DNA of 64,000 nucleotides from a virus. The notes beneath the pieces were generated by a model, which had not been told where the DNA came from, did no database searches, and saw nothing but the letters and a program-made list of their open reading frames with translations. The stretch is taken from positions 1 to 64,000 of the IMG/VR virus record IMGVR_UViG_3300020477_000014. One strand, written 5' to 3'. Within the stretch, counting starts at the first letter, position 1, and the number at the start of each line of letters is the position of its first letter. Both the position numbers and the translations under genes were made by a program. Below are positions 1-64,000 of the stretch, one piece after another.

Positions 1-42
1 CTGGAAGCGGTTAGTTCATGGGTTCAAAACTTCAGTCCTGAT

Positions 43-432
43 ATGCGTGACCGTTATGAGGTGTGCTTAGAGTATTACAAGCCCACCCCATACTATAAAC
101 GTGCCGTTGCTGCTTATGAAGCCGATCCGACATTGGTGCCTTCAATTGATCTATATAATAAGATTGTAAAGAACAAGTACGCTCAAAAGGTACTCACCGC
201 GCATTATGCCGATCCGCTTTATCCGGTTGGATCGATGGTGACAATTAGAGGCAATCAATACCGTGGACACCGAAAGGCTCAGAACTACATGGTTATCAAG
301 AATGACCTACCGATCCGTAACGCTTGCAAAGGCGCGAAAATATACCAACTGCTTCCGGTTGGAGCGGCTGAGTTGGTCCACATAGAAGAGAGATATATCA
401 AAAAACACCGAACCCGAAAGGCAAAACGATGA
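43..432 (+). CDS. Hypothetical protein, C-terminal SH3/KOW-like barrel
   Basis: 129-aa ORF; YPVGSMVTIR...YMVIK...YQLLPV pattern like the other GD(L/I)V proteins; overlaps the next gene by ATGA. Confidence 0.6.
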   Translation: MRDRYEVCLEYYKPTPYYKRAVAAYEADPTLVPSIDLYNKIVKNKYAQKVLTAHYADPLYPVGSMVTIRGNQYRGHRKAQNYMVIKNDLPIRNACKGAKIYQLLPVGAAELVHIEERYIKKHRTRKAKR

Positions 433-662
433 ACTATTTATTTGAGAACATGAGCAAAAAGACAAAACTTAAAGATACACGTATCAATCAAGCGATGAAG
501 TTAGGAGGCATGTTAGCCTTTTCCCTTGCGTTAAGTGATAGCTTTAAGTCATTGGAGAAGGCGCGAAAAGAAGGCTTAACGTCTGAAACCGAGTTAAACA
601 TGTTATTTGAAATGATTGTAATGACAATCGAAAACGGACCATTTACACCGGGTGAAGCATGA
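429..662 (+). CDS. Hypothetical protein
   Basis: 77-aa ORF coupled by ATGA overlap; no recognisable motif. Confidence 0.55.
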   Translation: MNYLFENMSKKTKLKDTRINQAMKLGGMLAFSLALSDSFKSLEKARKEGLTSETELNMLFEMIVMTIENGPFTPGEA

Positions 663-735
663 TCGCAGTATACACATTGATGACAATCTCAGCACTGTCT
701 TGTTTGTTGGCAGTTTACGCATGGAATAGACAACG

Positions 736-948
736 ATGATGAAGATAGGAACACTAATCAAGACAACCCGCGCCCGTATAGGAAGACCCAAAGGTTTGAT
801 CGGGTTGATTACGGGTGTGTATAATCGCGGAAACACTTATCCAATGAAAGAACACATTTATGAGGTCAAAATGATCGGCGGTCGTCGGAACGGTACGACA
901 TTACGCATATTTGAACAAGATTTTAAGGTGCTCAATGAAAATAGGTGA
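736..948 (+). CDS. Small SH3/KOW-like protein
   Basis: MKIGTLIK...IGLITGV...IYEVKMI...IFEQDFKVL. Confidence 0.6.
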   Translation: MMKIGTLIKTTRARIGRPKGLIGLITGVYNRGNTYPMKEHIYEVKMIGGRRNGTTLRIFEQDFKVLNENR

Positions 949-1126
949 CTTAGTGAGAGAACATACAACTACATGTATAAAGCGGTTTAACGCCGTTGGC
1001 ATGGTGATGAAAAAACACGGTGGTCATCCATGGAGCATTGAAAGCATACAAGTATATTGGAACGATACCAACAAATTGGAATGGATGGAAGCGCGAGAAT
1101 TAGAAGTAATAGAAGAGGGTCGTTAA
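935..1126 (+). CDS. Small SH3/KOW-like protein
   Basis: MKIGDLVR...VGMVMKK...IQVYWND...WMEARELEVI; ATG 935 preferred over 911. Confidence 0.65.
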   Translation: MKIGDLVREHTTTCIKRFNAVGMVMKKHGGHPWSIESIQVYWNDTNKLEWMEARELEVIEEGR

Positions 1127-1182
1127 ACTTATGTTTTTCAAAAACCGCCAGCTATCGCCATTCCAAACAGTGTTAGGAGCAC

Positions 1183-1335
1183 ATGATGTATATTGATCCG
1201 ACTTTCGTACCGAGAGAACAACGTAAAAGAATAAAACCTATTGATACAACAAACAACCAAGACAACGAGGATAAGACTAATGAACAGAACAAACAACGCC
1301 AACAGCGTAAACGCATGGATGGAAGATATGTATAG
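1183..1335 (+). CDS. Small hydrophilic protein, 50 aa (not in ORF track)
   Basis: AGGAG SD upstream; MMYIDPTFVPREQRKRIKPIDTTNNQDNEDKTNEQNKQRQQRKRMDGRYV*. Confidence 0.45.
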   Translation: MMYIDPTFVPREQRKRIKPIDTTNNQDNEDKTNEQNKQRQQRKRMDGRYV

Positions 1336-1456
1336 TTTATTGAAAATGAATAACTGGCAAGGACGCACGGCGCGATTACTTTTGTGTGCTGACTTTATTT
1401 TGTGGTCATTGTTAATTTACTTTATCATTGATTACCAGTTGTTCTTTGCCGTGTAG
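1241..1456 (+). CDS. Small membrane protein (start uncertain)
   Basis: C-terminal hydrophobic segment LLLCADFILWSLLIYFII. Confidence 0.35.
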   Translation: MIQQTTKTTRIRLMNRTNNANSVNAWMEDMYSLLKMNNWQGRTARLLLCADFILWSLLIYFIIDYQLFFAV

Positions 1457-1471
1457 CATGGTAATTACCAT

Positions 1472-1672
1472 GTGTCGTCTAACTTTCAAATTGGATCGCT
1501 TTGCATCCCCACACCGTTCTTTGTTGACTATTGGTCAGGCTATTGGATTGTGGTCGAGATAAAAAGAGATAATAACTTAAATGATGTTTTTGTTACGTTA
1601 CACAATTTGATTACTCAAAGACAAATAACTGTACCTCAATGTGATATGGACAATTACTTTGTTTGCATATAG
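1472..1672 (+). CDS. Small SH3-like protein
   Basis: FQIGSLCI...WSGYWIVVEI; similar to the next ORF. Confidence 0.5.
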   Translation: MSSNFQIGSLCIPTPFFVDYWSGYWIVVEIKRDNNLNDVFVTLHNLITQRQITVPQCDMDNYFVCI

Positions 1673-1929
1673 GTGTAGTTACTTATGTGTATATCCATGA
1701 CGAACGCATTGTAAAACTAATCACCGAACACTATTCAGTAGGCTCACTCTGTATCACTGCACCGAAAGCACCACCACATTGGAAAGGATATTGGCTTGTG
1801 ATTCATATCGAAGATTCATTCAGAGCAAATAAGAACATTACCTTAATATCACTTAACAATTTTGATCGTGGATTACGTATAACTTTACCTTATCACAAAG
1901 TGTATGGGTTGTTCTTGTGTATAAGTTAA
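1663..1929 (+). CDS. Small SH3-like protein, paralog of 1472..1672
   Basis: YSVGSLCI...WKGYWLVIHI; shares GSLCI and W.GYW.V..I. Confidence 0.5.
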   Translation: MHIGVVTYVYIHDERIVKLITEHYSVGSLCITAPKAPPHWKGYWLVIHIEDSFRANKNITLISLNNFDRGLRITLPYHKVYGLFLCIS

Positions 1930-2286
1930 AAGTATTGTTAGGTATGGTTAATTACTTTGGTTCTAATAGGGAAACAATTACGTTATGTTTTATTTATTGT
2001 TTGTGTTAGTTGCGGTTTTTTGTGTTCGGCTTTATACCACCACGCAAAACACATTCCCCCCGAAACTGTCTACATGCTCGCAGCACACCGAACGTAACCG
2101 TTCTGTTTTGTTCTGCCCTGTGGCAGCCGCGGCCAACGCAACAACCACACGCAACCGCAACCAAAACAACATGTGATTTGTTTGTTTTGTTCAAAACTAT
2201 TTATTGTTACGGTACATCCTCGGGAAAATCTAAACGCTTGACTGCGCTATATTTTATTAACCCTTCACTTAAAGAGAGTAAAACAT

Positions 2287-2418
2287 ATGAGAGTTAAACT
2301 TAATAAACTTAAACAACTACCAGGACAATTACTAACAATTGCTTTCATGTCTGCTTGCGTTTACTACGCTGTATACAAACACATGCAAAACAATAATGTT
2401 TCAGAGGCTCGCAGCTAG
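2287..2418 (+). CDS. Small membrane protein, 43 aa (not in ORF track)
   Basis: MRVKLNKLKQLPGQLLTIAFMSACVYYAVYKHMQNNNVSEARS*; purine-rich upstream. Confidence 0.45.
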   Translation: MRVKLNKLKQLPGQLLTIAFMSACVYYAVYKHMQNNNVSEARS

Positions 2419-2460
2419 CTTGTTTCGGTGTTTCGCAAAACACATGTTAACGTAAGCGCA

Positions 2461-2568
2461 ACCGGTACCCCCCTCCCCCCTACCGGGAAGTATGTCCCAC
2501 GTAATTGCGCGGTTACGCGAGGCGCGCTAGACCCTTTCACAATACCGCTGAAAAATTCTGAGATTTTT
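2461..2568. other. Palindrome cluster with C6-T-C6 tract; candidate genome terminus, packaging site or origin
   Basis: CCGGTA-C6TC6-TACCGG, GGGA/TCCC, CGTAA/TTACG and AAAAAT/ATTTTT inverted repeats within ~110 bp. Confidence 0.4.
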
Positions 2569-2581
2569 GTGTTCGGAACAC

Positions 2582-2589
2582 CTATTTAT
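2582..2589 (+). promoter_or_regulatory. Putative phage (late) promoter motif CTATTTAT
   Basis: One of at least 14 (C/A)TANTTA(T/C) copies just upstream of start codons. Confidence 0.55.
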
Positions 2590-2609
2590 ACACAACAAAG
2601 GCTTTCACA

Positions 2610-2945
2610 ATGAAACTAACTAAAACACAACTTAAACAGATTATCAAAGAAGAGCTTAACAAGGTCCTAACAGAAACGTATGACGAAGACGCGGCAAACC
2701 TAGCGTATGACATACTATATGATTTCTTTGAGGACCAAAAAGGCTCTAACACAGATTTTATATTCGATGAATTAAAAAATGTAGCAAGACGCACCAAACC
2801 AGGAATCGATGATGCTTCTATAAGAGAAGCAATTAAATGGCACACACGCGATCAGGGTTACGGCGCGCGTTTGATTGAAGATGGATTTGTCATGATCGAC
2901 GGCGAGCGTGAACAGAAGTGGAAGCTTGGAAATTGGGGATATTAA
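2610..2945 (+). CDS. Hypothetical protein with N-terminal LKQIIKEEL motif
   Basis: MKLTKTQLKQIIKEELNKVLTE. Confidence 0.75.
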   Translation: MKLTKTQLKQIIKEELNKVLTETYDEDAANLAYDILYDFFEDQKGSNTDFIFDELKNVARRTKPGIDDASIREAIKWHTRDQGYGARLIEDGFVMIDGEREQKWKLGNWGY

Positions 2946-2946
2946 C

Positions 2947-3327
2947 ATGAAAAAACTATTCGAAAATTGGAACAAGTTTATAAACGAAAACGAGCAAACA
3001 GAAGAAGACACTCTTAAACGAGATATCGACAGAGTTGCAAGCTATATCAATTCTTGGTTTAATCAGAGAGCCATGAAAAATACCTTTGATCGCGAATTCC
3101 CGGGCTATTTGCGCAAGGGGGCGAAGGGCGAAGAATGGAATAAGTATTCCGGAAGAATCAGCTTTAGAAAAGCATTAAGTTATGTTGCGCCCGAGCACGT
3201 CGAAGAATTTAAAAGGCTTTTTCTAAAACTAGCAGACGCTACCGAACAGGATCCTAGTCTCATTGATCCTAAGAAGATTGGTAAAAAAGGCAACCCGGGG
3301 TGGTATGCCCTAGCCAAATCATTATAG
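2947..3327 (+). CDS. Hypothetical protein with N-terminal LFENW motif
   Basis: MKKLFENWNKFINE; ATG 2947 follows the upstream stop at 2945. Confidence 0.7.
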   Translation: MKKLFENWNKFINENEQTEEDTLKRDIDRVASYINSWFNQRAMKNTFDREFPGYLRKGAKGEEWNKYSGRISFRKALSYVAPEHVEEFKRLFLKLADATEQDPSLIDPKKIGKKGNPGWYALAKSL

Positions 3328-3429
3328 GAACTACGCATGCATGCACGATATCGTCAGTAACACCGCCGATTTGTTAATCATACTATTTTTCGGATCAATG
3401 ATAGCAATGTGTTTTATGAACGTGTTTTA

Positions 3430-3437
3430 CTACTTAT
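3430..3437 (+). promoter_or_regulatory. Putative phage promoter motif CTACTTAT
   Basis: Intergenic, ~20 nt before ATG 3459. Confidence 0.5.
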
Positions 3438-3458
3438 TAGCAGGGAATGGAGAATAAC

Positions 3459-4043
3459 ATGAAACTAACGAAACAACAACTTAAGAACCTCATCAAAGAA
3501 GAGTGCGAAAATAATCCACAAATTACGGAATTATTCGGTTTCGGAAAAAAAGACCGCCAAGATTGGTGGGAAGATGAGAAAGATCCAGAACTTAAGCCAC
3601 AGCCGGGCGAGGATGAAGAAGTTCTAGCCATAATACCTCATTGGAAAACCATAATGGACGGCGAATCATGGCCAGGTTTACCTTGCAAAGAAAGACAAGC
3701 CGCACAGTGGCTAGCGAAAGGCAAAGGGTTTTATGGCGCTTATCAAATGGATAAGGCAGCCGCCGGCACATTGCCGTTTTCACGTAAAAATTGTAACAAA
3801 GTCATTCGAATGGCAAAGCTAGCTGCCCTAAAAAGAGTCCGCGCGGATAAACTCGGGTATGATCAACGCCAACGAGAAAAGCAAAAAGCTGCCGCGGATG
3901 CGCGCTCTAGAGCAGGGGATGCGGCCGCGAAAGCTGCTAAAGAAAAAAGACGAGCAATGCACTCCCCAGAACACGGCGGCACTAAAGGTCTTGAAGAGGC
4001 GATTATGAAAGAAGTCTTAAGGGTTTTAAGTGACGGTCAATGA
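3459..4043 (+). CDS. Hypothetical protein with N- and C-terminal IKEE-type motifs
   Basis: MKLTKQQLKNLIKEE ... EEAIMKEVLRVL; GGAG SD favours ATG 3459. Confidence 0.75.
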   Translation: MKLTKQQLKNLIKEECENNPQITELFGFGKKDRQDWWEDEKDPELKPQPGEDEEVLAIIPHWKTIMDGESWPGLPCKERQAAQWLAKGKGFYGAYQMDKAAAGTLPFSRKNCNKVIRMAKLAALKRVRADKLGYDQRQREKQKAAADARSRAGDAAAKAAKEKRRAMHSPEHGGTKGLEEAIMKEVLRVLSDGQ

Positions 4044-4609
4044 GGCGCCTGTTTGAAAATTGGAAGAATTATATGGTGGAGAACAAACTCCGCGTATTCG
4101 ATTTTGACGACACTTTAGTGCAAACCGATGGGATGATAGGGGTAACTCGTCCTGGTGAGGAAAAAACGTACATGACGCCCGGGGAATACGCTGTTTATGA
4201 ACCGGATGGAACCGAAGACTTTGACTTTTCCCAATTTGGTGGTGAGTTAATTAATCCGCGAGAGATCCCTCATGTTACTAAAATCTTCAGACGCGTCTTA
4301 GATGCGGGGATGGATGGTAGGAAGGTCGTTATACTTACCGCGCGGGCATCGAACGCCAAACCTGCAATAGAAGGGTTTATTTCTCAGATGGGTTACGACC
4401 CTAGTTCCATTGAAATTGTGACTTTGGGCGACAGCGACCCGTTTGCCAAATCCGCATGGATAGACAACCAAATCCAACAGGGCTTTAAGCGAGTATACTT
4501 TACCGATGACTCTCGGAAGAATGTGGATGCTGTGGCGGCGCTTAAGGATAAGTACGCGCACGACCCTGAGATTAAGATACGCTCACAGCATGTAAAAGAA
4601 ACTGAATAA
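4040..4609 (+). CDS. HAD-superfamily phosphatase (polynucleotide 3'-phosphatase-like) with LFENW N-terminus
   Basis: Motif I FDFDDT, motif II LTAR, motif IV FTDDS; starts MRRLFENWKNYMVE. Confidence 0.75.
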   Translation: MRRLFENWKNYMVENKLRVFDFDDTLVQTDGMIGVTRPGEEKTYMTPGEYAVYEPDGTEDFDFSQFGGELINPREIPHVTKIFRRVLDAGMDGRKVVILTARASNAKPAIEGFISQMGYDPSSIEIVTLGDSDPFAKSAWIDNQIQQGFKRVYFTDDSRKNVDAVAALKDKYAHDPEIKIRSQHVKETE

Positions 4610-4614
4610 ATTGG

Positions 4615-4643
4615 TTGCATTGTTCTGTGTGTGGTGTTATATT
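4615..4643 (+). promoter_or_regulatory. sigma70-type promoter
   Basis: TTGCAT-17 nt-TATATT with extended TG. Confidence 0.55.
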
Positions 4644-4698
4644 ATAATATAGAAAAAAAATTTTACCGGTTTAAAAAATACGGCAAAAAAATTCGAAA

Positions 4699-4706
4699 CT
4701 ATTTAC
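4699..4706 (+). promoter_or_regulatory. Putative phage promoter motif CTATTTAC
   Basis: Intergenic, before ATG 4737. Confidence 0.5.
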
Positions 4707-4736
4707 TGGTAACGTATTACTTTGGGAGAACATATT

Positions 4737-5555
4737 ATGCGTATCACAAAAGACAAATTAAAGCAAATTATTAAAGAAGAGACGCAATCTCTTGAAGCTC
4801 TACAACAAGCACAAGAAAAGCTTAAAAGCTTGGGTGCAGAGGAAAGAAAATGTTATACCGCCAAGGGGCAATATGATCGGAGAGAGGCTCACCCAGATGA
4901 GTTTGACCTCCGGGCCGCCTATGTTGGCGCCGCCGGTATCGGTTGGGAGGGTGTGAGTATCATAGTATCAAACAAAGAAGCTGATTGGTATGAACAAAAC
5001 ATAGAAGCATGTAATAAAGTTTTCCAACAAGTCGCGGCAGAGCTAGAGGTTACTCAACGCGGCGGAGTTGAGGTGGCAGATCCAACTATGCAAGAAACTG
5101 CACAAAAAAGAGATCCTTATCCCCACACCGAACTTAAAAAAAATCTTACAAAGACTATTAAAGAAGCTAACAGGGGCGATCGAACGTATAATTCCAAAGA
5201 AGCACAAAGAGAGTTTATAGGGGCACTTGCAAAATACGGCATCAGAACTCAAACGGAACAAGACCTAATTCAGAAACAAGTAGAAATTGCAAAAAATTTG
5301 TCCACAAACCCTAAACTTAAAGGTCTAGGGATTGGTACTCCTAAATTTGCTGCCACTTATATACCAACTCGAGGCTTGCCCCCAAAAGCGTGGCTAGACC
5401 CTATGGTCGTCGACGAGTGGGCTCGAGTAAACAATAAAAAGCCCCAAGCGGCAGCTACTTCTGCGCAGAAAAAAGACCCTGGACATGTCAGACTTCGAAA
5501 ATGGATTGGCAAAGCTATCAAAGAAGAATTAAAAAACATGGACAACGAACAATGA
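4737..5555 (+). CDS. Hypothetical protein with N- and C-terminal IIKEE motifs
   Basis: MRITKDKLKQIIKEE ... IGKAIKEELKNM. Confidence 0.75.
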   Translation: MRITKDKLKQIIKEETQSLEALQQAQEKLKSLGAEERKCYTAKGQYDRREAHPDEFDLRAAYVGAAGIGWEGVSIIVSNKEADWYEQNIEACNKVFQQVAAELEVTQRGGVEVADPTMQETAQKRDPYPHTELKKNLTKTIKEANRGDRTYNSKEAQREFIGALAKYGIRTQTEQDLIQKQVEIAKNLSTNPKLKGLGIGTPKFAATYIPTRGLPPKAWLDPMVVDEWARVNNKKPQAAATSAQKKDPGHVRLRKWIGKAIKEELKNMDNEQ

Positions 5556-6433
5556 GGATTATAAAAAGTGATCTTCGACAACTTATTCAAGAAGTTATTG
5601 AAGAAGAATCGTTAGTCGAGGGTACCCAAGACAAGCGTTTTGAAGAATTCGAAGATGACGTCATGGAAATCGGAAGCGATGGCGGTGGTCAAGTAGAAAT
5701 AAAAGATCTTATCACTCGATTATCTGATAAATATAATCCGGATGAAATACAAAATATGATAAGCATCCTAGTCGATGGTGGTACTCTTACACAACTTGGA
5801 GATTCTGAGTTTTTCTCTATTCCTGACGATCGAAAAATATACCAAGATGACGAACCCGCGTGGGCTGACACAAGCGCACAAGGTGGCATTTCCCAACAGC
5901 AATACTCAGATGATCTAGCGATGCAAGGCGGTCCCTGGTATTATGAGGGCGATGAGGAAGAAGAATTATCTAAACAGATCAACGAAGAAAAACTTTCGAA
6001 AGAAGATTATAACTACTGGTACCGTCGTGGGGTGAAAGCATATAATGATGCCGATGATTCACCAGATGAGCTTGATGATGATGGTACAACATTGACCCAG
6101 TTAAAATTTGATGCATGGGAAATGGGATATAATGATGCCGAAGAGTGGGCTGAACAAAAATGGCGTGAAGAAAACGAACAATATCATCGATACAGCGAGG
6201 GATTTGATCCAAAAAACCCAAATAGACCAGATGAGTATAATTTGGGTTTGGTAAAGACTCACAGGGGCGCGCTTAATGTAACAGCGAAATTATCCGATGA
6301 AGAAATCGAAGCTGCCGGACCCGAAAAATGGGATAATTGGGCTTTTCAGATTAGGCAAGCTAAAAATATAGTTGCGTTGGGTGAAGATGTTGAACGAATG
6401 ATTAGAGAAGAGTTAACTGAGCTATTAAAATGA
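5552..6433 (+). CDS. Acidic hypothetical protein with terminal IQEV/IREEL motifs
   Basis: MRIIKSDLRQLIQEVIEEE ... MIREELTELLK; ATGA overlaps at both ends. Confidence 0.75.
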   Translation: MRIIKSDLRQLIQEVIEEESLVEGTQDKRFEEFEDDVMEIGSDGGGQVEIKDLITRLSDKYNPDEIQNMISILVDGGTLTQLGDSEFFSIPDDRKIYQDDEPAWADTSAQGGISQQQYSDDLAMQGGPWYYEGDEEEELSKQINEEKLSKEDYNYWYRRGVKAYNDADDSPDELDDDGTTLTQLKFDAWEMGYNDAEEWAEQKWREENEQYHRYSEGFDPKNPNRPDEYNLGLVKTHRGALNVTAKLSDEEIEAAGPEKWDNWAFQIRQAKNIVALGEDVERMIREELTELLK

Positions 6434-6687
6434 GCCTTTCTAAACAACAAATCATAGAACTCATTAATGAAGAGCTTACCAAAACGGATAAGTCCGAGAT
6501 CAAAACCATGATTAACAAAGCTCTCGACAAAGAAGTTGCGAAAGCTGTTAAAGACGAGCTTGAAAAAGCGATGAAATCAACAGATTTAAAATCAGATATC
6601 GGGGATATAGCTAAAAAAGTTATTAAAAAACTTTATAAAGACTTGTCTTTCCATCATCCATATATAATTGACCGCATCAAGGTATAA
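6430..6687 (+). CDS. Small helical protein built of INEEL/VKDEL-like repeats
   Basis: MSLSKQQIIELINEEL...AVKDELEK. Confidence 0.7.
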   Translation: MSLSKQQIIELINEELTKTDKSEIKTMINKALDKEVAKAVKDELEKAMKSTDLKSDIGDIAKKVIKKLYKDLSFHHPYIIDRIKV

Positions 6688-6688
6688 T

Positions 6689-6934
6689 ATGAGTAATTCC
6701 ACAACACTTGGTATAGATGAATCCAAGACAACTCTCTCAGTAGATCCCTTCACTAACATTTATCCTACCGCAAAGAACGGCAATTGGATTAAAGATCTTA
6801 CCCAATCACGCCGCGGGGTAGGTCTTGTAAAATCCATTAACACTCAAACCAAAGGCATGCAAGTGTGGTGGCCAAAAAGTGGCAAAACAAGTTGGATGGT
6901 TGTTGAAAATTATGGGCACTATAAAGTAATTTGA
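6689..6934 (+). CDS. SH3-like hypothetical protein
   Basis: GVGLVKSI...MQVWWPK...SWM pattern. Confidence 0.55.
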   Translation: MSNSTTLGIDESKTTLSVDPFTNIYPTAKNGNWIKDLTQSRRGVGLVKSINTQTKGMQVWWPKSGKTSWMVVENYGHYKVI

Positions 6935-6935
6935 A

Positions 6936-6943
6936 CTATTTAT
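6936..6943 (+). promoter_or_regulatory. Putative phage promoter motif CTATTTAT
   Basis: Intergenic, before ATG 6971. Confidence 0.5.
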
Positions 6944-6970
6944 AGGTCTTCATAATAAGGGCGATTTCTT

Positions 6971-7261
6971 ATGAAAATCTTAAAATATTTAGCAATTTTA
7001 GTCTTTTTGGGAATTTTATCAACCAGTATAGCCGGCACATATTTACCAGCTAGTGGAAACATGATAGAAGAACCCTCCATTGCACCAAATTTAATAATGC
7101 CAAGAATTTATATACCGGGCATACCAAAGAGTCCAGATTATTTAGAGCATTATTCTCCTGACAATTATTGCGCACAAATCCCCCTACATTACACAAATCA
7201 AAGAGATTTGGTAGATTGTTTCAAACTCAAAGAAAGATGGCTGCGCCTTAACGACCGATAA
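6971..7261 (+). CDS. Secreted or membrane-anchored hypothetical protein
   Basis: Signal-like N-terminus MKILKYLAILVFLGILSTSIAG. Confidence 0.6.
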   Translation: MKILKYLAILVFLGILSTSIAGTYLPASGNMIEEPSIAPNLIMPRIYIPGIPKSPDYLEHYSPDNYCAQIPLHYTNQRDLVDCFKLKERWLRLNDR

Positions 7262-7276
7262 TCGACTATATAAAGT

Positions 7277-7582
7277 ATGCACAAAAGCATATTTAAAGTT
7301 GGCGACATGGTTATCGATCTGCATTCTCGAGAAATAGGATTGTTGATTGAAAGATATGATGTTTTTGAAGGATTTTGGAAATCTCAATCATTAGAGTCCG
7401 GTGATTCAGAAATTGGACCGATTTATGCATGGGAAATTTTATGGAGTGGTGGCGCCAACAAATCTTATGACGGAAGATTAACGAGCCGGCATGGTTCTTA
7501 TACCGAAATGGGACTAATCAGCCTTATTAGAGATGGTCAGTTTGATTTGATCAAAAAAGACGACTCTGGTGCTATTAAGTGA
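7277..7582 (+). CDS. SH3/KOW-like protein, Trp-rich subfamily
   Basis: FKVGDMVID...IGLLIER...AWEILW...EMGLISLIRDG. Confidence 0.65.
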   Translation: MHKSIFKVGDMVIDLHSREIGLLIERYDVFEGFWKSQSLESGDSEIGPIYAWEILWSGGANKSYDGRLTSRHGSYTEMGLISLIRDGQFDLIKKDDSGAIK

Positions 7583-7899
7583 CAATCCTTGAAGAAGAAC
7601 TAAAAAGAATTCAACTTCATGTGGGCGACATAGTTATCCAAAGATCAACCGGTTATGTCGGTATTCTCATGGAAAAATTTCAGAAATTTCCGCCAGGGTA
7701 TATAGCTGTTGACGTTATGGAAGATATATACTTCTGGCGTATCGAGTGGCTTAAAAATATCACTCGAAACCACTCAACACTACAAAAGATATTTTTAAAT
7801 CCAGTACTGGAAGAAGAAGGTTTAAAAATGTCAATTATGCTTGGCAATATAGAACATTATCCCAACGAATCATTTAAAGAAGATTATGATGAAATATAA
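7579..7899 (+). CDS. SH3/KOW-like protein, Trp-rich subfamily
   Basis: LHVGDIVIQ...VGILMEK...FWRIEW...EEGLKMSIMLG; GTG start. Confidence 0.65.
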   Translation: MTILEEELKRIQLHVGDIVIQRSTGYVGILMEKFQKFPPGYIAVDVMEDIYFWRIEWLKNITRNHSTLQKIFLNPVLEEEGLKMSIMLGNIEHYPNESFKEDYDEI

Positions 7900-7910
7900 A
7901 AAATACATTA

Positions 7911-8228
7911 TTGCATTTCGACGCCAAAAGGCTTATATTAGGAATAAAACCAGTGATCGAAAAAGAGAATTCAGAAACTTTGAACATTGAAGACTTTACT
8001 TTGGGAGATCTTGTGTCCATTGCTTCCCATCGTCCTCTTATAGAAGAAATCTCATTTGGAGAAGAAGGCGAACATACTTATGGAATTGTAGTAAAAGATC
8101 GAAGAAATACTTCTAAAATTAAAAGTTTTATGCCTCAAATTGCGATCTATGTCTTCAAAAGCCAACAAGTGGAATTTCATTGGCCCAGTTATTTAACCAT
8201 TATTTCTTCTACTTATAAAAGAGGGTGA
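7911..8228 (+). CDS. SH3/KOW-like protein (start uncertain)
   Basis: FTLGDLVSI...YGIVVKD. Confidence 0.55.
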   Translation: MHFDAKRLILGIKPVIEKENSETLNIEDFTLGDLVSIASHRPLIEEISFGEEGEHTYGIVVKDRRNTSKIKSFMPQIAIYVFKSQQVEFHWPSYLTIISSTYKRG

Positions 8229-8235
8229 TAACATA

Positions 8236-8391
8236 ATGATAAAGAAAGTCTTAATTCCTCTTTGTGTTTTTTGTATTTTTTTGAACCTAGCATTGTTGGG
8301 GTTTAGCAATGCAATTGAATCAACACAAACACAATTATTGGCTATATTAAATATCTTACTTTTATCTTGTGTTTTTGTACCTCGAACTTAA
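8236..8391 (+). CDS. Small two-helix membrane protein, 51 aa (not in ORF track)
   Basis: MIKKVLIPLCVFCIFLNLALLGFSNAIESTQTQLLAILNILLLSCVFVPRT*; fills the intergenic gap. Confidence 0.5.
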   Translation: MIKKVLIPLCVFCIFLNLALLGFSNAIESTQTQLLAILNILLLSCVFVPRT

Positions 8392-8410
8392 TATAAAAGG
8401 GCTAGTAGAG

Positions 8411-9148
8411 ATGAAATATATATTGTTGGGGTTGATTTTCTTATTTGGTATTGCGGAGGCTAGCGCTAGGGAAAATGATTCTACAATAATCACTGAGCCT
8501 GTCAATTCTTCAATGACGAAAGTAGAGAAGAAGGTGAGAAACGCGTCAGTTAAAATAATGGTTGGGAATGGTCACGGATCTGGATCTTTAATAAAGTATC
8601 GTGGTTCTCAATTTATTCTAACAGCTAATCACGTGATTGATACCAAAAGAGCATATTTTGGCATGCCTATTCACGTAATTGGCATTAATGAAACAAAAGT
8701 AGCTTCACTAATTTATTTTGATAAAGCTCACGATATAGCTGTCTTATTTCTCCCAAAGAGTGAATACTTTACATATACTGCCCCCATTAAGTGGAATCCC
8801 ATGAAAGAATTGCCAAAAGTGGGAACTCCCATTACTTATTCTGGATTTCCCTCCTGGCACAACCTATTAACATTTAGAGGGCGTGTTGCTGGATATGAAA
8901 CTATCCCCAACGGTGGTCCTCAAGTTATTCTAAATGTGTTTGGATGGTTTGGTTCCTCTGGGGCGATTGTGTATACTAATGAAGGGAAAATAGTGGGAAT
9001 ATTGTGGGCTGTTGATATGGAAAGATATCCCACAAAACAAGTAAATGAGAATATTGTGTGGGTTTCTCCAATTGGTCATCTAGATATGGCAGTACCTCTT
9101 AAAATTGTGTGCGACAATTACATTAAAAAAATTAGAAGTTGTGAGTGA
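8411..9148 (+). CDS. Secreted trypsin-like (S1) serine protease
   Basis: Signal peptide; GSGS, LTANHV (His), HDIAVL (Asp), GSSGAIV (Ser). Confidence 0.8.
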   Translation: MKYILLGLIFLFGIAEASARENDSTIITEPVNSSMTKVEKKVRNASVKIMVGNGHGSGSLIKYRGSQFILTANHVIDTKRAYFGMPIHVIGINETKVASLIYFDKAHDIAVLFLPKSEYFTYTAPIKWNPMKELPKVGTPITYSGFPSWHNLLTFRGRVAGYETIPNGGPQVILNVFGWFGSSGAIVYTNEGKIVGILWAVDMERYPTKQVNENIVWVSPIGHLDMAVPLKIVCDNYIKKIRSCE

Positions 9149-9153
9149 AAAAT

Positions 9154-9873
9154 ATGTCTTTGAAAAAATGGAATATATTCAAAGAAGAGGCTACCAAAAC
9201 TCTTTATATTGTGGGCATTGTGGCGTGTTTAAATGAAAAACAAGAATTTCTTTTAGTTAAGCGCTCACAGACAGATAAAATAAAGCCAGGATATTGGGAA
9301 TTTCCTGGTGGACATGTAGACAACAAGGATGATTCAATTGAAGAAGCCGCAGCAAGAGAACTCAAAGAGGAAGCTGGTTTATCTTGTGATGTGGAAAATT
9401 TAAAATATTTAGGGTTTCAACAAACCAAAAGATTGTCAGTGGAACAACCACCCAAAAAAATCACTATTAAGCGTTACTTCTTTTTAAGTACACAGTGGTC
9501 TGGTGTGCCTCAGATTGTTGCCAACCCCCAAACGGGTATTGAAGAACACGATGATATTAAATGGGCAACAAAAGAAGAGATTTTAAGCATAGACAATACA
9601 GAAATACCACACTATTTATTAGACAAAGCGCTAGACATGATGAAGACAGATGAAGGAATTTCTTCTAATGACCCTCGAAATAAAGAAAAAGATAAAGCCG
9701 GTCGCAATCGAAGTCGCCCAGATCGAATCCGAGAGACAGAAGACGAGGAATGTGGTCTTCAAGACGAAGGGGTATCATCCAATGACCCTCGAAATAAAGA
9801 AAAAGATAAAGCCGGTCGCAATCGAAGCCACAAAGACCGCATTAGAGAGGAAGAAGAACTAAAAAATGACTAA
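9154..9873 (+). CDS. NUDIX hydrolase with duplicated charged C-terminal tail
   Basis: Nudix box GGHVDNKDDSIEEAAARELKEEAGL. Confidence 0.85.
   Translation: MSLKKWNIFKEEATKTLYIVGIVACLNEKQEFLLVKRSQTDKIKPGYWEFPGGHVDNKDDSIEEAAARELKEEAGLSCDVENLKYLGFQQTKRLSVEQPPKKITIKRYFFLSTQWSGVPQIVANPQTGIEEHDDIKWATKEEILSIDNTEIPHYLLDKALDMMKTDEGISSNDPRNKEKDKAGRNRSRPDRIRETEDEECGLQDEGVSSNDPRNKEKDKAGRNRSHKDRIREEEELKND
9667..9827 (+). repeat. 47-bp exact direct repeat, 114-nt period (9667-9713, 9781-9827)
   Basis: AATGACCCTCGAAATAAAGAAAAAGATAAAGCCGGTCGCAATCGAAG twice; encodes NDPRNKEKDKAGRNRS twice. Confidence 0.9.
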
Positions 9874-12370
9874 TTTTCATAAAACATGGTATAACTTTGT
9901 TAGAGAAGACAAAGAGGTATCTCCGAAGCCAACATTAACCGAAAACACCGATATTTATGGCAAAATCGATGAAAAGCTCCTTCGCGAGCTTACGGAAGAT
10001 GAAGTCGATCACATTGAGGATGTTTTGTCCAGCATTGATCCCGATGAAATGCCTTTCAATAACCTTTTTCAAGGCAATATGAGGCTTATTTTGCCGTTTA
10101 ATACTCTCGACATGGACACCGATATCGGCAGATTTATCAAATTTTGGGATAACCTTTACCAAGGATACGATGAAGAAAGACAAGAAACTATCGGGTGGAA
10201 ATGGGAACCTGATTTTTCTACTGGAAAAGCCACAAGAAGTCGCCCTCTTTATAAAACCAGCAGAGATTTTAAAAATGCAGATAAAGAATATACTGCAAAA
10301 AAGACAGATGCACTAGCTAGAGATCTTACAGGAGGGGTAATACCGGACGAATGGACGAAGGTTGACACACCTAAAAGATCGCCAGAAACCATGAAAATTG
10401 GCAAAATTTTGAATAAAATCGCTAATTTAATAGCCAAATACCGGGAATATCAAAAACCTCGAGGTGAAAAACTATCGAGCGAAGAACAAACCGCAGCTAA
10501 CCGCCTATATAATGCGTTATATAATCTCACAGGAAACACTACCAAGGTGGATCGGATTATTGCTAACCCCGAGCAAGTACAAAATTTTGCTCGATGGTGG
10601 GAACTTACGGGCGCTGGGTTGTTCAAAGGTGATAAAAACGCCGGAAAAAACAATAATTATTCAATAATTGTCACCAGAAGCCCGATTGATGTCCTTAGAA
10701 TGGCAGATTTTGACAATATTCAGTCATGTCATTCTCCGCCATCGCGCGGTGGACAAGCAGAATATTATAAATGTGCTGTGGCCGAAGCCCAAGGACATGG
10801 TGCCATCGCATATATTGTCAAAACAGAAGACTTATTTAACGAATATGATGGCAAAACCCTGGAAGAGATTCAAAATGACGAAGATTTTCAGACCGAAGAG
10901 GTGTTCTGGGATAAGGAAAGAAGCGAAGGACGTATTACGCCTCTATCACGTGTTAGATTGCGGCAAATGCGATATTGGGACAAAACAGCAAACCCAGAGG
11001 ACAAGCCCCCAGGAATGTCAAAGTGGGAGTGGACGCAGGCTTCAACGCCCGGTACTGATTTAGCTGTGCCGGAGGCTCGTGTATATGGGCAGAAATTTGA
11101 AGACTTTCGAAAGACTATGGTTAGGTGGGCTAGCGAAAACCAAGAAGAACAGCTTAAAAATGCCCCACGAAAAGACGGAAAGGTCAATCTAGATAGGTTT
11201 GTAAAATATGGCGGCTCTTATGAGGACAACACCTCTGGTACTTTGGTGATGGATTTGTTTCCGCCAGATACCGAAGCAGAGGGGCGAATTGAGCAGAACA
11301 CCAAAACCGAAGATGAGCTAGATGCCAACATTCTCGGTGGCATGCGGGATCGATGGATTCAAGAGTGTGACGATATGACCACCAGTTATAATAATCGCAT
11401 GCAAGCATGTGAGGTCGGATATGAGATAGAGGATGACGGCGGTGGATTATATATTGAAGTTAAAGCAACAATGTATATCAAGTGGGATGAAGACGAATGG
11501 GAGAAGTGGCCCAACGCGCAAGACGTATCTTATCTCTTAATGGACGCAAAAGAGTACGGATGGTTTCAATGGATGAACCCAGATTATCCTTCCAGTTTTC
11601 AAAAAATTGGCAAAGTTTGGGTTGGGGCTGATCAGGTTGGTTTTTTCTTTGCAATTGAACCAAATGAAAACACATGGGACCACGGACATGTCGCCAATGA
11701 TCCGACCGTATATGAAGAATGGTGCCAAACCATAGATCGGCTTGACGATGGGTATGACCAAATCAAAGCGATCATATCTAAAGTTGCCAAACAACATGGA
11801 TGGATGAAAGGCGGCAAATTTTTGAACTTCGCCCAAGAGGTACACAACGGAGATATTCAGTCTTACGAATGGGAGATGGAAGCTGACGGGGATTATGACG
11901 AAACCCATGAAATCACAGCCGCAGCCAAAATTCAGATCCCATGGAGTGAAGTTGTTTTTAACTTTGGTGAAAACGTTGATCGCGCACAAATGTTGAAGAT
12001 TTTAGAATCTCGCGAGTTGCGGTTAGCTTTTAGAAAAGATATTTTAACGGACATCATGAAAGAGAATGATGTTCCATATTGGTTACAAGTCGGCGGTAGA
12101 GGATTCATTACCGATGGAGAAGAGGGAGAGTGGGAAATGGAATATTGGCCTTATTTCTTGTTAACCGAAGACGATCCAGAAGAGATGATTGAAGTCTTCA
12201 AAGACCTTGTGGAAGGAGATACAGACGACGAAGATCATCTGCGAGATTCTCTTATTATCAGTATTCAAGAAGTAATGAAAGAAAATCAAATACAAGAAAA
12301 CATAAGTCGTTATAGTTCTAAAGATGACAAATTCTTTGTTAAACGATGGAAAGCGAACTTTAAGCGATAG
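9866..12370 (+). CDS. Large acidic hypothetical protein, 834 aa
   Basis: Long ORF; Trp/Phe-Glu start MTNFHKTWYNFVRE; central SPIDVLRMADF...SCHS...CAVAEA block. Confidence 0.8.
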   Translation: MTNFHKTWYNFVREDKEVSPKPTLTENTDIYGKIDEKLLRELTEDEVDHIEDVLSSIDPDEMPFNNLFQGNMRLILPFNTLDMDTDIGRFIKFWDNLYQGYDEERQETIGWKWEPDFSTGKATRSRPLYKTSRDFKNADKEYTAKKTDALARDLTGGVIPDEWTKVDTPKRSPETMKIGKILNKIANLIAKYREYQKPRGEKLSSEEQTAANRLYNALYNLTGNTTKVDRIIANPEQVQNFARWWELTGAGLFKGDKNAGKNNNYSIIVTRSPIDVLRMADFDNIQSCHSPPSRGGQAEYYKCAVAEAQGHGAIAYIVKTEDLFNEYDGKTLEEIQNDEDFQTEEVFWDKERSEGRITPLSRVRLRQMRYWDKTANPEDKPPGMSKWEWTQASTPGTDLAVPEARVYGQKFEDFRKTMVRWASENQEEQLKNAPRKDGKVNLDRFVKYGGSYEDNTSGTLVMDLFPPDTEAEGRIEQNTKTEDELDANILGGMRDRWIQECDDMTTSYNNRMQACEVGYEIEDDGGGLYIEVKATMYIKWDEDEWEKWPNAQDVSYLLMDAKEYGWFQWMNPDYPSSFQKIGKVWVGADQVGFFFAIEPNENTWDHGHVANDPTVYEEWCQTIDRLDDGYDQIKAIISKVAKQHGWMKGGKFLNFAQEVHNGDIQSYEWEMEADGDYDETHEITAAAKIQIPWSEVVFNFGENVDRAQMLKILESRELRLAFRKDILTDIMKENDVPYWLQVGGRGFITDGEEGEWEMEYWPYFLLTEDDPEEMIEVFKDLVEGDTDDEDHLRDSLIISIQEVMKENQIQENISRYSSKDDKFFVKRWKANFKR

Positions 12371-12374
12371 CCCT

Positions 12375-12382
12375 CTACTTAC
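12375..12382 (+). promoter_or_regulatory. Putative phage promoter motif CTACTTAC
   Basis: Intergenic, before ATG 12403. Confidence 0.5.
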
Positions 12383-12402
12383 TTTAGAAGGGGCGCTTAT
12401 GC

Positions 12403-12741
12403 ATGGACAATGCGTATGATTATATTGAGTTTTCAAAAGGCGATTTAATAGTTGATCGAGCTTATAAAGAAATCGGAATTTTAGTAAAAAGATCTCGTGT
12501 TATAAACCCAGTTACAGAATTCAAACATGGAGATAATTGGGTAGAAAAAACGTTTTCCTGGGGATGGGAAGTTTTATGGATAAAGAAAAAAGAAAATTCG
12601 GGAAACATTGGGCCCTTCAAAAATCTAGATCGAGTTTTAACAGAAAGCGGCATGAAGGATTCTATTTTTGCTGGTACTCTCGAACACTTTCGAGCCGGAA
12701 GTACGCATGGAATTGATCTCGACACATATATGCAAAGGTAA
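12403..12741 (+). CDS. SH3/KOW-like protein, Trp-rich subfamily
   Basis: FSKGDLIVD...IGILVKR...GWEVLW...ESGMKDSIFAG. Confidence 0.65.
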   Translation: MDNAYDYIEFSKGDLIVDRAYKEIGILVKRSRVINPVTEFKHGDNWVEKTFSWGWEVLWIKKKENSGNIGPFKNLDRVLTESGMKDSIFAGTLEHFRAGSTHGIDLDTYMQR

Positions 12742-13138
12742 AGACGTAGGGGTTCACGGGAACCTCTTCGGAGGTGTTATGCTTTCATGGCTTGATGAGG
12801 CTGGCGGTGCATATGCCGGACAGTGTTGCGACACCCCTCGCATGGTGACAGTAAGAATGGGAGAAACCTGCTTTAAAAAACCTATTCGCGTCGGGCATGT
12901 GATTAAGATATATGGCGAAGTGGTGAGAATAGGCACCACATCTATTACCTTAAGCCTGGAAGCTCGAAGGCATTCGGTCTATAATGGCACTCAAGTGGTG
13001 GCTTGCACTACTAAAATTGTCTTTGTGCGAGTTGATGGTGACGGCGAAGCTATTCCTCTTGGTGATAAAGCAAGAAGAAAGTATGCTAAACAACTTAATG
13101 GAGAAAAAACATGCCAGATACAGGACATCGCGGACTAA
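12707..13138 (+). CDS. Acyl-CoA thioesterase, HotDog fold (YciA-like)
   Basis: DVGVHGNLFGGVMLSWLDEAGG, MVTV, FKKPIRVG, VVRIGTTSI. Confidence 0.85.
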   Translation: MELISTHICKGKDVGVHGNLFGGVMLSWLDEAGGAYAGQCCDTPRMVTVRMGETCFKKPIRVGHVIKIYGEVVRIGTTSITLSLEARRHSVYNGTQVVACTTKIVFVRVDGDGEAIPLGDKARRKYAKQLNGEKTCQIQDIAD

Positions 13139-13142
13139 TTAC
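13135..13142 (+). promoter_or_regulatory. Putative phage promoter motif CTAATTAC
   Basis: At the upstream stop codon, 27 nt before ATG 13170. Confidence 0.45.
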
Positions 13143-13169
13143 AGGTGTCTAATTTAAGGAGATGCAAAA

Positions 13170-13499
13170 ATGCCTCATAATGAAACCGGATGGGAAAATT
13201 ACTCCCGAATAGTCCTACAACAACTTGAGGGGCTAGCCAAGAGTATTGAAGGGCTCCGGGATGAATTTCAAGCTATCAAAGATCAATTGACCGAATTGAA
13301 AGCAAAAGAAGATCGAGTACAAGAACTCAAAGCCTGGAAAGAGCGCGTGGATGAGGTAGCCTCTCCTACTCAATTTAAATCTGCGTTGAGAGATTTGGAA
13401 GATCTAAAAACATTTAAGACGAAAGCAATTACTGTCTTTATGGTGGTGCAATTTTTTATGGCTTTCTCTGTATGGATAACTAAATTTATTGAATTTTAA
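13170..13499 (+). CDS. Coiled-coil protein with C-terminal membrane anchor (holin or XhlA-like)
   Basis: Heptad-rich body, then AITVFMVVQFFMAFSVWI. Confidence 0.5.
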   Translation: MPHNETGWENYSRIVLQQLEGLAKSIEGLRDEFQAIKDQLTELKAKEDRVQELKAWKERVDEVASPTQFKSALRDLEDLKTFKTKAITVFMVVQFFMAFSVWITKFIEF

Positions 13500-13507
13500 G
13501 AGGAAAT

Positions 13508-13660
13508 ATGTTATTTAGTTTTGATAAATTCTGGAAAACAATAATATTACTAATCATTACATGGATTTGTTACGGAATTTGGGGTTATGAGTTCTGTGTT
13601 ATAACACTTTTAGCTATTTTAATAACAACTCAATTCGAAAAAACGGTTTCTTTTTTCTAG
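13508..13660 (+). CDS. Small membrane protein, 50 aa (not in ORF track)
   Basis: GAGG SD; MLFSFDKFWKTIILLIITWICYGIWGYEFCVITLLAILITTQFEKTVSFF*. Confidence 0.55.
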   Translation: MLFSFDKFWKTIILLIITWICYGIWGYEFCVITLLAILITTQFEKTVSFF

Positions 13661-13676
13661 ACATGTCAATAAGGCA

Positions 13677-13684
13677 CTAATTAT
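13677..13684 (+). promoter_or_regulatory. Putative phage promoter motif CTAATTAT
   Basis: Intergenic, before ATG 13716. Confidence 0.45.
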
Positions 13685-13715
13685 TAATAATTTAAGTGTT
13701 TTGGGTATATATATT

Positions 13716-13982
13716 ATGGAAAAAAAGGACAATTTTGGCGAAATGCTAGCAAAATCCTTAAATATCGGTGATTTAGTACAATGGTCTAAGTGGAATAGCC
13801 AAAATGATAAATGGGAAGAGCATTATGGCATCATTTCTTCTATTACAAATGAAATTAAAGCCAACAGAATGGTCTCTATTTCTCGAGTTATACCCATTCA
13901 GGACCAAGCCACAGAATTAGAATTTTTTACTGTTAGTTTAAGACTAGTTTCGCCCATCAAAGACAAGCAAATTAGCCAATGA
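13716..13982 (+). CDS. SH3/KOW-like protein
   Basis: LNIGDLVQW...HYGIISSI...FFTVSLRLVS. Confidence 0.65.
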   Translation: MEKKDNFGEMLAKSLNIGDLVQWSKWNSQNDKWEEHYGIISSITNEIKANRMVSISRVIPIQDQATELEFFTVSLRLVSPIKDKQISQ

Positions 13983-14311
13983 AAACACAAATTGACCATA
14001 TAGCGCTCCTTGTAGACGATTTAGAGATCGCCGAACGTTGGTATTTGGACAAATTATCAGCAAAAACCCAATATAAAGACCACAAATACATCAGATTAGA
14101 GTTAAATAACACTATTTTGGCTCTAATTTCTCGAAAACACTACAATTATGCCCATTTTGGGATTTTGGTGGAAAAATATGAAGATTTACCGTTGGATCAA
14201 GGACAAATTTCAAAACATCGCGATGGAAGTGTGGGAGTTTACGCAAAAGACCCATTTGGGAACTATTTAGAGTATATTTGGTATCCTTCCGAAGAAAAAG
14301 AGGAATTTTAG
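13979..14311 (+). CDS. VOC/glyoxalase family protein
   Basis: IDHIALLVDDLEIAERWY...HFGILV...YAKDPFGNYLE. Confidence 0.85.
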   Translation: MKTQIDHIALLVDDLEIAERWYLDKLSAKTQYKDHKYIRLELNNTILALISRKHYNYAHFGILVEKYEDLPLDQGQISKHRDGSVGVYAKDPFGNYLEYIWYPSEEKEEF

Positions 14312-14313
14312 TC

Positions 14314-15225
14314 ATGATCGACGCAATTTCGCCCTTAATTAAGCAATTTTTGCCTTTTGCGCAAGAAAAAATGGGTTTTAAGCATCCGCCGCGGCTTTTT
14401 TTAAGGGGAGATGCTCAAAATGCCGAAAATCCGCTTGGAAAGACGGCGTTTTACGACCCAAACAACGTTTCGGTGACTTTATACACCACTGGCCGTCATG
14501 TTAAGGACGTTATGCGCTCTTTGGCGCACGAATTGGTCCACCATACACAATATGAACGCGGAGAATTCGAAAATTGCGGTGAAATGGGGGAAGGATACGC
14601 TCAAAATGACGAACATTTAAGAGAAATGGAAAGAGAAGCCTATGAAATGGGCAATATGTGCTTCCGAGATTGGGAAGATGGCATAAAAAATACTATTTAT
14701 TTTGAACATTTACAAAAAGGAGAATTAAAGAAAATGTCAACAAAAGATTGGAAAAACAACGAAATTAAGTCCCTGCTTTCAGAAGCATGGGGATTTAAGA
14801 TGGATTTAAACAAATTAAACGAAGTTTCCACAGAAGACCCGAAAGCACCCGATGATGAAACAAAAGGCGATGCTACTACTGAGACGGAAAAAGAAGATCT
14901 TAAAGTAAACGAAGAAGAAAATGACGAAGCGCTTCAAGAAGATTCTGAGGCAGCCGAAACTCGCCATTATAGAGACAACGCGATGAACGATGATGATCAC
15001 ATTAAGGCGATTAAGCACCATTTAGATGCTCTAGAGAAAGATCGCAATTATGACGAAGAGCATATCGACGAAGAAAAGGTTAATGAAAAGTCAGGCCGCG
15101 GGAGAATCGGACCTCACACTCGAGGTAAACCGGACAAACGTGCACGGCAAGAAAACAAAGTACGCACAATGATTCGCAAAGCTTTAAGTGAAGTAACCAA
15201 GGCACAAAAAGCCAAAAAAGGATAA
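14314..15225 (+). CDS. Zincin-like metallopeptidase with acidic C-terminal region
   Basis: LAHELVHHTQ (HExxH), later EMEREAY (third ligand Glu). Confidence 0.7.
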   Translation: MIDAISPLIKQFLPFAQEKMGFKHPPRLFLRGDAQNAENPLGKTAFYDPNNVSVTLYTTGRHVKDVMRSLAHELVHHTQYERGEFENCGEMGEGYAQNDEHLREMEREAYEMGNMCFRDWEDGIKNTIYFEHLQKGELKKMSTKDWKNNEIKSLLSEAWGFKMDLNKLNEVSTEDPKAPDDETKGDATTETEKEDLKVNEEENDEALQEDSEAAETRHYRDNAMNDDDHIKAIKHHLDALEKDRNYDEEHIDEEKVNEKSGRGRIGPHTRGKPDKRARQENKVRTMIRKALSEVTKAQKAKKG

Positions 15226-15231
15226 ATAATT

Positions 15232-17145
15232 ATGGGCGGTGCAGCCGGACACATGAATCATCCCTTTGATTTGGGATGGGTAAATACGGGCTCTGACCTT
15301 ATTGACTTCTTTGATAAGGCTAAGACCTTTGTGGAGAAGAAAGGTGGCTCGAGCGTCAAAATTGACGGTGTAAATGTATCATTTAAGGTGGTCTCCGGAC
15401 CAAACGGTCATGAATTCGCTGTTGATCGCGGATCAATGAAAGAAATCGACATTGGTGGAATCACCATGGATCGAGTTGATCAGCGATTTCCGGAAGGACA
15501 TGGGATGCGGCCGGCAATTAAGACGCTTCTTACCATCCTTAATGATTCGATACAAGACACAAAGCCAGAATTAGAAGAATTAGGCATGTGGAACGATCCA
15601 TCTCTGTTCTTAAATACAGAATATGTTGCCGGTACCACTAATGTAACTTCTTATGATGAAAATTTTCTGGCTATACACGGACTAAATCAATTTTATCAAA
15701 GAGTGGCAAAGTCTGGTGCGAGCAAAGGAAATATTCGAGGCGGTGCCGAGCGACCTGTGGGGGATAACGGAAAACCTATTAAGGATCCCTCACGTGAAGT
15801 ATCGTATGATCCGTCTATAATGGAAAGTTTTATCAAAAAACTACAACCCTATGCCGAAAAATATGGATTTCAAGTATATGGGGATGTTCCTACAGACCCT
15901 ATGGGAGAAATTGATTATTCTTCTACTTTATCTCAACCCTTTACTGTCCAAATCTCACCAGAACGTGAAATCACCAAGACTCTTGGGGAATGGCTTAAGG
16001 ATGCCGTAAACCCTCGATATCAAACAATAAAATTAAAAAATGGAAAAAGAACACACCCTCTACATAAGGATCTCTATAAAACCATTCTAAATCAATCCCT
16101 TCCTGTTGTGGATTTTGTAGAAGAGGAACATGCAGAGGCAGCTATTAATGGCGCTATTATTATGCATGCAACTCGGGTATTGGGGAATGATGTATTAAAT
16201 TCGCTCACTAGTCCCATGGGTGACGTTATGAATCACGAAGGGGTTGTAATTCGAGATGAAGAAGCGTTCGGACCAAAGCCGGTAAAAATCACCGGGGAAT
16301 TCATCGTAGGTGGCATGGGGTCAGCCTTTCAGCAAGACACTTCTTTGACTGAAGAAGACTTCAACAACGACGGAGACGAACTGGATGCACGAATAACACA
16401 CCATGACACTATTGCAATTGTTCCAGGCGCCTTCAAGCCGCCCCACAAGGGGCATGCTGCGATGGTTAAAGCTTATGCTCAAATAGCTGATAAAGTTATC
16501 GTGTTGATATCTCGCCCTACCAAATTTGGACGGCGATTACCTAACGGAAGAGAAATAACTGCACAAGATTCCTTAAAGATTTGGGACTTGATGGTTGGGG
16601 ACATTCCAAATGTTGAAGTAGATATATCTTCACATGCTTCGCCAATTAATGCGGCTTATGAATATGTAGGAAAAGATGGACCACTACAGCCGGGCACTAA
16701 AGTAATTTTAGGCGCTAGCAACAAAGGAGATGATGCTTCGCGTTGGGCAGGCGCACAAAAATATGTAAAAGATGAAGTAATTCTTCTGGATCCAATACGA
16801 ACTGCGGTTGAACCCATTTCTCGAACAAACGGCGAACCATTTAGTGCGACAGACATGCGCGCGCTTATAGGGGAAGTTGAAAATGATCCAAGCGCGGTGG
16901 ATAAGTTAGAAGAGTTTATTGGGAAAGATAATGTCGCAGACCTATTGAATATCCTCGGACTCGATGCTTTCGTAGATATCGAGGAAACATCAGCCAGTGG
17001 TGGTGGAGGACTACAAGGAACTCCGGGCGCAATTGACACGAGAGACGAAAAAGACGACATTGTTACAAGAAAACTGCAAACTGAAAATAATGTAACCGTA
17101 GATGAAGTTATGAGACTAATTATGGAGAAAGGCATACTATTATGA
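15232..17145 (+). CDS. Fusion: ATP-dependent ligase-like nucleotidyltransferase plus HxGH (cytidyltransferase-like) domain
   Basis: VKIDG (motif I), HEGVVIR (IV), PVKITGEF (V); then PGAFKPPHKGH and SATDMR. Confidence 0.7.
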   Translation: MGGAAGHMNHPFDLGWVNTGSDLIDFFDKAKTFVEKKGGSSVKIDGVNVSFKVVSGPNGHEFAVDRGSMKEIDIGGITMDRVDQRFPEGHGMRPAIKTLLTILNDSIQDTKPELEELGMWNDPSLFLNTEYVAGTTNVTSYDENFLAIHGLNQFYQRVAKSGASKGNIRGGAERPVGDNGKPIKDPSREVSYDPSIMESFIKKLQPYAEKYGFQVYGDVPTDPMGEIDYSSTLSQPFTVQISPEREITKTLGEWLKDAVNPRYQTIKLKNGKRTHPLHKDLYKTILNQSLPVVDFVEEEHAEAAINGAIIMHATRVLGNDVLNSLTSPMGDVMNHEGVVIRDEEAFGPKPVKITGEFIVGGMGSAFQQDTSLTEEDFNNDGDELDARITHHDTIAIVPGAFKPPHKGHAAMVKAYAQIADKVIVLISRPTKFGRRLPNGREITAQDSLKIWDLMVGDIPNVEVDISSHASPINAAYEYVGKDGPLQPGTKVILGASNKGDDASRWAGAQKYVKDEVILLDPIRTAVEPISRTNGEPFSATDMRALIGEVENDPSAVDKLEEFIGKDNVADLLNILGLDAFVDIEETSASGGGGLQGTPGAIDTRDEKDDIVTRKLQTENNVTVDEVMRLIMEKGILL

Positions 17146-17900
17146 ATCCCAAAGAAAGAGAATTGCTTAAAGATAATATAAGACGTTTAGTGCGTTTTGT
17201 CAAGCAAAAAAAACTAAATGAACAAGAAAAGATGAAAGAAGCGTTAAAAAAATTAATGATTCTTGAATTACAAAGCATGTTGTCAGAAAAACAAACACCT
17301 GACGTGAACCCTACTCCCAATAAGTCGACTGGAATTAATGTTTTGGAAGATTTATTAAAGAAGATTGTACCTGTATTAGAGATGGACTATAAACAACTTA
17401 CTACCGACATTGAACAGCGAACATCTTTTCGATCTCACATCATTAACGCCGTAATTACCACTCTAACTCCCGCAGAAATCAACAATGAAGCAGGGCCTGA
17501 AGATTTAGAAGAACAAGACATTGAAGTTCAAGTAGGTGATGAAGAAGGCGACAAATTCATTGATATCCGCACTGATGCAGAAAAAGCTGATGAAGAAGAA
17601 CCTGTGGATCCCAAAGACGAATTCGGATCTGGGATCGAAGGTGATGAGACTGGTAGGAACATGGCTTATTCATCTTTTAAAAAAATAGAAACCTCTGTGA
17701 TTGATAGTTATGAACTTCTCTCTAATCCAGAGGATCAAGAATTGTTTTATGATTATTTGATCGCCAATCTTAAACTTTATTTTGATAAATTCGAGGACGA
17801 ATTGGACCCCTCTGTGTCTGAACCAACAAATCAAGCATATGATATGGCTGCGGAAGATCCGATGGGCGGAGAAGATGAACTCGATATTGATCTGGGATAA
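17142..17900 (+). CDS. Acidic hypothetical protein
   Basis: 252-aa ORF, ATGA-coupled, D/E-rich; helical LKDNIRRLV and LMILEL segments. Confidence 0.7.
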   Translation: MNPKERELLKDNIRRLVRFVKQKKLNEQEKMKEALKKLMILELQSMLSEKQTPDVNPTPNKSTGINVLEDLLKKIVPVLEMDYKQLTTDIEQRTSFRSHIINAVITTLTPAEINNEAGPEDLEEQDIEVQVGDEEGDKFIDIRTDAEKADEEEPVDPKDEFGSGIEGDETGRNMAYSSFKKIETSVIDSYELLSNPEDQELFYDYLIANLKLYFDKFEDELDPSVSEPTNQAYDMAAEDPMGGEDELDIDLG

Positions 17901-17916
17901 AAAATAAACTTTTTTC

Positions 17917-17945
17917 TTGACAGACTGAATGAACCCTGTTATATT
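17917..17945 (+). promoter_or_regulatory. sigma70-type promoter
   Basis: TTGACA-17 nt-TATATT, extended TG, A/T-rich upstream tract. Confidence 0.75.
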
Positions 17946-18001
17946 GTTAGTATGTTCTGCAACCGGTCTTCTTAATCATTAAATTAATTATATAATATTA
18001 T

Positions 18002-18358
18002 ATGACTTATATAAATAAAAGATATAAAACTACCACATCTAAAAGTGTAATAATAAAATTAAGAGATGCTGGAAAAGTTAATGATGAGTTATTATCTTTG
18101 ATCTCAGGTCTTTCTTTGGAGGATCTTATTGCAGTCAAGCTTGAACTAGCATGCAATCATGTCAACAACCGATTGTATGGTTTCAGTATATGGAGTCAGT
18201 CTGCCAGGATCACCAAAGAAGCAATCCTAAAATTTGCTGTTTCTACAACAAAATCCAAAAAAGATGCAGCAAGATTTTTAGGAATCACTTATTTAGATTT
18301 GAAGAAGATTTTAAAAAAATTTGAAATTGACGACTACTTTAACAAGGAGAATCCTTAA
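18002..18358 (+). CDS. Protein with C-terminal Fis-type helix-turn-helix
   Basis: KEAILKFAVSTTKSKKDAARFLGITYLDLKKILKKF. Confidence 0.6.
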   Translation: MTYINKRYKTTTSKSVIIKLRDAGKVNDELLSLISGLSLEDLIAVKLELACNHVNNRLYGFSIWSQSARITKEAILKFAVSTTKSKKDAARFLGITYLDLKKILKKFEIDDYFNKENP

Positions 18359-18494
18359 GGCTAATTTATCTGAGACCGGAAAGGCTCCACGTCCATCAAT
18401 GAGCCTTTGAGCGAAAGCAAAGGGTATAAAAATAAACTGGGAATAGCAAGTGGTGAGCAAAAGATCCACGGCCATCATTTTTTAAGGAACTATT

Positions 18495-18704
18495 ATGGAT
18501 ACAGCCGATACAGGAAACGAAGACACAGGATTTCAGCATTACTGGGATGACGAACATGGTCACCAGAGTGCTGCTGAAATTGCTAATGAATCTGGTGGGA
18601 TAAGCTGCAACTCTTTGGGGCTTAAACCATTCTTCAGTCTTGTAATTGTGGTATTATTTTTTCTATTTTTACGTCAGTTCGATAAACGTACTGACTATTA
18701 CTAA
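18495..18704 (+). CDS. Small acidic protein with MYXO-CTERM-like C-terminal anchor
   Basis: DTADTG..DTG N-terminus; GGISC, hydrophobic helix FFSLVIVVLFFLFL, then RQFDKR. Confidence 0.5.
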   Translation: MDTADTGNEDTGFQHYWDDEHGHQSAAEIANESGGISCNSLGLKPFFSLVIVVLFFLFLRQFDKRTDYY

Positions 18705-18709
18705 TTAAC

Positions 18710-19047
18710 GGGGGCGCAATGGTTTCGACAGGGTAGAACTCGGAGGACGAGTGCAGGTAGGTAAGATACAACCTTAAAAGTTCAAACTGCTATAAACGCA
18801 AATAATAATAATCATTACGACGAAGTTCGCTTAGCGGCTTAATCGGGTGGCCGTCCGAGCCATCTAACCAAGAAGGACACAACAACAGATCAGTTGCAAA
18901 AATCAAACAACTCGATGCAACAGGGCAGTAAGCATCGTTTTAAAGCTGCCTATCTTTGTTAGCTTGTGATAGTAAACTAACTATGCCTGTGAATGACTCT
19001 ATTCTAAGCTGCTGTGGACGCGGGTTCGACTCCCGCCGCCTCCACCA
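18710..19047 (+). ncRNA. ssrA: tmRNA; tag reading frame 18798-18842 = ANNNNHYDEVRLAA*
   Basis: 5' GGGGGCG pairs with 3' CGCCTCC-ACCA including G3.U70; 5' TTTCGAC motif; T-arm GCGGGTTCGACTCCCGC; tag ends LAA-stop. Confidence 0.93.
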
Positions 19048-19068
19048 TTAACATCATAAGGAGATATT

Positions 19069-19896
19069 ATGAACATATTTGAATACAGCGAAGCAATTAG
19101 GAAAATGAGAGATTTTTTCCAAGGAGAAAAAGGATTTATAGAGATCCCTTCTCAATCTCGAAGGTCAATATTGGCTGCCTGCGAAGATCCTCAAACAATT
19201 AGTCAATATATTTTCAGCGGGGTAAACTGGCCGCTTCCTCAAACAGGACAAATGTGGCTTGAAAAAGAGTTACTAGACCACCCGAACGTTCCGGGTGTTT
19301 TTTGTATCTCGACGTCCTATCGCAATGAGCCGGATCCGATCCCCGGACGTCATGATAAAATTTTTCCAATGTTTGAGTTTGAGTCGCACGGAAGCGTCTC
19401 CGATATGATGACTATGGAGCGCGAGCTTTTAGAGCATCTAGGTTTTGGGACCGAACGCGCCGGCATTGAATACGATGCAGCTTGTGCACAACTTGGAACA
19501 GAGCACTTAGAAGCTGAGCATGAAGGTCAGCTACAAGATATGTTGGGAGATGTTATCTATTTGTATAATTTTCCTTTACGATCCGATCCGTTTTGGAACA
19601 TGAAACAGAAAGAAGGCGGATCTCATTTTAATAAAGTAGATGTTCTGCTATATGGGATGGAAACAATCGGAAGCGCCGAACGCTCTTGTGATGTGGACGA
19701 AATGAGGAACTTGTTTTATACAATTTCTGACGGACAGTATGCAAAACTTCTCTTTAATCACTTTGGTAAATTGAGAGTAGAAAGAGAACTAGAAAGCTAT
19801 TTTTCATTAAATATGTTCCAAAGGTTTGGGGGCGGAATAGGACTGACGCGCATGTGTCGTGCGCTTAGATTGTTAGAAGAATCGAAGCAGAAATAA
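19069..19896 (+). CDS. Class II aaRS (Asx-type) catalytic-domain-only homolog; possible asparagine synthetase or amino acid ligase
   Basis: Motif 2 YRNE...RHDKIFPMFEFE, motif 3 FGGGIGLTRM; no N-terminal anticodon-binding domain; 275 aa. Confidence 0.75.
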   Translation: MNIFEYSEAIRKMRDFFQGEKGFIEIPSQSRRSILAACEDPQTISQYIFSGVNWPLPQTGQMWLEKELLDHPNVPGVFCISTSYRNEPDPIPGRHDKIFPMFEFESHGSVSDMMTMERELLEHLGFGTERAGIEYDAACAQLGTEHLEAEHEGQLQDMLGDVIYLYNFPLRSDPFWNMKQKEGGSHFNKVDVLLYGMETIGSAERSCDVDEMRNLFYTISDGQYAKLLFNHFGKLRVERELESYFSLNMFQRFGGGIGLTRMCRALRLLEESKQK

Positions 19897-20000
19897 TGAC
19901 CTTTTTTAGATTTACAGAGCTATTTAAAAGCAACAATAAAAATAAAGAAACGTGTTCAACATGCGGATGTAACCCCTGCGATTGTGATTGGGGGAATTAA
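19896..20000 (+). CDS. Cys-rich microprotein, 34 aa (not in ORF track)
   Basis: TAATG coupling; MTFFRFTELFKSNNKNKETCSTCGCNPCDCDWGN*. Confidence 0.6.
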   Translation: MTFFRFTELFKSNNKNKETCSTCGCNPCDCDWGN

Positions 20001-20014
20001 CAAGGGATTTTTAA

Positions 20015-20311
20015 ATGTTTTTATTATTAATTGGTGCTTTGGCACATGCTATGGTGTCGGTTGTGATAGTGAACAATACTCGGTTTGAGTTTGATGTAGG
20101 TAAACAAGTAAAACCCTATATATCGAATGAAGTAGCTTTAAATCCTCACCATTTGTCCCATGTTTTGGACAAGAATAAATTTCGGGTCGGAATCAGACAC
20201 AAAGCAAACGATCATGTGAAGTTGGATCCTCACATTTTTATCCAACATCAACGTAAGAATGATTGGATTCTAGAGTATGGACCCACTCTTCGTTTAGATG
20301 TTAATTTCTAA
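20015..20311 (+). CDS. Secreted beta-strand-rich hypothetical protein
   Basis: Signal-like N-terminus; alternating hydrophobic strands; ends LRLDVNF. Confidence 0.5.
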   Translation: MFLLLIGALAHAMVSVVIVNNTRFEFDVGKQVKPYISNEVALNPHHLSHVLDKNKFRVGIRHKANDHVKLDPHIFIQHQRKNDWILEYGPTLRLDVNF

Positions 20312-20324
20312 GGAAAGGTGAGAG

Positions 20325-21278
20325 ATGACTTTATCAATGATCTTTGGTGGCGTTGGGTTCCTTTTGGCAGCTTATGCTGTCATTGGGAACGATAGCGCCC
20401 AAACGTTGGGAACTTTTATTAGTTCCAACAAGAAAAAAACTGACTGGAGAATAATGTGGGCGTTTGCTTCTGTTATTCTTGCCGCCACCTTGTTATATGG
20501 ATGGGGCCAGGGAGATATTGCCTTCGGGAGACTAAACAAGATTCCACTCCCAGAGCAATTCCAATGGTATCATGCTTTGGCTCCAATGTTGTTGTTAGGG
20601 CTCACTCGTTTTGGTGTGCCTGTTTCGACGACACTTTTAACTCTTAGTGCATTTTCAAGTGGATTAGTATTAGAGAAAATTATTATAAAGTCGGCTCTAG
20701 GATATGGCGTTGCCGCAGTCGCTGCATATGCTATTTGGATGACTCTTACTCGATTTTTCAATGAGAAGAATCCAGTAAAACAAGAACATAAGCGATACTG
20801 GAAGATAGCCCAATGGTGTTCTACAGGTTTCCTTTGGCACATGTGGCTTTCTCATGATATAGCCAATATTTTTGTTTATTTGCCCAGGGAGGGTGTATCT
20901 CTTCTAACAATGCTTGGAATTATTGGGATCCTTGTAGCCGGCTTAGGTCATTTGTTCTATACTCATGGCGGCAAGATCCAAGAACTTGTTCTTTCTAAAA
21001 GTGGAACTCGCTTTGTACGTTCTGCTTGTTTGATCGACTTGTTTTATGCCATGGTATTATGGTATTTTAAGATATATAACGACATACCGATGAGTACGAC
21101 GTGGGTGTTTGTTGGTCTTTTAGCTGGACGAGAATTGGCTGTATATCGCACTTTTAATAAAGATAAAGAAATTAACGTTATTTTCCCGTTGCTCGTTAGT
21201 GATTTTCTAAAAATCATGTTAGGGCTTGCGCTGTCTGTGGCGGTGGTCTCTGGTGTTATTTATTTTGATTCAATGTAA
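20325..21278 (+). CDS. PiT-like (inorganic phosphate) transporter
   Basis: Many TM helices; repeated signatures GNDSAQTLGT and SHDIANIF; PVSTT and PMSTT. Confidence 0.7.
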   Translation: MTLSMIFGGVGFLLAAYAVIGNDSAQTLGTFISSNKKKTDWRIMWAFASVILAATLLYGWGQGDIAFGRLNKIPLPEQFQWYHALAPMLLLGLTRFGVPVSTTLLTLSAFSSGLVLEKIIIKSALGYGVAAVAAYAIWMTLTRFFNEKNPVKQEHKRYWKIAQWCSTGFLWHMWLSHDIANIFVYLPREGVSLLTMLGIIGILVAGLGHLFYTHGGKIQELVLSKSGTRFVRSACLIDLFYAMVLWYFKIYNDIPMSTTWVFVGLLAGRELAVYRTFNKDKEINVIFPLLVSDFLKIMLGLALSVAVVSGVIYFDSM

Positions 21279-21308
21279 AGAAAAATCAATTTCTTTTACA
21301 TATTTTAC

Positions 21309-21336
21309 TTGACATATAAAAAAATGTGCTTATATT
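21309..21336 (+). promoter_or_regulatory. sigma70-type promoter of hsp20
   Basis: TTGACA-16 nt-TATATT. Confidence 0.6.
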
Positions 21337-21340
21337 TATC

Positions 21341-21403
21341 ATATGGTGCCGAAAGGACCATATTTCAAGTCATACTTGCTTAAAATAAGGAGAAGACAAA
21401 ATG
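21341..21403 (+). promoter_or_regulatory. ROSE-like RNA thermometer in the hsp20 5' UTR
   Basis: Hairpin ATATGGT-G-CC-GAAA-GG-ACCATAT; TTGCT (21376-21380) can pair with SD AAGGAG (21387-21392) with a bulged G. Confidence 0.65.
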
Positions 21404-21826
21404 ACACAACTTATACGAAGAACCCCTGCTGTATTGGGTAGAACAGCCTTTGATCACCTCTTTCATCAATTCTTTGATGATCCTCGTCCGATGATCAAGC
21501 GATCAACTGACGGGTATCCTTTGACAGATATTTATAAGGATGCTGAGGATAATCAAATCATTGAAGTGGCACTTGCTGGATTTGCCAAAGAAGATTTGTG
21601 CATCGAGATCAAAGAAAATACGATCACTATTTGCTCAGATTCCAAGAGCGAAGACGACACCGGCATAATGCGCCGAATTGCTCGCCGATCGTTTAATAAG
21701 ACCTTTGTAGACTACAATAATACGCTAGATTTAGCCAAGTCTAGTGCTACTTTTGAGAATGGTTTGTTGAAAATTACCATCCCCCAAGTTGCAGAAAAGC
21801 AGGCTATTTTGATCGATATTGCATAG
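21401..21826 (+). CDS. hsp20: Small heat-shock protein, Hsp20/IbpA family
   Basis: YPLTDIY, IEVALAGF, IARRSF, ATFENGLLKITIP. Confidence 0.93.
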   Translation: MTQLIRRTPAVLGRTAFDHLFHQFFDDPRPMIKRSTDGYPLTDIYKDAEDNQIIEVALAGFAKEDLCIEIKENTITICSDSKSEDDTGIMRRIARRSFNKTFVDYNNTLDLAKSSATFENGLLKITIPQVAEKQAILIDIA

Positions 21827-21833
21827 TAGCGCC

Positions 21834-21841
21834 CTAGTTAC
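21834..21841 (+). promoter_or_regulatory. Putative phage promoter motif CTAGTTAC
   Basis: Intergenic, before ATG 21847. Confidence 0.4.
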
Positions 21842-21846
21842 TACTG

Positions 21847-22050
21847 ATGAAGAATGAGCTAGCCGTAGTACAAGAAAATACCTACTATAGAATAAAGGAA
21901 GATTTCGGTATTCTTAAGAAAGGCATGCGGTGCTATTGCTACGCTCATGATTCTGACAGTATTATTTTATTTTTCGAAAAACCACCCATTGGCGACACTC
22001 AAGAGATTAAATTGTCGAAAAAAAGAGCCGATATTTTAGAAAGATTGTAA
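21847..22050 (+). CDS. Small hypothetical protein
   Basis: 67-aa ORF in a co-directional array. Confidence 0.55.
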   Translation: MKNELAVVQENTYYRIKEDFGILKKGMRCYCYAHDSDSIILFFEKPPIGDTQEIKLSKKRADILERL

Positions 22051-22051
22051 A

Positions 22052-22336
22052 ATGGACAGTTATAAACTCCAGATCATTTTGGATCCCGATCGTTTGAATT
22101 TAAAATCCAGATTTAAAGTGGGAGATCTTGTAGCTTTGTCCGGAGATGTAACTGTAGATATGATCATTCGAGATATTAATAAATGCCGCGCTGGCATTGT
22201 TACTAAAGTTCGCTTTTTCACTAAAGAATCTTTTAATTATATCGCCGACATCAAAACTATATGCGAACTTGAGGTGCTTTGGACACCGAGCCAGTTGGTA
22301 ACATTTGAAATGGAAAATCGTTTAGTTAAATTATAA
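22052..22336 (+). CDS. SH3/KOW-like protein
   Basis: FKVGDLVAL...AGIVTKV...LEVLWT...EMENRLVKL. Confidence 0.65.
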   Translation: MDSYKLQIILDPDRLNLKSRFKVGDLVALSGDVTVDMIIRDINKCRAGIVTKVRFFTKESFNYIADIKTICELEVLWTPSQLVTFEMENRLVKL

Positions 22337-22346
22337 TGGAGTAATC

Positions 22347-23207
22347 ATGTTTTTGTTTTTGTGGCTTTCGTGCACCACCGATGTGCAGATAGCGAAAGTA
22401 AATGAACCTTCCCACGACACTAGCGAGATAGTCATAGTTGACAGCGCAGAGCCCTCTTCTGAGCCAAACACACCGCCAGCAGGCATATCTGGCTATACTT
22501 ACCTCCACTTGAAACAGGTAGCGTGTCCAGCATGCGTTGGAGAGACTCAAGAGATTACAATTACATTTAGTGGCGAGTTTCATGAACCTATTTCAGACAA
22601 TCATACTGAATGGCTGCCGGCAGCGGGTGAATGTACTACTAATTTGACCGGAATAGATCCATCAACTGTTCCTTTAAATGTAGGTCAATCTATTGCAATT
22701 GCGGGGACCGGTCATAACTTTAACGCTCCTATGTTGAGTCACGGATATTATGAAACCACAAATATTTGGGAATCTCAACTTCAACGCGACGCCAACTATA
22801 ACGTTACGACTGACGAAGGAGATTATTCATTTGTGTCTTCTCATGGTTTCGATTATATAGAGCCATGGGAAATGTTGTGGGTTGATCCTTCTTACGCTTT
22901 TGCCGCCGTAATTAGCCGTAGCGGCACTTCTTTCTTTTGGGGACCCTCTGGTACCGATTCTTCTTTCATGGTGCTTGTAGCGGTCTACAGCTATGATGGA
23001 AGCCAAATGCTGGGATATGTTGCATGTGGTGGGGAAGATAATGGCTCGATGGCAATTCCTTCACAATATTTACAATACCCTGTTGGTTCTTTGGTAGCAA
23101 TTCATCTTTCGCGTCATAAAATTAAATTAGTAGAGACAGATATCAACAATTCCTATATTGAAACTCACATGGAATGGGAAGTGATCGGAACAGGACATAT
23201 AGAGTGA
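22347..23207 (+). CDS. Putative lipoprotein
   Basis: Short lipobox-type start MFLFLWLSC; acidic/Pro linker; CPAC motif. Confidence 0.65.
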   Translation: MFLFLWLSCTTDVQIAKVNEPSHDTSEIVIVDSAEPSSEPNTPPAGISGYTYLHLKQVACPACVGETQEITITFSGEFHEPISDNHTEWLPAAGECTTNLTGIDPSTVPLNVGQSIAIAGTGHNFNAPMLSHGYYETTNIWESQLQRDANYNVTTDEGDYSFVSSHGFDYIEPWEMLWVDPSYAFAAVISRSGTSFFWGPSGTDSSFMVLVAVYSYDGSQMLGYVACGGEDNGSMAIPSQYLQYPVGSLVAIHLSRHKIKLVETDINNSYIETHMEWEVIGTGHIE

Positions 23208-23419
23208 CAGAAACCGGTTTTAAATTTCATGTGGATGAGTGGATTCTATACGCCCCCTTCCCTGACGCTAAAGATGAAAATTTGAGGAAAACTCGACAAA
23301 AAGCGGTTATTTTGTATGTTTATTATGACGATCGGGACCGCTGTAATCGTTATAGGATCTTCATTAACATGCATGGAAAGACAATAAATACCACGGAAGA
23401 CAAACTTTTTCCTTTGTAG
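23174..23419 (+). CDS. Small SH3-like protein (start uncertain)
   Basis: AVILYVY...YRIFI...TTEDKLFPL. Confidence 0.45.
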   Translation: MGSDRNRTYRVTETGFKFHVDEWILYAPFPDAKDENLRKTRQKAVILYVYYDDRDRCNRYRIFINMHGKTINTTEDKLFPL

Positions 23420-23449
23420 ATTCCTAACTACTATAGGGGGGTTTCATGA

Positions 23450-24511
23450 ATGATATTTTATTTATTGTCCGCCTTGTTTGTGATTTCTGGCTGTAGTCCC
23501 GACTATGGGATGTATTATAACAAGGTGTTTGTCGAAGAGAACACAGAACCAGAAGTTATTGTAGTAACTGAAACTGAGTATGTTCCTATAGTAGTGCCGG
23601 AGTATATTGAAGTAGAAGTAATTGTAGAAGTAGAAGTTGAGGCAGAATATGGAGAAATTTGGGTAGACTCGTTTACTCAACTAAGAAGTGTCGACGGCGT
23701 AGATATTGTCTGGGTAATAGACACTTCCGGTTCGATGACTTCATATAGTTCACAACTACTTTTAGGAATCGAAACAATGCTTAACGCCCTACCAACCAAT
23801 CAATGGCGCCTAGCTATGGTAGCCGCAGATCCTTATTATGCTTACCAAGAAGCTCAGTTTCCATTGCTGCCGGGCGATACCATAACGGATGCCCAAAATA
23901 TGTACAACAATATGTTACGAGGGCACCACGAGAGAGGTTTTGACGCGCTTTATGAGTTTCTCGTCAACAACCAATACGCACAATCTTGGCTGAGACCAGA
24001 TGCCGCATTGTTGGTTGTTTTTGTTTCAGATGAAGAAGAGCAAAGTAGTCAACATTTCTCCAATTATACACAATTTTATAACTGGTATAGCATCCAACGA
24101 GGTGGTTCTGTGTTTGCTGCGAGTATTAATAATTATCCGGATTCTGTTAGTTTGTGTTCTCATTATGTTAATCCGACGTATGTGGGGTATGAATATATGG
24201 ATTTGGTAAGTTTGATGGGGGGTCAAAGTGTAGATATTTGTGATTCAGATTGGTCAGCCGGCGTAATCGATGCATCAAATCAAGTTCAACCATATGAAAG
24301 CTGGCCACTCACACACACTCCACACATCGAAGATTCAATTAGAGTGTTCATTGACGGACAACTTAATTGGGATTGGTATTATAATTCTTCAGATAATACT
24401 ATTTATTTTACAACGATTCCCGATGGAGATGCGTTGGTAGAGATTGGTTATCTTTATCTTCCAGCCCCTGTTGATACTGGTGATACGGGCTTGGCAGATA
24501 CCGGAAATTAA
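23450..24511 (+). CDS. Lipoprotein with von Willebrand A (MIDAS) domain
   Basis: Lipobox ISGC; DIVWVIDTSGSM (DxSxS); LLVVFVSDEEEQS; C-terminal DTGDTG. Confidence 0.8.
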   Translation: MIFYLLSALFVISGCSPDYGMYYNKVFVEENTEPEVIVVTETEYVPIVVPEYIEVEVIVEVEVEAEYGEIWVDSFTQLRSVDGVDIVWVIDTSGSMTSYSSQLLLGIETMLNALPTNQWRLAMVAADPYYAYQEAQFPLLPGDTITDAQNMYNNMLRGHHERGFDALYEFLVNNQYAQSWLRPDAALLVVFVSDEEEQSSQHFSNYTQFYNWYSIQRGGSVFAASINNYPDSVSLCSHYVNPTYVGYEYMDLVSLMGGQSVDICDSDWSAGVIDASNQVQPYESWPLTHTPHIEDSIRVFIDGQLNWDWYYNSSDNTIYFTTIPDGDALVEIGYLYLPAPVDTGDTGLADTGN

Positions 24512-24763
24512 ATGAATTTAATATTTACATTTATAAGTGGGGTGTTATTTTGTTGGTGTATATACGATCTGCGGCGCATGAGGGCGGATATCAAAGCTTT
24601 AACAGAAAGAGTTTTAAAATTAGAAGATAAAAAATTTGACAACTCGATGCTAACGAGTTATAATAAAGAAAGAGAAGATTCTATTGATAGAATGATAAAA
24701 ATGAAACTAGTCTACAATCCCGATACCTTTGAGTGGGATAAACTAAAAGAATTAGAGGAATAA
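24512..24763 (+). CDS. Membrane-anchored coiled-coil protein
   Basis: N-terminal TM helix, then heptads. Confidence 0.55.
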   Translation: MNLIFTFISGVLFCWCIYDLRRMRADIKALTERVLKLEDKKFDNSMLTSYNKEREDSIDRMIKMKLVYNPDTFEWDKLKELEE

Positions 24764-25594
24764 ATGAGTCGCAAAGAACAATTGGTGTTATTTGATGTCG
24801 ACGGGACTCTAAGCCAGCCACGACAACCTATTCAAAAAAGAATTTTATTAGCATTGCACCATTTGGCAAAAGAAGCCGAAATTGGGTTTGTTACTGGTTC
24901 TGGAATGGAATATATCAAAGAACAACTCTGGCCGGCATTGAACGATCCGGTGATTCGTGATAATTGCCATTTGCTGCCTTGTAACGGAACGGAATATATT
25001 GTTCCCTTCGGGGAGACTTTTGATGATTTAGGATACAAAATGATCTCGCGAGAGATAATGCGCAAAAAGATTGGCGACGAATCATTTTATAAAGTTATGC
25101 ATAAAATATGTTTTTTACAAAATGAGCTTTTACAACAAAATCCTTATTTACCAGCAACAGGTCATTTTGTTCAGAACCGACAATCAATGTTGAACTGGTG
25201 CCCAATTGGTCGCAATGCTGACATTGAACAGCGCGCTGTTTTTCAAACCTTAGACAAGACATTTAAGATTAGAGAAAAATATCTTGAAGAATTGAAATCA
25301 TTTGCCTCTACAATGAATATTGACATTACCATTAAATTAGGGGGAGACACCTCTTTCGATATTTATCCAACCGGTTGGGACAAAACCTATGCGCTGACTC
25401 ATTTTGATGAAAAAAAATGGGATTTCTGGTTTATAGGAGATCGCTGTGAAGAGTCGGGCAATGATTACGAACTTTATGAGTTTTTAAAACCCTACCGTCG
25501 CGCCTTCAAGACAACCGGACCAGAAGAGACTGTGGATTTAATTGATTGGTATATCTTACAAGATCTTAGAAAGAGGAAAGAAACAGATGAGTGA
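24764..25594 (+). CDS. Eukaryote-type (HAD-IIB, PMM2/Sec53-like) phosphomannomutase
   Basis: LFDVDGTLSQPR, NRQSMLNWCPIGR, GGDTSFDIYPTGWDKTY, FIGDR...GNDYE. Confidence 0.85.
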   Translation: MSRKEQLVLFDVDGTLSQPRQPIQKRILLALHHLAKEAEIGFVTGSGMEYIKEQLWPALNDPVIRDNCHLLPCNGTEYIVPFGETFDDLGYKMISREIMRKKIGDESFYKVMHKICFLQNELLQQNPYLPATGHFVQNRQSMLNWCPIGRNADIEQRAVFQTLDKTFKIREKYLEELKSFASTMNIDITIKLGGDTSFDIYPTGWDKTYALTHFDEKKWDFWFIGDRCEESGNDYELYEFLKPYRRAFKTTGPEETVDLIDWYILQDLRKRKETDE

Positions 25595-26048
25595 AGAAAA
25601 AAGACCGACAGTAATGGTGTCGGGAGGATTCGATCCTGTCCACGCCGGACATATTCGAATGATAAGAGAGGCATCTCGTTATGGAGATGTAATTGTAATT
25701 GCGAATTCGGATACGTGGCTTTTTCGCAAAAAAGGTTTTGTTTTTATGGACTTCCCAAAGCGAGTAGAAATCCTTAATGCAATAAAGGGTGTCGTGCTTG
25801 TGGATTCTGTGGATGACACAGATGATACTGTGTGTGAAGCAATATTGCGCCATAAGCCTACATATTTTGCTAACGGCGGCGATCGTGGAAAAAGCAACAC
25901 CCCCGAACAAACTGTGTGCGAACAAATAGGGACAGTACTGTTGTGGTCGATCGGCGGAGATGAAAAAGTGGACAGTAGTTCCGACTTGGTAAAGAAATTT
26001 TATGACATGCCACCGGTGCGCGGAGGCACTAAACATTCGGAAAAATAA
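25587..26048 (+). CDS. Cytidylyltransferase-like protein (TagD/RfaE-II family)
   Basis: SGGFDPVHAGH, ANSD, FANGGDR, SSSDLV. Confidence 0.85.
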   Translation: MSEEKRPTVMVSGGFDPVHAGHIRMIREASRYGDVIVIANSDTWLFRKKGFVFMDFPKRVEILNAIKGVVLVDSVDDTDDTVCEAILRHKPTYFANGGDRGKSNTPEQTVCEQIGTVLLWSIGGDEKVDSSSDLVKKFYDMPPVRGGTKHSEK

Positions 26049-26058
26049 TTTTTAATGC

Positions 26059-26066
26059 ATAGTTAC
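26059..26066 (+). promoter_or_regulatory. Putative phage promoter motif ATAGTTAC
   Basis: Intergenic, before ATG 26090. Confidence 0.45.
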
Positions 26067-26089
26067 TTATTGAAGGGGGAACTTACAAT

Positions 26090-26719
26090 ATGTATGCATT
26101 ATTTTTTAGTTTTTTGTGGGGATGTGGAGAATCACTGAATAAAAACCCAACAGACCTACCGGTAGAGATAGAAGTAATTGAAGAAGAGGAAGAAGAGCCA
26201 TTTGAATTTGAAGTATTACCACATGATGTGTTGCCAATGTATCCAGGCATTCAGGCATCTGCTGATTGTGGACAGTTTGTTGGTCAGAAGCCGTGCAATA
26301 TTATTTTGGAAGATCAAAATGGAGAATGGTTCCAGCTTTATGATCATGTCGGAAAAGTAATTTTACTTGATTTTTCTACCGGCTGGTGTGGTCCTTGTAT
26401 TCGTGCTGCCGGCACCGTTCAAGAAATTCAAGATCTTTATGAAGACGAGGGATTCATTTATGTGACCATTATGATTGAGGACAATCAACAAAATGAAACA
26501 ACTACAGAATTTATTCAACAATGGGCGACCACATATGGAATTGTAACGGCTCCTATTTTAATTGGATCACGTGATTTGATAGATTATAACAGCATAGAGG
26601 GATGGAATTTGATTAGTTGGCCAACTTTTTACATTATTGATCGTGATATGAAGATCCATAGTGGTATTAGAGGCTATAGCGAAGAACTTATTCACCAAGA
26701 AGTTCAAGAAGTTATATAA
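26090..26719 (+). CDS. Lipoprotein thiol-disulfide oxidoreductase (TlpA-like thioredoxin)
   Basis: Lipobox LWGC; GKVILLDFSTGWCGPC; WPTFYIID. Confidence 0.85.
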   Translation: MYALFFSFLWGCGESLNKNPTDLPVEIEVIEEEEEEPFEFEVLPHDVLPMYPGIQASADCGQFVGQKPCNIILEDQNGEWFQLYDHVGKVILLDFSTGWCGPCIRAAGTVQEIQDLYEDEGFIYVTIMIEDNQQNETTTEFIQQWATTYGIVTAPILIGSRDLIDYNSIEGWNLISWPTFYIIDRDMKIHSGIRGYSEELIHQEVQEVI

Positions 26720-26790
26720 TACGCTGCCACCGTCGTATTTAAAATCCAGAACGGGGCGTGGCTGCCGAACGTCACGTAGGCAGGGGTTCC

Positions 26791-26825
26791 GCCGGTTTCC
26801 TAGGACGCTAAAAACCGGCTTTCTC
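26791..26825 (+). terminator. Terminator-like hairpin ending a GC-rich structured intergenic element
   Basis: GCCGGTTT/AAACCGGC 8-bp stem followed by TTTCT. Confidence 0.45.
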
Positions 26826-26833
26826 CTAGTTAT
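26826..26833 (+). promoter_or_regulatory. Putative phage promoter motif CTAGTTAT
   Basis: Immediately before ATG 26837. Confidence 0.4.
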
Positions 26834-26836
26834 TAT

Positions 26837-26995
26837 ATGAGAGAAGAAATAATTGAGTACTTTTTTGCTTATATTATTTGGACGATAGCTTCATTATTGT
26901 GTTGTATCTGGTTTTTTAAAGTTGTTGTCTATGGTGGAGATTTGGCTAATTTGGAATTGCCGGAAGACCACTGGTACCAGGAAATAAATAAATAA
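26837..26995 (+). CDS. Small membrane protein, 52 aa (not in ORF track)
   Basis: MREEIIEYFFAYIIWTIASLLCCIWFFKVVVYGGDLANLELPEDHWYQEINK*. Confidence 0.55.
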   Translation: MREEIIEYFFAYIIWTIASLLCCIWFFKVVVYGGDLANLELPEDHWYQEINK

Positions 26996-27003
26996 ATTAA
27001 ACG

Positions 27004-27276
27004 ATGTATGAGAAAGGCGATATCGTATTAGTGCGGTGTCGAAATATTGATGCCCGACCAATACAGGTCAAATTGTTGGAAAAAGAAACCTTCAAAGGAC
27101 ACAAGGGAAAATATGTCAATTTCCCTCCTTATGTTGGGTGGTCTGCTATTATCACTAACAAGAAGGATTGCGATATGCTAAGAAAAGATTGGTGTATTCC
27201 TTTTAAGTTTCCAGATGAAAGAACGACCTTTGTTTTTGAAGAAGAAATCATTCGAAAAGTCAACAAAAAGAAATAA
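27004..27276 (+). CDS. SH3/KOW-like protein
   Basis: YEKGDIVLV...FVFEEEIIRKV. Confidence 0.6.
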   Translation: MYEKGDIVLVRCRNIDARPIQVKLLEKETFKGHKGKYVNFPPYVGWSAIITNKKDCDMLRKDWCIPFKFPDERTTFVFEEEIIRKVNKKK

Positions 27277-27278
27277 AA

Positions 27279-27286
27279 CTATTTAT
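27279..27286 (+). promoter_or_regulatory. Putative phage promoter motif CTATTTAT
   Basis: Intergenic, before phoH. Confidence 0.5.
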
Positions 27287-27305
27287 TAAGGAACCGTAGG
27301 TGCCT

Positions 27306-28643
27306 ATGGCCAAAAAAAATTATATTTTAGACACAAGTGTCTTCCTTACAGATGCTGAGTCTATTTTCAAATTTGAGAACAACGATATTTTTATCCCTCT
27401 CAAGGTTTTAGAAGAAATCGATAGACACAAAAAACGCCAGGATTTGGTTGGTGCAAACTCCCGCCGCATTATTCGTATCTTAGACGATCTGAGACGAAAG
27501 GGAAACCTCCAAAAAGGAGTGAGAATTCAAAAAGGCAAAGGGATTGTTAAGGTTATGTCTTATGAATCGCTAAAAGAGACAGTGTTTCCTCCCGATTTAG
27601 ATATACGTATACCTGATCATACTATTATTGCCACAGCGCTAGCGGTTCAATTGGCAATTCCTAATCGAAAAACAGCGGTTGTGTCTCGCGATATTAATAT
27701 GCGTGTAATTTGTGATTCGATCGGCATGTTATCAGAAGACTATAGTAACGAACGTGTTGTGACTTCTTCTGATGAATTGTATCAAGGTTTCGTTGAATAT
27801 TTAGTAGATGACGCAGTTATCGATAGGTTTTATGACAACGAAACTATTATGATAGATGAAGATGATATATCTACTAGGTGGTATCCTAATCAATACCTCA
27901 TGATGATATCTAATTCGAATCCCAAAAAAACAGCGTTAGCGCGCTTTCAAGGACACCACAGAACGTTGCGAAAGATAGGAAGAGATAAAATTCCAGATTG
28001 GAAAATTAATGCGCGCAATAAAGAACAATCATTTGCAATTGATTTATTGTTGGATCCTAGTGTTAAATTGGTTTCTTTGGTCGGACGCGCCGGCTCTGGC
28101 AAGACATTGCTGGCTATAGCGTCCGGACTCGAGCAAACCATCGGGTTAAATCCAGCCGGCACAGTTTATGATAGATTGATTGTTTCGCGCCCGGTCCAAC
28201 CATTAGGAAAAGATATAGGCTTCTTGCCGGGAACCTTATACGACAAAATGATGCCATGGCTGATGCCAATTCAAGATAACCTTCAGTTTCTCATGGGAAA
28301 CAACAAGAGTACTTTACAGATGTATGTGGAGAAAGGAAAGATCGAGATTGAGGCGCTAACTTATATTAGAGGGAGATCTATTTCTAATGCGTTCGTTATT
28401 ATTGACGAAGCTCAAAACCTTACGATGCACGAAATCAAAACGATCATTACTCGGATCGGCGAAGGAACCAAAATTGTTTTAACTGGAGACATCGAACAAA
28501 TAGACAACGCATACGTAAATGAGACCTCAAATGGTCTTGCGCATGCTGTTGAAAAATTCAAACATTTTCCAATTTCTGGTCATGTGACTTTTAAAAAAGG
28601 AGAAAGATCAGAAATAGCTTCTCTAGCTGCCAAAGTTTTATAA
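27306..28643 (+). CDS. phoH: PIN-PhoH protein
   Basis: PIN YILDTSV and VSRDINMR; Walker A GRAGSGKT; GFLPG, YIRGRS, IIDEAQN, LTGDIEQID. Confidence 0.95.
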   Translation: MAKKNYILDTSVFLTDAESIFKFENNDIFIPLKVLEEIDRHKKRQDLVGANSRRIIRILDDLRRKGNLQKGVRIQKGKGIVKVMSYESLKETVFPPDLDIRIPDHTIIATALAVQLAIPNRKTAVVSRDINMRVICDSIGMLSEDYSNERVVTSSDELYQGFVEYLVDDAVIDRFYDNETIMIDEDDISTRWYPNQYLMMISNSNPKKTALARFQGHHRTLRKIGRDKIPDWKINARNKEQSFAIDLLLDPSVKLVSLVGRAGSGKTLLAIASGLEQTIGLNPAGTVYDRLIVSRPVQPLGKDIGFLPGTLYDKMMPWLMPIQDNLQFLMGNNKSTLQMYVEKGKIEIEALTYIRGRSISNAFVIIDEAQNLTMHEIKTIITRIGEGTKIVLTGDIEQIDNAYVNETSNGLAHAVEKFKHFPISGHVTFKKGERSEIASLAAKVL

Positions 28644-28650
28644 AAAATGC

Positions 28651-28658
28651 ATAGTTAT
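28651..28658 (+). promoter_or_regulatory. Putative phage promoter motif ATAGTTAT
   Basis: Intergenic, before ATG 28671. Confidence 0.45.
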
Positions 28659-28670
28659 ATATGAAAGATT

Positions 28671-29099
28671 ATGTTTTTATTAGGTTTTGTATTTGCTAAT
28701 TTTATAGAATGGGCTGTTCACAAATATTTATTTCACGGCTGGGGTAAAAGAAAGGACAGCATGTTTGCTTTTCATTTACGAGAGCATCACAAAAATTGTT
28801 TACACAACAACAATGAAGATGGAAAATACACCTCTAGAGAACTTTTGGGGATTGTGTTTTTATTGTTTATAACTTTCCCCCTATTTTTTGTTTCTGCTCC
28901 TTTTTATTATGGGATGGCATTATATGGAGCATTGTTTCTTATTGTGCATAATTTTGTTCACAAACAGGTAAAATGGGGTAGAATATTGTTCCCTTGGCAC
29001 TGGGAGCATCATATGAAATTTCCCCATCACAATATGAACGTTGTGATTCCAATCGCCGATTATATATTAAAAACCAGAAAAAAGTTGACATCTGATTAA
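28671..29099 (+). CDS. Fatty acid hydroxylase / sterol desaturase family membrane protein
   Basis: His boxes HKYLFH, HLREHH, HNFVH, HWEHH between TM segments. Confidence 0.8.
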   Translation: MFLLGFVFANFIEWAVHKYLFHGWGKRKDSMFAFHLREHHKNCLHNNNEDGKYTSRELLGIVFLLFITFPLFFVSAPFYYGMALYGALFLIVHNFVHKQVKWGRILFPWHWEHHMKFPHHNMNVVIPIADYILKTRKKLTSD

Positions 29100-29113
29100 T
29101 TAAGTGTTATATT
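29085..29113 (+). promoter_or_regulatory. sigma70-type promoter
   Basis: TTGACA-17 nt-TATATT with extended TG. Confidence 0.75.
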
Positions 29114-29132
29114 ACATATACAAGGAGATAAT

Positions 29133-29429
29133 ATGACTAATCCACTTTTGGCCGTTGCAACTCAGGACGGAGAATCTGAGTTAAAAAACTACATTATTGA
29201 ATATGTGGGCACCAAATTAGACAAGGAAGAGGTTACTGTTGAGATGATATCAGAAATTCTCGCTGTGGAGTTTCCTGACTTTTTATATGCATACGCCGAA
29301 GAGAATTTTATCCGAGGCTATGAACACGGCATCAATGACGGAACGAGAATGCTTCAATCGCACTCTGAAGACGATGACACTGATACTATCCCTATTCCTG
29401 GAACCGATGATGATGGCAGCACAGAGTGA
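29133..29429 (+). CDS. Hypothetical protein
   Basis: AAGGAG SD; acidic 98 aa. Confidence 0.7.
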   Translation: MTNPLLAVATQDGESELKNYIIEYVGTKLDKEEVTVEMISEILAVEFPDFLYAYAEENFIRGYEHGINDGTRMLQSHSEDDDTDTIPIPGTDDDGSTE

Positions 29430-30057
29430 TTTTTACACCCCGACAGGGATCCATGTTTATTTTAAAGATAAAATTGTGGATGATGGTGTTGATGTAGAGT
29501 CGATCGTATCTAAAGTAGAGAGCTTGTTACCTCCGCACCTCTTGCAAGAATTAGAAATGATTATTGTTGGATGGTTTGAGGAATTTGAACGACGTTCTAT
29601 AAATGCATTTTACGATGGGGGCACTGTATATGTTTCCAATGTGCAAAATAATCAAGAAGATATGTTGGATGATCTCATACACGAAATTGCACACTCGGTG
29701 GAACAACCCTACGGTTTTAAAATTTATGCCGATGGGAAATTAAAAAAAGAATTTTTAAGAAAAAGAGTGCGCCTTCATGATATTTTATGGAAAGAGGGGT
29801 ATAAAATACCCAAGGCAGTGTTCCTGGATACTGAATATAATAAAGAGCTTGATATGTTTTTTTACGAAGATATAGGATACGATAAACTATCTCAATTTGT
29901 ACAGGGGCTTTTTATTAGTGCGTACGCTGCTACATCTTTAAGAGAGTATTTTGCTACTGGATTTACTTCTTTTTATATTGATACAGATCATAATTTTCTT
30001 AAATTAAATGGTCCAGTGTTGTATAATAAAATTTTAAATTTAAAAGAAAATAATTAA
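29407..30057 (+). CDS. Zincin-like metallopeptidase domain protein (start uncertain)
   Basis: LIHEIAHSVE (HExxH) and YAATSLREYFATGF. Confidence 0.65.
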   Translation: MMMAAQSDFYTPTGIHVYFKDKIVDDGVDVESIVSKVESLLPPHLLQELEMIIVGWFEEFERRSINAFYDGGTVYVSNVQNNQEDMLDDLIHEIAHSVEQPYGFKIYADGKLKKEFLRKRVRLHDILWKEGYKIPKAVFLDTEYNKELDMFFYEDIGYDKLSQFVQGLFISAYAATSLREYFATGFTSFYIDTDHNFLKLNGPVLYNKILNLKENN

Positions 30058-30071
30058 AATTAAAAAAATAT

Positions 30072-30100
30072 TTGACATATGGTGATTTATATGTTAAACT
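30072..30100 (+). promoter_or_regulatory. sigma70-type promoter, followed by ATAGTTAT (30101-30108)
   Basis: TTGACA-17 nt-TAAACT with extended TG. Confidence 0.65.
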
Positions 30101-30118
30101 ATAGTTATTGGAGAAATT

Positions 30119-30889
30119 TTGGCTCATATATCCTATTCTGAACTAAAAGACTGGGTGTTTTGTGCATTTTATCACAAGTTGACTCGTATCGACAAACTCA
30201 AAGGGTTTGTAGGCAACGAGTATACTGCTTTTGGTTCGGCCATGCACTCTGTGTGTGAAAAGAAACTGCTTAACGAAGAGGTTGACGAAGGTTTCTTCGT
30301 TGAAGAATTCCGTAAGAATATCGCTTCGATTGCAGATTTCGATCTTCCTGTTGATAAGGCACTTGAGTTCATAGAACAAGGAAAGAAGATAATCCCAGAA
30401 ATTCAAACGGCGTTAGATGATTACTTTGATGAATATGAAGTGCTAGAAGTCGAAATGCCTCTATATGAGCCGATCGAGGGAGAACAAGATTATAAGTTTA
30501 AAGGATTCATTGATGCAGTGGTAGCCACTCCCGATGGAAAGGTACACATTTTTGATTGGAAAACATGTTCGTGGGGATGGGATTCTAGGAAGAAAAGTGA
30601 CAAAATGACTACTTATCAACTGACTCTTTATAAGCACTTTTTTGTTACTAAAATGGGAATTGATCCTAAAGATGTGGAAACTCATTTTGCCCTTTTAAAG
30701 AGAACAGCAAAAAGCAAGAGAGTTGAGTTTTTTAGAGTTACAAGTGGTCCCACCAAAACAAACAATGCACTAAAAACTTTGAGTGCAGCACTATACAACA
30801 TTAAAAAGAAAAGATATATTAAAAATCGATTATCTTGTACAGCCGGATATGGATGCAAGTTTTTTAATACAGAACACTGTACCAGATAA
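30119..30889 (+). CDS. PD-(D/E)XK nuclease (RecB/Cas4-like)
   Basis: HISYS, FGSAMH, EVE, KGFIDAV, IFDWKT, QLTLY; C-terminal Cys cluster; TTG start. Confidence 0.85.
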   Translation: MAHISYSELKDWVFCAFYHKLTRIDKLKGFVGNEYTAFGSAMHSVCEKKLLNEEVDEGFFVEEFRKNIASIADFDLPVDKALEFIEQGKKIIPEIQTALDDYFDEYEVLEVEMPLYEPIEGEQDYKFKGFIDAVVATPDGKVHIFDWKTCSWGWDSRKKSDKMTTYQLTLYKHFFVTKMGIDPKDVETHFALLKRTAKSKRVEFFRVTSGPTKTNNALKTLSAALYNIKKKRYIKNRLSCTAGYGCKFFNTEHCTR

Positions 30890-30908
30890 TTTTTATAAGG
30901 AAAAGAAA

Positions 30909-31904
30909 ATGAAACGTTTAGCAGAGTATATTTGGATTGATGGAGTATCGCCGACTCCATCTTTGAGAAGTAAAACCAAAACCTTGGGAGAATACCAGAA
31001 GTCTCCCATATGGGGGTTTGATGGCTCTAGTACTAATCAAGCCCCCGGACACAGTTCGGATTGTGTTCTTCGACCAGTATTCGAATGCGCAGACCCCATC
31101 CGCGGCTGGCCTAATATTATAGTGATGTGTGAGGTGCTGGATACAGATATGAACCCTCACCCTACGAACAACCGAGCTACATGCTCCGCTCTTTCTGCTA
31201 AGTTTAAAGAATTAGATCCATGGTTTGGGATTGAGCAAGAGTATACGTTGACAAAAAATGGCAAACCCCTTGGTTGGCCAAATAATGGTTTGGATCCGGC
31301 TCCCCAAGGTCCGTATTATTGTTCGGTCGGTGCGAAAAACACCTTTGGAAGAGAAATTGCCAACGAACACGCCAAGGCATGTGTGACTGCTGGATTGGAT
31401 ATTAGCGGAATTAATGCAGAAGTATGTCCCGGTCAATGGGAATTTCAAATTGGACCATGCGGCGGCACTGATGTTTCTGATCAACTTTGGATCGCGCGTT
31501 GGTTACTTGAAAGAATTGCCGAAGAGTATGGGGTCACAGTTAGTTATGAGCCGAAACCCGTCGCCGGCGATTGGAATGGAGCCGGCTGTCATACAAATTT
31601 TAGCACCAACACAATGCGAGAAAATTATGCCGCCGTCATTGCCGCATGTGAAGCGTTAGCCGCCAATCCACAAGAGCATATTAAAAACTATGGACACAAC
31701 ATTGAAGAGAGATTAACCGGTGATCACGAAACTTGTTCTTATACGGAATTTAGATATGGGGTTTCCGATCGGGGAGCCTCTATACGTATTCCGTGGCAAG
31801 TTGAGAAAGATCAGAAAGGCTATATAGAAGATCGCCGCCCTAATGCAAATTGTGATCCATATTTGGTGACGTCAATGCTAATGAATACAGTTTGTAACAA
31901 TTGA
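30909..31904 (+). CDS. glnII: Glutamine synthetase type II
   Basis: AEYIWIDG, LRSKTK, WGFDGSSTNQAPG, GIEQEY, INAEVCPGQWEFQIGP, WNGAGCHTNFST, DRGASIRIP, YIEDRRPNANCDPY. Confidence 0.93.
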   Translation: MKRLAEYIWIDGVSPTPSLRSKTKTLGEYQKSPIWGFDGSSTNQAPGHSSDCVLRPVFECADPIRGWPNIIVMCEVLDTDMNPHPTNNRATCSALSAKFKELDPWFGIEQEYTLTKNGKPLGWPNNGLDPAPQGPYYCSVGAKNTFGREIANEHAKACVTAGLDISGINAEVCPGQWEFQIGPCGGTDVSDQLWIARWLLERIAEEYGVTVSYEPKPVAGDWNGAGCHTNFSTNTMRENYAAVIAACEALAANPQEHIKNYGHNIEERLTGDHETCSYTEFRYGVSDRGASIRIPWQVEKDQKGYIEDRRPNANCDPYLVTSMLMNTVCNN

Positions 31905-31912
31905 GGTAATAT

Positions 31913-33208
31913 ATGAAAAAATACAAAATTTTAACATTGTCTGACCACCCCCTATCTCCATCTGGGGTAGGTAGTCAGACGAAATATGTTATTGAGTCTC
32001 TCCTAAAAACAGGAAGATATAAATTTGTTTCTTTAGGGGGAGCAATCAAACATCCAGACTACCGCCCGATCATGGTGGAGGGTTATGGAGAAGATTGGGT
32101 GATTCACCCCATCGATGGATATGGCAACGAAGAGCAGATCCGTTCTGTGATTCAGCACGAGAGACCAGATGTTCTGTGGTTCATGACAGATCCTCGTTTC
32201 TATACTTGGTTGTGGGAAGTGGAAAATGAAGTGCGCCCCAATGTTCCAATGATGTATTATCATGTGTGGGATAATTTTCCCGCTCCACATTATAATGCTC
32301 GCTTTTACCGCTCCACCGATTCGGTGGTGTGTATCTCTAAGGTAACTCATGAAATTCTTAAAGAGGTCGCTCCCACCGTGGACTCTTGTTATTTGCCGCA
32401 TGCTGTAAACAACAATATATTTAGAAAATTTAAGAAAGTTGATGATAATTATGAAAAAATTGCTGGACTAAAGAACACTATCTTACACGAAGTGGCGCCA
32501 GACAAGACGCTGCACAACAAAGATAAGAAAATCTTTTTTTGGAATAATCGAAACGCAAGGCGCAAACAGTCTGGTACACTTATTTGGTGGTTTAAAGAGT
32601 GGCTTGACAAAGTGGGACACGACAAAGCTTGTTTAGTGATGCATACTGATGCTCGGGATCCTCATGGGCAAGATTTACCACACATCATCGAACAACTTGG
32701 TCTACAAAAGGGACAAGTAATACTTTCCACAGGCAAAGTTTCACCAGAGGAATTGGCAAATTTATATAATATGGCAGACTTTACTATTAATATTTCTGAT
32801 GCAGAAGGCTTCGGGCTAGCCACTTTAGAGTCTTTATCTTGTGGTACACCCATTATTGTTAACATGACTGGTGGCTTACAGGAACAAGTTACAGATGGAA
32901 AAAATTGGTTTGGGTTCGGAATCGAACCTTCATCGAAAGCCGTTATTGGTTCTCTAGACGTCCCTTATATTTATGAAGATAGGTTATCACAAAAGGATTT
33001 TGAAGTTACTTTAACTAAAGCTCTTAATCTGTCAACCAAAGCATATAATAAAATGTCGATCCAAGGGCGCGAACATGTAAGAAAAAATTATAATTTTGAT
33101 AATTTTGAGAAACAATGGGTCAGTCTCATCGATGAGTTTATAGAAAAGCATGGCTCTTGGGACAACAGAAAAAATTATCAACGATGGCACTTAATGGAGG
33201 TTGCGTGA
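31913..33208 (+). CDS. Glycosyltransferase, GT-B (GT4-like)
   Basis: NNRNARRKQ; SDAEGFGLATLESLSCGTPII. Confidence 0.85.
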   Translation: MKKYKILTLSDHPLSPSGVGSQTKYVIESLLKTGRYKFVSLGGAIKHPDYRPIMVEGYGEDWVIHPIDGYGNEEQIRSVIQHERPDVLWFMTDPRFYTWLWEVENEVRPNVPMMYYHVWDNFPAPHYNARFYRSTDSVVCISKVTHEILKEVAPTVDSCYLPHAVNNNIFRKFKKVDDNYEKIAGLKNTILHEVAPDKTLHNKDKKIFFWNNRNARRKQSGTLIWWFKEWLDKVGHDKACLVMHTDARDPHGQDLPHIIEQLGLQKGQVILSTGKVSPEELANLYNMADFTINISDAEGFGLATLESLSCGTPIIVNMTGGLQEQVTDGKNWFGFGIEPSSKAVIGSLDVPYIYEDRLSQKDFEVTLTKALNLSTKAYNKMSIQGREHVRKNYNFDNFEKQWVSLIDEFIEKHGSWDNRKNYQRWHLMEVA

Positions 33209-34458
33209 GAAAAAAAATACTAGTTAAGGGACCGGTCTTAACGCGTTCTGGATATGGAGAGCAATCAAGATTTTTATTGCGATCGTTGCGATCGCGAGAG
33301 GATCTCTTTGATATATACATACAACCAATCGATTGGGGCAAGACGTCTTGGTTGCCGGAATATGATGAAGAGCGCAATTGGATTGATTTTCGGATTAAGG
33401 AGACGATTGCCTATATTCAGTCTCAAAACCCTTTCGACATATCGGTTCAAGTCACCATCCCTAATGAATTTCAAGTTTTGGCTCCCATCAATATAGGATA
33501 TACGGCTGGAATAGAGACTAATAAGATTTCCCATGAATGGATTCAACATACTAATCAAATGGACAAGGTTATTGTTGTTTCTAATCATTCTAAAAAGATT
33601 TTCGAAACAACCACCTACGAGGCTACTCACAACCAAACCAATCAGCCTCTTGTTCTTAAGACTGAGAAACCAGTCGTGGCAGTTAATTATCCAGTAAAAC
33701 AGTATCAGTCTTTACCAGAGATAGAGTTGGATCTCAAGAATGATTTCAATTTTTTGTGTGTTGCTCAAATGGGCCCTCGAAAAAATATTTTCAATACTAT
33801 TCAGTGGTTTGTTCAAGAGTTTCATGATGACGAAGTAGGACTAGTTTTGAAGACAAATAAGGCACGAAATTGTCTTATAGATAGAGAATATATTTTCCAA
33901 GATCTCGTAGGGTTTTTAAATACAAAATTTCCCGATAGAAAATGTTCAGTTTATTTGTTGCATGGAGATATGACTGATGAGGAAATGCATTCTTTGTATA
34001 ATCATTCTAATATATCGGCTTTTGTATGCTTAAGTCATGGTGAGGGCTTCGGTCTCCCGTTTTTTGAAGCTGCTTATACAGGCATTCCTGTTGTTGCGCC
34101 GGGATATTCCGGACAAAATGATTTCTTGTTTGGTGAAACTGGAAAAGAAAATTTCTATAATGTTTCTTTTGATATGGCTCCAATTCCGGAAGAGGTGGTG
34201 TGGGATAAAATCTTAATTAAGGATTCTATGTGGGCAGTGCCCCGCGAACAAAGTGCAAAAGAAATGATGCGCCAATGTTATGAGGACGTCCAAAACAACA
34301 CTGGTATAGCTGCCAATAGCATACAATATTCAACAGAACTGCGTGAGCGATTTAATGCTGAGAAAATGTACGCTCAGATGGTTGATGCAATTGTGGATAA
34401 AGAGTCTGTAGAAAAAATGCAAGCTGACATTGATCAATTGTTGGAAGATTTATTATAA
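33205..34458 (+). CDS. Glycosyltransferase, GT-B (GT4-like)
   Basis: TRSGYGEQSR; RKNI; SHGEGFGLPFFEAAYTGIPVV; GTG start. Confidence 0.85.
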   Translation: MRKKILVKGPVLTRSGYGEQSRFLLRSLRSREDLFDIYIQPIDWGKTSWLPEYDEERNWIDFRIKETIAYIQSQNPFDISVQVTIPNEFQVLAPINIGYTAGIETNKISHEWIQHTNQMDKVIVVSNHSKKIFETTTYEATHNQTNQPLVLKTEKPVVAVNYPVKQYQSLPEIELDLKNDFNFLCVAQMGPRKNIFNTIQWFVQEFHDDEVGLVLKTNKARNCLIDREYIFQDLVGFLNTKFPDRKCSVYLLHGDMTDEEMHSLYNHSNISAFVCLSHGEGFGLPFFEAAYTGIPVVAPGYSGQNDFLFGETGKENFYNVSFDMAPIPEEVVWDKILIKDSMWAVPREQSAKEMMRQCYEDVQNNTGIAANSIQYSTELRERFNAEKMYAQMVDAIVDKESVEKMQADIDQLLEDLL

Positions 34459-35316
34459 ATGTCTCAAGTTATATTTTTGTCCGATATGTTTGTGGAACAA
34501 TACGCCGGCGGAGCAGAGCTTACTAGTGAATCTATCATTAAGGCTGCTCCCGAAGGCATTATTATTAAGAAAATTCTTACTTCTACTTTGACGCAGAGGA
34601 TGATCGATCATCATAAAGAGTATTTGTGGGTAATTTGCAATTTTGCTGGCTTATCGGATGAGTTTAAAATATATTTTTGTAAGAATAAGATATCTTATAC
34701 TATTATTGAATATGATTATAAATTTTGTAAATATCGCTCCATGGAGAAACATGAGTATGCAGAGGGAAAAGCATGCGATTGTAATGAACTCCCGTTTGGT
34801 AAAATTAATAAAATATTTTATGGATATGCAAAACAGATTTGGTTTATGAGTGCCAAACAACAAAATATTTTTCACGATAAAGTACAGACTATTAAAGAAG
34901 AAAATACCAGCGTGTTGTCTTCTATTTTTGCCGATGGCGATTTGAGGTTTATTGACAACATTCGTCATAATGAAAAGAATTCTAAATATATTATTTTGCA
35001 ATCTCCTTCTTGGATCAAGGGAACAGGAGAGTGTGTAGAATATGCTAAATCTCATAATTTGGATTTTGATTTGGTCCATAATCTACCGTATCCCGAGTTG
35101 TTGATAAAACTCTCTCAATCCCGCGGACTTATATTTAGACCTTTAGGGGGAGACACATGCCCTCGAATTGTGATTGAGGCAAAGTTGCTGGGTTGCGAAT
35201 TGGTTTTAAATGGAAACGTGCAACACAAAGACGAAAAATGGTTCAATGCCAGCTATGAAGAGATGGTTGCCTATCTTAAAGGTCGTGCTAGTGTTTTTTG
35301 GAAGCATTATGAATAA
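34459..35316 (+). CDS. Short GT-B-like glycosyltransferase
   Basis: GGAELT; WIKGT; DTCPRIVIEAKLLGC. Confidence 0.7.
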   Translation: MSQVIFLSDMFVEQYAGGAELTSESIIKAAPEGIIIKKILTSTLTQRMIDHHKEYLWVICNFAGLSDEFKIYFCKNKISYTIIEYDYKFCKYRSMEKHEYAEGKACDCNELPFGKINKIFYGYAKQIWFMSAKQQNIFHDKVQTIKEENTSVLSSIFADGDLRFIDNIRHNEKNSKYIILQSPSWIKGTGECVEYAKSHNLDFDLVHNLPYPELLIKLSQSRGLIFRPLGGDTCPRIVIEAKLLGCELVLNGNVQHKDEKWFNASYEEMVAYLKGRASVFWKHYE

Positions 35317-35998
35317 GAAAACTATAATTTTAATGGGGAACGGTCCATCCCTGAAGGACGTAGACTTTTCGTTGTTAGATGGTTACGATACTTTTGGTCT
35401 CAATTCGGCATATCGCGCATATGAAAGAATGGACTGGTGGCCTACTTATCACGGCTGTTTTGATTATAGAGTTACAGATAATCATAGGAGCAAATTCGAG
35501 GACTTGATAACCAACAGTCCTATTAAGAAATGTTTCTATATTCGTGATTTTGGAACAAATGATGGGTTTCAATATGTAAACTTGCAACAATATGGTACAA
35601 CGCAAAAGTTCAATAATTCGCTAGCTGATTTTGATTCATTTCATGATAATGGAAATTCAGGCGCCAATGCTAGTTCAGCGGCTGTTTGCATGGGTTACAA
35701 TAGGATCATACTTTTGGGCGTAGATTGCAATTATGTAGAATTCGTCGACGGCTCCCAACGAGATGGTCCGGGGCTGAAAATGGAGAAAACGCCCGAACAT
35801 AATCCTAATTATTGGTTTGATGATTACCAGCAAAAGGGCGATGAATACAATATTCCTCGAGGGATGGATTTTCATATGCCTACCTGGAATGCGTTTGCTT
35901 ACAATGCTGCTCATAATAATATAGAAGTCATTAATTGCAGCCCCATTACCACCTTAAGGTGCTTTAAGAGAATGAACATAGAGGAAGCGCTAAGGTGA
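35309..35998 (+). CDS. CstII/Maf (DUF115)-like CMP-sugar-acid transferase
   Basis: IILMGNGPSL, FGLNSAY, MGYNRIILLGVDCNY, NYWFDDY. Confidence 0.7.
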   Translation: MNKKTIILMGNGPSLKDVDFSLLDGYDTFGLNSAYRAYERMDWWPTYHGCFDYRVTDNHRSKFEDLITNSPIKKCFYIRDFGTNDGFQYVNLQQYGTTQKFNNSLADFDSFHDNGNSGANASSAAVCMGYNRIILLGVDCNYVEFVDGSQRDGPGLKMEKTPEHNPNYWFDDYQQKGDEYNIPRGMDFHMPTWNAFAYNAAHNNIEVINCSPITTLRCFKRMNIEEALR

Positions 35999-36405
35999 TA
36001 AGGATTTATTCAAAAATAGAACCAGATTTATTATTACATGTGATCAATAGATTCTCTGAGATTGACGGTCGAACTGAAGTTATTCCGGCAGATAATTTTT
36101 TACAATGCGCTACACTGAAGATGGAGAAGGGTAAAACTTTTGCCCCTCATTATCATATAAAAAAGGAAAGAACCTATACCGAACAAATTGCACAAGAATC
36201 GTGGATTGTAGTAAGGGGTGCTGTCAAATGTATATTGTATGACATAGATCACACTATTGTAGCCACTCCGATATTGTATGCTGGAGATGCAAGCTACACA
36301 TTGCATGGAGGGCACACTTATGAGATTCTGGAACACGATACAATAGTTTATGAATATAAGACGGGACCCTATGAAGGGCAAAAGTTCGATAAGGTGTTGA
36401 TATGA
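35995..36405 (+). CDS. WbuC-like cupin (sugar isomerase/epimerase)
   Basis: APHYH...QESWIVVRG...GGHTYE...EYKTGPY. Confidence 0.7.
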   Translation: MIRIYSKIEPDLLLHVINRFSEIDGRTEVIPADNFLQCATLKMEKGKTFAPHYHIKKERTYTEQIAQESWIVVRGAVKCILYDIDHTIVATPILYAGDASYTLHGGHTYEILEHDTIVYEYKTGPYEGQKFDKVLI

Positions 36406-36944
36406 TTAAAATAAATATGGGCTGTGGGTGGAGAAATTTTGGCAATGATTGGACCCATATCGATGCCGGCAACTATGATCATTTGAATTATAAAAGTATA
36501 ATAAACTTAAGTCAATTTCAAGACAATTCTGTTGGTTTAATTTACTCTTCTCATGTTATTGAATATTTTGATCGTACAGAAGTGATCCCTTTATTACAAG
36601 AGTGGAAAAGAATTTTGAACAAGGGTGGCACTCTAAGAATAGCAGTCCCTAATTTTGAAGCTATCGCTACTTTATATTCAAAAGGAAAAATTCCCCTTGA
36701 TAGAGTCTTGGGTCCACTTTACGGAAGAATGCAGATGTCTGATTGCACGATTTATCACAAAACAGTTTATGATTTCGTTTCTTTGAAAGAATTATTAGTG
36801 GAGCTTGGTTTTTCAAAAGTAAAAAAATATAATTGGCGGAAAACGGATCATGCCATATTTGACGATTATTCCCAAGCATATCTTCCCCACATGGATAAAG
36901 AAAATGGAACTTTAATAAGTTTAAATGTTGAGTGTGTTAAATGA
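36402..36944 (+). CDS. SAM-dependent methyltransferase (type 11-like)
   Basis: INMGCG, IYSSHVIEYF, WKRILNKGGTLRIAVP. Confidence 0.8.
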   Translation: MIKINMGCGWRNFGNDWTHIDAGNYDHLNYKSIINLSQFQDNSVGLIYSSHVIEYFDRTEVIPLLQEWKRILNKGGTLRIAVPNFEAIATLYSKGKIPLDRVLGPLYGRMQMSDCTIYHKTVYDFVSLKELLVELGFSKVKKYNWRKTDHAIFDDYSQAYLPHMDKENGTLISLNVECVK

Positions 36945-37534
36945 GTTTTGAGATAATTCAAAAATTTGAAAAAGAGATTGCTCGTTTTTATGGAGCCCCA
37001 TATGCTGTAGCTGTCGATTGTTGCACTCATGCAATCGAACTTTGCCTAAGACAGCAAAGCATAAAGCACTACACAGTTCCCAAAAGAACTTATATATCTG
37101 TTCCGTTTTTGGCTGATAAATTAGGCATAAACTTTGATTGGCGAAATGAGGAATGGCAAGATTATTATTACCTCGGAGGGACAAATATTATCGATGCTGC
37201 GGTTCTTTGGAGAGAGAATTCTTATATACCAAACACCTTTATGTGTGTTAGTTTTCAATATAGAAAACATTTATCTTTAGGAAGGGGAGGAATTATCTTG
37301 ACAGATAACAAAAAAGATGTTATATTATTAAAAAAGATGTCTTATGATGGTCGCTTGCCTGATGTTCCCTGGCGGGAACAGGACATTGACACAATGGGGT
37401 ATCACTATTACATGACACCGGAAACAGCAAATCTTGGTTTGCAAAAATTACCAAATGCCATAAAAACAAAACCAAAACAATGGATAGTGACAGATTGGCC
37501 AGATTTAACAAAAATGGAGATTTTTAAAAAATGA
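36941..37534 (+). CDS. Short DegT/DnrJ/EryC1/StrS PLP-dependent aminotransferase
   Basis: FEKEIARFYG...AVDCCTHAIEL, IIDAA, SFQYRKHLSLGRGG, GYHYYM; only 197 aa. Confidence 0.75.
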   Translation: MSFEIIQKFEKEIARFYGAPYAVAVDCCTHAIELCLRQQSIKHYTVPKRTYISVPFLADKLGINFDWRNEEWQDYYYLGGTNIIDAAVLWRENSYIPNTFMCVSFQYRKHLSLGRGGIILTDNKKDVILLKKMSYDGRLPDVPWREQDIDTMGYHYYMTPETANLGLQKLPNAIKTKPKQWIVTDWPDLTKMEIFKK

Positions 37535-38502
37535 AAAAAGCTTTAATTACCGGTATTGCCGGTCAAGACGGAAGCTATCTAACAGAACACTTGCTTTCCA
37601 TGGGATATGAAGTTCATGGTATAGTTCGACGGCATTCGGTGGCAGAGAATCAAAATTTTCGCTTACACCGATTAGGATCCGAACCTAATGTGTACACTTA
37701 TTATGGTGATTTGCTGGATTACCCTTCACTAGTTAGAATAATTTCGATAGTGAAGCCAGACGAGATTTATAATCTTGGTGCCATGAGTCACGTAAGGGTT
37801 AGTTTCGATATGCCTTCTTTTACAATTCAAACAAACGCCTTGGGTGTTTTAAACATGCTTGAAGTTTACAGAACTCTTTCCCCGGAAGCGAAATTCTATC
37901 AAGCTAGTTCTTCTGAGATGTTCGGAAACTCAGTTGATTCTGACGGTGTTCAGAGGCTTACTACTCCTATGAACCCAGTCAGCCCCTATGGGTGCGCTAA
38001 AGTTATGGGGTATAATTTAGTTAGACACTATCGACATGCTTACAAATTACATGCATGCAATGGAATTCTATTTAATCACGAATCCCCCCGACGAGGCTCT
38101 AACTTTGTGACCAATAAGGTTGTCAAAGGAGCCGTCTCTATCAAGAAGGGACTTCAAGACAAACTTGAGCTTGGCAATATGGACTCATCCCGGGATTGGG
38201 GTCATTCAAAAGATTATGTTAAGGCTATGCACATGATAATAAACCATGACACCCCCGAAGAATTTATTGTTGCAACCGGAGAAACACACTCAGTGAGAGA
38301 TTTGTGCGATGTGGTATTTTCTAAATTGGGAATGAACTATGCAGATTATATTGTTCAAAATCCGAAATATATGAGACCAGAAGAATTGAGATATCTAAAG
38401 GGAGACCCCTCGAAGGCTCATACAGTCTTGGGGTGGAAGCCAGAATATACTTTTGAAACAATGATAGAGGAAATGATCGAAAGATGGGAAAAAGAACTAT
38501 AA
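37531..38502 (+). CDS. gmd: GDP-mannose 4,6-dehydratase
   Basis: ALITGIAGQDGSYL, PDEIYNL, SHVRVSF, YQASSSEMFG, PYGCAK, LFNHESPRRG, RDWGH. Confidence 0.95.
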   Translation: MKKALITGIAGQDGSYLTEHLLSMGYEVHGIVRRHSVAENQNFRLHRLGSEPNVYTYYGDLLDYPSLVRIISIVKPDEIYNLGAMSHVRVSFDMPSFTIQTNALGVLNMLEVYRTLSPEAKFYQASSSEMFGNSVDSDGVQRLTTPMNPVSPYGCAKVMGYNLVRHYRHAYKLHACNGILFNHESPRRGSNFVTNKVVKGAVSIKKGLQDKLELGNMDSSRDWGHSKDYVKAMHMIINHDTPEEFIVATGETHSVRDLCDVVFSKLGMNYADYIVQNPKYMRPEELRYLKGDPSKAHTVLGWKPEYTFETMIEEMIERWEKEL

Positions 38503-38714
38503 AGAAATTCAACCGCGGCGACTTGGTGAAATGGTATGAGGTATACAATGATGTCTACATTACCAAAGATTATGGAACCGGAATCGTGATGGAGAGAATG
38601 GAACAAAATTACGGCTTCATCGATGGACCGGTTACTACCTACAGGGTATATAGATTAAAATATAGTGATATTGTTTTGTATGGGTCGGACTTAATAGAGG
38701 AAATAAATGAATAA
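38484..38714 (+). CDS. SH3/KOW-like protein inside the glycan cluster
   Basis: FNRGDLVKW...GTGIVMER...YRVY. Confidence 0.6.
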   Translation: MGKRTIKKFNRGDLVKWYEVYNDVYITKDYGTGIVMERMEQNYGFIDGPVTTYRVYRLKYSDIVLYGSDLIEEINE

Positions 38715-40371
38715 AAGATTATGCGTGTTGCAGGTCACTCCTACCGAACCTAATAGGGATCATATCGAATTATTTCACAATAAAAAAGATTGTGATTTTT
38801 ATTTTGTAACACATGATAGCCAACATGCTGATGCATTAAAATTTTGTCCCAACACTACGTGGACAGATACAAGAAATATATTAGCTGAAATGGTTCCTAA
38901 AAAATATGATTATTATGCTTTTGTGGATTATGATTATCGTTTTCATCCCCAAGGCGATCTTGGGGTACTTGAGCAGATATTGTCTGATTTAGAACATTTC
39001 AATCCAGCAGTTTTGACTTGTTATCCGGGTTCTGGGCTTATAACTCCCTTTGCTTCCGATATGGATTATAAAAACAAACATACCCACTCTGTAATACCTT
39101 TTACGCATTGTGGAATGAAGGTGGTCCACCATAGCCTTATGAATTGGTTTTTCCCAATGGTTACGAAATTTGGTGGTGGAGTGGAAGCATGTCATCTTTT
39201 TAACATAATGGAGCTTCCTTTTTTGCAAAATATTGTTTGCACTCATCAAATTGTATATGATAATGGAGTTACTGACATGAATGCGCCACACAATCGCGAT
39301 GGTGCACAATCTAAATTGAACATGGACAAGATGTGGTCATGGTTGTATCCTTATTTTAACAAAAGAAAAACCCTAAGAGATAAAGAAGTAAAACTCAGGT
39401 GGGGCGACAGTATCCCAACACGTATCGAGGAATACACTTCATATACTAATTCACTAACAATTAAAGAGACGTACGTCGGCTTATTGACTGGAAAAGTGAT
39501 TCCCAGTCCGGCAGAAAAAGAGGTAGATTATTACAGTTTAAAATATAAAGATAAAATTAAGAAGTTTTTCGATATAAATCATGAACATTTTGCTCCCAAA
39601 TTTGGAAATCTAAAATCTAGAAATGATACAATTGTTATTGTAGGAAATGGACCTTCTTTAAAAGAGGAATATTTCGAGATTTTACGACGCGATGATATTG
39701 ATACTTTCGGATTGAACGTTGCATATCGTTTTTTTGAGAAGATGAATTGGTATCCTAAGTTTTATGGATGTTTTGATTACGCTGCCACGAACACCCACAG
39801 ATCCAGTATTGCCTCTTTTATACGAGATAAGGATTGTCCTATAGAAAAGTTTTTCTTATTGGAAAGACCTAGTATCGAGGCAAGACTAAGCAACACTAAG
39901 TTGTATTTCGATGAGGACGTCCGCGGCGATCGTAAATATGTAGAAAGACCCCATAATCAAGACGGAATCGGATGGCCCACGTGGGGCACCAGGAATAATA
40001 AGATATCTTGCACGGGCGCAAATGCAATTCGCACCGCAATGGAATTAGGATACAAAAAGATTATTTTAATTGGTCATGATGCCAGCTACACTCCTTCGAA
40101 AAAAATCGAGGGACATTCTCAAGTATCGTCGGACAGATATGAGGTGACGGAAAAATCTCAAAATCCTAATTATTTTTGGCAAGATTATTACGAGAAGGGA
40201 GATATTTATAATAAGCCGGGGGATGCATTACCTGCATGGAAAAATATGGCTGATTGTGTAAGCCAAACTTATCCACATGTGGATGTAGTTAATTGCTCGA
40301 AGAACTCTAGAGTAACTTTTTTTCGGTTTGGTGAGTTTTTTAAAGAGATTGGGGTAAAAAATGAAGACTAA
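38707..40371 (+). CDS. Fusion: GT-A-like domain plus CstII/Maf-like transferase domain
   Basis: N-half YYAFVDYD (DxD); C-half IVIVGNGPSL, FGLNVAY, LGYKKIILIGHDASY, NYFWQDYY. Confidence 0.65.
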   Translation: MNKRLCVLQVTPTEPNRDHIELFHNKKDCDFYFVTHDSQHADALKFCPNTTWTDTRNILAEMVPKKYDYYAFVDYDYRFHPQGDLGVLEQILSDLEHFNPAVLTCYPGSGLITPFASDMDYKNKHTHSVIPFTHCGMKVVHHSLMNWFFPMVTKFGGGVEACHLFNIMELPFLQNIVCTHQIVYDNGVTDMNAPHNRDGAQSKLNMDKMWSWLYPYFNKRKTLRDKEVKLRWGDSIPTRIEEYTSYTNSLTIKETYVGLLTGKVIPSPAEKEVDYYSLKYKDKIKKFFDINHEHFAPKFGNLKSRNDTIVIVGNGPSLKEEYFEILRRDDIDTFGLNVAYRFFEKMNWYPKFYGCFDYAATNTHRSSIASFIRDKDCPIEKFFLLERPSIEARLSNTKLYFDEDVRGDRKYVERPHNQDGIGWPTWGTRNNKISCTGANAIRTAMELGYKKIILIGHDASYTPSKKIEGHSQVSSDRYEVTEKSQNPNYFWQDYYEKGDIYNKPGDALPAWKNMADCVSQTYPHVDVVNCSKNSRVTFFRFGEFFKEIGVKNED

Positions 40372-40795
40372 AAACGATAGTGATCTAAAGAGAGTGCTGG
40401 AAAAGGACGGCGTTCATTGTTTGGAATTAAAGAAATATGAAAATTGTTCTACTATAAATTTAGCTGAATTGAGAGAAGATTTGGGCATGGGGTCTTGGGC
40501 AGTGAGAATTGCTTACAACGATCTTTTTGGTGGAGTAGTCATTCAGCAACAGCCCGGCGAGGGAAATCGAAAACACTTCCATCATGATGCAGACGAGAAT
40601 TGGGTAATTTTAGATGGAGAGTGGGAATGGTGGATTGATGGCATTGGAAAACGCCGAGTGAAACAACATGATATAATAGTAGTGCCCCGAGGCGTTTGGC
40701 ACCAAATAACGTGCATAGGAGATTCGCCAGGAGTACGGTATGCAATTACACGACCGGATGTAGACCATGTATACGAAGACAACAACGATAAATAA
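40361..40795 (+). CDS. Cupin domain protein
   Basis: HFHHDADENWVILDG; VVPRGVWHQI. Confidence 0.85.
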   Translation: MKTKNDSDLKRVLEKDGVHCLELKKYENCSTINLAELREDLGMGSWAVRIAYNDLFGGVVIQQQPGEGNRKHFHHDADENWVILDGEWEWWIDGIGKRRVKQHDIIVVPRGVWHQITCIGDSPGVRYAITRPDVDHVYEDNNDK

Positions 40796-41501
40796 TATTA
40801 CTTTTAATTATTCTAACAAGATTGTGGTAGTAGTAGGGGGATCCCGTGGCATTGGCAAGGAAATCTGCAAGCAATTTGTTTTGGCTGGCGCTACGGTCTA
40901 TTGTTTATCACGAACGCCGCTTAATACAAAAGGAGTGACACACATTGTGTGTGATATATCTATCGAGAAAGATATTGACAAAGCTATCGCACAATTGGAG
41001 TCTATTGATTTTTTGATTAATGTAGCCGGCACCAACTTATGTGAGCCGATTGAAAATATAACAACCACAGAATGGGACCGGCTGATGAACACGAATTTGA
41101 AATCGTTTTTTTTGATTTCTAAAAAGGTGATTCCTTTGATGAAGGAGAAGAATTCCGGTCGCATTGTTAATGTCTCTTCTATTGCCGGCAGACATAAGAG
41201 CGTGGTTAGCGGCGTACATTATACATCTAGCAAATATGGTATTGTGGGATTAACTAAGCAGTTGGCACATGAGGTATCTCGATATAATATTTTGGTAAAC
41301 TGCGTGTGCCCAAGCCAAACAAGAACTGAAATGTTGGAAGCTTCCATGACTGAGGAACAGTTGCATAATTTAGAAAAACAAATTCCTGTACGTCGAATTG
41401 CTACCACTGTTGAGCAATCGTTACCTGTGTTGTTTCTTTGTTCTGATGGTGCTTCTTACATTAGTGGCGCTACAATCGATATTAACGGGGGTCAATTCTA
41501 A
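40767..41501 (+). CDS. Short-chain dehydrogenase/reductase
   Basis: VVGGSRGIG, LINVAG, IVNVSS, YTSSK, VNCVCP, INGG. Confidence 0.9.
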   Translation: MYTKTTTINNITFNYSNKIVVVVGGSRGIGKEICKQFVLAGATVYCLSRTPLNTKGVTHIVCDISIEKDIDKAIAQLESIDFLINVAGTNLCEPIENITTTEWDRLMNTNLKSFFLISKKVIPLMKEKNSGRIVNVSSIAGRHKSVVSGVHYTSSKYGIVGLTKQLAHEVSRYNILVNCVCPSQTRTEMLEASMTEEQLHNLEKQIPVRRIATTVEQSLPVLFLCSDGASYISGATIDINGGQF

Positions 41502-42179
41502 ATGCATAGGGATATAGATATAAACGTTTTGATTGCTGTTAGAGGCGGTTCTAAGCGCATTCCTGGAAAGAATACGAGACCTTTCGGGGGAGCCTCGATG
41601 CTTGAATTGAAAATTCAACAAGCTCTTCGATTAAAAGAAGTATCTGCGGTGGTGGTGACGTCAGAAGATGACTCCATGTTGCAGATAGCAGAAGATCTGG
41701 GAGCAGTTGCTATGAAGAGGGATTCTTATTATGCTAGCGATACGGTTCCAATGGGAGAAGTATATGTTCATCTTGCGTCATCTCTTAGTTGTAAGGATGT
41801 TTTGTGGACGCCGGTCACAAGTCCATTGGTGACCGATAAAACCATACAAGAGTGTATAACTTTTTATAAAACCAGGCCAGAGTTTGATTCTGTAGTAACC
41901 ACCAATCTGGTCAAGGAATATATGTGGTTGGGCGATAAAGCCATCAACTATGATCCACTGAATCATCCCAGATCCCAGGATTTGCCGGATGTTTATGCTT
42001 TGAATTTCGCAGCCAACATTCTTTCCCGCGAGATGATGATCAAAAACAGGAACATTATAGGAGATAAATTTTATCCTTATATGATAGACGATGTTGAATC
42101 TGTGGACGTGGATACTGAATTTGATTTTGTGATAGCAGAGTTTTTATATAATAACAGAGGAAAAGATTGTGACATATAA
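41502..42179 (+). CDS. Acylneuraminate/KDO-type cytidylyltransferase (NeuA/KdsB family)
   Basis: IAVRGGSKRIPGKN, VTSED, TSPL, RSQDLP, VDVDTEFDF. Confidence 0.85.
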   Translation: MHRDIDINVLIAVRGGSKRIPGKNTRPFGGASMLELKIQQALRLKEVSAVVVTSEDDSMLQIAEDLGAVAMKRDSYYASDTVPMGEVYVHLASSLSCKDVLWTPVTSPLVTDKTIQECITFYKTRPEFDSVVTTNLVKEYMWLGDKAINYDPLNHPRSQDLPDVYALNFAANILSREMMIKNRNIIGDKFYPYMIDDVESVDVDTEFDFVIAEFLYNNRGKDCDI

Positions 42180-42843
42180 GATAGAGGTACCCCCAATGTG
42201 CGAACCGGAAATCTTGCCAAAAGTAATACCATATTTTAAAAACCGATCTAAATTTGTGGATGTTGGGGCATCTGATGGCTGGTATACATATGTTGCCGCC
42301 AAGGAAATGCCATCAGGTTCGACAATAATTGGTTTCGAACCGGTACCATGGATTTTTGACAAATACAAGAATCATTATGTTGCATCTTGGGCGCCAGAGG
42401 ATTGGTTTAAAAACAAAACAATACACTGTTATAACCAAGTGGTTTCGGATCAATCCGGAATAGATACAAAGTTTTATAAAACAAAAAACCATTCAGGAGT
42501 TATGGATCCTCTTTTATTACTAAAAAAACCAGAAGCTTTTGAGGAAAGTTGGGATATTCCAACGACTAAGTTGGATGATTTTTTGGATCCTTCTGAAAAG
42601 GGAGTATTAATAAAAATTGACGTGGAAGGCGGTGAAGATAAGGTTATCAAGGGCGGTAACTATTATTTTTCCAATTGTGTAGAGTGTTATGTGTTTTTAG
42701 AATTGCACAATTCTTATCTCTTAAATAAAGGAGTGCCGCCACAAACCGTTGTGAAATATTTCACAGATCGAGGTTATGAAAAAATTAAATTAGGTGGCCA
42801 CGGGCGAATCGAATGGTATATTTTTAGGAAAGAAATCAAATGA
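42169..42843 (+). CDS. FkbM family methyltransferase
   Basis: FVDVGASDG, GFEP, TTKLDDF, IKIDVEGGE. Confidence 0.85.
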   Translation: MTYKIEVPPMCEPEILPKVIPYFKNRSKFVDVGASDGWYTYVAAKEMPSGSTIIGFEPVPWIFDKYKNHYVASWAPEDWFKNKTIHCYNQVVSDQSGIDTKFYKTKNHSGVMDPLLLLKKPEAFEESWDIPTTKLDDFLDPSEKGVLIKIDVEGGEDKVIKGGNYYFSNCVECYVFLELHNSYLLNKGVPPQTVVKYFTDRGYEKIKLGGHGRIEWYIFRKEIK

Positions 42844-43778
42844 GAAATATCAAGATCTTTATTGTTACATATAAGAGGGGAGATGTCCTAAATAATACTT
42901 TGCAAAAGTTATTCAAAGAAACCGATTTCTCCTTAATACCGAATACCGAAGTTAATATTATTAATAATCATTCAGATTTTTGGATTGATGATGAATTTCG
43001 GGACCAAGTGAATGTTATACACAATTCTACGCGCCCCGATTGGGATGTTGGTAATCTCGCACGTAATTGGAACGAAGCACTTTTGCACGGCTTTAAAGAT
43101 TTAAAAAACCCAGACTCTAAGGTGGTGGTAACGATGCAGAACGACATTGTTTTGCACCCCAATTGGGCCACCAATTTGCTTAAAATGCATAAAAAATATA
43201 ATTTCATAACTGGTTGCGCAGGTGATAATATTATTAGTTATACGGCGGAGGCAGTGAAGAAGATCGGATTATGGGACGAAAGGTTTTGTTCCATATCTCA
43301 CAAAGAAGCCGATTATTATATTAGAGCGCTTATTTATAACAAAGAATATTCCATTATAAATGATCAGTTTCATAAGCGTTATCTAAATGCAGACGCATGG
43401 CTTCCTTTGGATACTGGTGATTACTTAGGCAATGAAAAAGAATGGATGAAGATAAAAGCCACCAACTTGTCTACAGAAGCAATGAACCATAGCACTCAGA
43501 TATTTTACTGGAAATGGAAAAACACATGGAAGACTCAACCTTCTTATAATGGATGGTTCGTTAATTGGTCGTCGGATTTTATAACCGATCCGCCATCTCC
43601 CCCGACCGTTCCGAATTTCATAAAATATTATTATTTTGAAAAAGATCTTGACAATTTGCAAAAAAAGAATTATATTGGTTGGAGAAGTGGCGATCTTTGG
43701 TTGAGATCTACGGGGAACCTGGACATTGATGAACTTCCACCTCCCAGAGAATCAACTACAGGAGAAATTTCGAAATGA
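42840..43778 (+). CDS. GT-A (GT2-like) glycosyltransferase
   Basis: IFIVTYKR, LARNWN, MQNDIV, IGLWDERF, EADY. Confidence 0.7.
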   Translation: MRNIKIFIVTYKRGDVLNNTLQKLFKETDFSLIPNTEVNIINNHSDFWIDDEFRDQVNVIHNSTRPDWDVGNLARNWNEALLHGFKDLKNPDSKVVVTMQNDIVLHPNWATNLLKMHKKYNFITGCAGDNIISYTAEAVKKIGLWDERFCSISHKEADYYIRALIYNKEYSIINDQFHKRYLNADAWLPLDTGDYLGNEKEWMKIKATNLSTEAMNHSTQIFYWKWKNTWKTQPSYNGWFVNWSSDFITDPPSPPTVPNFIKYYYFEKDLDNLQKKNYIGWRSGDLWLRSTGNLDIDELPPPRESTTGEISK

Positions 43779-44470
43779 TAACTACTAAAAATTTACAAAT
43801 AATAGACACTGCGCAAACTCTTTATGATGCTTTTAACGATTTTATTTTGAGCGACGATACCAAAGTGTTCGGAAAATTACTCGCAAGAGCCATTTTGCTC
43901 GATCGAGTAAAAGATGTTCCTGGTGATATAATAGAGTGTGGTGTTTTTAAAGGGACCGGTGTTGTTTCTTTTCTAAAAATAAAAAAATATTTATGCCCCA
44001 ATTCTCATAAAAAAGTTATTGGTTTTGATTTTTTTGATACTGACGGATTGTTAAAAAGCCTATCAAACCAAGACCAAGAGGCTATGAGTGCATTATTCAA
44101 AGATAGAGGATTCGAACATGAGCAGGGATTTGTTTCTTATTTAAAGCAGTCAATTGAATCCTTTGGGTTTCAAGAGCACGAATTTGAACTTGTACAAGGA
44201 GATATTTCAAAAACTATAAAAGAATATATATCCGATAAGCCTGGATTGAAAATTTCTCTTTTATATATTGATTTAGATATTGAAAAGCCAACTTATGATG
44301 TTTTGTGCGCCACTTGGGATAGAATGTCGAAGGGGGGCATGATAGTGTTTGATGAATATGCATATCATTGCTGGTCGGAGTCGATTGGTGTGGATAGGTT
44401 TTTCAAAGATAAGAATGTAGTAGTGAGGTCTCTAAATTTCATGGGACCCACAGCATATGTAATAAAATAA
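43775..44470 (+). CDS. TylF/MycF/NovP-like O-methyltransferase
   Basis: VPGDIIECGVFKG, GFDFF, LLYIDLDI, GGMIVFDEY. Confidence 0.85.
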   Translation: MITTKNLQIIDTAQTLYDAFNDFILSDDTKVFGKLLARAILLDRVKDVPGDIIECGVFKGTGVVSFLKIKKYLCPNSHKKVIGFDFFDTDGLLKSLSNQDQEAMSALFKDRGFEHEQGFVSYLKQSIESFGFQEHEFELVQGDISKTIKEYISDKPGLKISLLYIDLDIEKPTYDVLCATWDRMSKGGMIVFDEYAYHCWSESIGVDRFFKDKNVVVRSLNFMGPTAYVIK

Positions 44471-44483
44471 AAAGAGAACAAAC

Positions 44484-45215
44484 ATGAATATATTGATACC
44501 AATGGCTGGCGAAGGCAGTCGATTTAAAAAAGAAGGCTTTAAAAAACCAAAACCACTAATAGACGTTAACGGAAAACCTATGATTAAGTGGGTTGTGGAT
44601 AATGTCGGAATTGACGGAAAATATATTTTTATCGTACAAAAGGCACATACAATAAAGTACCCATATTTAGTTGATGAGCTTACAACTATGGCAAAGGACG
44701 TAGAGGTGTTGACGGTAGATGGATTAACAGAAGGCGCCGCATGTACAGCATTGATAGCCAAACACTTGATAGACAATGACGAGCCATTACTAATTTGCAA
44801 TTCAGATCAGTGGGTGGATTGGGTCCCAGAACATTTTTTAAAATTTATAAAGAGAAAAGATTGTGATGGGGCATTATTAACTTTTTTCTCTGATAGTCCA
44901 AAGCATTCTTATTCTCGATACAATTATAATACCAGAGTGGTAACAGAAGTTGCCGAAAAACAAGTTATAAGCAATTTTGCCACTGTGGGAATATATTATT
45001 GGAGAAAGGGTAGCGAATTCGTGGAATGTGTTAATAAAATGATAGACAAGAATCTAAGAGTTAATAATGAATTTTATTTATGCCCAGCCTATAATGAGTT
45101 GATTTTCCACAAAGACGGGAAGGTGGAATTGTATCCTATTTGTGAGATGAGGGGAATGGGTACTCCTATGGAATTAGAAAGGTTTTTACTCTTATTAGAG
45201 AAAGAAGGCGTTTAA
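44484..45215 (+). CDS. Sugar-1-phosphate nucleotidyltransferase-like protein
   Basis: LIPMAGEGSRF..EG..KPKPLIDV; TEGAACT, CNSDQ, EVAEK, NNEFY, GTPMEL. Confidence 0.85.
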   Translation: MNILIPMAGEGSRFKKEGFKKPKPLIDVNGKPMIKWVVDNVGIDGKYIFIVQKAHTIKYPYLVDELTTMAKDVEVLTVDGLTEGAACTALIAKHLIDNDEPLLICNSDQWVDWVPEHFLKFIKRKDCDGALLTFFSDSPKHSYSRYNYNTRVVTEVAEKQVISNFATVGIYYWRKGSEFVECVNKMIDKNLRVNNEFYLCPAYNELIFHKDGKVELYPICEMRGMGTPMELERFLLLLEKEGV

Positions 45216-46399
45216 TGAAGTTTTTTCGTCAAAGTGTAGAAAAAGAGAAATACATCATAGTGGAGTATTTTTTAAAAAGCAAGACCACATTGAGAGATGC
45301 TGCATGGTCTTTGGCAATAGGTCAAAGTGTAGGAAACCCCAATGTCAGAAATCATTGGGAAACCGATGAGCTTTTTGAGAACCATTCTTGTTTGATTATG
45401 GGTGATGAAGAGAAGTTAAAACAAATAAGCGAAGGTAAAGTTAAAATAGCCTTTCCAATAGCAAATACAGACTTTAAGACAGATGGAGTGTCTCATTTGC
45501 TTTGTCAATTTATGGGCGGACAAATGGATATAGATATTGTTCAAAAATGCCACATGTTGAATGTAGTACTACCTCAGCATGTTGAAGATAAATATTTTTT
45601 AGGACCAAAATACGGCATTGAAGGTATCAGAGATTTTACTAATAGTCACGATAAGCCTCTTTTTGGAGGGATTGTTAAGCCCAAGATTGGCGTTACAAGT
45701 AGCGTGTTGCTTGAAATGGTACGAGAGATGGTAGAGGGGGGCATCAATTTCATCAAAGAAGATGAGATCATGTCAAACCCTGCTTGTTGCCCAATAGAAG
45801 AAAGAGTACCTTTAATTATGGATTATCTCAAAGGCAAGGATGTGATTTATGCTGTTTGTATTAATTGTGATCCGCTGCATGTTATTGATAGAGTTAAAAG
45901 AGTTCATGAATTAGGAGCCAACGCTGTCCATATCAATTTTTGGAGCGGACTTGGAGTTTATAAATCAATTAGAGAATTGGATTTGCCAATGTTTATTCAC
46001 TTTCAAAAAAGTGGCGACAAAGTATTAACAAACAAGAATCATGATTATCATATTTCTTGGGACGTTGTGTGTGATCTGGCAGGTCTTATGGGTGTGGATT
46101 TTATACACGCTGGAATGTGGGGTGGCTACATGTCAGATAATGAACAGGAATTAAAGAACACTTTATCTGTTTTGCACAACAGGAGTGTAATGCCGGCTCT
46201 AAGTTGCGGAATGCATGCAGGTCTAATTCAAGCAATAAACAAAAGATTTGGAACAAATTATATGGCTAATGTCGGCGGCGCTATACATGGACACCCTAAC
46301 GGCTCTAAAAGTGGCACCATGGCGATAAGACAGAGTGTAGATGGCGAACATGGACAAGAATATGAAATTGCGATAAAAAAATGGGGGATCGTAAAGTGA
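45215..46399 (+). CDS. RuBisCO-like protein (form IV)
   Basis: GGIVKPKIG, NFIKEDE, DFIHAG, PALSCGMH, NVGGAIHGHP; lacks the HRA motif and the loop-6 Lys. Confidence 0.85.
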   Translation: MKFFRQSVEKEKYIIVEYFLKSKTTLRDAAWSLAIGQSVGNPNVRNHWETDELFENHSCLIMGDEEKLKQISEGKVKIAFPIANTDFKTDGVSHLLCQFMGGQMDIDIVQKCHMLNVVLPQHVEDKYFLGPKYGIEGIRDFTNSHDKPLFGGIVKPKIGVTSSVLLEMVREMVEGGINFIKEDEIMSNPACCPIEERVPLIMDYLKGKDVIYAVCINCDPLHVIDRVKRVHELGANAVHINFWSGLGVYKSIRELDLPMFIHFQKSGDKVLTNKNHDYHISWDVVCDLAGLMGVDFIHAGMWGGYMSDNEQELKNTLSVLHNRSVMPALSCGMHAGLIQAINKRFGTNYMANVGGAIHGHPNGSKSGTMAIRQSVDGEHGQEYEIAIKKWGIVK

Positions 46400-46423
46400 C
46401 TGACATTTTTTGGAGAACCATTA

Positions 46424-46867
46424 GTGAAAATGATTGCACATAGAGGAAATCTCAGAGGGCCGAACCCGGACCAAGAGAATAAACCAGAGTATATAGAGGC
46501 GGCATTGGCGGAACACTACGATGTGGAAGTGGACGTATGGCGATCTGAAAACAAGTGGTATCTAGGTCACGACGAACCACAATATGAGATAGATTCAGAA
46601 TTTCTCGTAAATGAGAGAATATGGTGTCATGCAAAGAATTTACATGCATTTCAAGATTTGTTGGTATTAGATGCGCATTGTTTTTGGCACCAAAAGGATG
46701 ATTATACCTTGACAAGTAGTAATTTTATTTGGGCGTATCCTGGCCAACCATTGTCGCCGATGTCCATTTGTGTAATGCCTGAATTAACAGCTTATACCAC
46801 AACAGATGTCTTAAGGTGTGCCGGGATCTGTTCCGATTGGATAGAGAAATTTGGGGAAATTTTATGA
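46424..46867 (+). CDS. Short GDPD/PLC-like phosphodiesterase-domain protein
   Basis: MIAHRG, ENKP, DVEVDVW, LGHD, HAKN, GICSD. Confidence 0.7.
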   Translation: MKMIAHRGNLRGPNPDQENKPEYIEAALAEHYDVEVDVWRSENKWYLGHDEPQYEIDSEFLVNERIWCHAKNLHAFQDLLVLDAHCFWHQKDDYTLTSSNFIWAYPGQPLSPMSICVMPELTAYTTTDVLRCAGICSDWIEKFGEIL

Positions 46868-47544
46868 TATTGGCTTGGCAGCAAATTCCTTCTCCAATGG
46901 TTTCAGAGATCTTGTGTTGTAATTCTGCTGGCATAGTGTTGGATTTGGAACATGGGTGTTTTAATAATGAGACTCTTTACACTTGTATTCAAATTATTAA
47001 ATCTAAAAATAAAAAATGCATAGTTAGGCTGACAGAAGTTTCCAAAACAATAATTCGCTATTGTTTGGATGCCGGCGCTGATGGATTAATTTTTTCTACA
47101 ATTGAAACAACAGAACAATGTGAAAAAATAATGGAATATAGCTACTATGCTCCCAAGGGCAAGCGAGGCTTGGGGTTGGTCCGCCAAAATCTATGGGGTG
47201 AGAAAAACCTTTTGTCACCAGATCCTATTATTATACCCCAAATCGAAACAAAGGATGCTGTGGATAATTTGGAAAACATCTTAAAATTTAATTTCGATTA
47301 TTATTTAATAGGCCCTTATGATCTGTCTTTAAGTTTAAAAATCCCGGGAAAATTTGACAATCCTCAATTTATATGTTATATTAATAAAGTGAATGAATTG
47401 ATAGAAAGGTCCAGGCTGGCAGTTCATATTCCCAATGACGTTCCTAATCAAATTAGCAAATATAGGGATTATGGAATAAAATGCCTGGGCATGGACACGA
47501 TAGGGCTATTAGAATATATGAAGGAGAACAACAAGCATGCTTAA
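46864..47544 (+). CDS. HpcH/HpaI class II aldolase family
   Basis: LDLEHG, LDAGADG, YAPKGKRGLG, PQIETKDAV, IGPYDLSLSL. Confidence 0.85.
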   Translation: MILAWQQIPSPMVSEILCCNSAGIVLDLEHGCFNNETLYTCIQIIKSKNKKCIVRLTEVSKTIIRYCLDAGADGLIFSTIETTEQCEKIMEYSYYAPKGKRGLGLVRQNLWGEKNLLSPDPIIIPQIETKDAVDNLENILKFNFDYYLIGPYDLSLSLKIPGKFDNPQFICYINKVNELIERSRLAVHIPNDVPNQISKYRDYGIKCLGMDTIGLLEYMKENNKHA

Positions 47545-48514
47545 TTTCGAAAATTTAGGAGAAAGATTTGTTCAAGTAGTTAACGGATCGGATTGGCTAG
47601 AATTACAAGAAAAATTTAACAAATGTGATGACATATACGTGTTGGGTCATGGAGGAAATTTAGCCGTGGCTGATCATGCTGCTGTAGATATTACTCGCTT
47701 ATCTAACGGACAAAAGAATGCTATTTGCCCCAGTAGTGGTGTTGTAGCCACCTCTTTTATCAATGACACCAATTTTGAGCAGTGGATGGTAAATTGGTTA
47801 TCTTGTCGTACCAATACGAGAACTGAAGCACAAATGAAGAAATCGTTAGTACTGGGAATATCGTCTTCTGGCGCCTCTATCGATGTTTTAAAAGCACTAC
47901 AGTGGGCGAATGACAACGGGATGGAAATAGGGATGATTAGCTCCAAGGATCTTACTTATGATATTTCTAATTTGACTAAAGTTATATTGGGCGCCGAATA
48001 TTACCACACCGCAGAGGTTCTAACACTTCTTTTAACCTACCAACTAACTCATGGATCAGGGAAAGAGTGCCCCCCTATAGGACAAAATACTCCTGATGCA
48101 TTGCGCGCACTAAACTGGAAAGGGGGTCACATCCGGGAACACAGCTATCCGGATGAAAAAATTAATTTAGGAATCGATTTTGATAAAGTGATTCATGGTT
48201 GTTCGCGAGGATATTATGATGGCACTATTTATGATCCCCCTATTCATGGAGCCGCCGAGGCACTTGAAAAATTATCTCAAAGTTATACTTTAATTATTTA
48301 TACCTGTAAAGCCAAGCCAGATCGTGGACTTGTGAATGGAAAAACAGGAACAGCTTTAGTTTGGGAATGGCTAGAAAAAAATAATCTTTCTCAATTTGTA
48401 AGTAAAGTTACAGCAGAAAAGCCACGAGCAGTGTGCTATATTGACGACAAGGCTGTACGATTTATCGATTGGGAATCTTGCATGAAAGAGTTGGAGGAAA
48501 TAGGCATTCTATGA
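47537..48514 (+). CDS. Fusion: SIS (GmhA-like) isomerase plus HAD phosphatase
   Basis: LGHGGNLAVADH, GISSSG; then GIDFDKVI, IIYTC, KP, YIDD. Confidence 0.75.
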   Translation: MLNFENLGERFVQVVNGSDWLELQEKFNKCDDIYVLGHGGNLAVADHAAVDITRLSNGQKNAICPSSGVVATSFINDTNFEQWMVNWLSCRTNTRTEAQMKKSLVLGISSSGASIDVLKALQWANDNGMEIGMISSKDLTYDISNLTKVILGAEYYHTAEVLTLLLTYQLTHGSGKECPPIGQNTPDALRALNWKGGHIREHSYPDEKINLGIDFDKVIHGCSRGYYDGTIYDPPIHGAAEALEKLSQSYTLIIYTCKAKPDRGLVNGKTGTALVWEWLEKNNLSQFVSKVTAEKPRAVCYIDDKAVRFIDWESCMKELEEIGIL

Positions 48515-49323
48515 TCTTGATAACAGGACATAAAGGCTATATCGGAAGTCATCTCTATAAGGCTTTAAAATCATTTGACATGGAAGTGTATGGGATTGAT
48601 TTAAAAGACGGTCACGATATCGCTTATTGTTTGCCTGATCGAGATTTCGATTATGTATTCCATCTAGCAGCACTACCACAAGTCGAATATTGCAACAAGC
48701 ACCCTAGTTATGCACTTAAGCAAAATGTGGGTGCAACTTCGATACTTCTCGAGTGGGCTTATGGACACAATGTCAAGAAGGTCATTTTTTCATCTTCAGC
48801 AGCAGTGTATGGCGATGGAGGTGGTCCTAAATCTCCTTATGGTTTACATAAGTTGATGGCAGAAATGGAGTGTAAACTATATTCAGATTTTTATAATATA
48901 GATACGGTTTGTTTGCGATATTTTAATGTATATTCAGAAGATCAACCGTACGGCGGCTCTTATTCTACGGTTATTGCAGCTTGGATGGAGATGATGAGGA
49001 ATGGTCATCCTTTGCGTTTGGATGGCACAGGCAAACAAACGAGAGACTTTGTTCATGTAGAAGATATAGTGGCTGCTAATATATTTTGCATGAAGAGTAA
49101 ATTAAAATTTAATGGAGAGTGTTATGATGTGGGCTCTGGTCAGTCGACTGCGCTTAACACTATAAAATATTATATCGATCATCGATATTCTAATGTGAGT
49201 TGGTTATGGACCCCTGAAAGAGAGGGAGACATCTTTAATTCGGTTGCTGACATATCTAAGTTGGCAGAAATAGGATGGACACCACAAATTGACATAAAGA
49301 CTGGCTTATCTAGATGTTTTTAG
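48511..49323 (+). CDS. NAD-dependent epimerase/dehydratase
   Basis: ITGHKGYIG, VFHLAA, SSSAAVYG, YGLHK, LRYFNVY, RDFVHV. Confidence 0.9.
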   Translation: MILITGHKGYIGSHLYKALKSFDMEVYGIDLKDGHDIAYCLPDRDFDYVFHLAALPQVEYCNKHPSYALKQNVGATSILLEWAYGHNVKKVIFSSSAAVYGDGGGPKSPYGLHKLMAEMECKLYSDFYNIDTVCLRYFNVYSEDQPYGGSYSTVIAAWMEMMRNGHPLRLDGTGKQTRDFVHVEDIVAANIFCMKSKLKFNGECYDVGSGQSTALNTIKYYIDHRYSNVSWLWTPEREGDIFNSVADISKLAEIGWTPQIDIKTGLSRCF

Positions 49324-49343
49324 TACTATAAAGGAGAAATATA

Positions 49344-49571
49344 ATGAACACAATCGATACAGATGAATTTAAGCTTTCTAATCAAGCGCTCGGCGCAATT
49401 ATGATGGCCCTTCAAGAGTCGCTCTTGAATGAGTTAGATATTGTTCCTATTTTGCAAGGCTTTGTTTTGAAAGAGGGTGATGACGGCTTAATTGTAATGA
49501 ACCCTCCTACGGTTCGCGTGAGCAACAATGACACCATAACTACGCAAGATTTAGAAAACATGGTAACCTGA
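49344..49571 (+). CDS. Hypothetical protein
   Basis: AAGGAG SD; 75 aa. Confidence 0.65.
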   Translation: MNTIDTDEFKLSNQALGAIMMALQESLLNELDIVPILQGFVLKEGDDGLIVMNPPTVRVSNNDTITTQDLENMVT

Positions 49572-49840
49572 TGCCTAGGTATCGCTATCGCTGCGAAATA
49601 TGCGCAAACGAGGTGATGGTTTTTCATTTAATGTCTGAAAGCTACAACAACTGTCAGGTGTGTGATGGTGTTAATAGTATGGAAAAGATGTTAACCACCC
49701 CACTAAAGAAAATAGAAGAACAGGATCTCACTAATGATAGAAACTTAGGAGATCTGACGCACCAATATATTAAGGAAAATAGAGAAATTTTAGAAGAAGA
49801 ACGAAAAAAAGCAAAAAGAGAAACATATGAGCCGTCTTGA
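49571..49840 (+). CDS. FmdB-family zinc-ribbon protein
   Basis: MPRYRYRCEIC...CQVC. Confidence 0.8.
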   Translation: MPRYRYRCEICANEVMVFHLMSESYNNCQVCDGVNSMEKMLTTPLKKIEEQDLTNDRNLGDLTHQYIKENREILEEERKKAKRETYEPS

Positions 49841-50186
49841 GATTATTTTATCGGCTATTGTATTTGTGTCTATGTTGTTTAACGTGGGTATCTTTATATA
49901 CGCACGGAATGTTGTGTCAAAATTGCTTTTTGTTGCAGATGAATTAGGTGATTTAAATGAAATGATTAGTTCTTTTGCTCAGCATTTAAAGGATGTTTAT
50001 GAATTAGATATGTTTTATGGCGATGAAACGTTGAGTAATCTGCTTAATCATGCCATATCATTTAATGAACAAATGTCTACTTTTGAAGAAATATACTCTT
50101 TAACTGAGGAAGAAAAAATTGACAACAAAGACCCCACCCCCCAAGAAGCCCAAAGCCAAGAGAATGACGAGGCGCCGGTCTCGTAA
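49827..50186 (+). CDS. Membrane-anchored hypothetical protein
   Basis: N-terminal TM helix; MFYGDETL. Confidence 0.6.
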   Translation: MSRLEIILSAIVFVSMLFNVGIFIYARNVVSKLLFVADELGDLNEMISSFAQHLKDVYELDMFYGDETLSNLLNHAISFNEQMSTFEEIYSLTEEEKIDNKDPTPQEAQSQENDEAPVS

Positions 50187-50853
50187 AAAAAATCATTATT
50201 TTACACAAGTTCATGAAGATGCCATTATACGATATGCGCGCATCACATGCTCTAAAGAGCGTACTGAGCTTTATATAAAATATATTGGTCCGGCGTTTAA
50301 TGAAATGGTAGACAAAATTGTTTTTACCTATAAATTTACTACGTTACCTAACATTGATCATTTGCGCGATGAGTGTAAAATATGGCTGATGACTATCTTG
50401 GATAAATATGATCCGAGTAAGGGCTCCAAGGCATTTTCCTATTTTAGTGTTATAACTAAAAATTGGTTTATACACAAGGTAAAGCGTCAACAAAAACGTA
50501 ATCTGCGGGAAGTTGATTATGAAAACATATCTAAAACTTACGAAGAAGAATATTTATCCACAACAGACTCTTATGTGAGTGATAGGATTGAACAAGAATT
50601 CTGGGAAAGTTTTTATAAAGAACTGAATTCTTGGGATGTAGAGAGCATGAAAGATAACGACGTTAAAGTTTACGAAGCTATTAAAGTACTTTTTGAGTCC
50701 AAGGAAGATATTGAAATTTTTAATAAAAAAGCTATTTATTTGTATCTAAGAGAAATCACTGGTTTAAACACCAAGCAAATAGTAAATTCTCTTAAGAAAT
50801 TTAGAAAAAAATATTCAATATTTAAAGAAGATTGGGAGAAAACAGGGCTATGA
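50119..50853 (+). CDS. Phage-encoded sigma factor (gp55/sigma70 region 2-like); start may be 50164
   Basis: NHYFT, LRDECKIWLMTILDKYDPSKGSKAFSYFSVITKNWF (region 2-like); C-terminal REITGLNTKQI helix-turn-helix. Confidence 0.65.
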   Translation: MTTKTPPPKKPKAKRMTRRRSRKKNHYFTQVHEDAIIRYARITCSKERTELYIKYIGPAFNEMVDKIVFTYKFTTLPNIDHLRDECKIWLMTILDKYDPSKGSKAFSYFSVITKNWFIHKVKRQQKRNLREVDYENISKTYEEEYLSTTDSYVSDRIEQEFWESFYKELNSWDVESMKDNDVKVYEAIKVLFESKEDIEIFNKKAIYLYLREITGLNTKQIVNSLKKFRKKYSIFKEDWEKTGL

Positions 50854-51152
50854 AGAAAAAAGATTTAGATACCTTAATGGATGAAGCCCTTCAAAATATT
50901 CGAGATGATCGTAAGATTGCCCGTGAATTTTTAAATGAAATCGCAAATCAAATAGCGCACGATCCTGACAAAAACAGATCACTCTCCCCAGTAGCTGCTA
51001 AACACGTAGAGACAATGCAACGCTCGAACGAGCAATTAGTTAAGTTAATATCTCTACGACAAAAAGATAAATCTAAGAATATAGAATTGAGCGACGAAGA
51101 TAAAAGCAACATTTTTGATATGATTCAACATGGAGCCTCTATTAATGGCTAA
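50850..51152 (+). CDS. Helical hypothetical protein
   Basis: 100-aa ORF, ATGA-coupled to the sigma gene; no diagnostic motif. Confidence 0.6.
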   Translation: MKKKDLDTLMDEALQNIRDDRKIAREFLNEIANQIAHDPDKNRSLSPVAAKHVETMQRSNEQLVKLISLRQKDKSKNIELSDEDKSNIFDMIQHGASING

Positions 51153-52326
51153 CAACCGCCCTAAGACATCAGCAGAACAGATTCTGGCGGTACCGCCTGA
51201 CGAATTAGGGTTTCAGGGTACCCGCACCGCATTTAATTATGATACTTTCGGTGTGGATTCTAATTTTTTCGTAAGAGTTTTGACAATCCCCCTTCCAATT
51301 AATAATTTTAGTATTAATTCATGGCGCGCCGGTACGGCTCAAGCGTCGACCGCTGGAAATTCATCGCAAGATCAATTGGGGCGAGAAAGACTGCGCACTC
51401 CTTCCTACCAATTCATGGGAAGAATAGTCGGATCTGATGATAGGCCGTCTCCCCATCAAATGATCCCCGATCCCAACAATAGTAGTCTTTTTAAGTGCGA
51501 CAAAGCTATCGCTCAAGCTATTATGCAACACACTCTTTTTGTTTCTCAAAATGGACACCAGGGGAAGATTCCCAAGGTGGGAGATATTTGCAAGGTAAAG
51601 CTGTTGCCTGGAGATTTTAAATTTAATCTTCAAAATGCTTTTTTTGATGAGTTGACTGTGGTCAATGATGGCACCAACACGTACAACACATACGCTAGAA
51701 CTAATTCCAAGTCTGTGTTTAATAATCATCAAAAAAAGGCTCAACAATTAGGCGCGCCACAAACCGCCACTTATCATGGCGAAATGAATGAACATGGAGT
51801 ATCCCAAGATCTAGAAATAATAAACGGCAAACTTCCTCAGAGTATTTTACGTACTGTTGGTCATCGTCCATCGGCAGATCCCAAAGATCAGATTTATTCT
51901 AAACCCGCGACAATATTGGTGGACATGATGGGGGATTATAAGAAGCTTACGGATGCATTCTATAATGATTCCGCAGAAATCTACGGTCAGCCAACTCTAT
52001 TTCCTGTAAAACGAGTTTATCGGTCTTATGAGAGACAAGTTCAGGTGAAAGCACTGGAATTGTCTGGCGAAGGAGCCCATGCGGCTACTCCGGGAACGTC
52101 TATTCATGGTTGGGGATTTGCTATCGATATGCATACAACAGACGGAGATGGAGTAAGTAGTTTCCGCGGAAAGGTATACCTTTGGATGGATAAAAATGCT
52201 GGAAGGTATAATTTTGTTAACCCATCTTGGGCGCGCGAGGGCAAAAAGAAAGCAGAAGCATGGCACTGGGAATGGACTAAAGGCTGCGAAATACTAAAAT
52301 CTGATCAGATTAAGTGCGAAAAATAA
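51145..52326 (+). CDS. Protein with C-terminal M15 (VanY-like) peptidoglycan peptidase
   Basis: YRSYERQ, SIHGWGFAID (SxH..D), EAWHWE (ExxH). Confidence 0.8.
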   Translation: MANNRPKTSAEQILAVPPDELGFQGTRTAFNYDTFGVDSNFFVRVLTIPLPINNFSINSWRAGTAQASTAGNSSQDQLGRERLRTPSYQFMGRIVGSDDRPSPHQMIPDPNNSSLFKCDKAIAQAIMQHTLFVSQNGHQGKIPKVGDICKVKLLPGDFKFNLQNAFFDELTVVNDGTNTYNTYARTNSKSVFNNHQKKAQQLGAPQTATYHGEMNEHGVSQDLEIINGKLPQSILRTVGHRPSADPKDQIYSKPATILVDMMGDYKKLTDAFYNDSAEIYGQPTLFPVKRVYRSYERQVQVKALELSGEGAHAATPGTSIHGWGFAIDMHTTDGDGVSSFRGKVYLWMDKNAGRYNFVNPSWAREGKKKAEAWHWEWTKGCEILKSDQIKCEK

Positions 52327-52345
52327 GAATAGAGGATGAAATTAA

Positions 52346-53296
52346 ATGAGTGGTCCTAAAAAACCAATTTATACTACTGAAGCTTTCGGGGAATCAACCC
52401 GCGACGAGATCCCCCCCACACTTGGCGAGAGACTTAAGACGAGCGAGCCTGTAGATGGCGTAGGCGACAATGATGGTATAATGAATACCAATGTTTGTGA
52501 GCCTATTTATAATTACATACCGGCTCAAAACGATGCCTTGGTAGGAAAGCACGATGGAAGTTGCCAGATTGTTTTCGGTAGGGATAGACCGGCTTCGTTG
52601 GCGTCTGGTTATGGAGGAAAAGGCGCCCAAGGCGCTGGCGCCATCGATATTGTTGTCGGAAGAGCGTCATCTCAAGCTTTGCCTGACGGAAGTCAAGTAC
52701 ACCCTAATTTTGCTGCGGATGCCGGCAGAATCTATATTAGCCAGATGACAGATATAGATACAAATTTTGGTATTATCGAAGGCAAAGGGGGCAGCGTCAT
52801 CGGAAAATCTGGGATTGGCATTAAAGCAGACACAGTTCGTGTTATTGGTCGTCGTGGTGTAAAGATTGTGAGCGGCAAGACTTCTGCCTTTAAAGGCGTA
52901 GGCATGGAGGGCGAAAAGGATGCATTTAGTTCAAATATATCCCAACCAGCACCTCCCATTGAGTTGATTGCTGGAAATAATGAAAAAAATCTACAAGGTG
53001 TTGCAATGGGAAAGAATACCAGAGATACTTTGATGGAACTTGCGATGATTGTGAGCGATCTGACATCTGCGGTCCAAAATATTGCACTATTGCAAACAAC
53101 TTATAATTCTATCAATGCTCTGGATCCTGGTCGACCTTGGATGGTGGCAGTTGGGTGTTATACCGCACAAGCTTACGTTGAGTATATTCTTTCATCAGTA
53201 TGGCAAATAAGAGCCAATCAATGGGTGTGGGAAAGAACCTATATGGATCCATATTCGCCTCACGGACCTGAAAGCCGGAATGTCTTCACAACATAA
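52346..53296 (+). CDS. Putative baseplate hub/spike (gp5-like) protein
   Basis: IVFGRDR, IDIVVGR, RIYISQ, IGIKADTVRVIGR beta-rich motifs; position before wedge genes. Confidence 0.5.
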   Translation: MSGPKKPIYTTEAFGESTRDEIPPTLGERLKTSEPVDGVGDNDGIMNTNVCEPIYNYIPAQNDALVGKHDGSCQIVFGRDRPASLASGYGGKGAQGAGAIDIVVGRASSQALPDGSQVHPNFAADAGRIYISQMTDIDTNFGIIEGKGGSVIGKSGIGIKADTVRVIGRRGVKIVSGKTSAFKGVGMEGEKDAFSSNISQPAPPIELIAGNNEKNLQGVAMGKNTRDTLMELAMIVSDLTSAVQNIALLQTTYNSINALDPGRPWMVAVGCYTAQAYVEYILSSVWQIRANQWVWERTYMDPYSPHGPESRNVFTT

Positions 53297-53326
53297 GATG
53301 AAGAATGAAGAGAAAGAGGAATAATC

Positions 53327-56300
53327 ATGGCGGAATCTAAATTTTTAAAATGGCAAGATCAGAACGGCGACGGCTTGATAGATGTCTGTAAAGTAGATGT
53401 TCCTTCTAAAGAACTTCCAGATTGCCCAGAATGCAAGCCGGATCCGGCTTACGTAGCTCCGGATTGGAAAGAGCGCAACCAAAATCAGCCTTGGTATGAT
53501 GCGAAGCGCTTAGAATATCATATTACGGTGGTGTGCGAAGAGACGTCTATTACTCCTTTTGAAAATGCCAGCGACGAAGAGGCAGCGGATTATGTCAAGT
53601 CGCTATTTAGAAAGTATCAAGAAGAAGCAATTGAAAATTTATTGTTACATTTCAATAAGTTAGATTCTGAACTGATTCGCAATATGGTTCGAGAACACTT
53701 GAATTATCATCGGCATTACTTGGACGCACGTCCAGGATCGAAAGTTCGATTATTATACGGAATAGCTTGCGAGAATTTCATCAATCTTCCGGAAAGAATA
53801 GAAGACGAGGGTGACGAACCAGAAGAAACCGGCCCAACTGTGGTTTTATACCGCGGCGATGATATATTTCCAAAATTAATGAAATTTAGAAAAGCAATGA
53901 ATTTGTATGCGAGGTATTATCGAGTATACCAAGCTTTAAACAGGGGCACTCTTGTTGAAGTAGAGAGTGGTAAAATATTTTCTCCTAAACAATTGCAAGA
54001 ATTCGGAGACAATGGCTTCCATAAAAGTATCATGCGAGATATGATTTATGGTTTGGATGGGTGGCTTAATCAGAAAGGATTAAATTTGCCCGGCTTCGGG
54101 GGCTTGGGTGGGCTTTTTGACGACAAGGTTACCAAAATTGAATTCACTTTTAGTAAAACTTATATTCTTAAAAAAATCCGAGCATGGTCGGTCAAGTGTG
54201 GTGATGTCCCGGCGGTATTCTCCCGGAAGCAATTGAGATTGTTGAAATCTCAAAGAGGCTGGAATTCCCCCCGAGCATGTGCTTATTTTGCCAAACTCGA
54301 TGAAATAGAACAAGATCTTACAGCTAGAGAGCCGGCACCATGGCTGGAGTTCATTGAGAAATATACATATCCGGCAGTAGTGGGTAATGAAAATTATGGG
54401 ATCGATGGAACATCTTGTATCGGCGATATGTTACGCCAAGAAGCTAAAGCTTTAGGGCAAGATATTTTAGATGATGTCTTCAGTCTCGGGGACGCAATCG
54501 CCTATGCTTTTAATAAAAGTATGTGTGAACCAGATTTGCACGACATTGAAGTGATGAGAGAGAAGTTGGGGCTTGTGCCGGAACCCGGTGAACCAAAGGG
54601 GCTTAAAGCTATTAATGCTCATAATGTTTTTGGTGTGGCAATGGAGCAGGCTTTCAAGCAAATGGAGGCGCGAGACACTGTTTTTGTTGAATTTTGTCAA
54701 CTTATTGCTAGCGGATTTGGAACATCAAGTGCCGCGGCAGGTCAGGCGGAAGGCGGAGGCGGAAGTGTTGACGATGCCACCGGCGTGAGTGATGTGAAGG
54801 AAGTAGCTAGTTCGGCTATTTCCGGAAATATGACTAATGTGTTGTGGAGCGCCTTGGATCGTATTAAGATTTGTGGGCTAAAGAGTATAGCTTTAGATGT
54901 GTTGCGTTGTTTGTTAAATGGCGTGAGCCTCGAGCAAGCGTTGGGGAGGATTGTCAAGAGCGCCCTCAAGGCACTCTCGATAGACAATTTTGGTAAATTG
55001 TTTATTGGTTTGCCTCCGGAGAAACAACAAGAGCTTGATGCGCTCGTAAGAAAGAAGATAGAAGAAGGAAATATAGCCAAGGACGGCGCACCATTATCGA
55101 GGGTGTCGATCGAAATTAACAGGCCGTGGGATAATCAAGCCACACAAATGAATCCAGATGCCACAGTGGGAGATATGGTGTCTCCTGGCGACGTTAGTGC
55201 GCTAAATAATGAAAAATCACAACCTACGGATCGCACTCTAGCTCAGCGGTTCGACCCGCAGGCTAATACTGAAGGGCTGGATCCGAACATTGTTTTAGAA
55301 GCATATGTTATTGCTCTCATTGAAGTGTATAGTGATGACTTGTTGTCATTAGTTGATAAATTAAATGATTTTCCAGGATATCCGCTGCTTGCACGAACAA
55401 TTGCCAATTGGGACTGCCCTGTGCCTCCTATGTTTGATCCTAATTTTTTAGACTTTATTAGGAGCGTGGATACTCCGTTTTGTACTGGCGTTGATGATAT
55501 TGTGCTTCCGAAGCTAATTAATCCTTTTGCGTGGATTCCCAAGTATAATGATTTATATGCGGCTGGGTTTGAAATGCTCAGAGTGGCAGTACAAAGAATT
55601 ATTGTGGCTATTATCATTAAATTGATAGTTAAGATTTGTGAGACTTTAGGAAAACTTTTGTGCAAAGGTCTGGGAGCCATTGGACAAATAGGTAAGGGAA
55701 ATATTTTAGATATTTTGAAAGAAGGCTTGTGTGGGCCAGGCATGTCTCAGCAACAAGTAGAAGATACACTAGCCGAAATGTTTGCTAAATTTGGTGTCGG
55801 CGGTGCTGCATTTGCCAACCAAGAAGCTACACTTTCTTATTTTGCAGACCTTTCCCAAGCAGTAACGCGCGCAGAATTATTGAGCGCCTTCCAGGGGGAG
55901 ATGTCTCCCCAAATGGCGATGATTGCCGATAATTTAATTGAATTTGAATATGGAGAATTTCGAGAGGGGCTGCCAACACCCGAGTCGATTGCTACCATGT
56001 TTGCAGACGCAGGCACTTTATTCCCCGCAGACGTCCGTAACGCGATGCAAAACTTCTTAAATGATCTTCCTCCGGATGATTTTGCTCCGGCGAATCCTAC
56101 ATTATGTGCCACTCCCGAACAGCTTGAGCAATTTTGTCAAATTCGTGAAGAAATGTTGATGGGAAGAGCGACGTCCAACCAGTCTCGAGAAATGTGCGAA
56201 GAATTACAAGAAGATTTGCTAGACGAACTCGAAGCTATTGCAGACATCCTTCAAGAACCCAGAGGGCCCTTGGCGAACGCACTACCCCCACTTATGACCG

Positions 56301-59300
56301 GTCCGGGCGCCAGTGGCGATGACTGTGTTCCCTCTTTGCTCCCATTTGAACCAGATGCCAACAAGAAAGCGGCAGCAACAGTTCAGAAAGGGAATTTAAG
56401 CCAATTGGAATTAGCATTTACTAAAGATATGCTAGGTAATGGTCCCGGAGAAAAGAACTGGGGAATGTTGAACATGGTATTGTCAGATACGATGGGGCAG
56501 CCATTAACTGCTCATTGGCGCAAAGCTAACAATCGCACAGCTTATGTTGATTTTATTACAGATAGCGAAAACGATCCGGACGCCGGTGACGACAAGAAGT
56601 GGCTGTTTTTTACAGATCCGGCGCCCACACCTAGACAATATGGGGCTCATCCTGAAAAAGTAGCCGACTGGCTTCAAAGTCAGTTATTGGAGTTGAACAC
56701 CTCATTTAATTTAAACAACTCTTGGTCACCCGCATATTTAGGATATCCTAAGACTTTCGAAGAATTAGGAATAGATAGAGGCAACACCAAAGATCCGGAT
56801 ACGACCGGTTTGGGCGACCTGGGCTATGGCGTAGACTTTAGGGTTGATGGAGAGAACCGAACTGTACGCTTTACTGTTAATGGTCGGAAGGATCTTCCAG
56901 ATTGCACATACCGATTTCGCGATAACAATAAGGGGAGAAAAGAACATCTGGGTACCGAGTATTTGTACGGATTCGACGTCGAGTTATATGTGGCAGACTT
57001 ACACAAGAACAACGGAGAAGTATCCAACGTTGGTGATGCTTTTAAGCGCGGGAATTCACGACGTACTCCAGGAGATGTGTCGCGCATAAAGGTCATGGAA
57101 TACTTTAATTTCGGAGAAGCAGACGACTCACATCTTACTGATATGATGACAGAGGACCAGAAAAAAGAATATGAAAAGAGCAAGGAAAAGACCCCTCAAA
57201 TAATTACCTCCCCGCTTTATGAATTTAGATGTAGCGATGATACGTTTTCTACTATCAACGAAAGAGACTCCATTACTTTGAGGTCCTACACTGACTTTAA
57301 TGAATGTTTTTCATCTTTAAAACCATATTCCCCAGGAGTATATCTTTTATATGATATCATTAAGCGTAATCAGAGTGTCTCCACTTTATCACTTCCAACT
57401 ATCGAATCTCACATTGACAGCGTGATGAATGAGATAAACATTGAGATGGCGTCAGTAATTAGTTCCAATCCCACACCTTTTCAATATGGTGCGAAATATG
57501 ATAATATTGGTACCAAAATGTACGATTATGTTATTGGACCTAACACTTTAGGATATCCCGAAGACACTCTTTATAGCGATGTTGAAATAGACGGAGAGCC
57601 GATCAAGGAAGCAGATGCGGTCATGGGGATTAGTTATGATCAGTATGAAAATGGAAACGAGGCTCGCGTTTTTTATTTGAACCCTGCCACTTATGGCGGA
57701 AAATATACGCGCCCGGCGGCTTACGTAAAACCAGTTAAGCTTGAAGGGTGGATGGGAATGGTTACAGTTATGTTTCCTGACTTTACGCCATGCAAGCCCC
57801 GAACTACTGATATTATAGATTTTCAAGGGATCCAAGAAGAAGTCCAAGAAATATATTATAAAATCCCAGACGACCAGCGGCTTCGATCAGATCCGGATTG
57901 TATAGTAGAAAAGCCATATAATCGTATTTTGCAGCGAGCTAGTAAAGCGGGGCTTTTGGGTCTGATCAAAGCATCTTGCCGGATATATGCCACAACACAT
58001 TTCTTAAAATCATTTGCGGCTTTTGCAACTTTTTCTCCCAAATTCCCACAGAACTATAGCGATATTTATGCGGCTTATATTGTAGAGGACATGGAAAAAT
58101 CTTTTAAAGATGCTCAAGGGGCTGGATGGGAATTTTTTAATCCTTTTAAAGATGGCGAGTTTTGGTATGGTTTTTTAGAACAATCAGTTCAGGCTTATAA
58201 TTTATTATTAGATTCTGGTGAAATTACTGATCCTCCCAAGCAAGTATTAGAAGCCATGTTTGCACTGAATGATATTCAGGCTGCTTTTGAATATCCGTTT
58301 CGTAGGGATTTACGAAAAGCAAAGAAATTACGAGAAGTGAGACTGATTAAGACTCTCAAAAATTACAGAATGGAGAAAAATCTCGAAGCCGTTCAGGCTT
58401 CCGAAGAAGCAGCAAAAGTAATTTTAAAGGAATTTGTGAAGATGGAACTTAATATAATGGGTGAGAAATTTCTTTCTAATTTGGAAGAAAGTTTAGCTCC
58501 CGTTTCAGGTCCATATGCCACCGGTACCGTTGGGAAATTTAGACCCACATACACAGAGATCGATTACTATTTTTTGCAAAACCATGTATATGGCGCCGGC
58601 AATCTGGATTTAGATAAAGAAATCAAAGAAACAGTTGATACTCACCATTTAGAGGAATCTGGAAGCGATCATTATACTGCTGGCGGCGCGTTGGCTAAGC
58701 CGGATGGTACCGAGTATTCTGGTTTTTATCACGTACACACAACAGCAGATAATGAAGATGTTTACATGGCTGGCGCGTACCATAGTGAAGACACTCATGA
58801 TGTTTTGACTATCCTAGCAAATGTAATAAAAGTCCCCATCGGTGACGTCCAAAATTTTGGAGACTCTATTGATTTAAATAGCAAGTTTGTATTGGAAAAA
58901 TATACTTCTATAAATGGAATCAAATATTCCCCAAGCGATGCCTATTCGGAGATTATGAGTGCTGCCAATCCACCAGAAAAAAACCTTTCAGATATTTATC
59001 CGGGCACCCTTCAAGAGGTCACGAATCTTGAAACCGGCGCTGTCACAGGAATCACTGGCGAACTAGGCGTACGCCACGGATTAAGATTTTCTACTATAAT
59101 AAATGGAGTTGTGTATGAACTGACAACGGTTGAAGTCGATGCTTTAGATGTCAAGATAGCCAATTACTCCCCACTGACAGGCGATAGCAAGTTGTTGTTA
59201 TGTCTCCTTAATCATTTGCGAGATGACTTTATTTTTAAAATGTGTGTTCAATATATCTTTCCAATGAAAAAGATCTTATCAACGTTGGCCATTTACACTG

Positions 59301-59779
59301 ATTTGGGGTTTTTAAATTCTATTGGCGAAGTTACCGTAGAAGATGGAATGACACAGCCTAATTTTGAGAATCCCAAACCAAGCTTTGACGAAAAGCCTGG
59401 AATGAAAGTGAAATTTCACAATTGGGAACAAACACCACCAGATTTTACTCCAAGCTACGAATCCACTGCTGGCTGGTCAAGCTATAGCGACAGAAATCAG
59501 CCGTTTACTCCATTTGTGTTAGATTGGGATGATTGGGATAGAGAGATTTTACGAAACTCTAAAAGCAAAATTAAGCGTCTTTTTCGTGTGTATTATACTT
59601 CACGAAAATTTGAACCCTTTGATGACGATAAGGGCGCCGGCACCGTAAAATCTGCCACTCGCAATTTACGAGAGGCTTTTCGAAGACCATCGTCAGCACG
59701 GATGCCTTGGTTTTGGCGTCGTCGATTGCGTCCTAATGTTTTTGATCGGAATGGAAAATTGTGCGATAAAAATGAATAA
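53327..59779 (+). CDS. Very large putative virion protein, 2150 aa
   Basis: Uninterrupted ORF in the structural block; N-terminal DQNGDGLID Ca-binding-like loop. Confidence 0.7.
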   Translation: MAESKFLKWQDQNGDGLIDVCKVDVPSKELPDCPECKPDPAYVAPDWKERNQNQPWYDAKRLEYHITVVCEETSITPFENASDEEAADYVKSLFRKYQEEAIENLLLHFNKLDSELIRNMVREHLNYHRHYLDARPGSKVRLLYGIACENFINLPERIEDEGDEPEETGPTVVLYRGDDIFPKLMKFRKAMNLYARYYRVYQALNRGTLVEVESGKIFSPKQLQEFGDNGFHKSIMRDMIYGLDGWLNQKGLNLPGFGGLGGLFDDKVTKIEFTFSKTYILKKIRAWSVKCGDVPAVFSRKQLRLLKSQRGWNSPRACAYFAKLDEIEQDLTAREPAPWLEFIEKYTYPAVVGNENYGIDGTSCIGDMLRQEAKALGQDILDDVFSLGDAIAYAFNKSMCEPDLHDIEVMREKLGLVPEPGEPKGLKAINAHNVFGVAMEQAFKQMEARDTVFVEFCQLIASGFGTSSAAAGQAEGGGGSVDDATGVSDVKEVASSAISGNMTNVLWSALDRIKICGLKSIALDVLRCLLNGVSLEQALGRIVKSALKALSIDNFGKLFIGLPPEKQQELDALVRKKIEEGNIAKDGAPLSRVSIEINRPWDNQATQMNPDATVGDMVSPGDVSALNNEKSQPTDRTLAQRFDPQANTEGLDPNIVLEAYVIALIEVYSDDLLSLVDKLNDFPGYPLLARTIANWDCPVPPMFDPNFLDFIRSVDTPFCTGVDDIVLPKLINPFAWIPKYNDLYAAGFEMLRVAVQRIIVAIIIKLIVKICETLGKLLCKGLGAIGQIGKGNILDILKEGLCGPGMSQQQVEDTLAEMFAKFGVGGAAFANQEATLSYFADLSQAVTRAELLSAFQGEMSPQMAMIADNLIEFEYGEFREGLPTPESIATMFADAGTLFPADVRNAMQNFLNDLPPDDFAPANPTLCATPEQLEQFCQIREEMLMGRATSNQSREMCEELQEDLLDELEAIADILQEPRGPLANALPPLMTGPGASGDDCVPSLLPFEPDANKKAAATVQKGNLSQLELAFTKDMLGNGPGEKNWGMLNMVLSDTMGQPLTAHWRKANNRTAYVDFITDSENDPDAGDDKKWLFFTDPAPTPRQYGAHPEKVADWLQSQLLELNTSFNLNNSWSPAYLGYPKTFEELGIDRGNTKDPDTTGLGDLGYGVDFRVDGENRTVRFTVNGRKDLPDCTYRFRDNNKGRKEHLGTEYLYGFDVELYVADLHKNNGEVSNVGDAFKRGNSRRTPGDVSRIKVMEYFNFGEADDSHLTDMMTEDQKKEYEKSKEKTPQIITSPLYEFRCSDDTFSTINERDSITLRSYTDFNECFSSLKPYSPGVYLLYDIIKRNQSVSTLSLPTIESHIDSVMNEINIEMASVISSNPTPFQYGAKYDNIGTKMYDYVIGPNTLGYPEDTLYSDVEIDGEPIKEADAVMGISYDQYENGNEARVFYLNPATYGGKYTRPAAYVKPVKLEGWMGMVTVMFPDFTPCKPRTTDIIDFQGIQEEVQEIYYKIPDDQRLRSDPDCIVEKPYNRILQRASKAGLLGLIKASCRIYATTHFLKSFAAFATFSPKFPQNYSDIYAAYIVEDMEKSFKDAQGAGWEFFNPFKDGEFWYGFLEQSVQAYNLLLDSGEITDPPKQVLEAMFALNDIQAAFEYPFRRDLRKAKKLREVRLIKTLKNYRMEKNLEAVQASEEAAKVILKEFVKMELNIMGEKFLSNLEESLAPVSGPYATGTVGKFRPTYTEIDYYFLQNHVYGAGNLDLDKEIKETVDTHHLEESGSDHYTAGGALAKPDGTEYSGFYHVHTTADNEDVYMAGAYHSEDTHDVLTILANVIKVPIGDVQNFGDSIDLNSKFVLEKYTSINGIKYSPSDAYSEIMSAANPPEKNLSDIYPGTLQEVTNLETGAVTGITGELGVRHGLRFSTIINGVVYELTTVEVDALDVKIANYSPLTGDSKLLLCLLNHLRDDFIFKMCVQYIFPMKKILSTLAIYTDLGFLNSIGEVTVEDGMTQPNFENPKPSFDEKPGMKVKFHNWEQTPPDFTPSYESTAGWSSYSDRNQPFTPFVLDWDDWDREILRNSKSKIKRLFRVYYTSRKFEPFDDDKGAGTVKSATRNLREAFRRPSSARMPWFWRRRLRPNVFDRNGKLCDKNE

Positions 59780-59784
59780 CTAGG

Positions 59785-59792
59785 ATAATTAT
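59785..59792 (+). promoter_or_regulatory. Putative phage promoter motif ATAATTAT
   Basis: Intergenic, before the gp25-like gene. Confidence 0.4.
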
Positions 59793-59807
59793 GGAGAGGT
59801 TTATTAT

Positions 59808-60176
59808 ATGACATCATTCGGAATAAAACTGCCCATCACCAGAGATGATATAAGTGGCTTTACGACATTGACTTCTTTTAAACAAACGATCAAGCAGAAT
59901 TTTAAAATGTTGTTGTTGACAAATCCCGGTGAAAGAGTCATGATCCCAGATTATGGAGTGGGGGTGAAGAGATATATTTTTGAAAATTATGGTTCAGGTA
60001 TAGAAGGAGAACTTAAGGCTAAAATAATGGAACAAGCGTCGTTTTTTATGCCTGTGATTCAAATTATGGACATCGACATTAACGCGTCAAGAATGGATGT
60101 GAATGAGTTGTCAATGAATATTTCTTATATTATCCCAGACACAGGGATACGGGATTTGCTAAAATTTACTATTTAA
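59808..60176 (+). CDS. Baseplate wedge protein, gp25-like
   Basis: IKQNFKMLLLTNPGERVMIPDYGVG...FE; P.I.I..I. Confidence 0.9.
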   Translation: MTSFGIKLPITRDDISGFTTLTSFKQTIKQNFKMLLLTNPGERVMIPDYGVGVKRYIFENYGSGIEGELKAKIMEQASFFMPVIQIMDIDINASRMDVNELSMNISYIIPDTGIRDLLKFTI

Positions 60177-60191
60177 AAATGAGGATTTATT

Positions 60192-61994
60192 ATGGCAAAT
60201 GATCAAAATCAAAAGAAACTTGTACCTATTAACTACACTAGCCGCGAATTCGAAAGTATTCGGGAAGACCTGATCGATCTGGCAGAAAGATTTTATCCTG
60301 ACACTTTTCAAGATTTTAGTGAGGGATCTTTTGGCGCCATGATGATAGATTCGGTGGCATATGTGGGTGATCAGTTGTCTCTTTATTTAGATTACAATGT
60401 TAACGAATCTTTTTTAGATACAGCCTATCAATATTCCAATATATTACGTCATGGTCGCGTGTTGGGATATAAAGATTTGGGCCGGCCATCTACTTTTGGA
60501 ACGGTGGCACTTTATATAATGATTCCCGCATATTCAGTAGCGATGGGTCCTGATAGTAAATATTTGCCTATTTTAAAAAGAGGTGCTCAGTTTGTTTCTC
60601 AGGCTGGTTTAAATTTTATTTTGACTGAGAACGTAGATTTTTCCAATCCCAAGAATTCGGTGGTAGTTGCGAGAGTTGATGAATCAACTGGTGCCCCAAC
60701 TCATTATGCAATTAAAGCCTACGGCAATGTTGTTTCGGGGCAGATGGGAAGCGAAAAAAGAAATATAGGATCCTTTGAGAGATTTTTAAAAGTTACTTTA
60801 ACTGATCCTAATATATCGGAGATTATTTCTGTTTTCGATTCAGAAGGGAACGAGTATTATGAAGTAGATTATCTTTCTCAGGATATGATTTTTAAAGAGG
60901 TTACTAATAATAATTTTAAACAAGATAATGTACCGTCTATTTTAAAGCCCATGTTGGTTTCGAGAAAGTTTGTGGTAGAGAGGGAGGGCGGCTCAGTTTC
61001 TTTACAGTTTGGAAGTGGCGAGTTGGGTGCGACAAATGTGGTTGCGATTCCTCAAGCGGTGGCATTGTCTACTTTTGGGAAACGATATGTTACTAGCACC
61101 GCTTTTGACCCCACAAGGTTGTCGCAAGAAAAGAGCATGGGAATTTGCCCCGCCAATACTACATTGTATATTTCGTATCGTTCGATTAGTCCTACAAATT
61201 CTAACTCTGCGGTGGGATCCGTTAACCAAACTAAAACATTTGAATTGGAATATTCTGATCGAGAATCATTAGCTGAAGCTTCCTTGCGGCAAATAGCGGC
61301 TTCATTAGAAGTTTCGAATGAGACTCCTATCGTAGGAGATGTAAGTAACCCGGGCTCTTCTGAATTGAAGCGTCGAATATATGATACTTTTCCTACTCAA
61401 AACAGAGCAGTCACACAGGCAGATTATGAAAATGTTGCCTATAGAATGCCTTCAAAGTTTGGATCCATAAAGCGTGTATCCACACAAAAAGATCAAGATT
61501 CACTGAAGAGAAATCTTAATATGTATGTCATTTCTGAAGACGAACAGGGACATTTAGTCAACTCTAATCAAACTATTAAAAATAATTTAAAGACATGGCT
61601 TAATAATTATCGCATGATCAACGACACTATTGACTTGTTGGATCCTTATATTATTAATGTCGGGCTTGAATTTGTTATTAGAGCCTCGGTGGGAGAAAAC
61701 AAAACTAGTCTTTTGGGAAAATGCGTTAGTGTTTTGGGTGATAAGTTTTCTGAGAAATTCTTTATTGGAGAGCCCATTTTTGTGAGCGATATCTATTCGG
61801 AATTAAAGAATATAACTGGCGTATTGGATGTAGTAAAAGTTAAGATTATCAACAAAACAGGGAGCACTTATTCCGGGATTATTTTTGATATTAATAGAAA
61901 CATGTCTCCCGATGGGACATATGTTGTAGCGCCTGCGAACGCTATTTTTGAATTGAAATATCCCGCAGTCGACATTAAAGGAAAAATTAGATAA
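60192..61994 (+). CDS. Baseplate wedge protein, gp6/J-like
   Basis: INYTSREFESIREDL, FSEGSFG, LYLDYNVNESFLDTA, QFGSG, QNRAVTQADY. Confidence 0.88.
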   Translation: MANDQNQKKLVPINYTSREFESIREDLIDLAERFYPDTFQDFSEGSFGAMMIDSVAYVGDQLSLYLDYNVNESFLDTAYQYSNILRHGRVLGYKDLGRPSTFGTVALYIMIPAYSVAMGPDSKYLPILKRGAQFVSQAGLNFILTENVDFSNPKNSVVVARVDESTGAPTHYAIKAYGNVVSGQMGSEKRNIGSFERFLKVTLTDPNISEIISVFDSEGNEYYEVDYLSQDMIFKEVTNNNFKQDNVPSILKPMLVSRKFVVEREGGSVSLQFGSGELGATNVVAIPQAVALSTFGKRYVTSTAFDPTRLSQEKSMGICPANTTLYISYRSISPTNSNSAVGSVNQTKTFELEYSDRESLAEASLRQIAASLEVSNETPIVGDVSNPGSSELKRRIYDTFPTQNRAVTQADYENVAYRMPSKFGSIKRVSTQKDQDSLKRNLNMYVISEDEQGHLVNSNQTIKNNLKTWLNNYRMINDTIDLLDPYIINVGLEFVIRASVGENKTSLLGKCVSVLGDKFSEKFFIGEPIFVSDIYSELKNITGVLDVVKVKIINKTGSTYSGIIFDINRNMSPDGTYVVAPANAIFELKYPAVDIKGKIR

Positions 61995-63532
61995 TGTTAT
62001 TGAGATTCACCGCTAGCGCTGACAACACGATTGTCAATGCTTATCAACAAAATCTGAGAATCCGCGGAACCGGTTCAAATGCGGGAATGGCAGATGTAGT
62101 AGAGGTGTTTTCTATATATGGTAGACAAACCCCGCAAACCCCTACCCAGAGTGGCTCACAGGAGCTATCGAGATATTTGGTTAAGTTTCCTATTAGTGAG
62201 ATTTCTGCATCTCGTATGTCGGGGATGCTTCCGGAAGCCGGTAAGGTTAGTTTTTATTTGCGTATGTTTAATGCTCAAACATCTAAGACGGTACCGATAG
62301 ACTACAAGCTCGGAATTCATAAAATTACTCAAGAATGGCAAGAGGGAATCGGTTTAGATTTGGAAGGATACAAGGATCTTGTTAAGGGAAACATCGGATC
62401 AGACTGGATCCAAAGGAAAAAGGGCGCCAATTGGACAACTGTTGGCGGTGCTTATGCTAGTGTTCCTGGAGTCGATTATTTTGAACAATACTTTGAGAAC
62501 GGGCTAGAAGATATGGAGGTGGACGTAACTCCACTAGTGGAACAATGGCTAGATCCAGATCCCACTTCTTCTTATCCAAACTTTGGTCTTCTTGTAAAAT
62601 TAACATCTAGTCAAGAAGCTTATTTCTCTAGCTCAACTGGCTTGAATTCAGGCAGCGTTATTCACAACCCTGATGGGGCAACGACTTCTTATTACACGAA
62701 ACGATTTTTTGCTAGAGGAAGTCAGTATTATTTTAAGCGTCCAACGTTGGAGGCGCGCTGGGATAGCGCGCTAAGAGACGATAGGGGTAGTTTTTATTTT
62801 AGTAGTTCTAGAGCCCCAGCAGCAGATAATTTGAACACTCTTTATTTTTATAATATAGTAAGAGGAAGACTTGTTAATTTGCCGGCTGTTGGTACCGGCT
62901 CAATTTTGGTTAGTTTTTATTCTGGATCTGTGACAAACGAATATCCATCAGGCTCTAAACTTATTGTTAACTCCACCCAGTGGAATGTGACGGGCGGATA
63001 CGTGTCTCCGGGTATTTATTCTTGTTCGGTGGCTATAGCCTCTTCTTCAATTAAGACTCTTTATGATGTTTGGCACAGCGGCTCGGTTCAATATTACACT
63101 GGCAGCATTGTTCCACAATCTATTGATACGGGAGATTCACAAGCTACAGACGTTTATTATATGAATATAACGAATTTACAAGAACAATATTCTCACAAAG
63201 ACACAGTTCGTTTGAACTTATACGTAAGAAATAAAGATTGGCAGCCAACTATTTATACAGTGGCTAACAACACTCCCATGGCGGTGCCGATTGTTAGCGC
63301 ATCTTATCGAGTGTATAGGTTGTTGGATGGATATAGTGCAATTCCCTATGGTACTGGCTCAGACAAGCACACCGTGTTATCATATGATACTAATGGAAAC
63401 TACTTTAAATGTGATATGCGCTTATTGGAGCCCGGTTACGATTATGGGTTTAAGTTTGCATTTTATGATGAGGTCCTTAAATCCTGGGTTGAACAAGCGC
63501 CGGTTTTTAAATTTAAAGTAGTAGAGTTATAG
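61994..63532 (+). CDS. Putative baseplate/tail structural protein
   Basis: 512 aa, TAATG-coupled to the wedge gene; beta-rich, SRYLVKF...W.EG.G, DMEVDVTPLVEQW. Confidence 0.6.
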   Translation: MLLRFTASADNTIVNAYQQNLRIRGTGSNAGMADVVEVFSIYGRQTPQTPTQSGSQELSRYLVKFPISEISASRMSGMLPEAGKVSFYLRMFNAQTSKTVPIDYKLGIHKITQEWQEGIGLDLEGYKDLVKGNIGSDWIQRKKGANWTTVGGAYASVPGVDYFEQYFENGLEDMEVDVTPLVEQWLDPDPTSSYPNFGLLVKLTSSQEAYFSSSTGLNSGSVIHNPDGATTSYYTKRFFARGSQYYFKRPTLEARWDSALRDDRGSFYFSSSRAPAADNLNTLYFYNIVRGRLVNLPAVGTGSILVSFYSGSVTNEYPSGSKLIVNSTQWNVTGGYVSPGIYSCSVAIASSSIKTLYDVWHSGSVQYYTGSIVPQSIDTGDSQATDVYYMNITNLQEQYSHKDTVRLNLYVRNKDWQPTIYTVANNTPMAVPIVSASYRVYRLLDGYSAIPYGTGSDKHTVLSYDTNGNYFKCDMRLLEPGYDYGFKFAFYDEVLKSWVEQAPVFKFKVVEL

Positions 63533-63533
63533 C

Positions 63534-64000
63534 ATGAGCATCAAAGATCTATTCAATAGTTCGGGAAAAAGTGTAATTTACAGCGATTATAAGACTCAAA
63601 AAGAAGCTTTTGAGCCCATTGAGTCTGTACGTAATGCTGAACAAATCGAAATTAAGGACAAAGCCTTTGTTCCCTCAGTTGATTATTCCAATCCTGTTGA
63701 GTTTGCGCGCTATGGATCCGCCGAGTTATACTATAAAGGTGCTCTAGAAAAGATTATTGGCTATTATCCTTATGATGGCTCTAAAGCTGAACAGAATAAA
63801 TTTTATAACGGTCTTCTGGAGATTGAAAAATATGTTTTTGATGATTTGTATCCTACTTCATTGGGATATGTCACGATATCTGAAAACGCATATGATTCAT
63901 CTGGAACGACTCTTACTGGTTATGGACAATTTACGGCACCTAACGAAGAATATATTACCTTTTATGGCGGGCCAGGAACAGGCTCGTTGGCAGAAGGATC
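63534..64000 (+). CDS. Putative structural protein, partial (runs off the window end; not in ORF track)
   Basis: Open frame MSIKDLFNSSGKSVIYSDYK...VDYSNPVEFARYGSAELYY...YPYDGS to base 64000. Confidence 0.65.
   Translation, partial: MSIKDLFNSSGKSVIYSDYKTQKEAFEPIESVRNAEQIEIKDKAFVPSVDYSNPVEFARYGSAELYYKGALEKIIGYYPYDGSKAEQNKFYNGLLEIEKYVFDDLYPTSLGYVTISENAYDSSGTTLTGYGQFTAPNEEYITFYGGPGTGSLAEG

Follow-up and report, generated by a model that had tools for sequence, protein, structure and literature searches.

The Kdo pathway proceeds from the SIS isomerase KdsD through the PEP-dependent Kdo8P synthase KdsA, the HAD phosphatase KdsC and the cytidylyltransferase KdsB (CTP_transf_3) to a Kdo transferase. 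In the Kdn and sialic acid 9-phosphate pathways, a NeuB-family enzyme that makes Kdn-9-P or Neu5Ac-9-P is followed by a HAD phosphatase, such as the Kdn-9-P phosphatase of Bacteroides thetaiotaomicron, a CMP-synthetase and a sialyltransferase. The locus described here lies in the genome of a marine T4-like phage of ~190 kb (189,712 bp; CheckV, 100% complete). It resembles the Kdo pathway in its logic and in four of the five enzyme classes (SIS isomerase, capless HAD, CTP_transf_3 and CMP-dependent transferase) but differs in the condensing enzyme, an HpcH class II pyruvate aldolase in contrast to the PEP enzyme of the DAHP synthase family. Further differences are a GmhA-like SIS domain without CBS domains, a cytidylyltransferase closer to NeuA/PseF than to KdsB and transferases that are GT42-like, not GT30. 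With the 9-phosphate pathways, the locus shares a NeuA-like cytidylyltransferase, transferases of the sialyltransferase fold and a predicted HAD step after condensation, whereas a NeuB-family synthase is lacking and the donor would be pyruvate.

On balance, the phage would appear to encode a route, independent of NeuB and KdsA, by which a 2-keto-3-deoxy sugar acid is made and activated with CMP; the acid would be an ulosonate resembling Kdo, Kdn or sialic acid. No published description of an aldolase-based route to a CMP-sugar acid was found in the literature. A non-canonical route of this kind had been proposed in a sequence-only reading of the window, the whole stretch of 64,000 nucleotides analyzed. 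The gene features on which that reading drew are all present in the sequence, among them the SDR (40767), two cupins (35995 and 40361), the HpcH aldolase (46864) and the SIS-HAD fusion (47537) (Table 1; genes are named by their first position). For this interval, the reading made no mention of the RuBisCO-like protein (45215), the sugar-phosphate nucleotidyltransferase (44484), the GDPD-like protein (46424), Gmd (37531) and the short DegT/LegC-like protein (36941).

Table 1. Features of the phage locus and the basis of their assignment
Feature	Position	Strand	Basis
GT42/CstII- and Maf-like (DUF115/MptE-like) transferase 1, putative CMP-ulosonate-dependent	35309..35998	+	Motifs, Pfam, A4 profile
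GDP-6-deoxyhexose-type gene block	35995..38502	+	Pfam, NCBIfam
WbuC-like cupin	35995-36405	+	
Methyltransf_11	36402-36944	+	
Short DegT/LegC-like protein	36941-37534	+	
GDP-mannose 4,6-dehydratase (Gmd)	37531-38502	+	
Two-domain 554-aa protein, C-half a GT42/Maf-like transferase 2	38707..40371	+	Pfam, A4 membership
Cupin_2 protein, putative tailoring enzyme (epimerase or isomerase)	40361..40795	+	Pfam Cupin_2, 44.5 bits
FabG-like SDR, putative tailoring oxidoreductase	40767..41501	+	Pfam adh_short, 161 bits
NeuA-like putative CMP-ulosonate cytidylyltransferase (type A)	41502..42179	+	Pfam CTP_transf_3, 6ifd alignment
Separate NDP-sugar-type module between cytidylyltransferase and aldolase	42169..46867	+	Pfam, NCBIfam
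FkbM methyltransferase	42169-42843	+	Pfam/NCBIfam
GT2-like	42840-43778	+	Pfam/NCBIfam
TylF-like methyltransferase	43775-44470	+	Pfam/NCBIfam
Sugar-phosphate nucleotidyltransferase	44484-45215	+	Pfam/NCBIfam
RuBisCO-like protein	45215-46399	+	Pfam/NCBIfam
GDPD-like 147-aa protein	46424-46867	+	Pfam/NCBIfam
HpcH/HpaI-family class II (metal-dependent) pyruvate aldolase, proposed 2-keto-3-deoxy sugar acid synthase	46864..47544	+	Pfam, YfaU alignment
GmhA-like SIS sugar-phosphate isomerase fused to small capless HAD phosphatase	47537..48514	+	NCBIfam, structure model, motifs
NAD-dependent epimerase/dehydratase (GalE-like), nucleotide-sugar tailoring, module uncertain	48511..49323	+	Pfam Epimerase, 155 bits

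Putative activation and transfer enzymes

The only CTP_transf_3 gene of the genome, 41502, scores 52.9 bits with the Pfam model (cutoff, 22.6), and the solved structures closest to it are CMP-Neu5Ac synthetases. The alignment with 6ifd (E value of 1.7e-19) spans the full length and includes the GGSKR..KN, RSQDLP and VDVD motifs; the enzyme, read earlier as a NeuA/KdsB-type synthetase, can be specified as NeuA-like. Scores with the NCBIfam equivalogs fall far below the cutoffs (84.3 versus 205.7 bits for PseF and 17 to 33 versus 155 to 281 bits for the KdsB models), so that no substrate can be assigned. The gene closes a trio in the order cupin, SDR and cytidylyltransferase, which is kept in L084/85, L110/111, L214-L223 and L227-L232. 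NCBIfam matches of the SDR are at the subfamily level only, with none above the cutoff.

The Maf and CstII (GT42) systems of Campylobacter and Helicobacter for pseudaminic, legionaminic and sialic acids have an N-terminal GNGPSL and a GY..I.L.G.D motif in common with two phage proteins. The 35309 protein, whose start codon agrees with homologues, begins at its ATG with MNKKTIILMGNGPSLKDVDF and carries CMGYNRIILLGVDCNY further on (GNGPSL and GY..I.L.G.D.NY), while the C-half of 38707 (about 39577-40371) bears IVIVGNGPSLKEEY and MELGYKKIILIGHDASY. These motifs, already pointed out from the letters of the sequence, are joined by the evidence of A4, a transferase family profile of 15 members including both proteins, which matches only GT42 sialyltransferases in the PDB: CstII (1ro7, E value of 3.5e-8), CstI (2p2v) and one related sialyltransferase (9c08). 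The Pfam model MptE-like/DUF115 scores 31.6 bits with 35309, just below the cutoff of 34.6, and 35.5 bits with residues 291-462 of 38707, just above it; a weak CST-I match (18.9 bits; cutoff, 25) falls on the GNGPSL stretch. The alignments of A4 with PDB entries end at about profile position 146, short of the region of CstII His188, which we take to be the catalytic base, and no invariant His matching it was found in the C-terminal half of the A4 alignment. In contrast to the Campylobacter and Helicobacter systems, the phage genome contains no Pse/Leg synthase genes, and its transferases are short, soluble-looking and only distant relatives.

The N-half of 38707, a stand-alone gene in L083 and L089, is possibly GT-A-like (DUF707/DUF5672-like); its atlas feature matches are a lead only. 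The gene order of the GDP-6-deoxyhexose-type block is kept in L084-L088, L111 and L214-L223.

The HpcH aldolase and the SIS-HAD fusion

Pfam profile searches across the whole 189,712-bp record, in which positive controls were matched, give no match to NeuB (PF03102), KdsA/DAHP synthase (PF00793) or DHDPS/NanA (PF00701). The lack of NeuB and KdsA noticed in the window thus holds for the full genome, whose search had been suggested as a check, and extends to NanA. Compared with the canonical NeuB/KdsA-based CMP-ulosonate pathway, the complete genome provides the CTP_transf_3 enzyme (41502) and transferases of a family known to use CMP-ulosonates and lacks the PEP-dependent synthase.

The aldolase 46864 scores 55.3 bits with the HpcH family of Pfam (cutoff, 25), and this match, together with the Arg, the His and two acidic ligands, places it in the HpcH/HpaI class II family as judged from sequence. 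Its best solved relative is the 2-keto-3-deoxy sugar aldolase YfaU (2vws, E value of 3e-18), with which the EH, VR, QIE and GPYDLS positions align. All of 11 viral homologues keep these residues and have the signature EHGCFNNE in common, and the aligned His, Arg, Glu and Asp are presumably catalytic or metal-binding as in YfaU/HpaI. Aldolase equilibria favor cleavage unless the product is pulled, a point against the proposed role as a synthase.

The catabolic 2-keto-3-deoxy sugar-acid aldolases YfaU, GarL and HpaI show the same fold and family as 46864, and all characterized relatives among its NCBIfam and PDB matches are catabolic, as would fit an auxiliary gene with the usual HpcH/YfaU/GarL role of splitting, in the course of infection, host 2-keto-3-deoxy sugar acids into pyruvate and an aldehyde. 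Such a role is most improbable, however: the phage protein is only 25-30% identical to the catabolic enzymes, scores far below every NCBIfam equivalog cutoff and belongs to a viral subfamily with its own invariant signature. Furthermore, its gene lies amid glycan biosynthesis genes, to which it is translationally coupled, and the aldolase family is linked to cytidylyltransferases and transferases across phages. The ATG of 46864 overlaps the stop of the upstream gene, and overlaps of 4 to 8 bases join the genes of the aldolase, SIS-HAD and the epimerase. The epimerase 48511, whose ATG overlaps the SIS-HAD stop codon, scores 113 bits with NCBIfam GalE, under the cutoff.

The fusion protein 47537, whose gene overlaps that of the aldolase by 8 bases (translational coupling), contains a SIS domain (residues 1-172) and a HAD domain (residues 205-325). 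NCBIfam GmhA reaches 28.5 bits with the SIS domain, far under the cutoff of 209. The top folds for the structure model (pLDDT, 81) are the phosphoheptose isomerases 1tk9, 5i01 and 3trj (TM scores by target of 0.72-0.73, with 0.73 for 1tk9), and the model thus describes the domain as phosphoheptose-isomerase-like at the fold level only. The HAD domain, which is encoded on its own in L143 and L152, carries all four phosphatase motifs (DxD, Thr/Ser, Lys and DD); across 18 homologues, D214, D216, K295, D303 and D304 never vary, and T256 is almost invariant. A model of this domain by itself (pLDDT, 85) shows a capless, Rossmann-like fold, whose resemblance to capless sugar-phosphate phosphatases is weak (E value of about 5e-3); the structures matched include those of GmhB, the arabinose-1,5-bisphosphate phosphatase AfhF of phage HY126 and the Kdn-9-P phosphatase. 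The likeness of the SIS domain to GmhA, not KdsD, and the weakness of the HAD fold matches stand as a counterpoint to the aldolase route.

The same likenesses, with the nucleotidyltransferase 44484 in the same gene run, would suit a GmhA/GmhB-type NDP-heptose or phage-type NDP-pentose pathway to which the aldolase is an unrelated neighbor. This is rather improbable, as no anomeric sugar kinase for a 1,x-bisphosphate (PfkB/HldE domain I or GHMP/HddA) was found in the whole genome, and SIS-HAD adjoins HpcH or the cytidylyltransferase in cassettes free of a nucleotidyltransferase. Conversely, viral loci with a RuBisCO-like protein carry the nucleotidyltransferase without SIS-HAD, which occurs in 1 of 80.

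Linkage in viral and cellular loci

Co-occurrence analysis, a further check suggested with the sequence-only reading, was based on HpcH-seeded viral loci dereplicated at 90% identity, which gave 27 lineages, of which 24 are flanked on each side by 5 kb or more. A CTP_transf_3 gene lies within 10 kb of HpcH in 19 of these 24, accompanied by a GT42- or GT29-like gene in 16, and SIS-HAD is found in 12. The other five have no cytidylyltransferase nearby, and the HpcH aldolase family is therefore not restricted to a CMP-sugar role. Loci of the related type B cytidylyltransferase contain HpcH within 10 kb in 48 of 51 cases, mostly directly downstream. All loci of close 41502 relatives (69-77% identity) that reach far enough show the same arrangement with HpcH.

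A NeuB or KdsA gene is present in 1 of 35 HpcH-positive records versus 7 of 14 HpcH-negative ones, the latter with more distant cytidylyltransferases (Fisher p of about 3e-4, for records that are phylogenetically non-independent). In the single exception, NeuB adjoins its own NeuA-like gene. The complete aldolase-bearing phage genomes G001, G002, G017, G031 and G034 contain neither NeuB nor KdsA, and a NeuB search of another, G063, found none. Seven fragmentary phage records have a distant 41502 relative (34-46% identity) adjacent to SIS/HAD or cupin-SDR genes, with HpcH and NeuB absent from the contig, so there may be a different type of synthase, or a route that needs none.

The aldolase lies 4.7 kb from the cytidylyltransferase, directly beside the nucleotidyltransferase/GDPD-like module. 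This position would also fit a phage that only activates and transfers a host-made ulosonic acid (Kdo or a host nonulosonic acid) through 41502 and the GT42/Maf-like enzymes, while HpcH and SIS-HAD serve another product, for example that of the adjacent module. Among the first-found HpcH loci, 19 of 27 include the GDPD-like gene and 17 of 27 the nucleotidyltransferase; moreover, the five HpcH lineages without any cytidylyltransferase and the cytidylyltransferase relatives without HpcH or NeuB point the same way. Use of a host acid is nonetheless unlikely. Cassettes of HpcH, cytidylyltransferase and sialyltransferase-like genes exist without the nucleotidyltransferase and GDPD-like genes, and a bare GT29-cytidylyltransferase-HpcH-SIS/HAD cassette with no nucleotidyltransferase nearby is found in L162, L121-123, L125, L128 and L136. 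The module genes in turn occur without any HpcH in viral loci with a RuBisCO-like protein that lack the aldolase and CMP-transferase (nucleotidyltransferase in 78 of 80, GDPD-like in 69 of 80), and beside these cytidylyltransferases HpcH and NeuB/KdsA are almost mutually exclusive.

In aldolase loci, the GT2, HAD_2, nucleotidyltransferase and GDPD-like genes co-vary. Gene content thus sets FkbM, TylF, GT2, the nucleotidyltransferase, the RuBisCO-like protein and the GDPD-like protein apart, as a predicted module, from the aldolase/CMP pathway. The methyltransferases at 42169 and 43775 are present, but the methylation of the sugar once ascribed to them is unsupported because they travel with GT2, nucleotidyltransferase and GDPD-like genes in a module that also occurs with the RuBisCO-like protein without the aldolase and CMP-transferase.

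Cellular loci with type-B-like cytidylyltransferases (n = 80) contain NeuB in 33 cases and HpcH in 4, never together, and neither within 8 kb in 43; the main companion is a D-2-hydroxyacid dehydrogenase (72 of 80). NeuB is found in only 2 of 22 loci of cellular 41502 relatives. The closest of these (45-52% identity) belong to cassettes of gut and rumen bacteria in the order MptE-like, CTP_transf_3, HMGL-like aldolase and HAD_2 (L313-L318, L321), for which no paper was found in the literature. The aldolase is directly adjacent in 6 of 8, with HAD_2 detected in four loci and an MptE-like gene in four. Like the phage locus, these cassettes combine the cytidylyltransferase with a HAD, a Maf-like gene and a metal-dependent enzyme of aldolase fold in place of NeuB. 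The aldolase is HMGL-like/DRE-TIM, however, in contrast to the HpcH type of the phage, the HAD belongs to the capped HAD_2 type, and one locus has a KdsD-type SIS+CBS isomerase.

Proposed route to the CMP-activated sugar acid

What stands of the earlier proposal is an aldolase route in which HpcH and SIS-HAD would feed the CMP-transferase and sialyltransferase-like enzymes in place of NeuB/KdsA. It rests on linkage in dozens of related phage loci, the near exclusion between HpcH and NeuB/KdsA, intact catalytic residues and the synthase absence in several complete genomes; from the domains we infer substrates, step order, product and acceptor as follows. The SIS half of 47537 would turn a ketose phosphate of the host into an aldose phosphate. 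The aldolase 46864 would join this product to pyruvate rather than PEP, giving a 2-keto-3-deoxy acid that still carries the phosphate. The HAD half would then strip the phosphate and could in this way make the reversible aldol step effectively irreversible. The cupin 40361 and the SDR 40767 possibly tailor the acid before its conversion to the CMP-sugar by the NeuA-like 41502. The sugar, whose chain length and stereochemistry are not readable from sequence, is possibly a new monosaccharide, which the GT42/Maf-like domains of 35309 and the 38707 C-half would transfer to an acceptor that may be a virion protein or one of the infected cell.

Activation, transfer and the missing synthase

To our knowledge, all pathways described for the synthesis of Kdo and of sialic, legionaminic, and pseudaminic acids depend on a KdsA- or NeuB-family synthase that uses PEP. 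Searches of the complete 189,712-bp IMG/VR record (100% complete according to CheckV, with the window as its first 64 kb) detect the positive controls and no NeuB, KdsA/DAHP synthase, or DHDPS/NanA, which extends to the whole genome an absence of NeuB and KdsA that the sequence-only reading had described for the window. The record contains a T4-type major capsid gene (Gp23) and no psbA, and PhoH, baseplate-wedge, and tail genes lie inside the window. The genes of the glycan region are all located on the plus strand and closely packed, many with overlaps of 4 to 8 bases; the region as a whole has no nucleotide match among cultured phages.

As had been noted from the sequence, the GNGPSL and GY..I.L.G.D motifs are present both in the 35309 protein and in the C-terminal half of the 38707 protein (554 aa). 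The Pfam match of both is MptE-like/DUF115, just under the cut-off for 35309 and just over it for 38707, and a profile built from 15 members of this family (alignment A4) finds no PDB entries other than GT42 sialyltransferases (CstII, 3.5e-8; CstI; 9c08). The assignment of the gene at 41502 as a NeuA/KdsB-type synthetase also holds. It is the sole CTP_transf_3 gene of the whole genome, its nearest solved relatives are CMP-Neu5Ac synthetases (6ifd, 1.7e-19), and its score falls far under the PseF and KdsB equivalog cut-offs.

The aldolase, the SIS-HAD fusion and their genomic partners

Both the HpcH aldolase at 46864 and the SIS-HAD fusion at 47537 are confirmed, as are the other features that the sequence-only reading listed. 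The aldolase matches HpcH/HpaI with 55 bits in Pfam; among proteins of solved structure, YfaU, a 2-keto-3-deoxy sugar aldolase, is the closest. The positions taken to be catalytic (His, Arg, Glu, and Asp) align with YfaU and are invariant across 11 viral homologues that share the signature EHGCFNNE. Metagenomes contain at least 796 homologues; in cultured phages the only match is one of 29%, in two Staphylococcus phage records. A single-sequence query of bacterial genomes gives no match, and an alignment-based query finds relatives of 31 to 36%, often adjoined by a 2-hydroxyacid dehydrogenase. One Verrucomicrobiota locus combines GT29-like, cytidylyltransferase, dehydrogenase, and HpcH genes.

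In the predicted model of the fusion protein, residues 1 to 172 adopt a fold like that of the phosphoheptose isomerase GmhA (TM 0.73 by target), followed by a disordered linker and a small capless HAD domain (residues 205 to 325). Its homologues keep the HAD motif residues without change or almost so. Fold matches of this domain to sugar-phosphate phosphatases are weak (T4 Pnkp, phage AfhF, GmhB, and the Kdn-9-P and Kdo-8-P phosphatases), and its profile has no significant match among PDB sequences. In two other phages, the HAD part is a separate gene. The idea of a self-contained heptose pathway is rejected, since a search of the genome finds no PfkB or GHMP sugar kinase.

The linkage of these genes was followed by searching IMG/VR with each component as a seed, in the case of the aldolase with a single sequence and then with the aldolase alignment A2. 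The aldolase seeds yield 46 loci, corresponding to 27 lineages at 90% identity, 24 of which are flanked by 5 kb or more on each side. Of these 24 lineages, 19 contain a CTP_transf_3 gene within 10 kb of HpcH, 16 a GT42- or GT29-like gene in addition, and 12 a SIS-HAD gene; 5 have no nearby cytidylyltransferase. The viral cytidylyltransferases fall into three subtypes. Type A, to which 41502 belongs, always lies behind a cupin and an SDR, and type B is in most cases directly upstream of the aldolase. An aldolase is found at most 10 kb away in 48 of 51 genuine type B-seeded loci, and a Maf-like or GT29-like gene in all 51. Two viral loci (L091 and L162) have a Pfam-confirmed GT29 sialyltransferase-family gene directly upstream of the cytidylyltransferase-HpcH pair. 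Several phages contain a minimal cassette of GT29, cytidylyltransferase, HpcH, and SIS/HAD with no nucleotidyltransferase nearby, which argues that the fusion belongs with the aldolase/CMP-sugar pathway and not with an NDP-sugar route. Relatives of type A with 69 to 77% identity that reach far enough keep the window order without exception (cupin-SDR-cytidylyltransferase-GT2-HAD_2/nucleotidyltransferase-TylF-GDPD-like-HpcH), and in most SIS/HAD and an epimerase follow HpcH. Seven fragmentary phage records carry a type A relative of 34 to 46% with SIS/HAD or cupin-SDR and neither HpcH nor NeuB. The uncharacterized neighbor proteins of the HpcH-lacking relatives (L224 to L232) have no homologue in the window.

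Two further observations concern related phage loci. Pfam-less conserved proteins adjoin SIS/HAD or the cytidylyltransferase in phages without HpcH/NeuB and are candidates for another synthase or a tailoring enzyme. Next to the GT29-like gene, other loci contain plant-type cell-wall families, namely, IRX15/GXM glucuronoxylan methyltransferase-like and TOD1/MUCI70 GT-like proteins (see the table for both).

Across 49 viral records searched whole, NeuB/KdsA occurs in 1 of 35 HpcH-positive records versus 7 of 14 HpcH-negative records, the latter having more distant cytidylyltransferases (Fisher P of ∼3e-4, with records that are not phylogenetically independent). In the sole exception, L155, NeuB adjoins its own NeuA-like gene and is separate from the type B enzyme and its HpcH partner. 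Neither NeuB nor KdsA is present in the complete genomes G001, G002, G017, G031, and G034, all of which contain the aldolase, and G063, searched for NeuB only, has the aldolase and no NeuB.

Among 80 cellular loci with a type B-like cytidylyltransferase (L233 to L312), mostly from Anaerolineales and Phycisphaerae, 33 contain NeuB, 4 contain HpcH, and none contains both. A D-2-hydroxyacid dehydrogenase accompanies the CTP_transf_3 gene in 72 of the 80 and a Maf-like gene in 55. Neither NeuB nor HpcH is present within 8 kb in 43 of 80, so the keto acid may also be reached by different means. The closest cellular relatives of 41502 (45 to 52% identity) are found in Gastranaerophilales, Fusobacterium, and rumen MAGs; only 2 of 22 cellular loci of its relatives contain NeuB. 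In 6 of the 8 closest loci, an HMGL-like metal-dependent aldolase-fold protein directly adjoins the cytidylyltransferase, accompanied by HAD_2 in four, an MptE-like gene in four, and a KdsD-type SIS+CBS isomerase in one. Judged by gene order, these loci offer a second, independent example of an aldolase-fold enzyme occupying the putative synthase position.

Neighboring modules of the glycan region

The sequence-only reading had suggested that the sugar is possibly methylated by the FkbM and TylF enzymes, for which co-occurrence gives no support, since the partners of both methyltransferases belong to a RuBisCO-like/NDP-sugar-type block. FkbM/TylF-type enzymes are common beside the RuBisCO-like protein at 45215, where a 107-aa cupin-like protein is likewise frequent, and in type B-seeded loci TylF co-varies with the GT2, HAD_2, nucleotidyltransferase, and GDPD-like genes as a single block. 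Viral contigs encode 186 relatives of the RuBisCO-like protein (55 to 82% identity), including two on MAG contigs of giant viruses; cultured phages yield no protein match to it. The 80 loci kept contain the nucleotidyltransferase in 78 cases, the GDPD-like gene in 69, SIS-HAD and the cytidylyltransferase in 1 each, and HpcH in none; conversely, the RuBisCO-like protein is found in 0 of the first 27 aldolase loci, and the window alone joins the two. With no co-occurrence in 80 plus 27 loci, the RuBisCO-like protein is rejected as a member of the ulosonate route. Most relatives have a β-phosphoglucomutase-like HAD_2 domain fused to, or just before, the nucleotidyltransferase; the window lacks this domain, the RuBisCO-like protein occupies its place, and a eukaryote-type phosphomannomutase is encoded 20 kb upstream. 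The GDPD-like protein has no significant match among PDB sequences; in the Atlas it falls into nothing but viral hypothetical clusters, with a weak lead to GDPD.

A third block of GDP-6-deoxyhexose type comprises Gmd, a short DegT/LegC-like protein, a WbuC cupin, and a methyltransferase. The phosphomannomutase located about 10 to 20 kb upstream of the main glycan genes probably supplies mannose-1-P to the Gmd branch. Related phages keep the DegT/LegC-like protein at the same short length with 66 to 76% identity, which rules out a recent pseudogene. Outside these blocks, a 256-aa protein with a subthreshold match to the anthrax lethal factor N/C domain family may contain a metalloprotease-like domain, and a type II glutamine synthetase lies immediately upstream of the glycan genes; the GOS paper (PMC1821046) noted that viral sequences of this type II enzyme form a large group in ocean metagenomes.

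Features of the window and of related phage loci
Feature	Location	Strand	Remarks
256-aa protein	window 29287-30057		lethal factor family, 23.4 bits vs cut-off 27.4
Phosphomannomutase, eukaryote type, overlapping CTP_transf_like (TagD/RfaE-II-type) nucleotidyltransferase	window 24764-26048		Pfam PMM, 125 bits
Type II glutamine synthetase	window 30783-31904		GlnII equivalog, 563 bits vs cut-off 500
DegT/LegC-like protein, 197 aa	window 36941-37534		only two short profile matches, positions 26-77 and about 187-265
Nucleotidyltransferase, RuBisCO-like protein (394 aa), GDPD-like protein (147 aa)	window 44484-46867	+	widespread viral cassette
Pfam-less conserved proteins	L229:11633-12526; L224:7891-9027; L162:12311-13366		
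Plant-type cell-wall families	L091:7979-8560; L093:5475-6107; L093:13696-14373		

Proposed pathway and its meaning

The aldolase-based, noncanonical route to a CMP-activated acid put forward from the sequence is partly supported, by the genomic linkage and by the complementarity with NeuB/KdsA; its methylation step is not supported. Judging from gene content, this putative variant recurs in uncultured marine phages. The SIS isomerase would act first, followed by the HpcH pyruvate aldolase, the HAD phosphatase, and optional tailoring by the cupin and SDR; 41502 would then activate the acid with CMP for transfer by the GT42/Maf-like domains. The scheme is that of KdsD-KdsA-KdsC-KdsB, except that a pyruvate aldolase stands where the Kdo pathway has a PEP enzyme. 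The otherwise reversible aldol step would be pulled by dephosphorylation and CTP-driven activation. Fusion of the first and third enzymes, in a gene overlapping that of the aldolase, fits this isomerase-aldolase-phosphatase logic.

Arabinose-5-P would lead to a Kdo-type C8 acid, hexose-6-P to a Kdn-type C9 acid, and heptose-7-P, hinted at by the GmhA-like fold, to a C10 acid. The product may be Kdo, Kdn, a 10-carbon acid, or 3-deoxy-heptulosaric acid (Dha), and hydroxypyruvate may serve as the donor in phages that also carry the 2-hydroxyacid dehydrogenase. The full reading has somewhat less than even odds: in marine T4-like phages, with the HMGL-like loci as a bacterial parallel, a sugar phosphate would be turned into an undescribed ulosonic acid by a class II aldolase that depends on pyruvate and whose step is bracketed by the fused isomerase-phosphatase, and miniature sialyltransferase-like enzymes would attach the acid to virion or host-cell targets.

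Full-text literature searches for HpcH with a cytidylyltransferase or a sialyltransferase return only unrelated papers and no such route, and searches on heptulosaric acid biosynthesis with aldolase and on nonulosonic acid genes in bacteriophages list no paper whose title or abstract describes one. Petit et al. 2018 (PMC5811610) mentions neither aldolases nor phages. If true, the proposal would represent a third, independent enzymatic solution for sialic acid/Kdo-type sugars, possibly yielding a new C8 to C10 sugar, and would open a new biocatalytic way of making ulosonic acids. Three or four small soluble proteins would then suffice for a direct test of phage-directed sialic acid-like glycosylation of virions or the infected cell surface. 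Genome surveys for Kdo- and sialic acid-type sugars depend on KdsA and NeuB as markers; if a pyruvate aldolase can replace the synthase, acidic-sugar decoration would be undercounted in ocean viruses and bacteria.

Follow-up and report, generated by a model that had tools for sequence, protein, structure and literature searches.

The stretch of DNA analyzed here (the window, 64,000 nucleotides, positions 1 to 64,000 of the IMG/VR record IMGVR_UViG_3300020477_000014) comes from a marine phage, whose 189.7-kb virus record contains PhoH and a baseplate wedge gene. On the plus strand, to which all coordinates below refer, an intact open reading frame (positions 45215 to 46399) encodes a 394-aa homologue of the RuBisCO large subunit, hereafter the RuBisCO-like protein (RLP). 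The stop codon of a sugar-phosphate nucleotidyltransferase gene (44484 to 45215) runs into its start codon as TAATG, and a gene for a miniature GDPD-like phosphodiesterase (46424 to 46867; mini-GDPD) follows. The RLP matches Pfam RuBisCO_large (PF00016) with an E value of 1.4e-34 (120 bits, cut-off 30), far beyond chance. Its AlphaFold model (pLDDT 93) has the two-domain RuBisCO fold, with an N-terminal alpha/beta domain and a TIM barrel, and Foldseek aligned it with solved RuBisCOs and RLPs at TM scores of 0.86 to 0.88 and 19 to 26% identity. By sequence and by fold, the protein is thus a member of the RuBisCO large-subunit superfamily, and it was assigned to the phage "IV-like" clade from Pfam, NCBIfam, AlphaFold, Foldseek, an active-site table, and a tree. 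Its translation contains the motifs KPKIG (K155, K157), KEDE (K181, D183, E184), HFQKSG (Q264, K265), DFIHAG (H298), SCG (S330, G332), and VGGA (G354, G355), and Tyr305 occupies the position of the loop-6 Lys. A preliminary description of this DNA had listed these motifs, kept and replaced (including the change of H-R to Q-K and the missing loop-6 Lys), together with the TAATG coupling to a sugar-phosphate nucleotidyltransferase and a GDPD-like protein after the RLP, and we recovered each of these features.

The nucleotidyltransferase (243 aa) is of the PF00483 type (Pfam, 32 bits against a cut-off of 21) and carries the N-terminal NTP-binding loop PMAGEGSRF (G-x-G-x-R), with G9, G11, R13, and K23 invariant in 41 homologues. 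Its best solved relative is 4evw (E value of 4.7e-12), a V. cholerae NDP-sugar pyrophosphorylase without assigned specificity, and all NCBIfam equivalogs (RmlA, GlmU, ManC, HddC, MurU, and others) scored at most 42 bits against cut-offs of 250 to 658. The PF00483 match is modest, and an Atlas look-up of the protein returned generic names only.

The mini-GDPD (147 aa, from a GTG start at 46424 or an ATG at 46430) was recognized by its residues, profile, and structure. The profile match is to the GDPD 7e0v (E value of 1.6e-4), and the catalytic set HR...EN...E.D...H (H4, R5, E16, N17, E33, D35, H47) is invariant in 47 sequences. Foldseek alone left the AlphaFold model (pLDDT 97) unplaced, with a best E value of 0.038, and VIA-align returned only GDPD/PLD proteins among its top 22 matches (Z scores of 7.4 to 10.2, 134 to 141 of 145 residues aligned), the structural match spanning the whole GDPD barrel. 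Like the GDPDs of T. maritima (1o1z) and P. furiosus (7e0v), the protein thus combines the catalytic His/Arg/Glu/Asn/Glu/Asp/His residues with a barrel core; unlike them, it has a core of only ∼145 residues, against 220 to 250, and no match to Pfam GDPD or to any other Pfam or NCBIfam model.

Gene neighborhoods were counted in 89 related loci by clustering and in 80 viral loci by tblastn. The nucleotidyltransferase lies beside the RLP in 85 of the 89 loci and in 78 of the 80 viral ones, and the pairing is kept in relatives only 37 to 38% identical (L088, a T4-like phage contig, and L089). Eight protein clusters consist of natural in-frame fusions of the two proteins, joined without a linker and with the nucleotidyltransferase at the N terminus. 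A complex prediction for the RLP and the nucleotidyltransferase gave a score of 0.01, which is evidence neither way. A functional link between the RLP and the nucleotidyltransferase is supported by their conserved neighborhood, by the coupling of their translation, and by the natural fusions. In 69/89 loci the mini-GDPD is found as well, and the order of the cassette is stereotyped: [DUF7796] NTP [cupin] RLP [MT] GDPD. The small metal cupin occurs in 56/89 loci and has only generic cupin matches by profile (quercetinase, a 113-aa mannose-6-P isomerase, KdgF); no counterpart was found in the genome of the window phage, so that the cupin is either dispensable there or the cassette of this phage makes a different product. 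DUF7796 (∼249 aa) and an unnamed 242-aa family are conserved neighbors in 37 and 18 loci, respectively, and the profiles of both are without a solved relative.

Other genes near the cassette in the window are not fixed members of it. Directly upstream of the nucleotidyltransferase lies a gene for a TylF-type SAM methyltransferase (43775 to 44470; Pfam TylF, 2.1e-11). Since most loci have methyltransferases beside the cassette, drawn from several families (CmcI-like in 31 loci, FkbM in 30), we regard it as an accessory gene and not as a fixed member. Downstream, an HpcH/HpaI aldolase (46816 to 47544; Pfam), a SIS (GmhA-like) protein whose C-terminal half is HAD-like (47537 to 48514), and an NAD epimerase/dehydratase (48469 to 49323; Pfam/NCBIfam) are encoded. 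The aldolase and SIS-HAD genes had been noted in the preliminary description, and the aldolase is indeed present, while the SIS half is matched weakly (gmhA, 1.4e-6) and the HAD half was recognized by motifs read by eye. As for the conservation of the neighborhood, which the same description had proposed to check, it holds for the nucleotidyltransferase and the mini-GDPD but not for these downstream genes: tblastn found the aldolase in 0/80, the SIS-HAD protein in 1/80, and the epimerase in 16/80 viral loci. The genes at 46816 to 49323 are window specific and lie outside the conserved module, and the aldolase and SIS-HAD protein cannot be used to infer the chemistry of the RLP because they are not conserved with it. 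The SIS-HAD and heptose-epimerase-like genes of the window suggested a route to heptoses, from sedoheptulose bisphosphate to NDP-heptose. We rejected it as a general explanation, given the lack of conservation of these genes alongside the RLP and the degraded distal phosphate site of the RLP (see below).

The cassette is part of a 17-kb phage island with genes for glycosyltransferases, methyltransferases, Gmd, a PseF-like cytidylyltransferase, and epimerases, in which an exporter or a polymerase was not recognizable. The 189.7-kb genome yielded neither a GHMP/PfkB kinase nor an IF-2B-type isomerase. The triad of GDPD, nucleotidyltransferase, and RLP also occurs in 4/401 Pelagibacterales genomes, on large low-GC chromosomal contigs. 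In one of these SAR11 genomes, the neighbors of the triad are genes for a GT4 initiating transferase, two Wzy_C proteins, a GT1, and epimerases, along with housekeeping pntAB. These observations support a setting of the RLP in clusters that build glycans, genuine O-antigen loci of SAR11 among them.

We then tabulated the active sites of 76 clade members, down to 37% identity overall. The Lys-carbamate/Mg2+ enolization residues K175, K177, K201, D203, and E204 (K155, K157, K181, D183, and E184 in the window RLP) are invariant in 76/76 sequences, as is the proximal (P1) phosphate site (S379, G381, G403, G404) across the clade. In this the RLP resembles form III RuBisCO, its best structural match (Thermococcus kodakarensis 3a12 and Pyrococcus horikoshii 2cwx, TM scores of 0.87 to 0.88), whereas many RLPs lose K177. 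It differs from form III in that H294Q, K334Y, E60G, and T65N are invariant in the clade (Q264, Y305, G36, and N41 in the window RLP), N123 is likewise replaced throughout the clade (G102 or Q103 in the window RLP), and the distal (P2) phosphate site is degraded. The window RLP has K265 at R295 and D268 at H298. In carboxylating RuBisCOs, these seven positions serve CO2 addition, hydration, and cleavage and the binding of RuBP. Because the distal site also differs among members, which fall into K-D-H and S-A-Q subtypes, a single product for the whole clade is unlikely.

The residues that CO2 addition and the cleavage of the C-C bond require (H294, K334, E60, N123) are thus replaced, which supports the prediction that the RLP is not a carboxylase. 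The preliminary description had likewise expected no CO2 fixation, and the NCBIfam models for forms I, II, and III agree, with 148, 86, and 161 bits against cut-offs of 438, 489, and 497. The RLP scores far under every curated NCBIfam cut-off, including that of the OiaX equivalog (122 bits against 700). OiaX (3-oxo-isoapionate-4-phosphate decarboxylase) and related sugar-acid RLPs, which belong to the RLP group and act on phosphorylated keto compounds, are its best BLAST matches among alphaproteobacterial references, at 24 to 28% identity; OiaX differs in being catabolic, in having no nucleotidyltransferase partner, and in its position in a separate clade.

In a quick, midpoint-rooted tree built without MtnW, Photo, DeepYkr, and form III references or the sequences of Jaffe et al., the clade of the window RLP was monophyletic (SH-aLRT of 99) and split from the other sampled RLP groups by a long, well-supported branch, and the OiaX-type sugar-acid RLPs formed a separate clade with 100% support. 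A sequence from a Beckwithbacteria MAG (L084) nests within the window clade. The clade itself has already been reported and is not new: Jaffe, Castelle, Dupont, and Banfield (2018/2019; bioRxiv 10.1101/386292; PMC6389311) described "form IV-like" RLPs in phages and Beckwithbacteria. According to the portions of that paper available to us, these RLPs are divergent, come from large myovirus genomes in many environments, group with Beckwithbacteria, and have key residues unlike those of other form IV proteins; their function was left open, with carbon metabolism and lateral transfer discussed (PMC6389311). The window RLP resembles them in residing on a large tailed-phage genome and in grouping with a Beckwithbacteria RLP, and the same portions of the paper do not describe the nucleotidyltransferase linkage, the fusions, the mini-GDPD, or the O-antigen context. 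One search of marine and freshwater metagenomes yielded 2591 homologues. A tblastn search with the RLP against 50,697 deposited phage genomes gave no match, and the PhoH region, searched as DNA, gave only weak matches to Vibrio phages; hence, no cultured relative was identified.

What the RLP may do is best judged against the enzymes that it most resembles. On one account, the RLP gene is an auxiliary metabolic gene that serves sulfur or methionine salvage and lies in the glycan island by coincidence; the protein would then be a DK-MTP-1-P enolase or 5-methylthioribulose-1-P isomerase, like characterized form IV RLPs. This would fit the best solved sequence match of the RLP, the Geobacillus DK-MTP-1-P enolase (E value of 1.9e-34), and its second-best NCBIfam model, PRK09549 (MtnW). 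The RLP also shares with MtnW/YkrW of Geobacillus kaustophilus (PDB 2oej/2oek/2oem) the fold (TM score of 0.86) and the metal site of carbamylated Lys, Asp, and Glu, and we take it to work, like MtnW, by enolization and not as a carboxylase. However, it is only ∼26% identical to MtnW, fails both MtnW cut-offs (159 bits against 409 and 126 against 514), and has Gln or Gly in place of the catalytic Lys98 of Geobacillus (Gln103 by HMMER; Gly102, at N123, by MAFFT). The long, well-supported branch between its clade and the other RLP groups sampled, the lack of an IF-2B (MtnA-type) gene in the genome, and the lack of methionine-salvage neighbors (mtnA, mtnB/K, mtnX, mtnD) in the 89 loci also speak against salvage, which would moreover leave the nucleotidyltransferase linkage and fusion unexplained. 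MtnW is a catabolic or salvage enzyme, whereas the context of the RLP is biosynthetic. The preliminary description had suggested a check against methionine salvage, and by its scores, residues, and neighbors the RLP falls outside that group; we give this account very little credence. Since H294Q, K334Y, E60G, and T65N are invariant, the RLP would be neither a carboxylase nor a methionine-salvage enolase. We find it equally hard to credit that the cassette feeds nucleotide or pentose metabolism by an AMP/ribose-1,5-bisphosphate-type route, as for form III RuBisCO, with the phosphodiesterase and the nucleotidyltransferase acting on nucleotides. Phages do remodel nucleotide pools, and form III RuBisCO is among the top NCBIfam and Foldseek matches, but its score of 161 bits lies well below the cut-off of 497, the genome has no ribose-1,5-bisphosphate isomerase (IF-2B), the SAR11 context is an O-antigen cluster, and the loss of H294, K334, E60, and N123 excludes carboxylation of RuBP.

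A partnership between the RLP and the nucleotidyltransferase could also be structural, and fusion and tight coupling would fit a noncatalytic scaffold or regulatory partner as well; yet all 76 members keep the metal/carbamate site, K175, K177, and the phosphate loops without change, the pattern expected of selection on catalysis, which makes this role quite improbable. It is conceivable, if on the unlikely side, that the RLP acts after activation, the nucleotidyltransferase making an NDP-sugar and the RLP enolizing an NDP-linked keto-sugar (epimerization, keto-isomerization, or deoxygenation) as a counterpart to the cupins and SDR enzymes that serve deoxysugar pathways. The N-terminal nucleotidyltransferase of the fusions is compatible with such an order, 23 loci have 4,6-dehydratase/epimerase genes, whose products make NDP-4-keto sugars, beside the cassette, and cupins of such pathways, for example RmlC and FdtA, act on NDP-keto-sugars. 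The arrangement of domains in a fusion does not dictate the sequence of reactions, though, all RuBisCO superfamily members known to us use small phosphate esters and not nucleotide sugars, and the retained P1 glycine loops suit a simple phosphate monoester.

We therefore favor an anabolic role of the RLP, which the preliminary description had proposed and which is the best reading and well supported by the glycan-cluster context, the nucleotidyltransferase synteny, the coupling, and the fusions. More specifically, we propose that the RLP, predicted to be catalytically competent and noncarboxylating, probably acts with the nucleotidyltransferase, and usually with the mini-GDPD, to supply an unusual nucleotide-activated sugar or polyol-phosphate unit to the glycosyltransferases of the island. 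The RLP would enolize a keto-sugar monophosphate and then isomerize or tautomerize it, and its phosphorylated product would be the substrate of the nucleotidyltransferase. Because the phage has no recognizable sugar kinase, the phosphomonoester probably derives from the host pool or is freed from a phosphodiester by the mini-GDPD, whose proposed place in the pathway is conjectural. The flanking SAM methyltransferases would probably decorate the activated unit, which the surrounding glycosyltransferases might transfer to a host glycan or a virion protein as the final acceptor. The preliminary description had suggested a rearranged or branched sugar phosphate as the product, which would be no more than a candidate, and had held such a role not known to be described; phage RLPs themselves were described by Jaffe et al., whereas our literature searches (RLP combined with nucleotidyltransferase, phage-encoded, or nucleotide sugar) found no paper linking them to nucleotide-sugar synthesis, and a paper on the SAR11 O-chain does not mention RuBisCO.

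An extension of this anabolic role, which we consider doubtful, makes the RLP branch a biosynthetic sugar-phosphate isomerase, modeled on the Geobacillus RLP that enolizes DK-MTP-1-P. A ketose 1-phosphate would be enolized at its phosphate-bearing carbon, the mini-GDPD would free the phospho-precursor, and no kinase or mutase would be needed; the product, a glycosyl-1-phosphate or a rearranged keto-sugar phosphate, would be activated by the fused nucleotidyltransferase. If true, the RuBisCO fold would here have its first anabolic role in building glycans, one widespread in marine phages and SAR11 O-antigens.

To our knowledge, all RuBisCO-like proteins characterized so far act in salvage or catabolism. 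With a clade tied to a nucleotidyltransferase in surface-glycan clusters, the RuBisCO fold would acquire a role in biosynthesis, and a new activated sugar would probably come with it. SAR11 is the most abundant marine bacterium, and since the clade is abundant and present in large phages and in SAR11, the product of the cassette may shape phage-host recognition in the ocean. For enzymologists, the natural fusions offer a ready two-step construct for assays.

The gene for the RuBisCO-like protein (RLP; positions 45215 to 46399, + strand) encodes 394 residues that match RuBisCO_large (E = 1.4e-34). It is intact, all the motifs named in the preliminary description are present in its translation, and its start does overlap the stop of the upstream PF00483 nucleotidyltransferase gene (44484 to 45215) in a TAATG. 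An AlphaFold model of the RLP (pLDDT 93) superposed on form III RuBisCO and the Geobacillus RLP with TM scores of 0.86 to 0.88, at just 19 to 26% identity. None of the curated NCBIfam models scored it near its cutoff: form III gave 161 bits (cutoff, 497), MtnW 159 bits (PRK09549; cutoff, 409) and 126 bits (TIGR03332; cutoff, 514), and OiaX 122 bits (cutoff, 700). References for the phylogeny were taken from 301 alphaproteobacterial genomes and assigned by NCBIfam to form I, form II, the OiaX-like group, or one of two other RLP groups. In a quick maximum-likelihood tree, which places sequences relative to these groups but not relative to MtnW, Photo, DeepYkr, or form III, the window RLP and 35 relatives formed one clade on a long stem (SH-aLRT 99). 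These relatives came from viral contigs plus a few MAGs, with a Beckwithbacteria MAG sequence nested among them, a membership that matches the phage/Beckwithbacteria "IV-like" group of Jaffe et al. (2018/2019; bioRxiv 10.1101/386292; PMC6389311), whose function was left open in that work.

We then compared 89 RLP loci, 80 viral and 9 from "genomes," several of the latter being MAG contigs that are themselves phage-like. Clustering identified the nucleotidyltransferase in 85/89 loci, a 147-aa "mini-GDPD" (46424 to 46867 in the window) in 69, a 107-aa HxH...E cupin in 56, a DUF7796 protein in 37, a CmcI-like methyltransferase in 31, an FkbM methyltransferase in 30, and an epimerase/dehydratase in 23. 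Further neighbors included glycosyltransferases, WavE, UDP-GlcNAc 2-epimerase, and ferredoxin, with no kinase among them. The nucleotide-sugar module initially proposed around the RLP also contained an aldolase and a SIS-HAD protein. Conservation of the nucleotidyltransferase and the mini-GDPD was borne out, but tblastn found the HpcH aldolase in 0/80 and the SIS-HAD gene in 1/80 viral loci; these two genes lie outside the conserved module and, being nearly absent from the relatives' loci, are uninformative for RLP chemistry. In-frame nucleotidyltransferase-RLP fusions without a linker occurred in 8 protein clusters among the closest 120 homologs. The 107-aa cupin was missing from the window phage and its nearest relatives (L001, L002, and L004), and the same cupin-less triad was also found in SAR11.

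The DUF7796 protein (∼249 aa; invariant G, D, Y, and R.D) adjoins the cassette in 37 loci (e.g., 6529 to 7269 of L001), and members of a 242-aa family unrelated to it lie beside the cassette in 18. No solved relative of either was found; both are candidate dedicated transferases for the cassette product. Nine loci, all of cupin-less architecture, encode a 115-aa 2x[4Fe-4S] ferredoxin (Fer4 plus DUF3470; 6470 to 6814 in L018) two genes upstream of the nucleotidyltransferase.

In the 147-aa protein, the H, R, E, N, E, D, and H that align to GDPD catalytic motifs (E = 1.6e-4) are invariant. The top 22 structural matches of its model (pLDDT 97) were GDPD/PLD only (Z = 7.4 to 10.2), with alignments covering the whole barrel, and below them scores fell to generic TIM barrels. 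Motifs and model together make it a stripped-down GDPD-type phosphodiesterase.

Active-site positions were mapped via form I sequences in 76 clade members. K175, K177, K201, D203, and E204 were invariant, as were S379, G381, G403, and G404; E60, T65, H294, and K334 were invariantly replaced by G, N, Q, and Y, respectively. N123 was also always replaced, by G at the position or by a neighboring Q/H, 46 members having Q beside this position and 30 having H. Unlike the Geobacillus enolase, with its catalytic Lys98, the RLP has no counterpart of this lysine. We read these residues as indicating that the metal-assisted enolization machinery and the proximal phosphate site would be intact in the clade, and that its members would lack the capacity for carboxylation. 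The distal (P2) phosphate site was variable (K or S at R295, D or A at H298, H or Q at H327), and in the window and loci L001 to L089 it took the form of two covarying subtypes, K/D/H and S/A/Q. These subtypes did not track cassette composition, including the presence of the cupin or the 242-aa family, and the distal substituent probably differs among clade members.

Most likely, the RLP would enolize a keto-sugar monophosphate, and the coupled nucleotidyltransferase would then activate the product. The reverse order, with the nucleotidyltransferase acting first and the RLP second, is a live alternative. Since the phage genome has no GHMP kinase, PfkB kinase, or IF-2B isomerase, the phospho-precursor would probably come from the host or be liberated by the mini-GDPD. 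We found no paper in the literature tying this clade to nucleotide-sugar synthesis. The clade itself was already known, having been published in 2018/2019; the present analysis of the window adds the exclusion of the aldolase and SIS-HAD from the module, the cupin-less triad that this phage shares with SAR11, and the two distal-site subtypes.

RLPs 48 to 62% identical to that of the window were found in 4/401 Pelagibacterales genomes. In the three RLP-bearing genomes examined from this order, the GDPD-nucleotidyltransferase-RLP triad was always on large low-GC contigs, one of 1.37 Mb. In one genome, it sits amid a GT4 initiating transferase, two Wzy_C proteins, GT1, and epimerases, with pntAB adjoining; this is an O-antigen cluster, and the cassette is therefore genuine in cellular glycan synthesis, beyond a phage oddity. 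Locus L088 (PCAT01000110.1, labeled Balneola sp. MAG) carries gp32, RNaseH, SegE, PhoH, and RNR and recurs on 50- to 77-kb Tara contigs (L092 to L094); the contig comes from a T4-like phage and ended up in a bacterial MAG through binning. A nucleotidyltransferase gene and two GT25 genes come after the gene for the 359-aa RLP of L088, which is just 38% identical to that of the window. On a complete 2.28-Mb Verrucomicrobiae chromosome (L091, OY970364.1), an RLP-nucleotidyltransferase-cupin trio adjoins a fatty-acid desaturase near a DDE transposase, outside any obvious glycan cluster.

The source virus record (189,712 bp, complete by CheckV) is a large tailed phage, as identified by PhoH, a baseplate wedge protein, and a tape-measure-like protein, and all long ORFs are on the + strand. 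The glycan island (31.9 to 49.3 kb) encodes two GT4-like glycosyltransferases, two MptE/Maf-like proteins and a PseF-like cytidylyltransferase (84 bits, under the equivalog cutoff; these three at 35210 to 35998, 38707 to 40371, and 41502 to 42179), GDP-mannose 4,6-dehydratase, one cupin, one SDR, FkbM and TylF methyltransferases, and GT2, followed by the triad and then by the HpcH aldolase, SIS protein, and epimerase. Judging from the MptE/Maf-like and PseF-like genes, this island may also include a CMP-nonulosonate or keto-acid branch; the window showed no NeuB/PseI-type synthase. Directly ahead of the baseplate wedge gene, a 2150-aa ORF (53327 to 59779) had no PHROG match at E = 1e-3. In a 637-aa protein (15232 to 17145), the N-terminal 390 residues had no match, and residues 391 to 467 matched nicotinamide-nucleotide adenylyltransferase and cytidyltransferase PHROGs.
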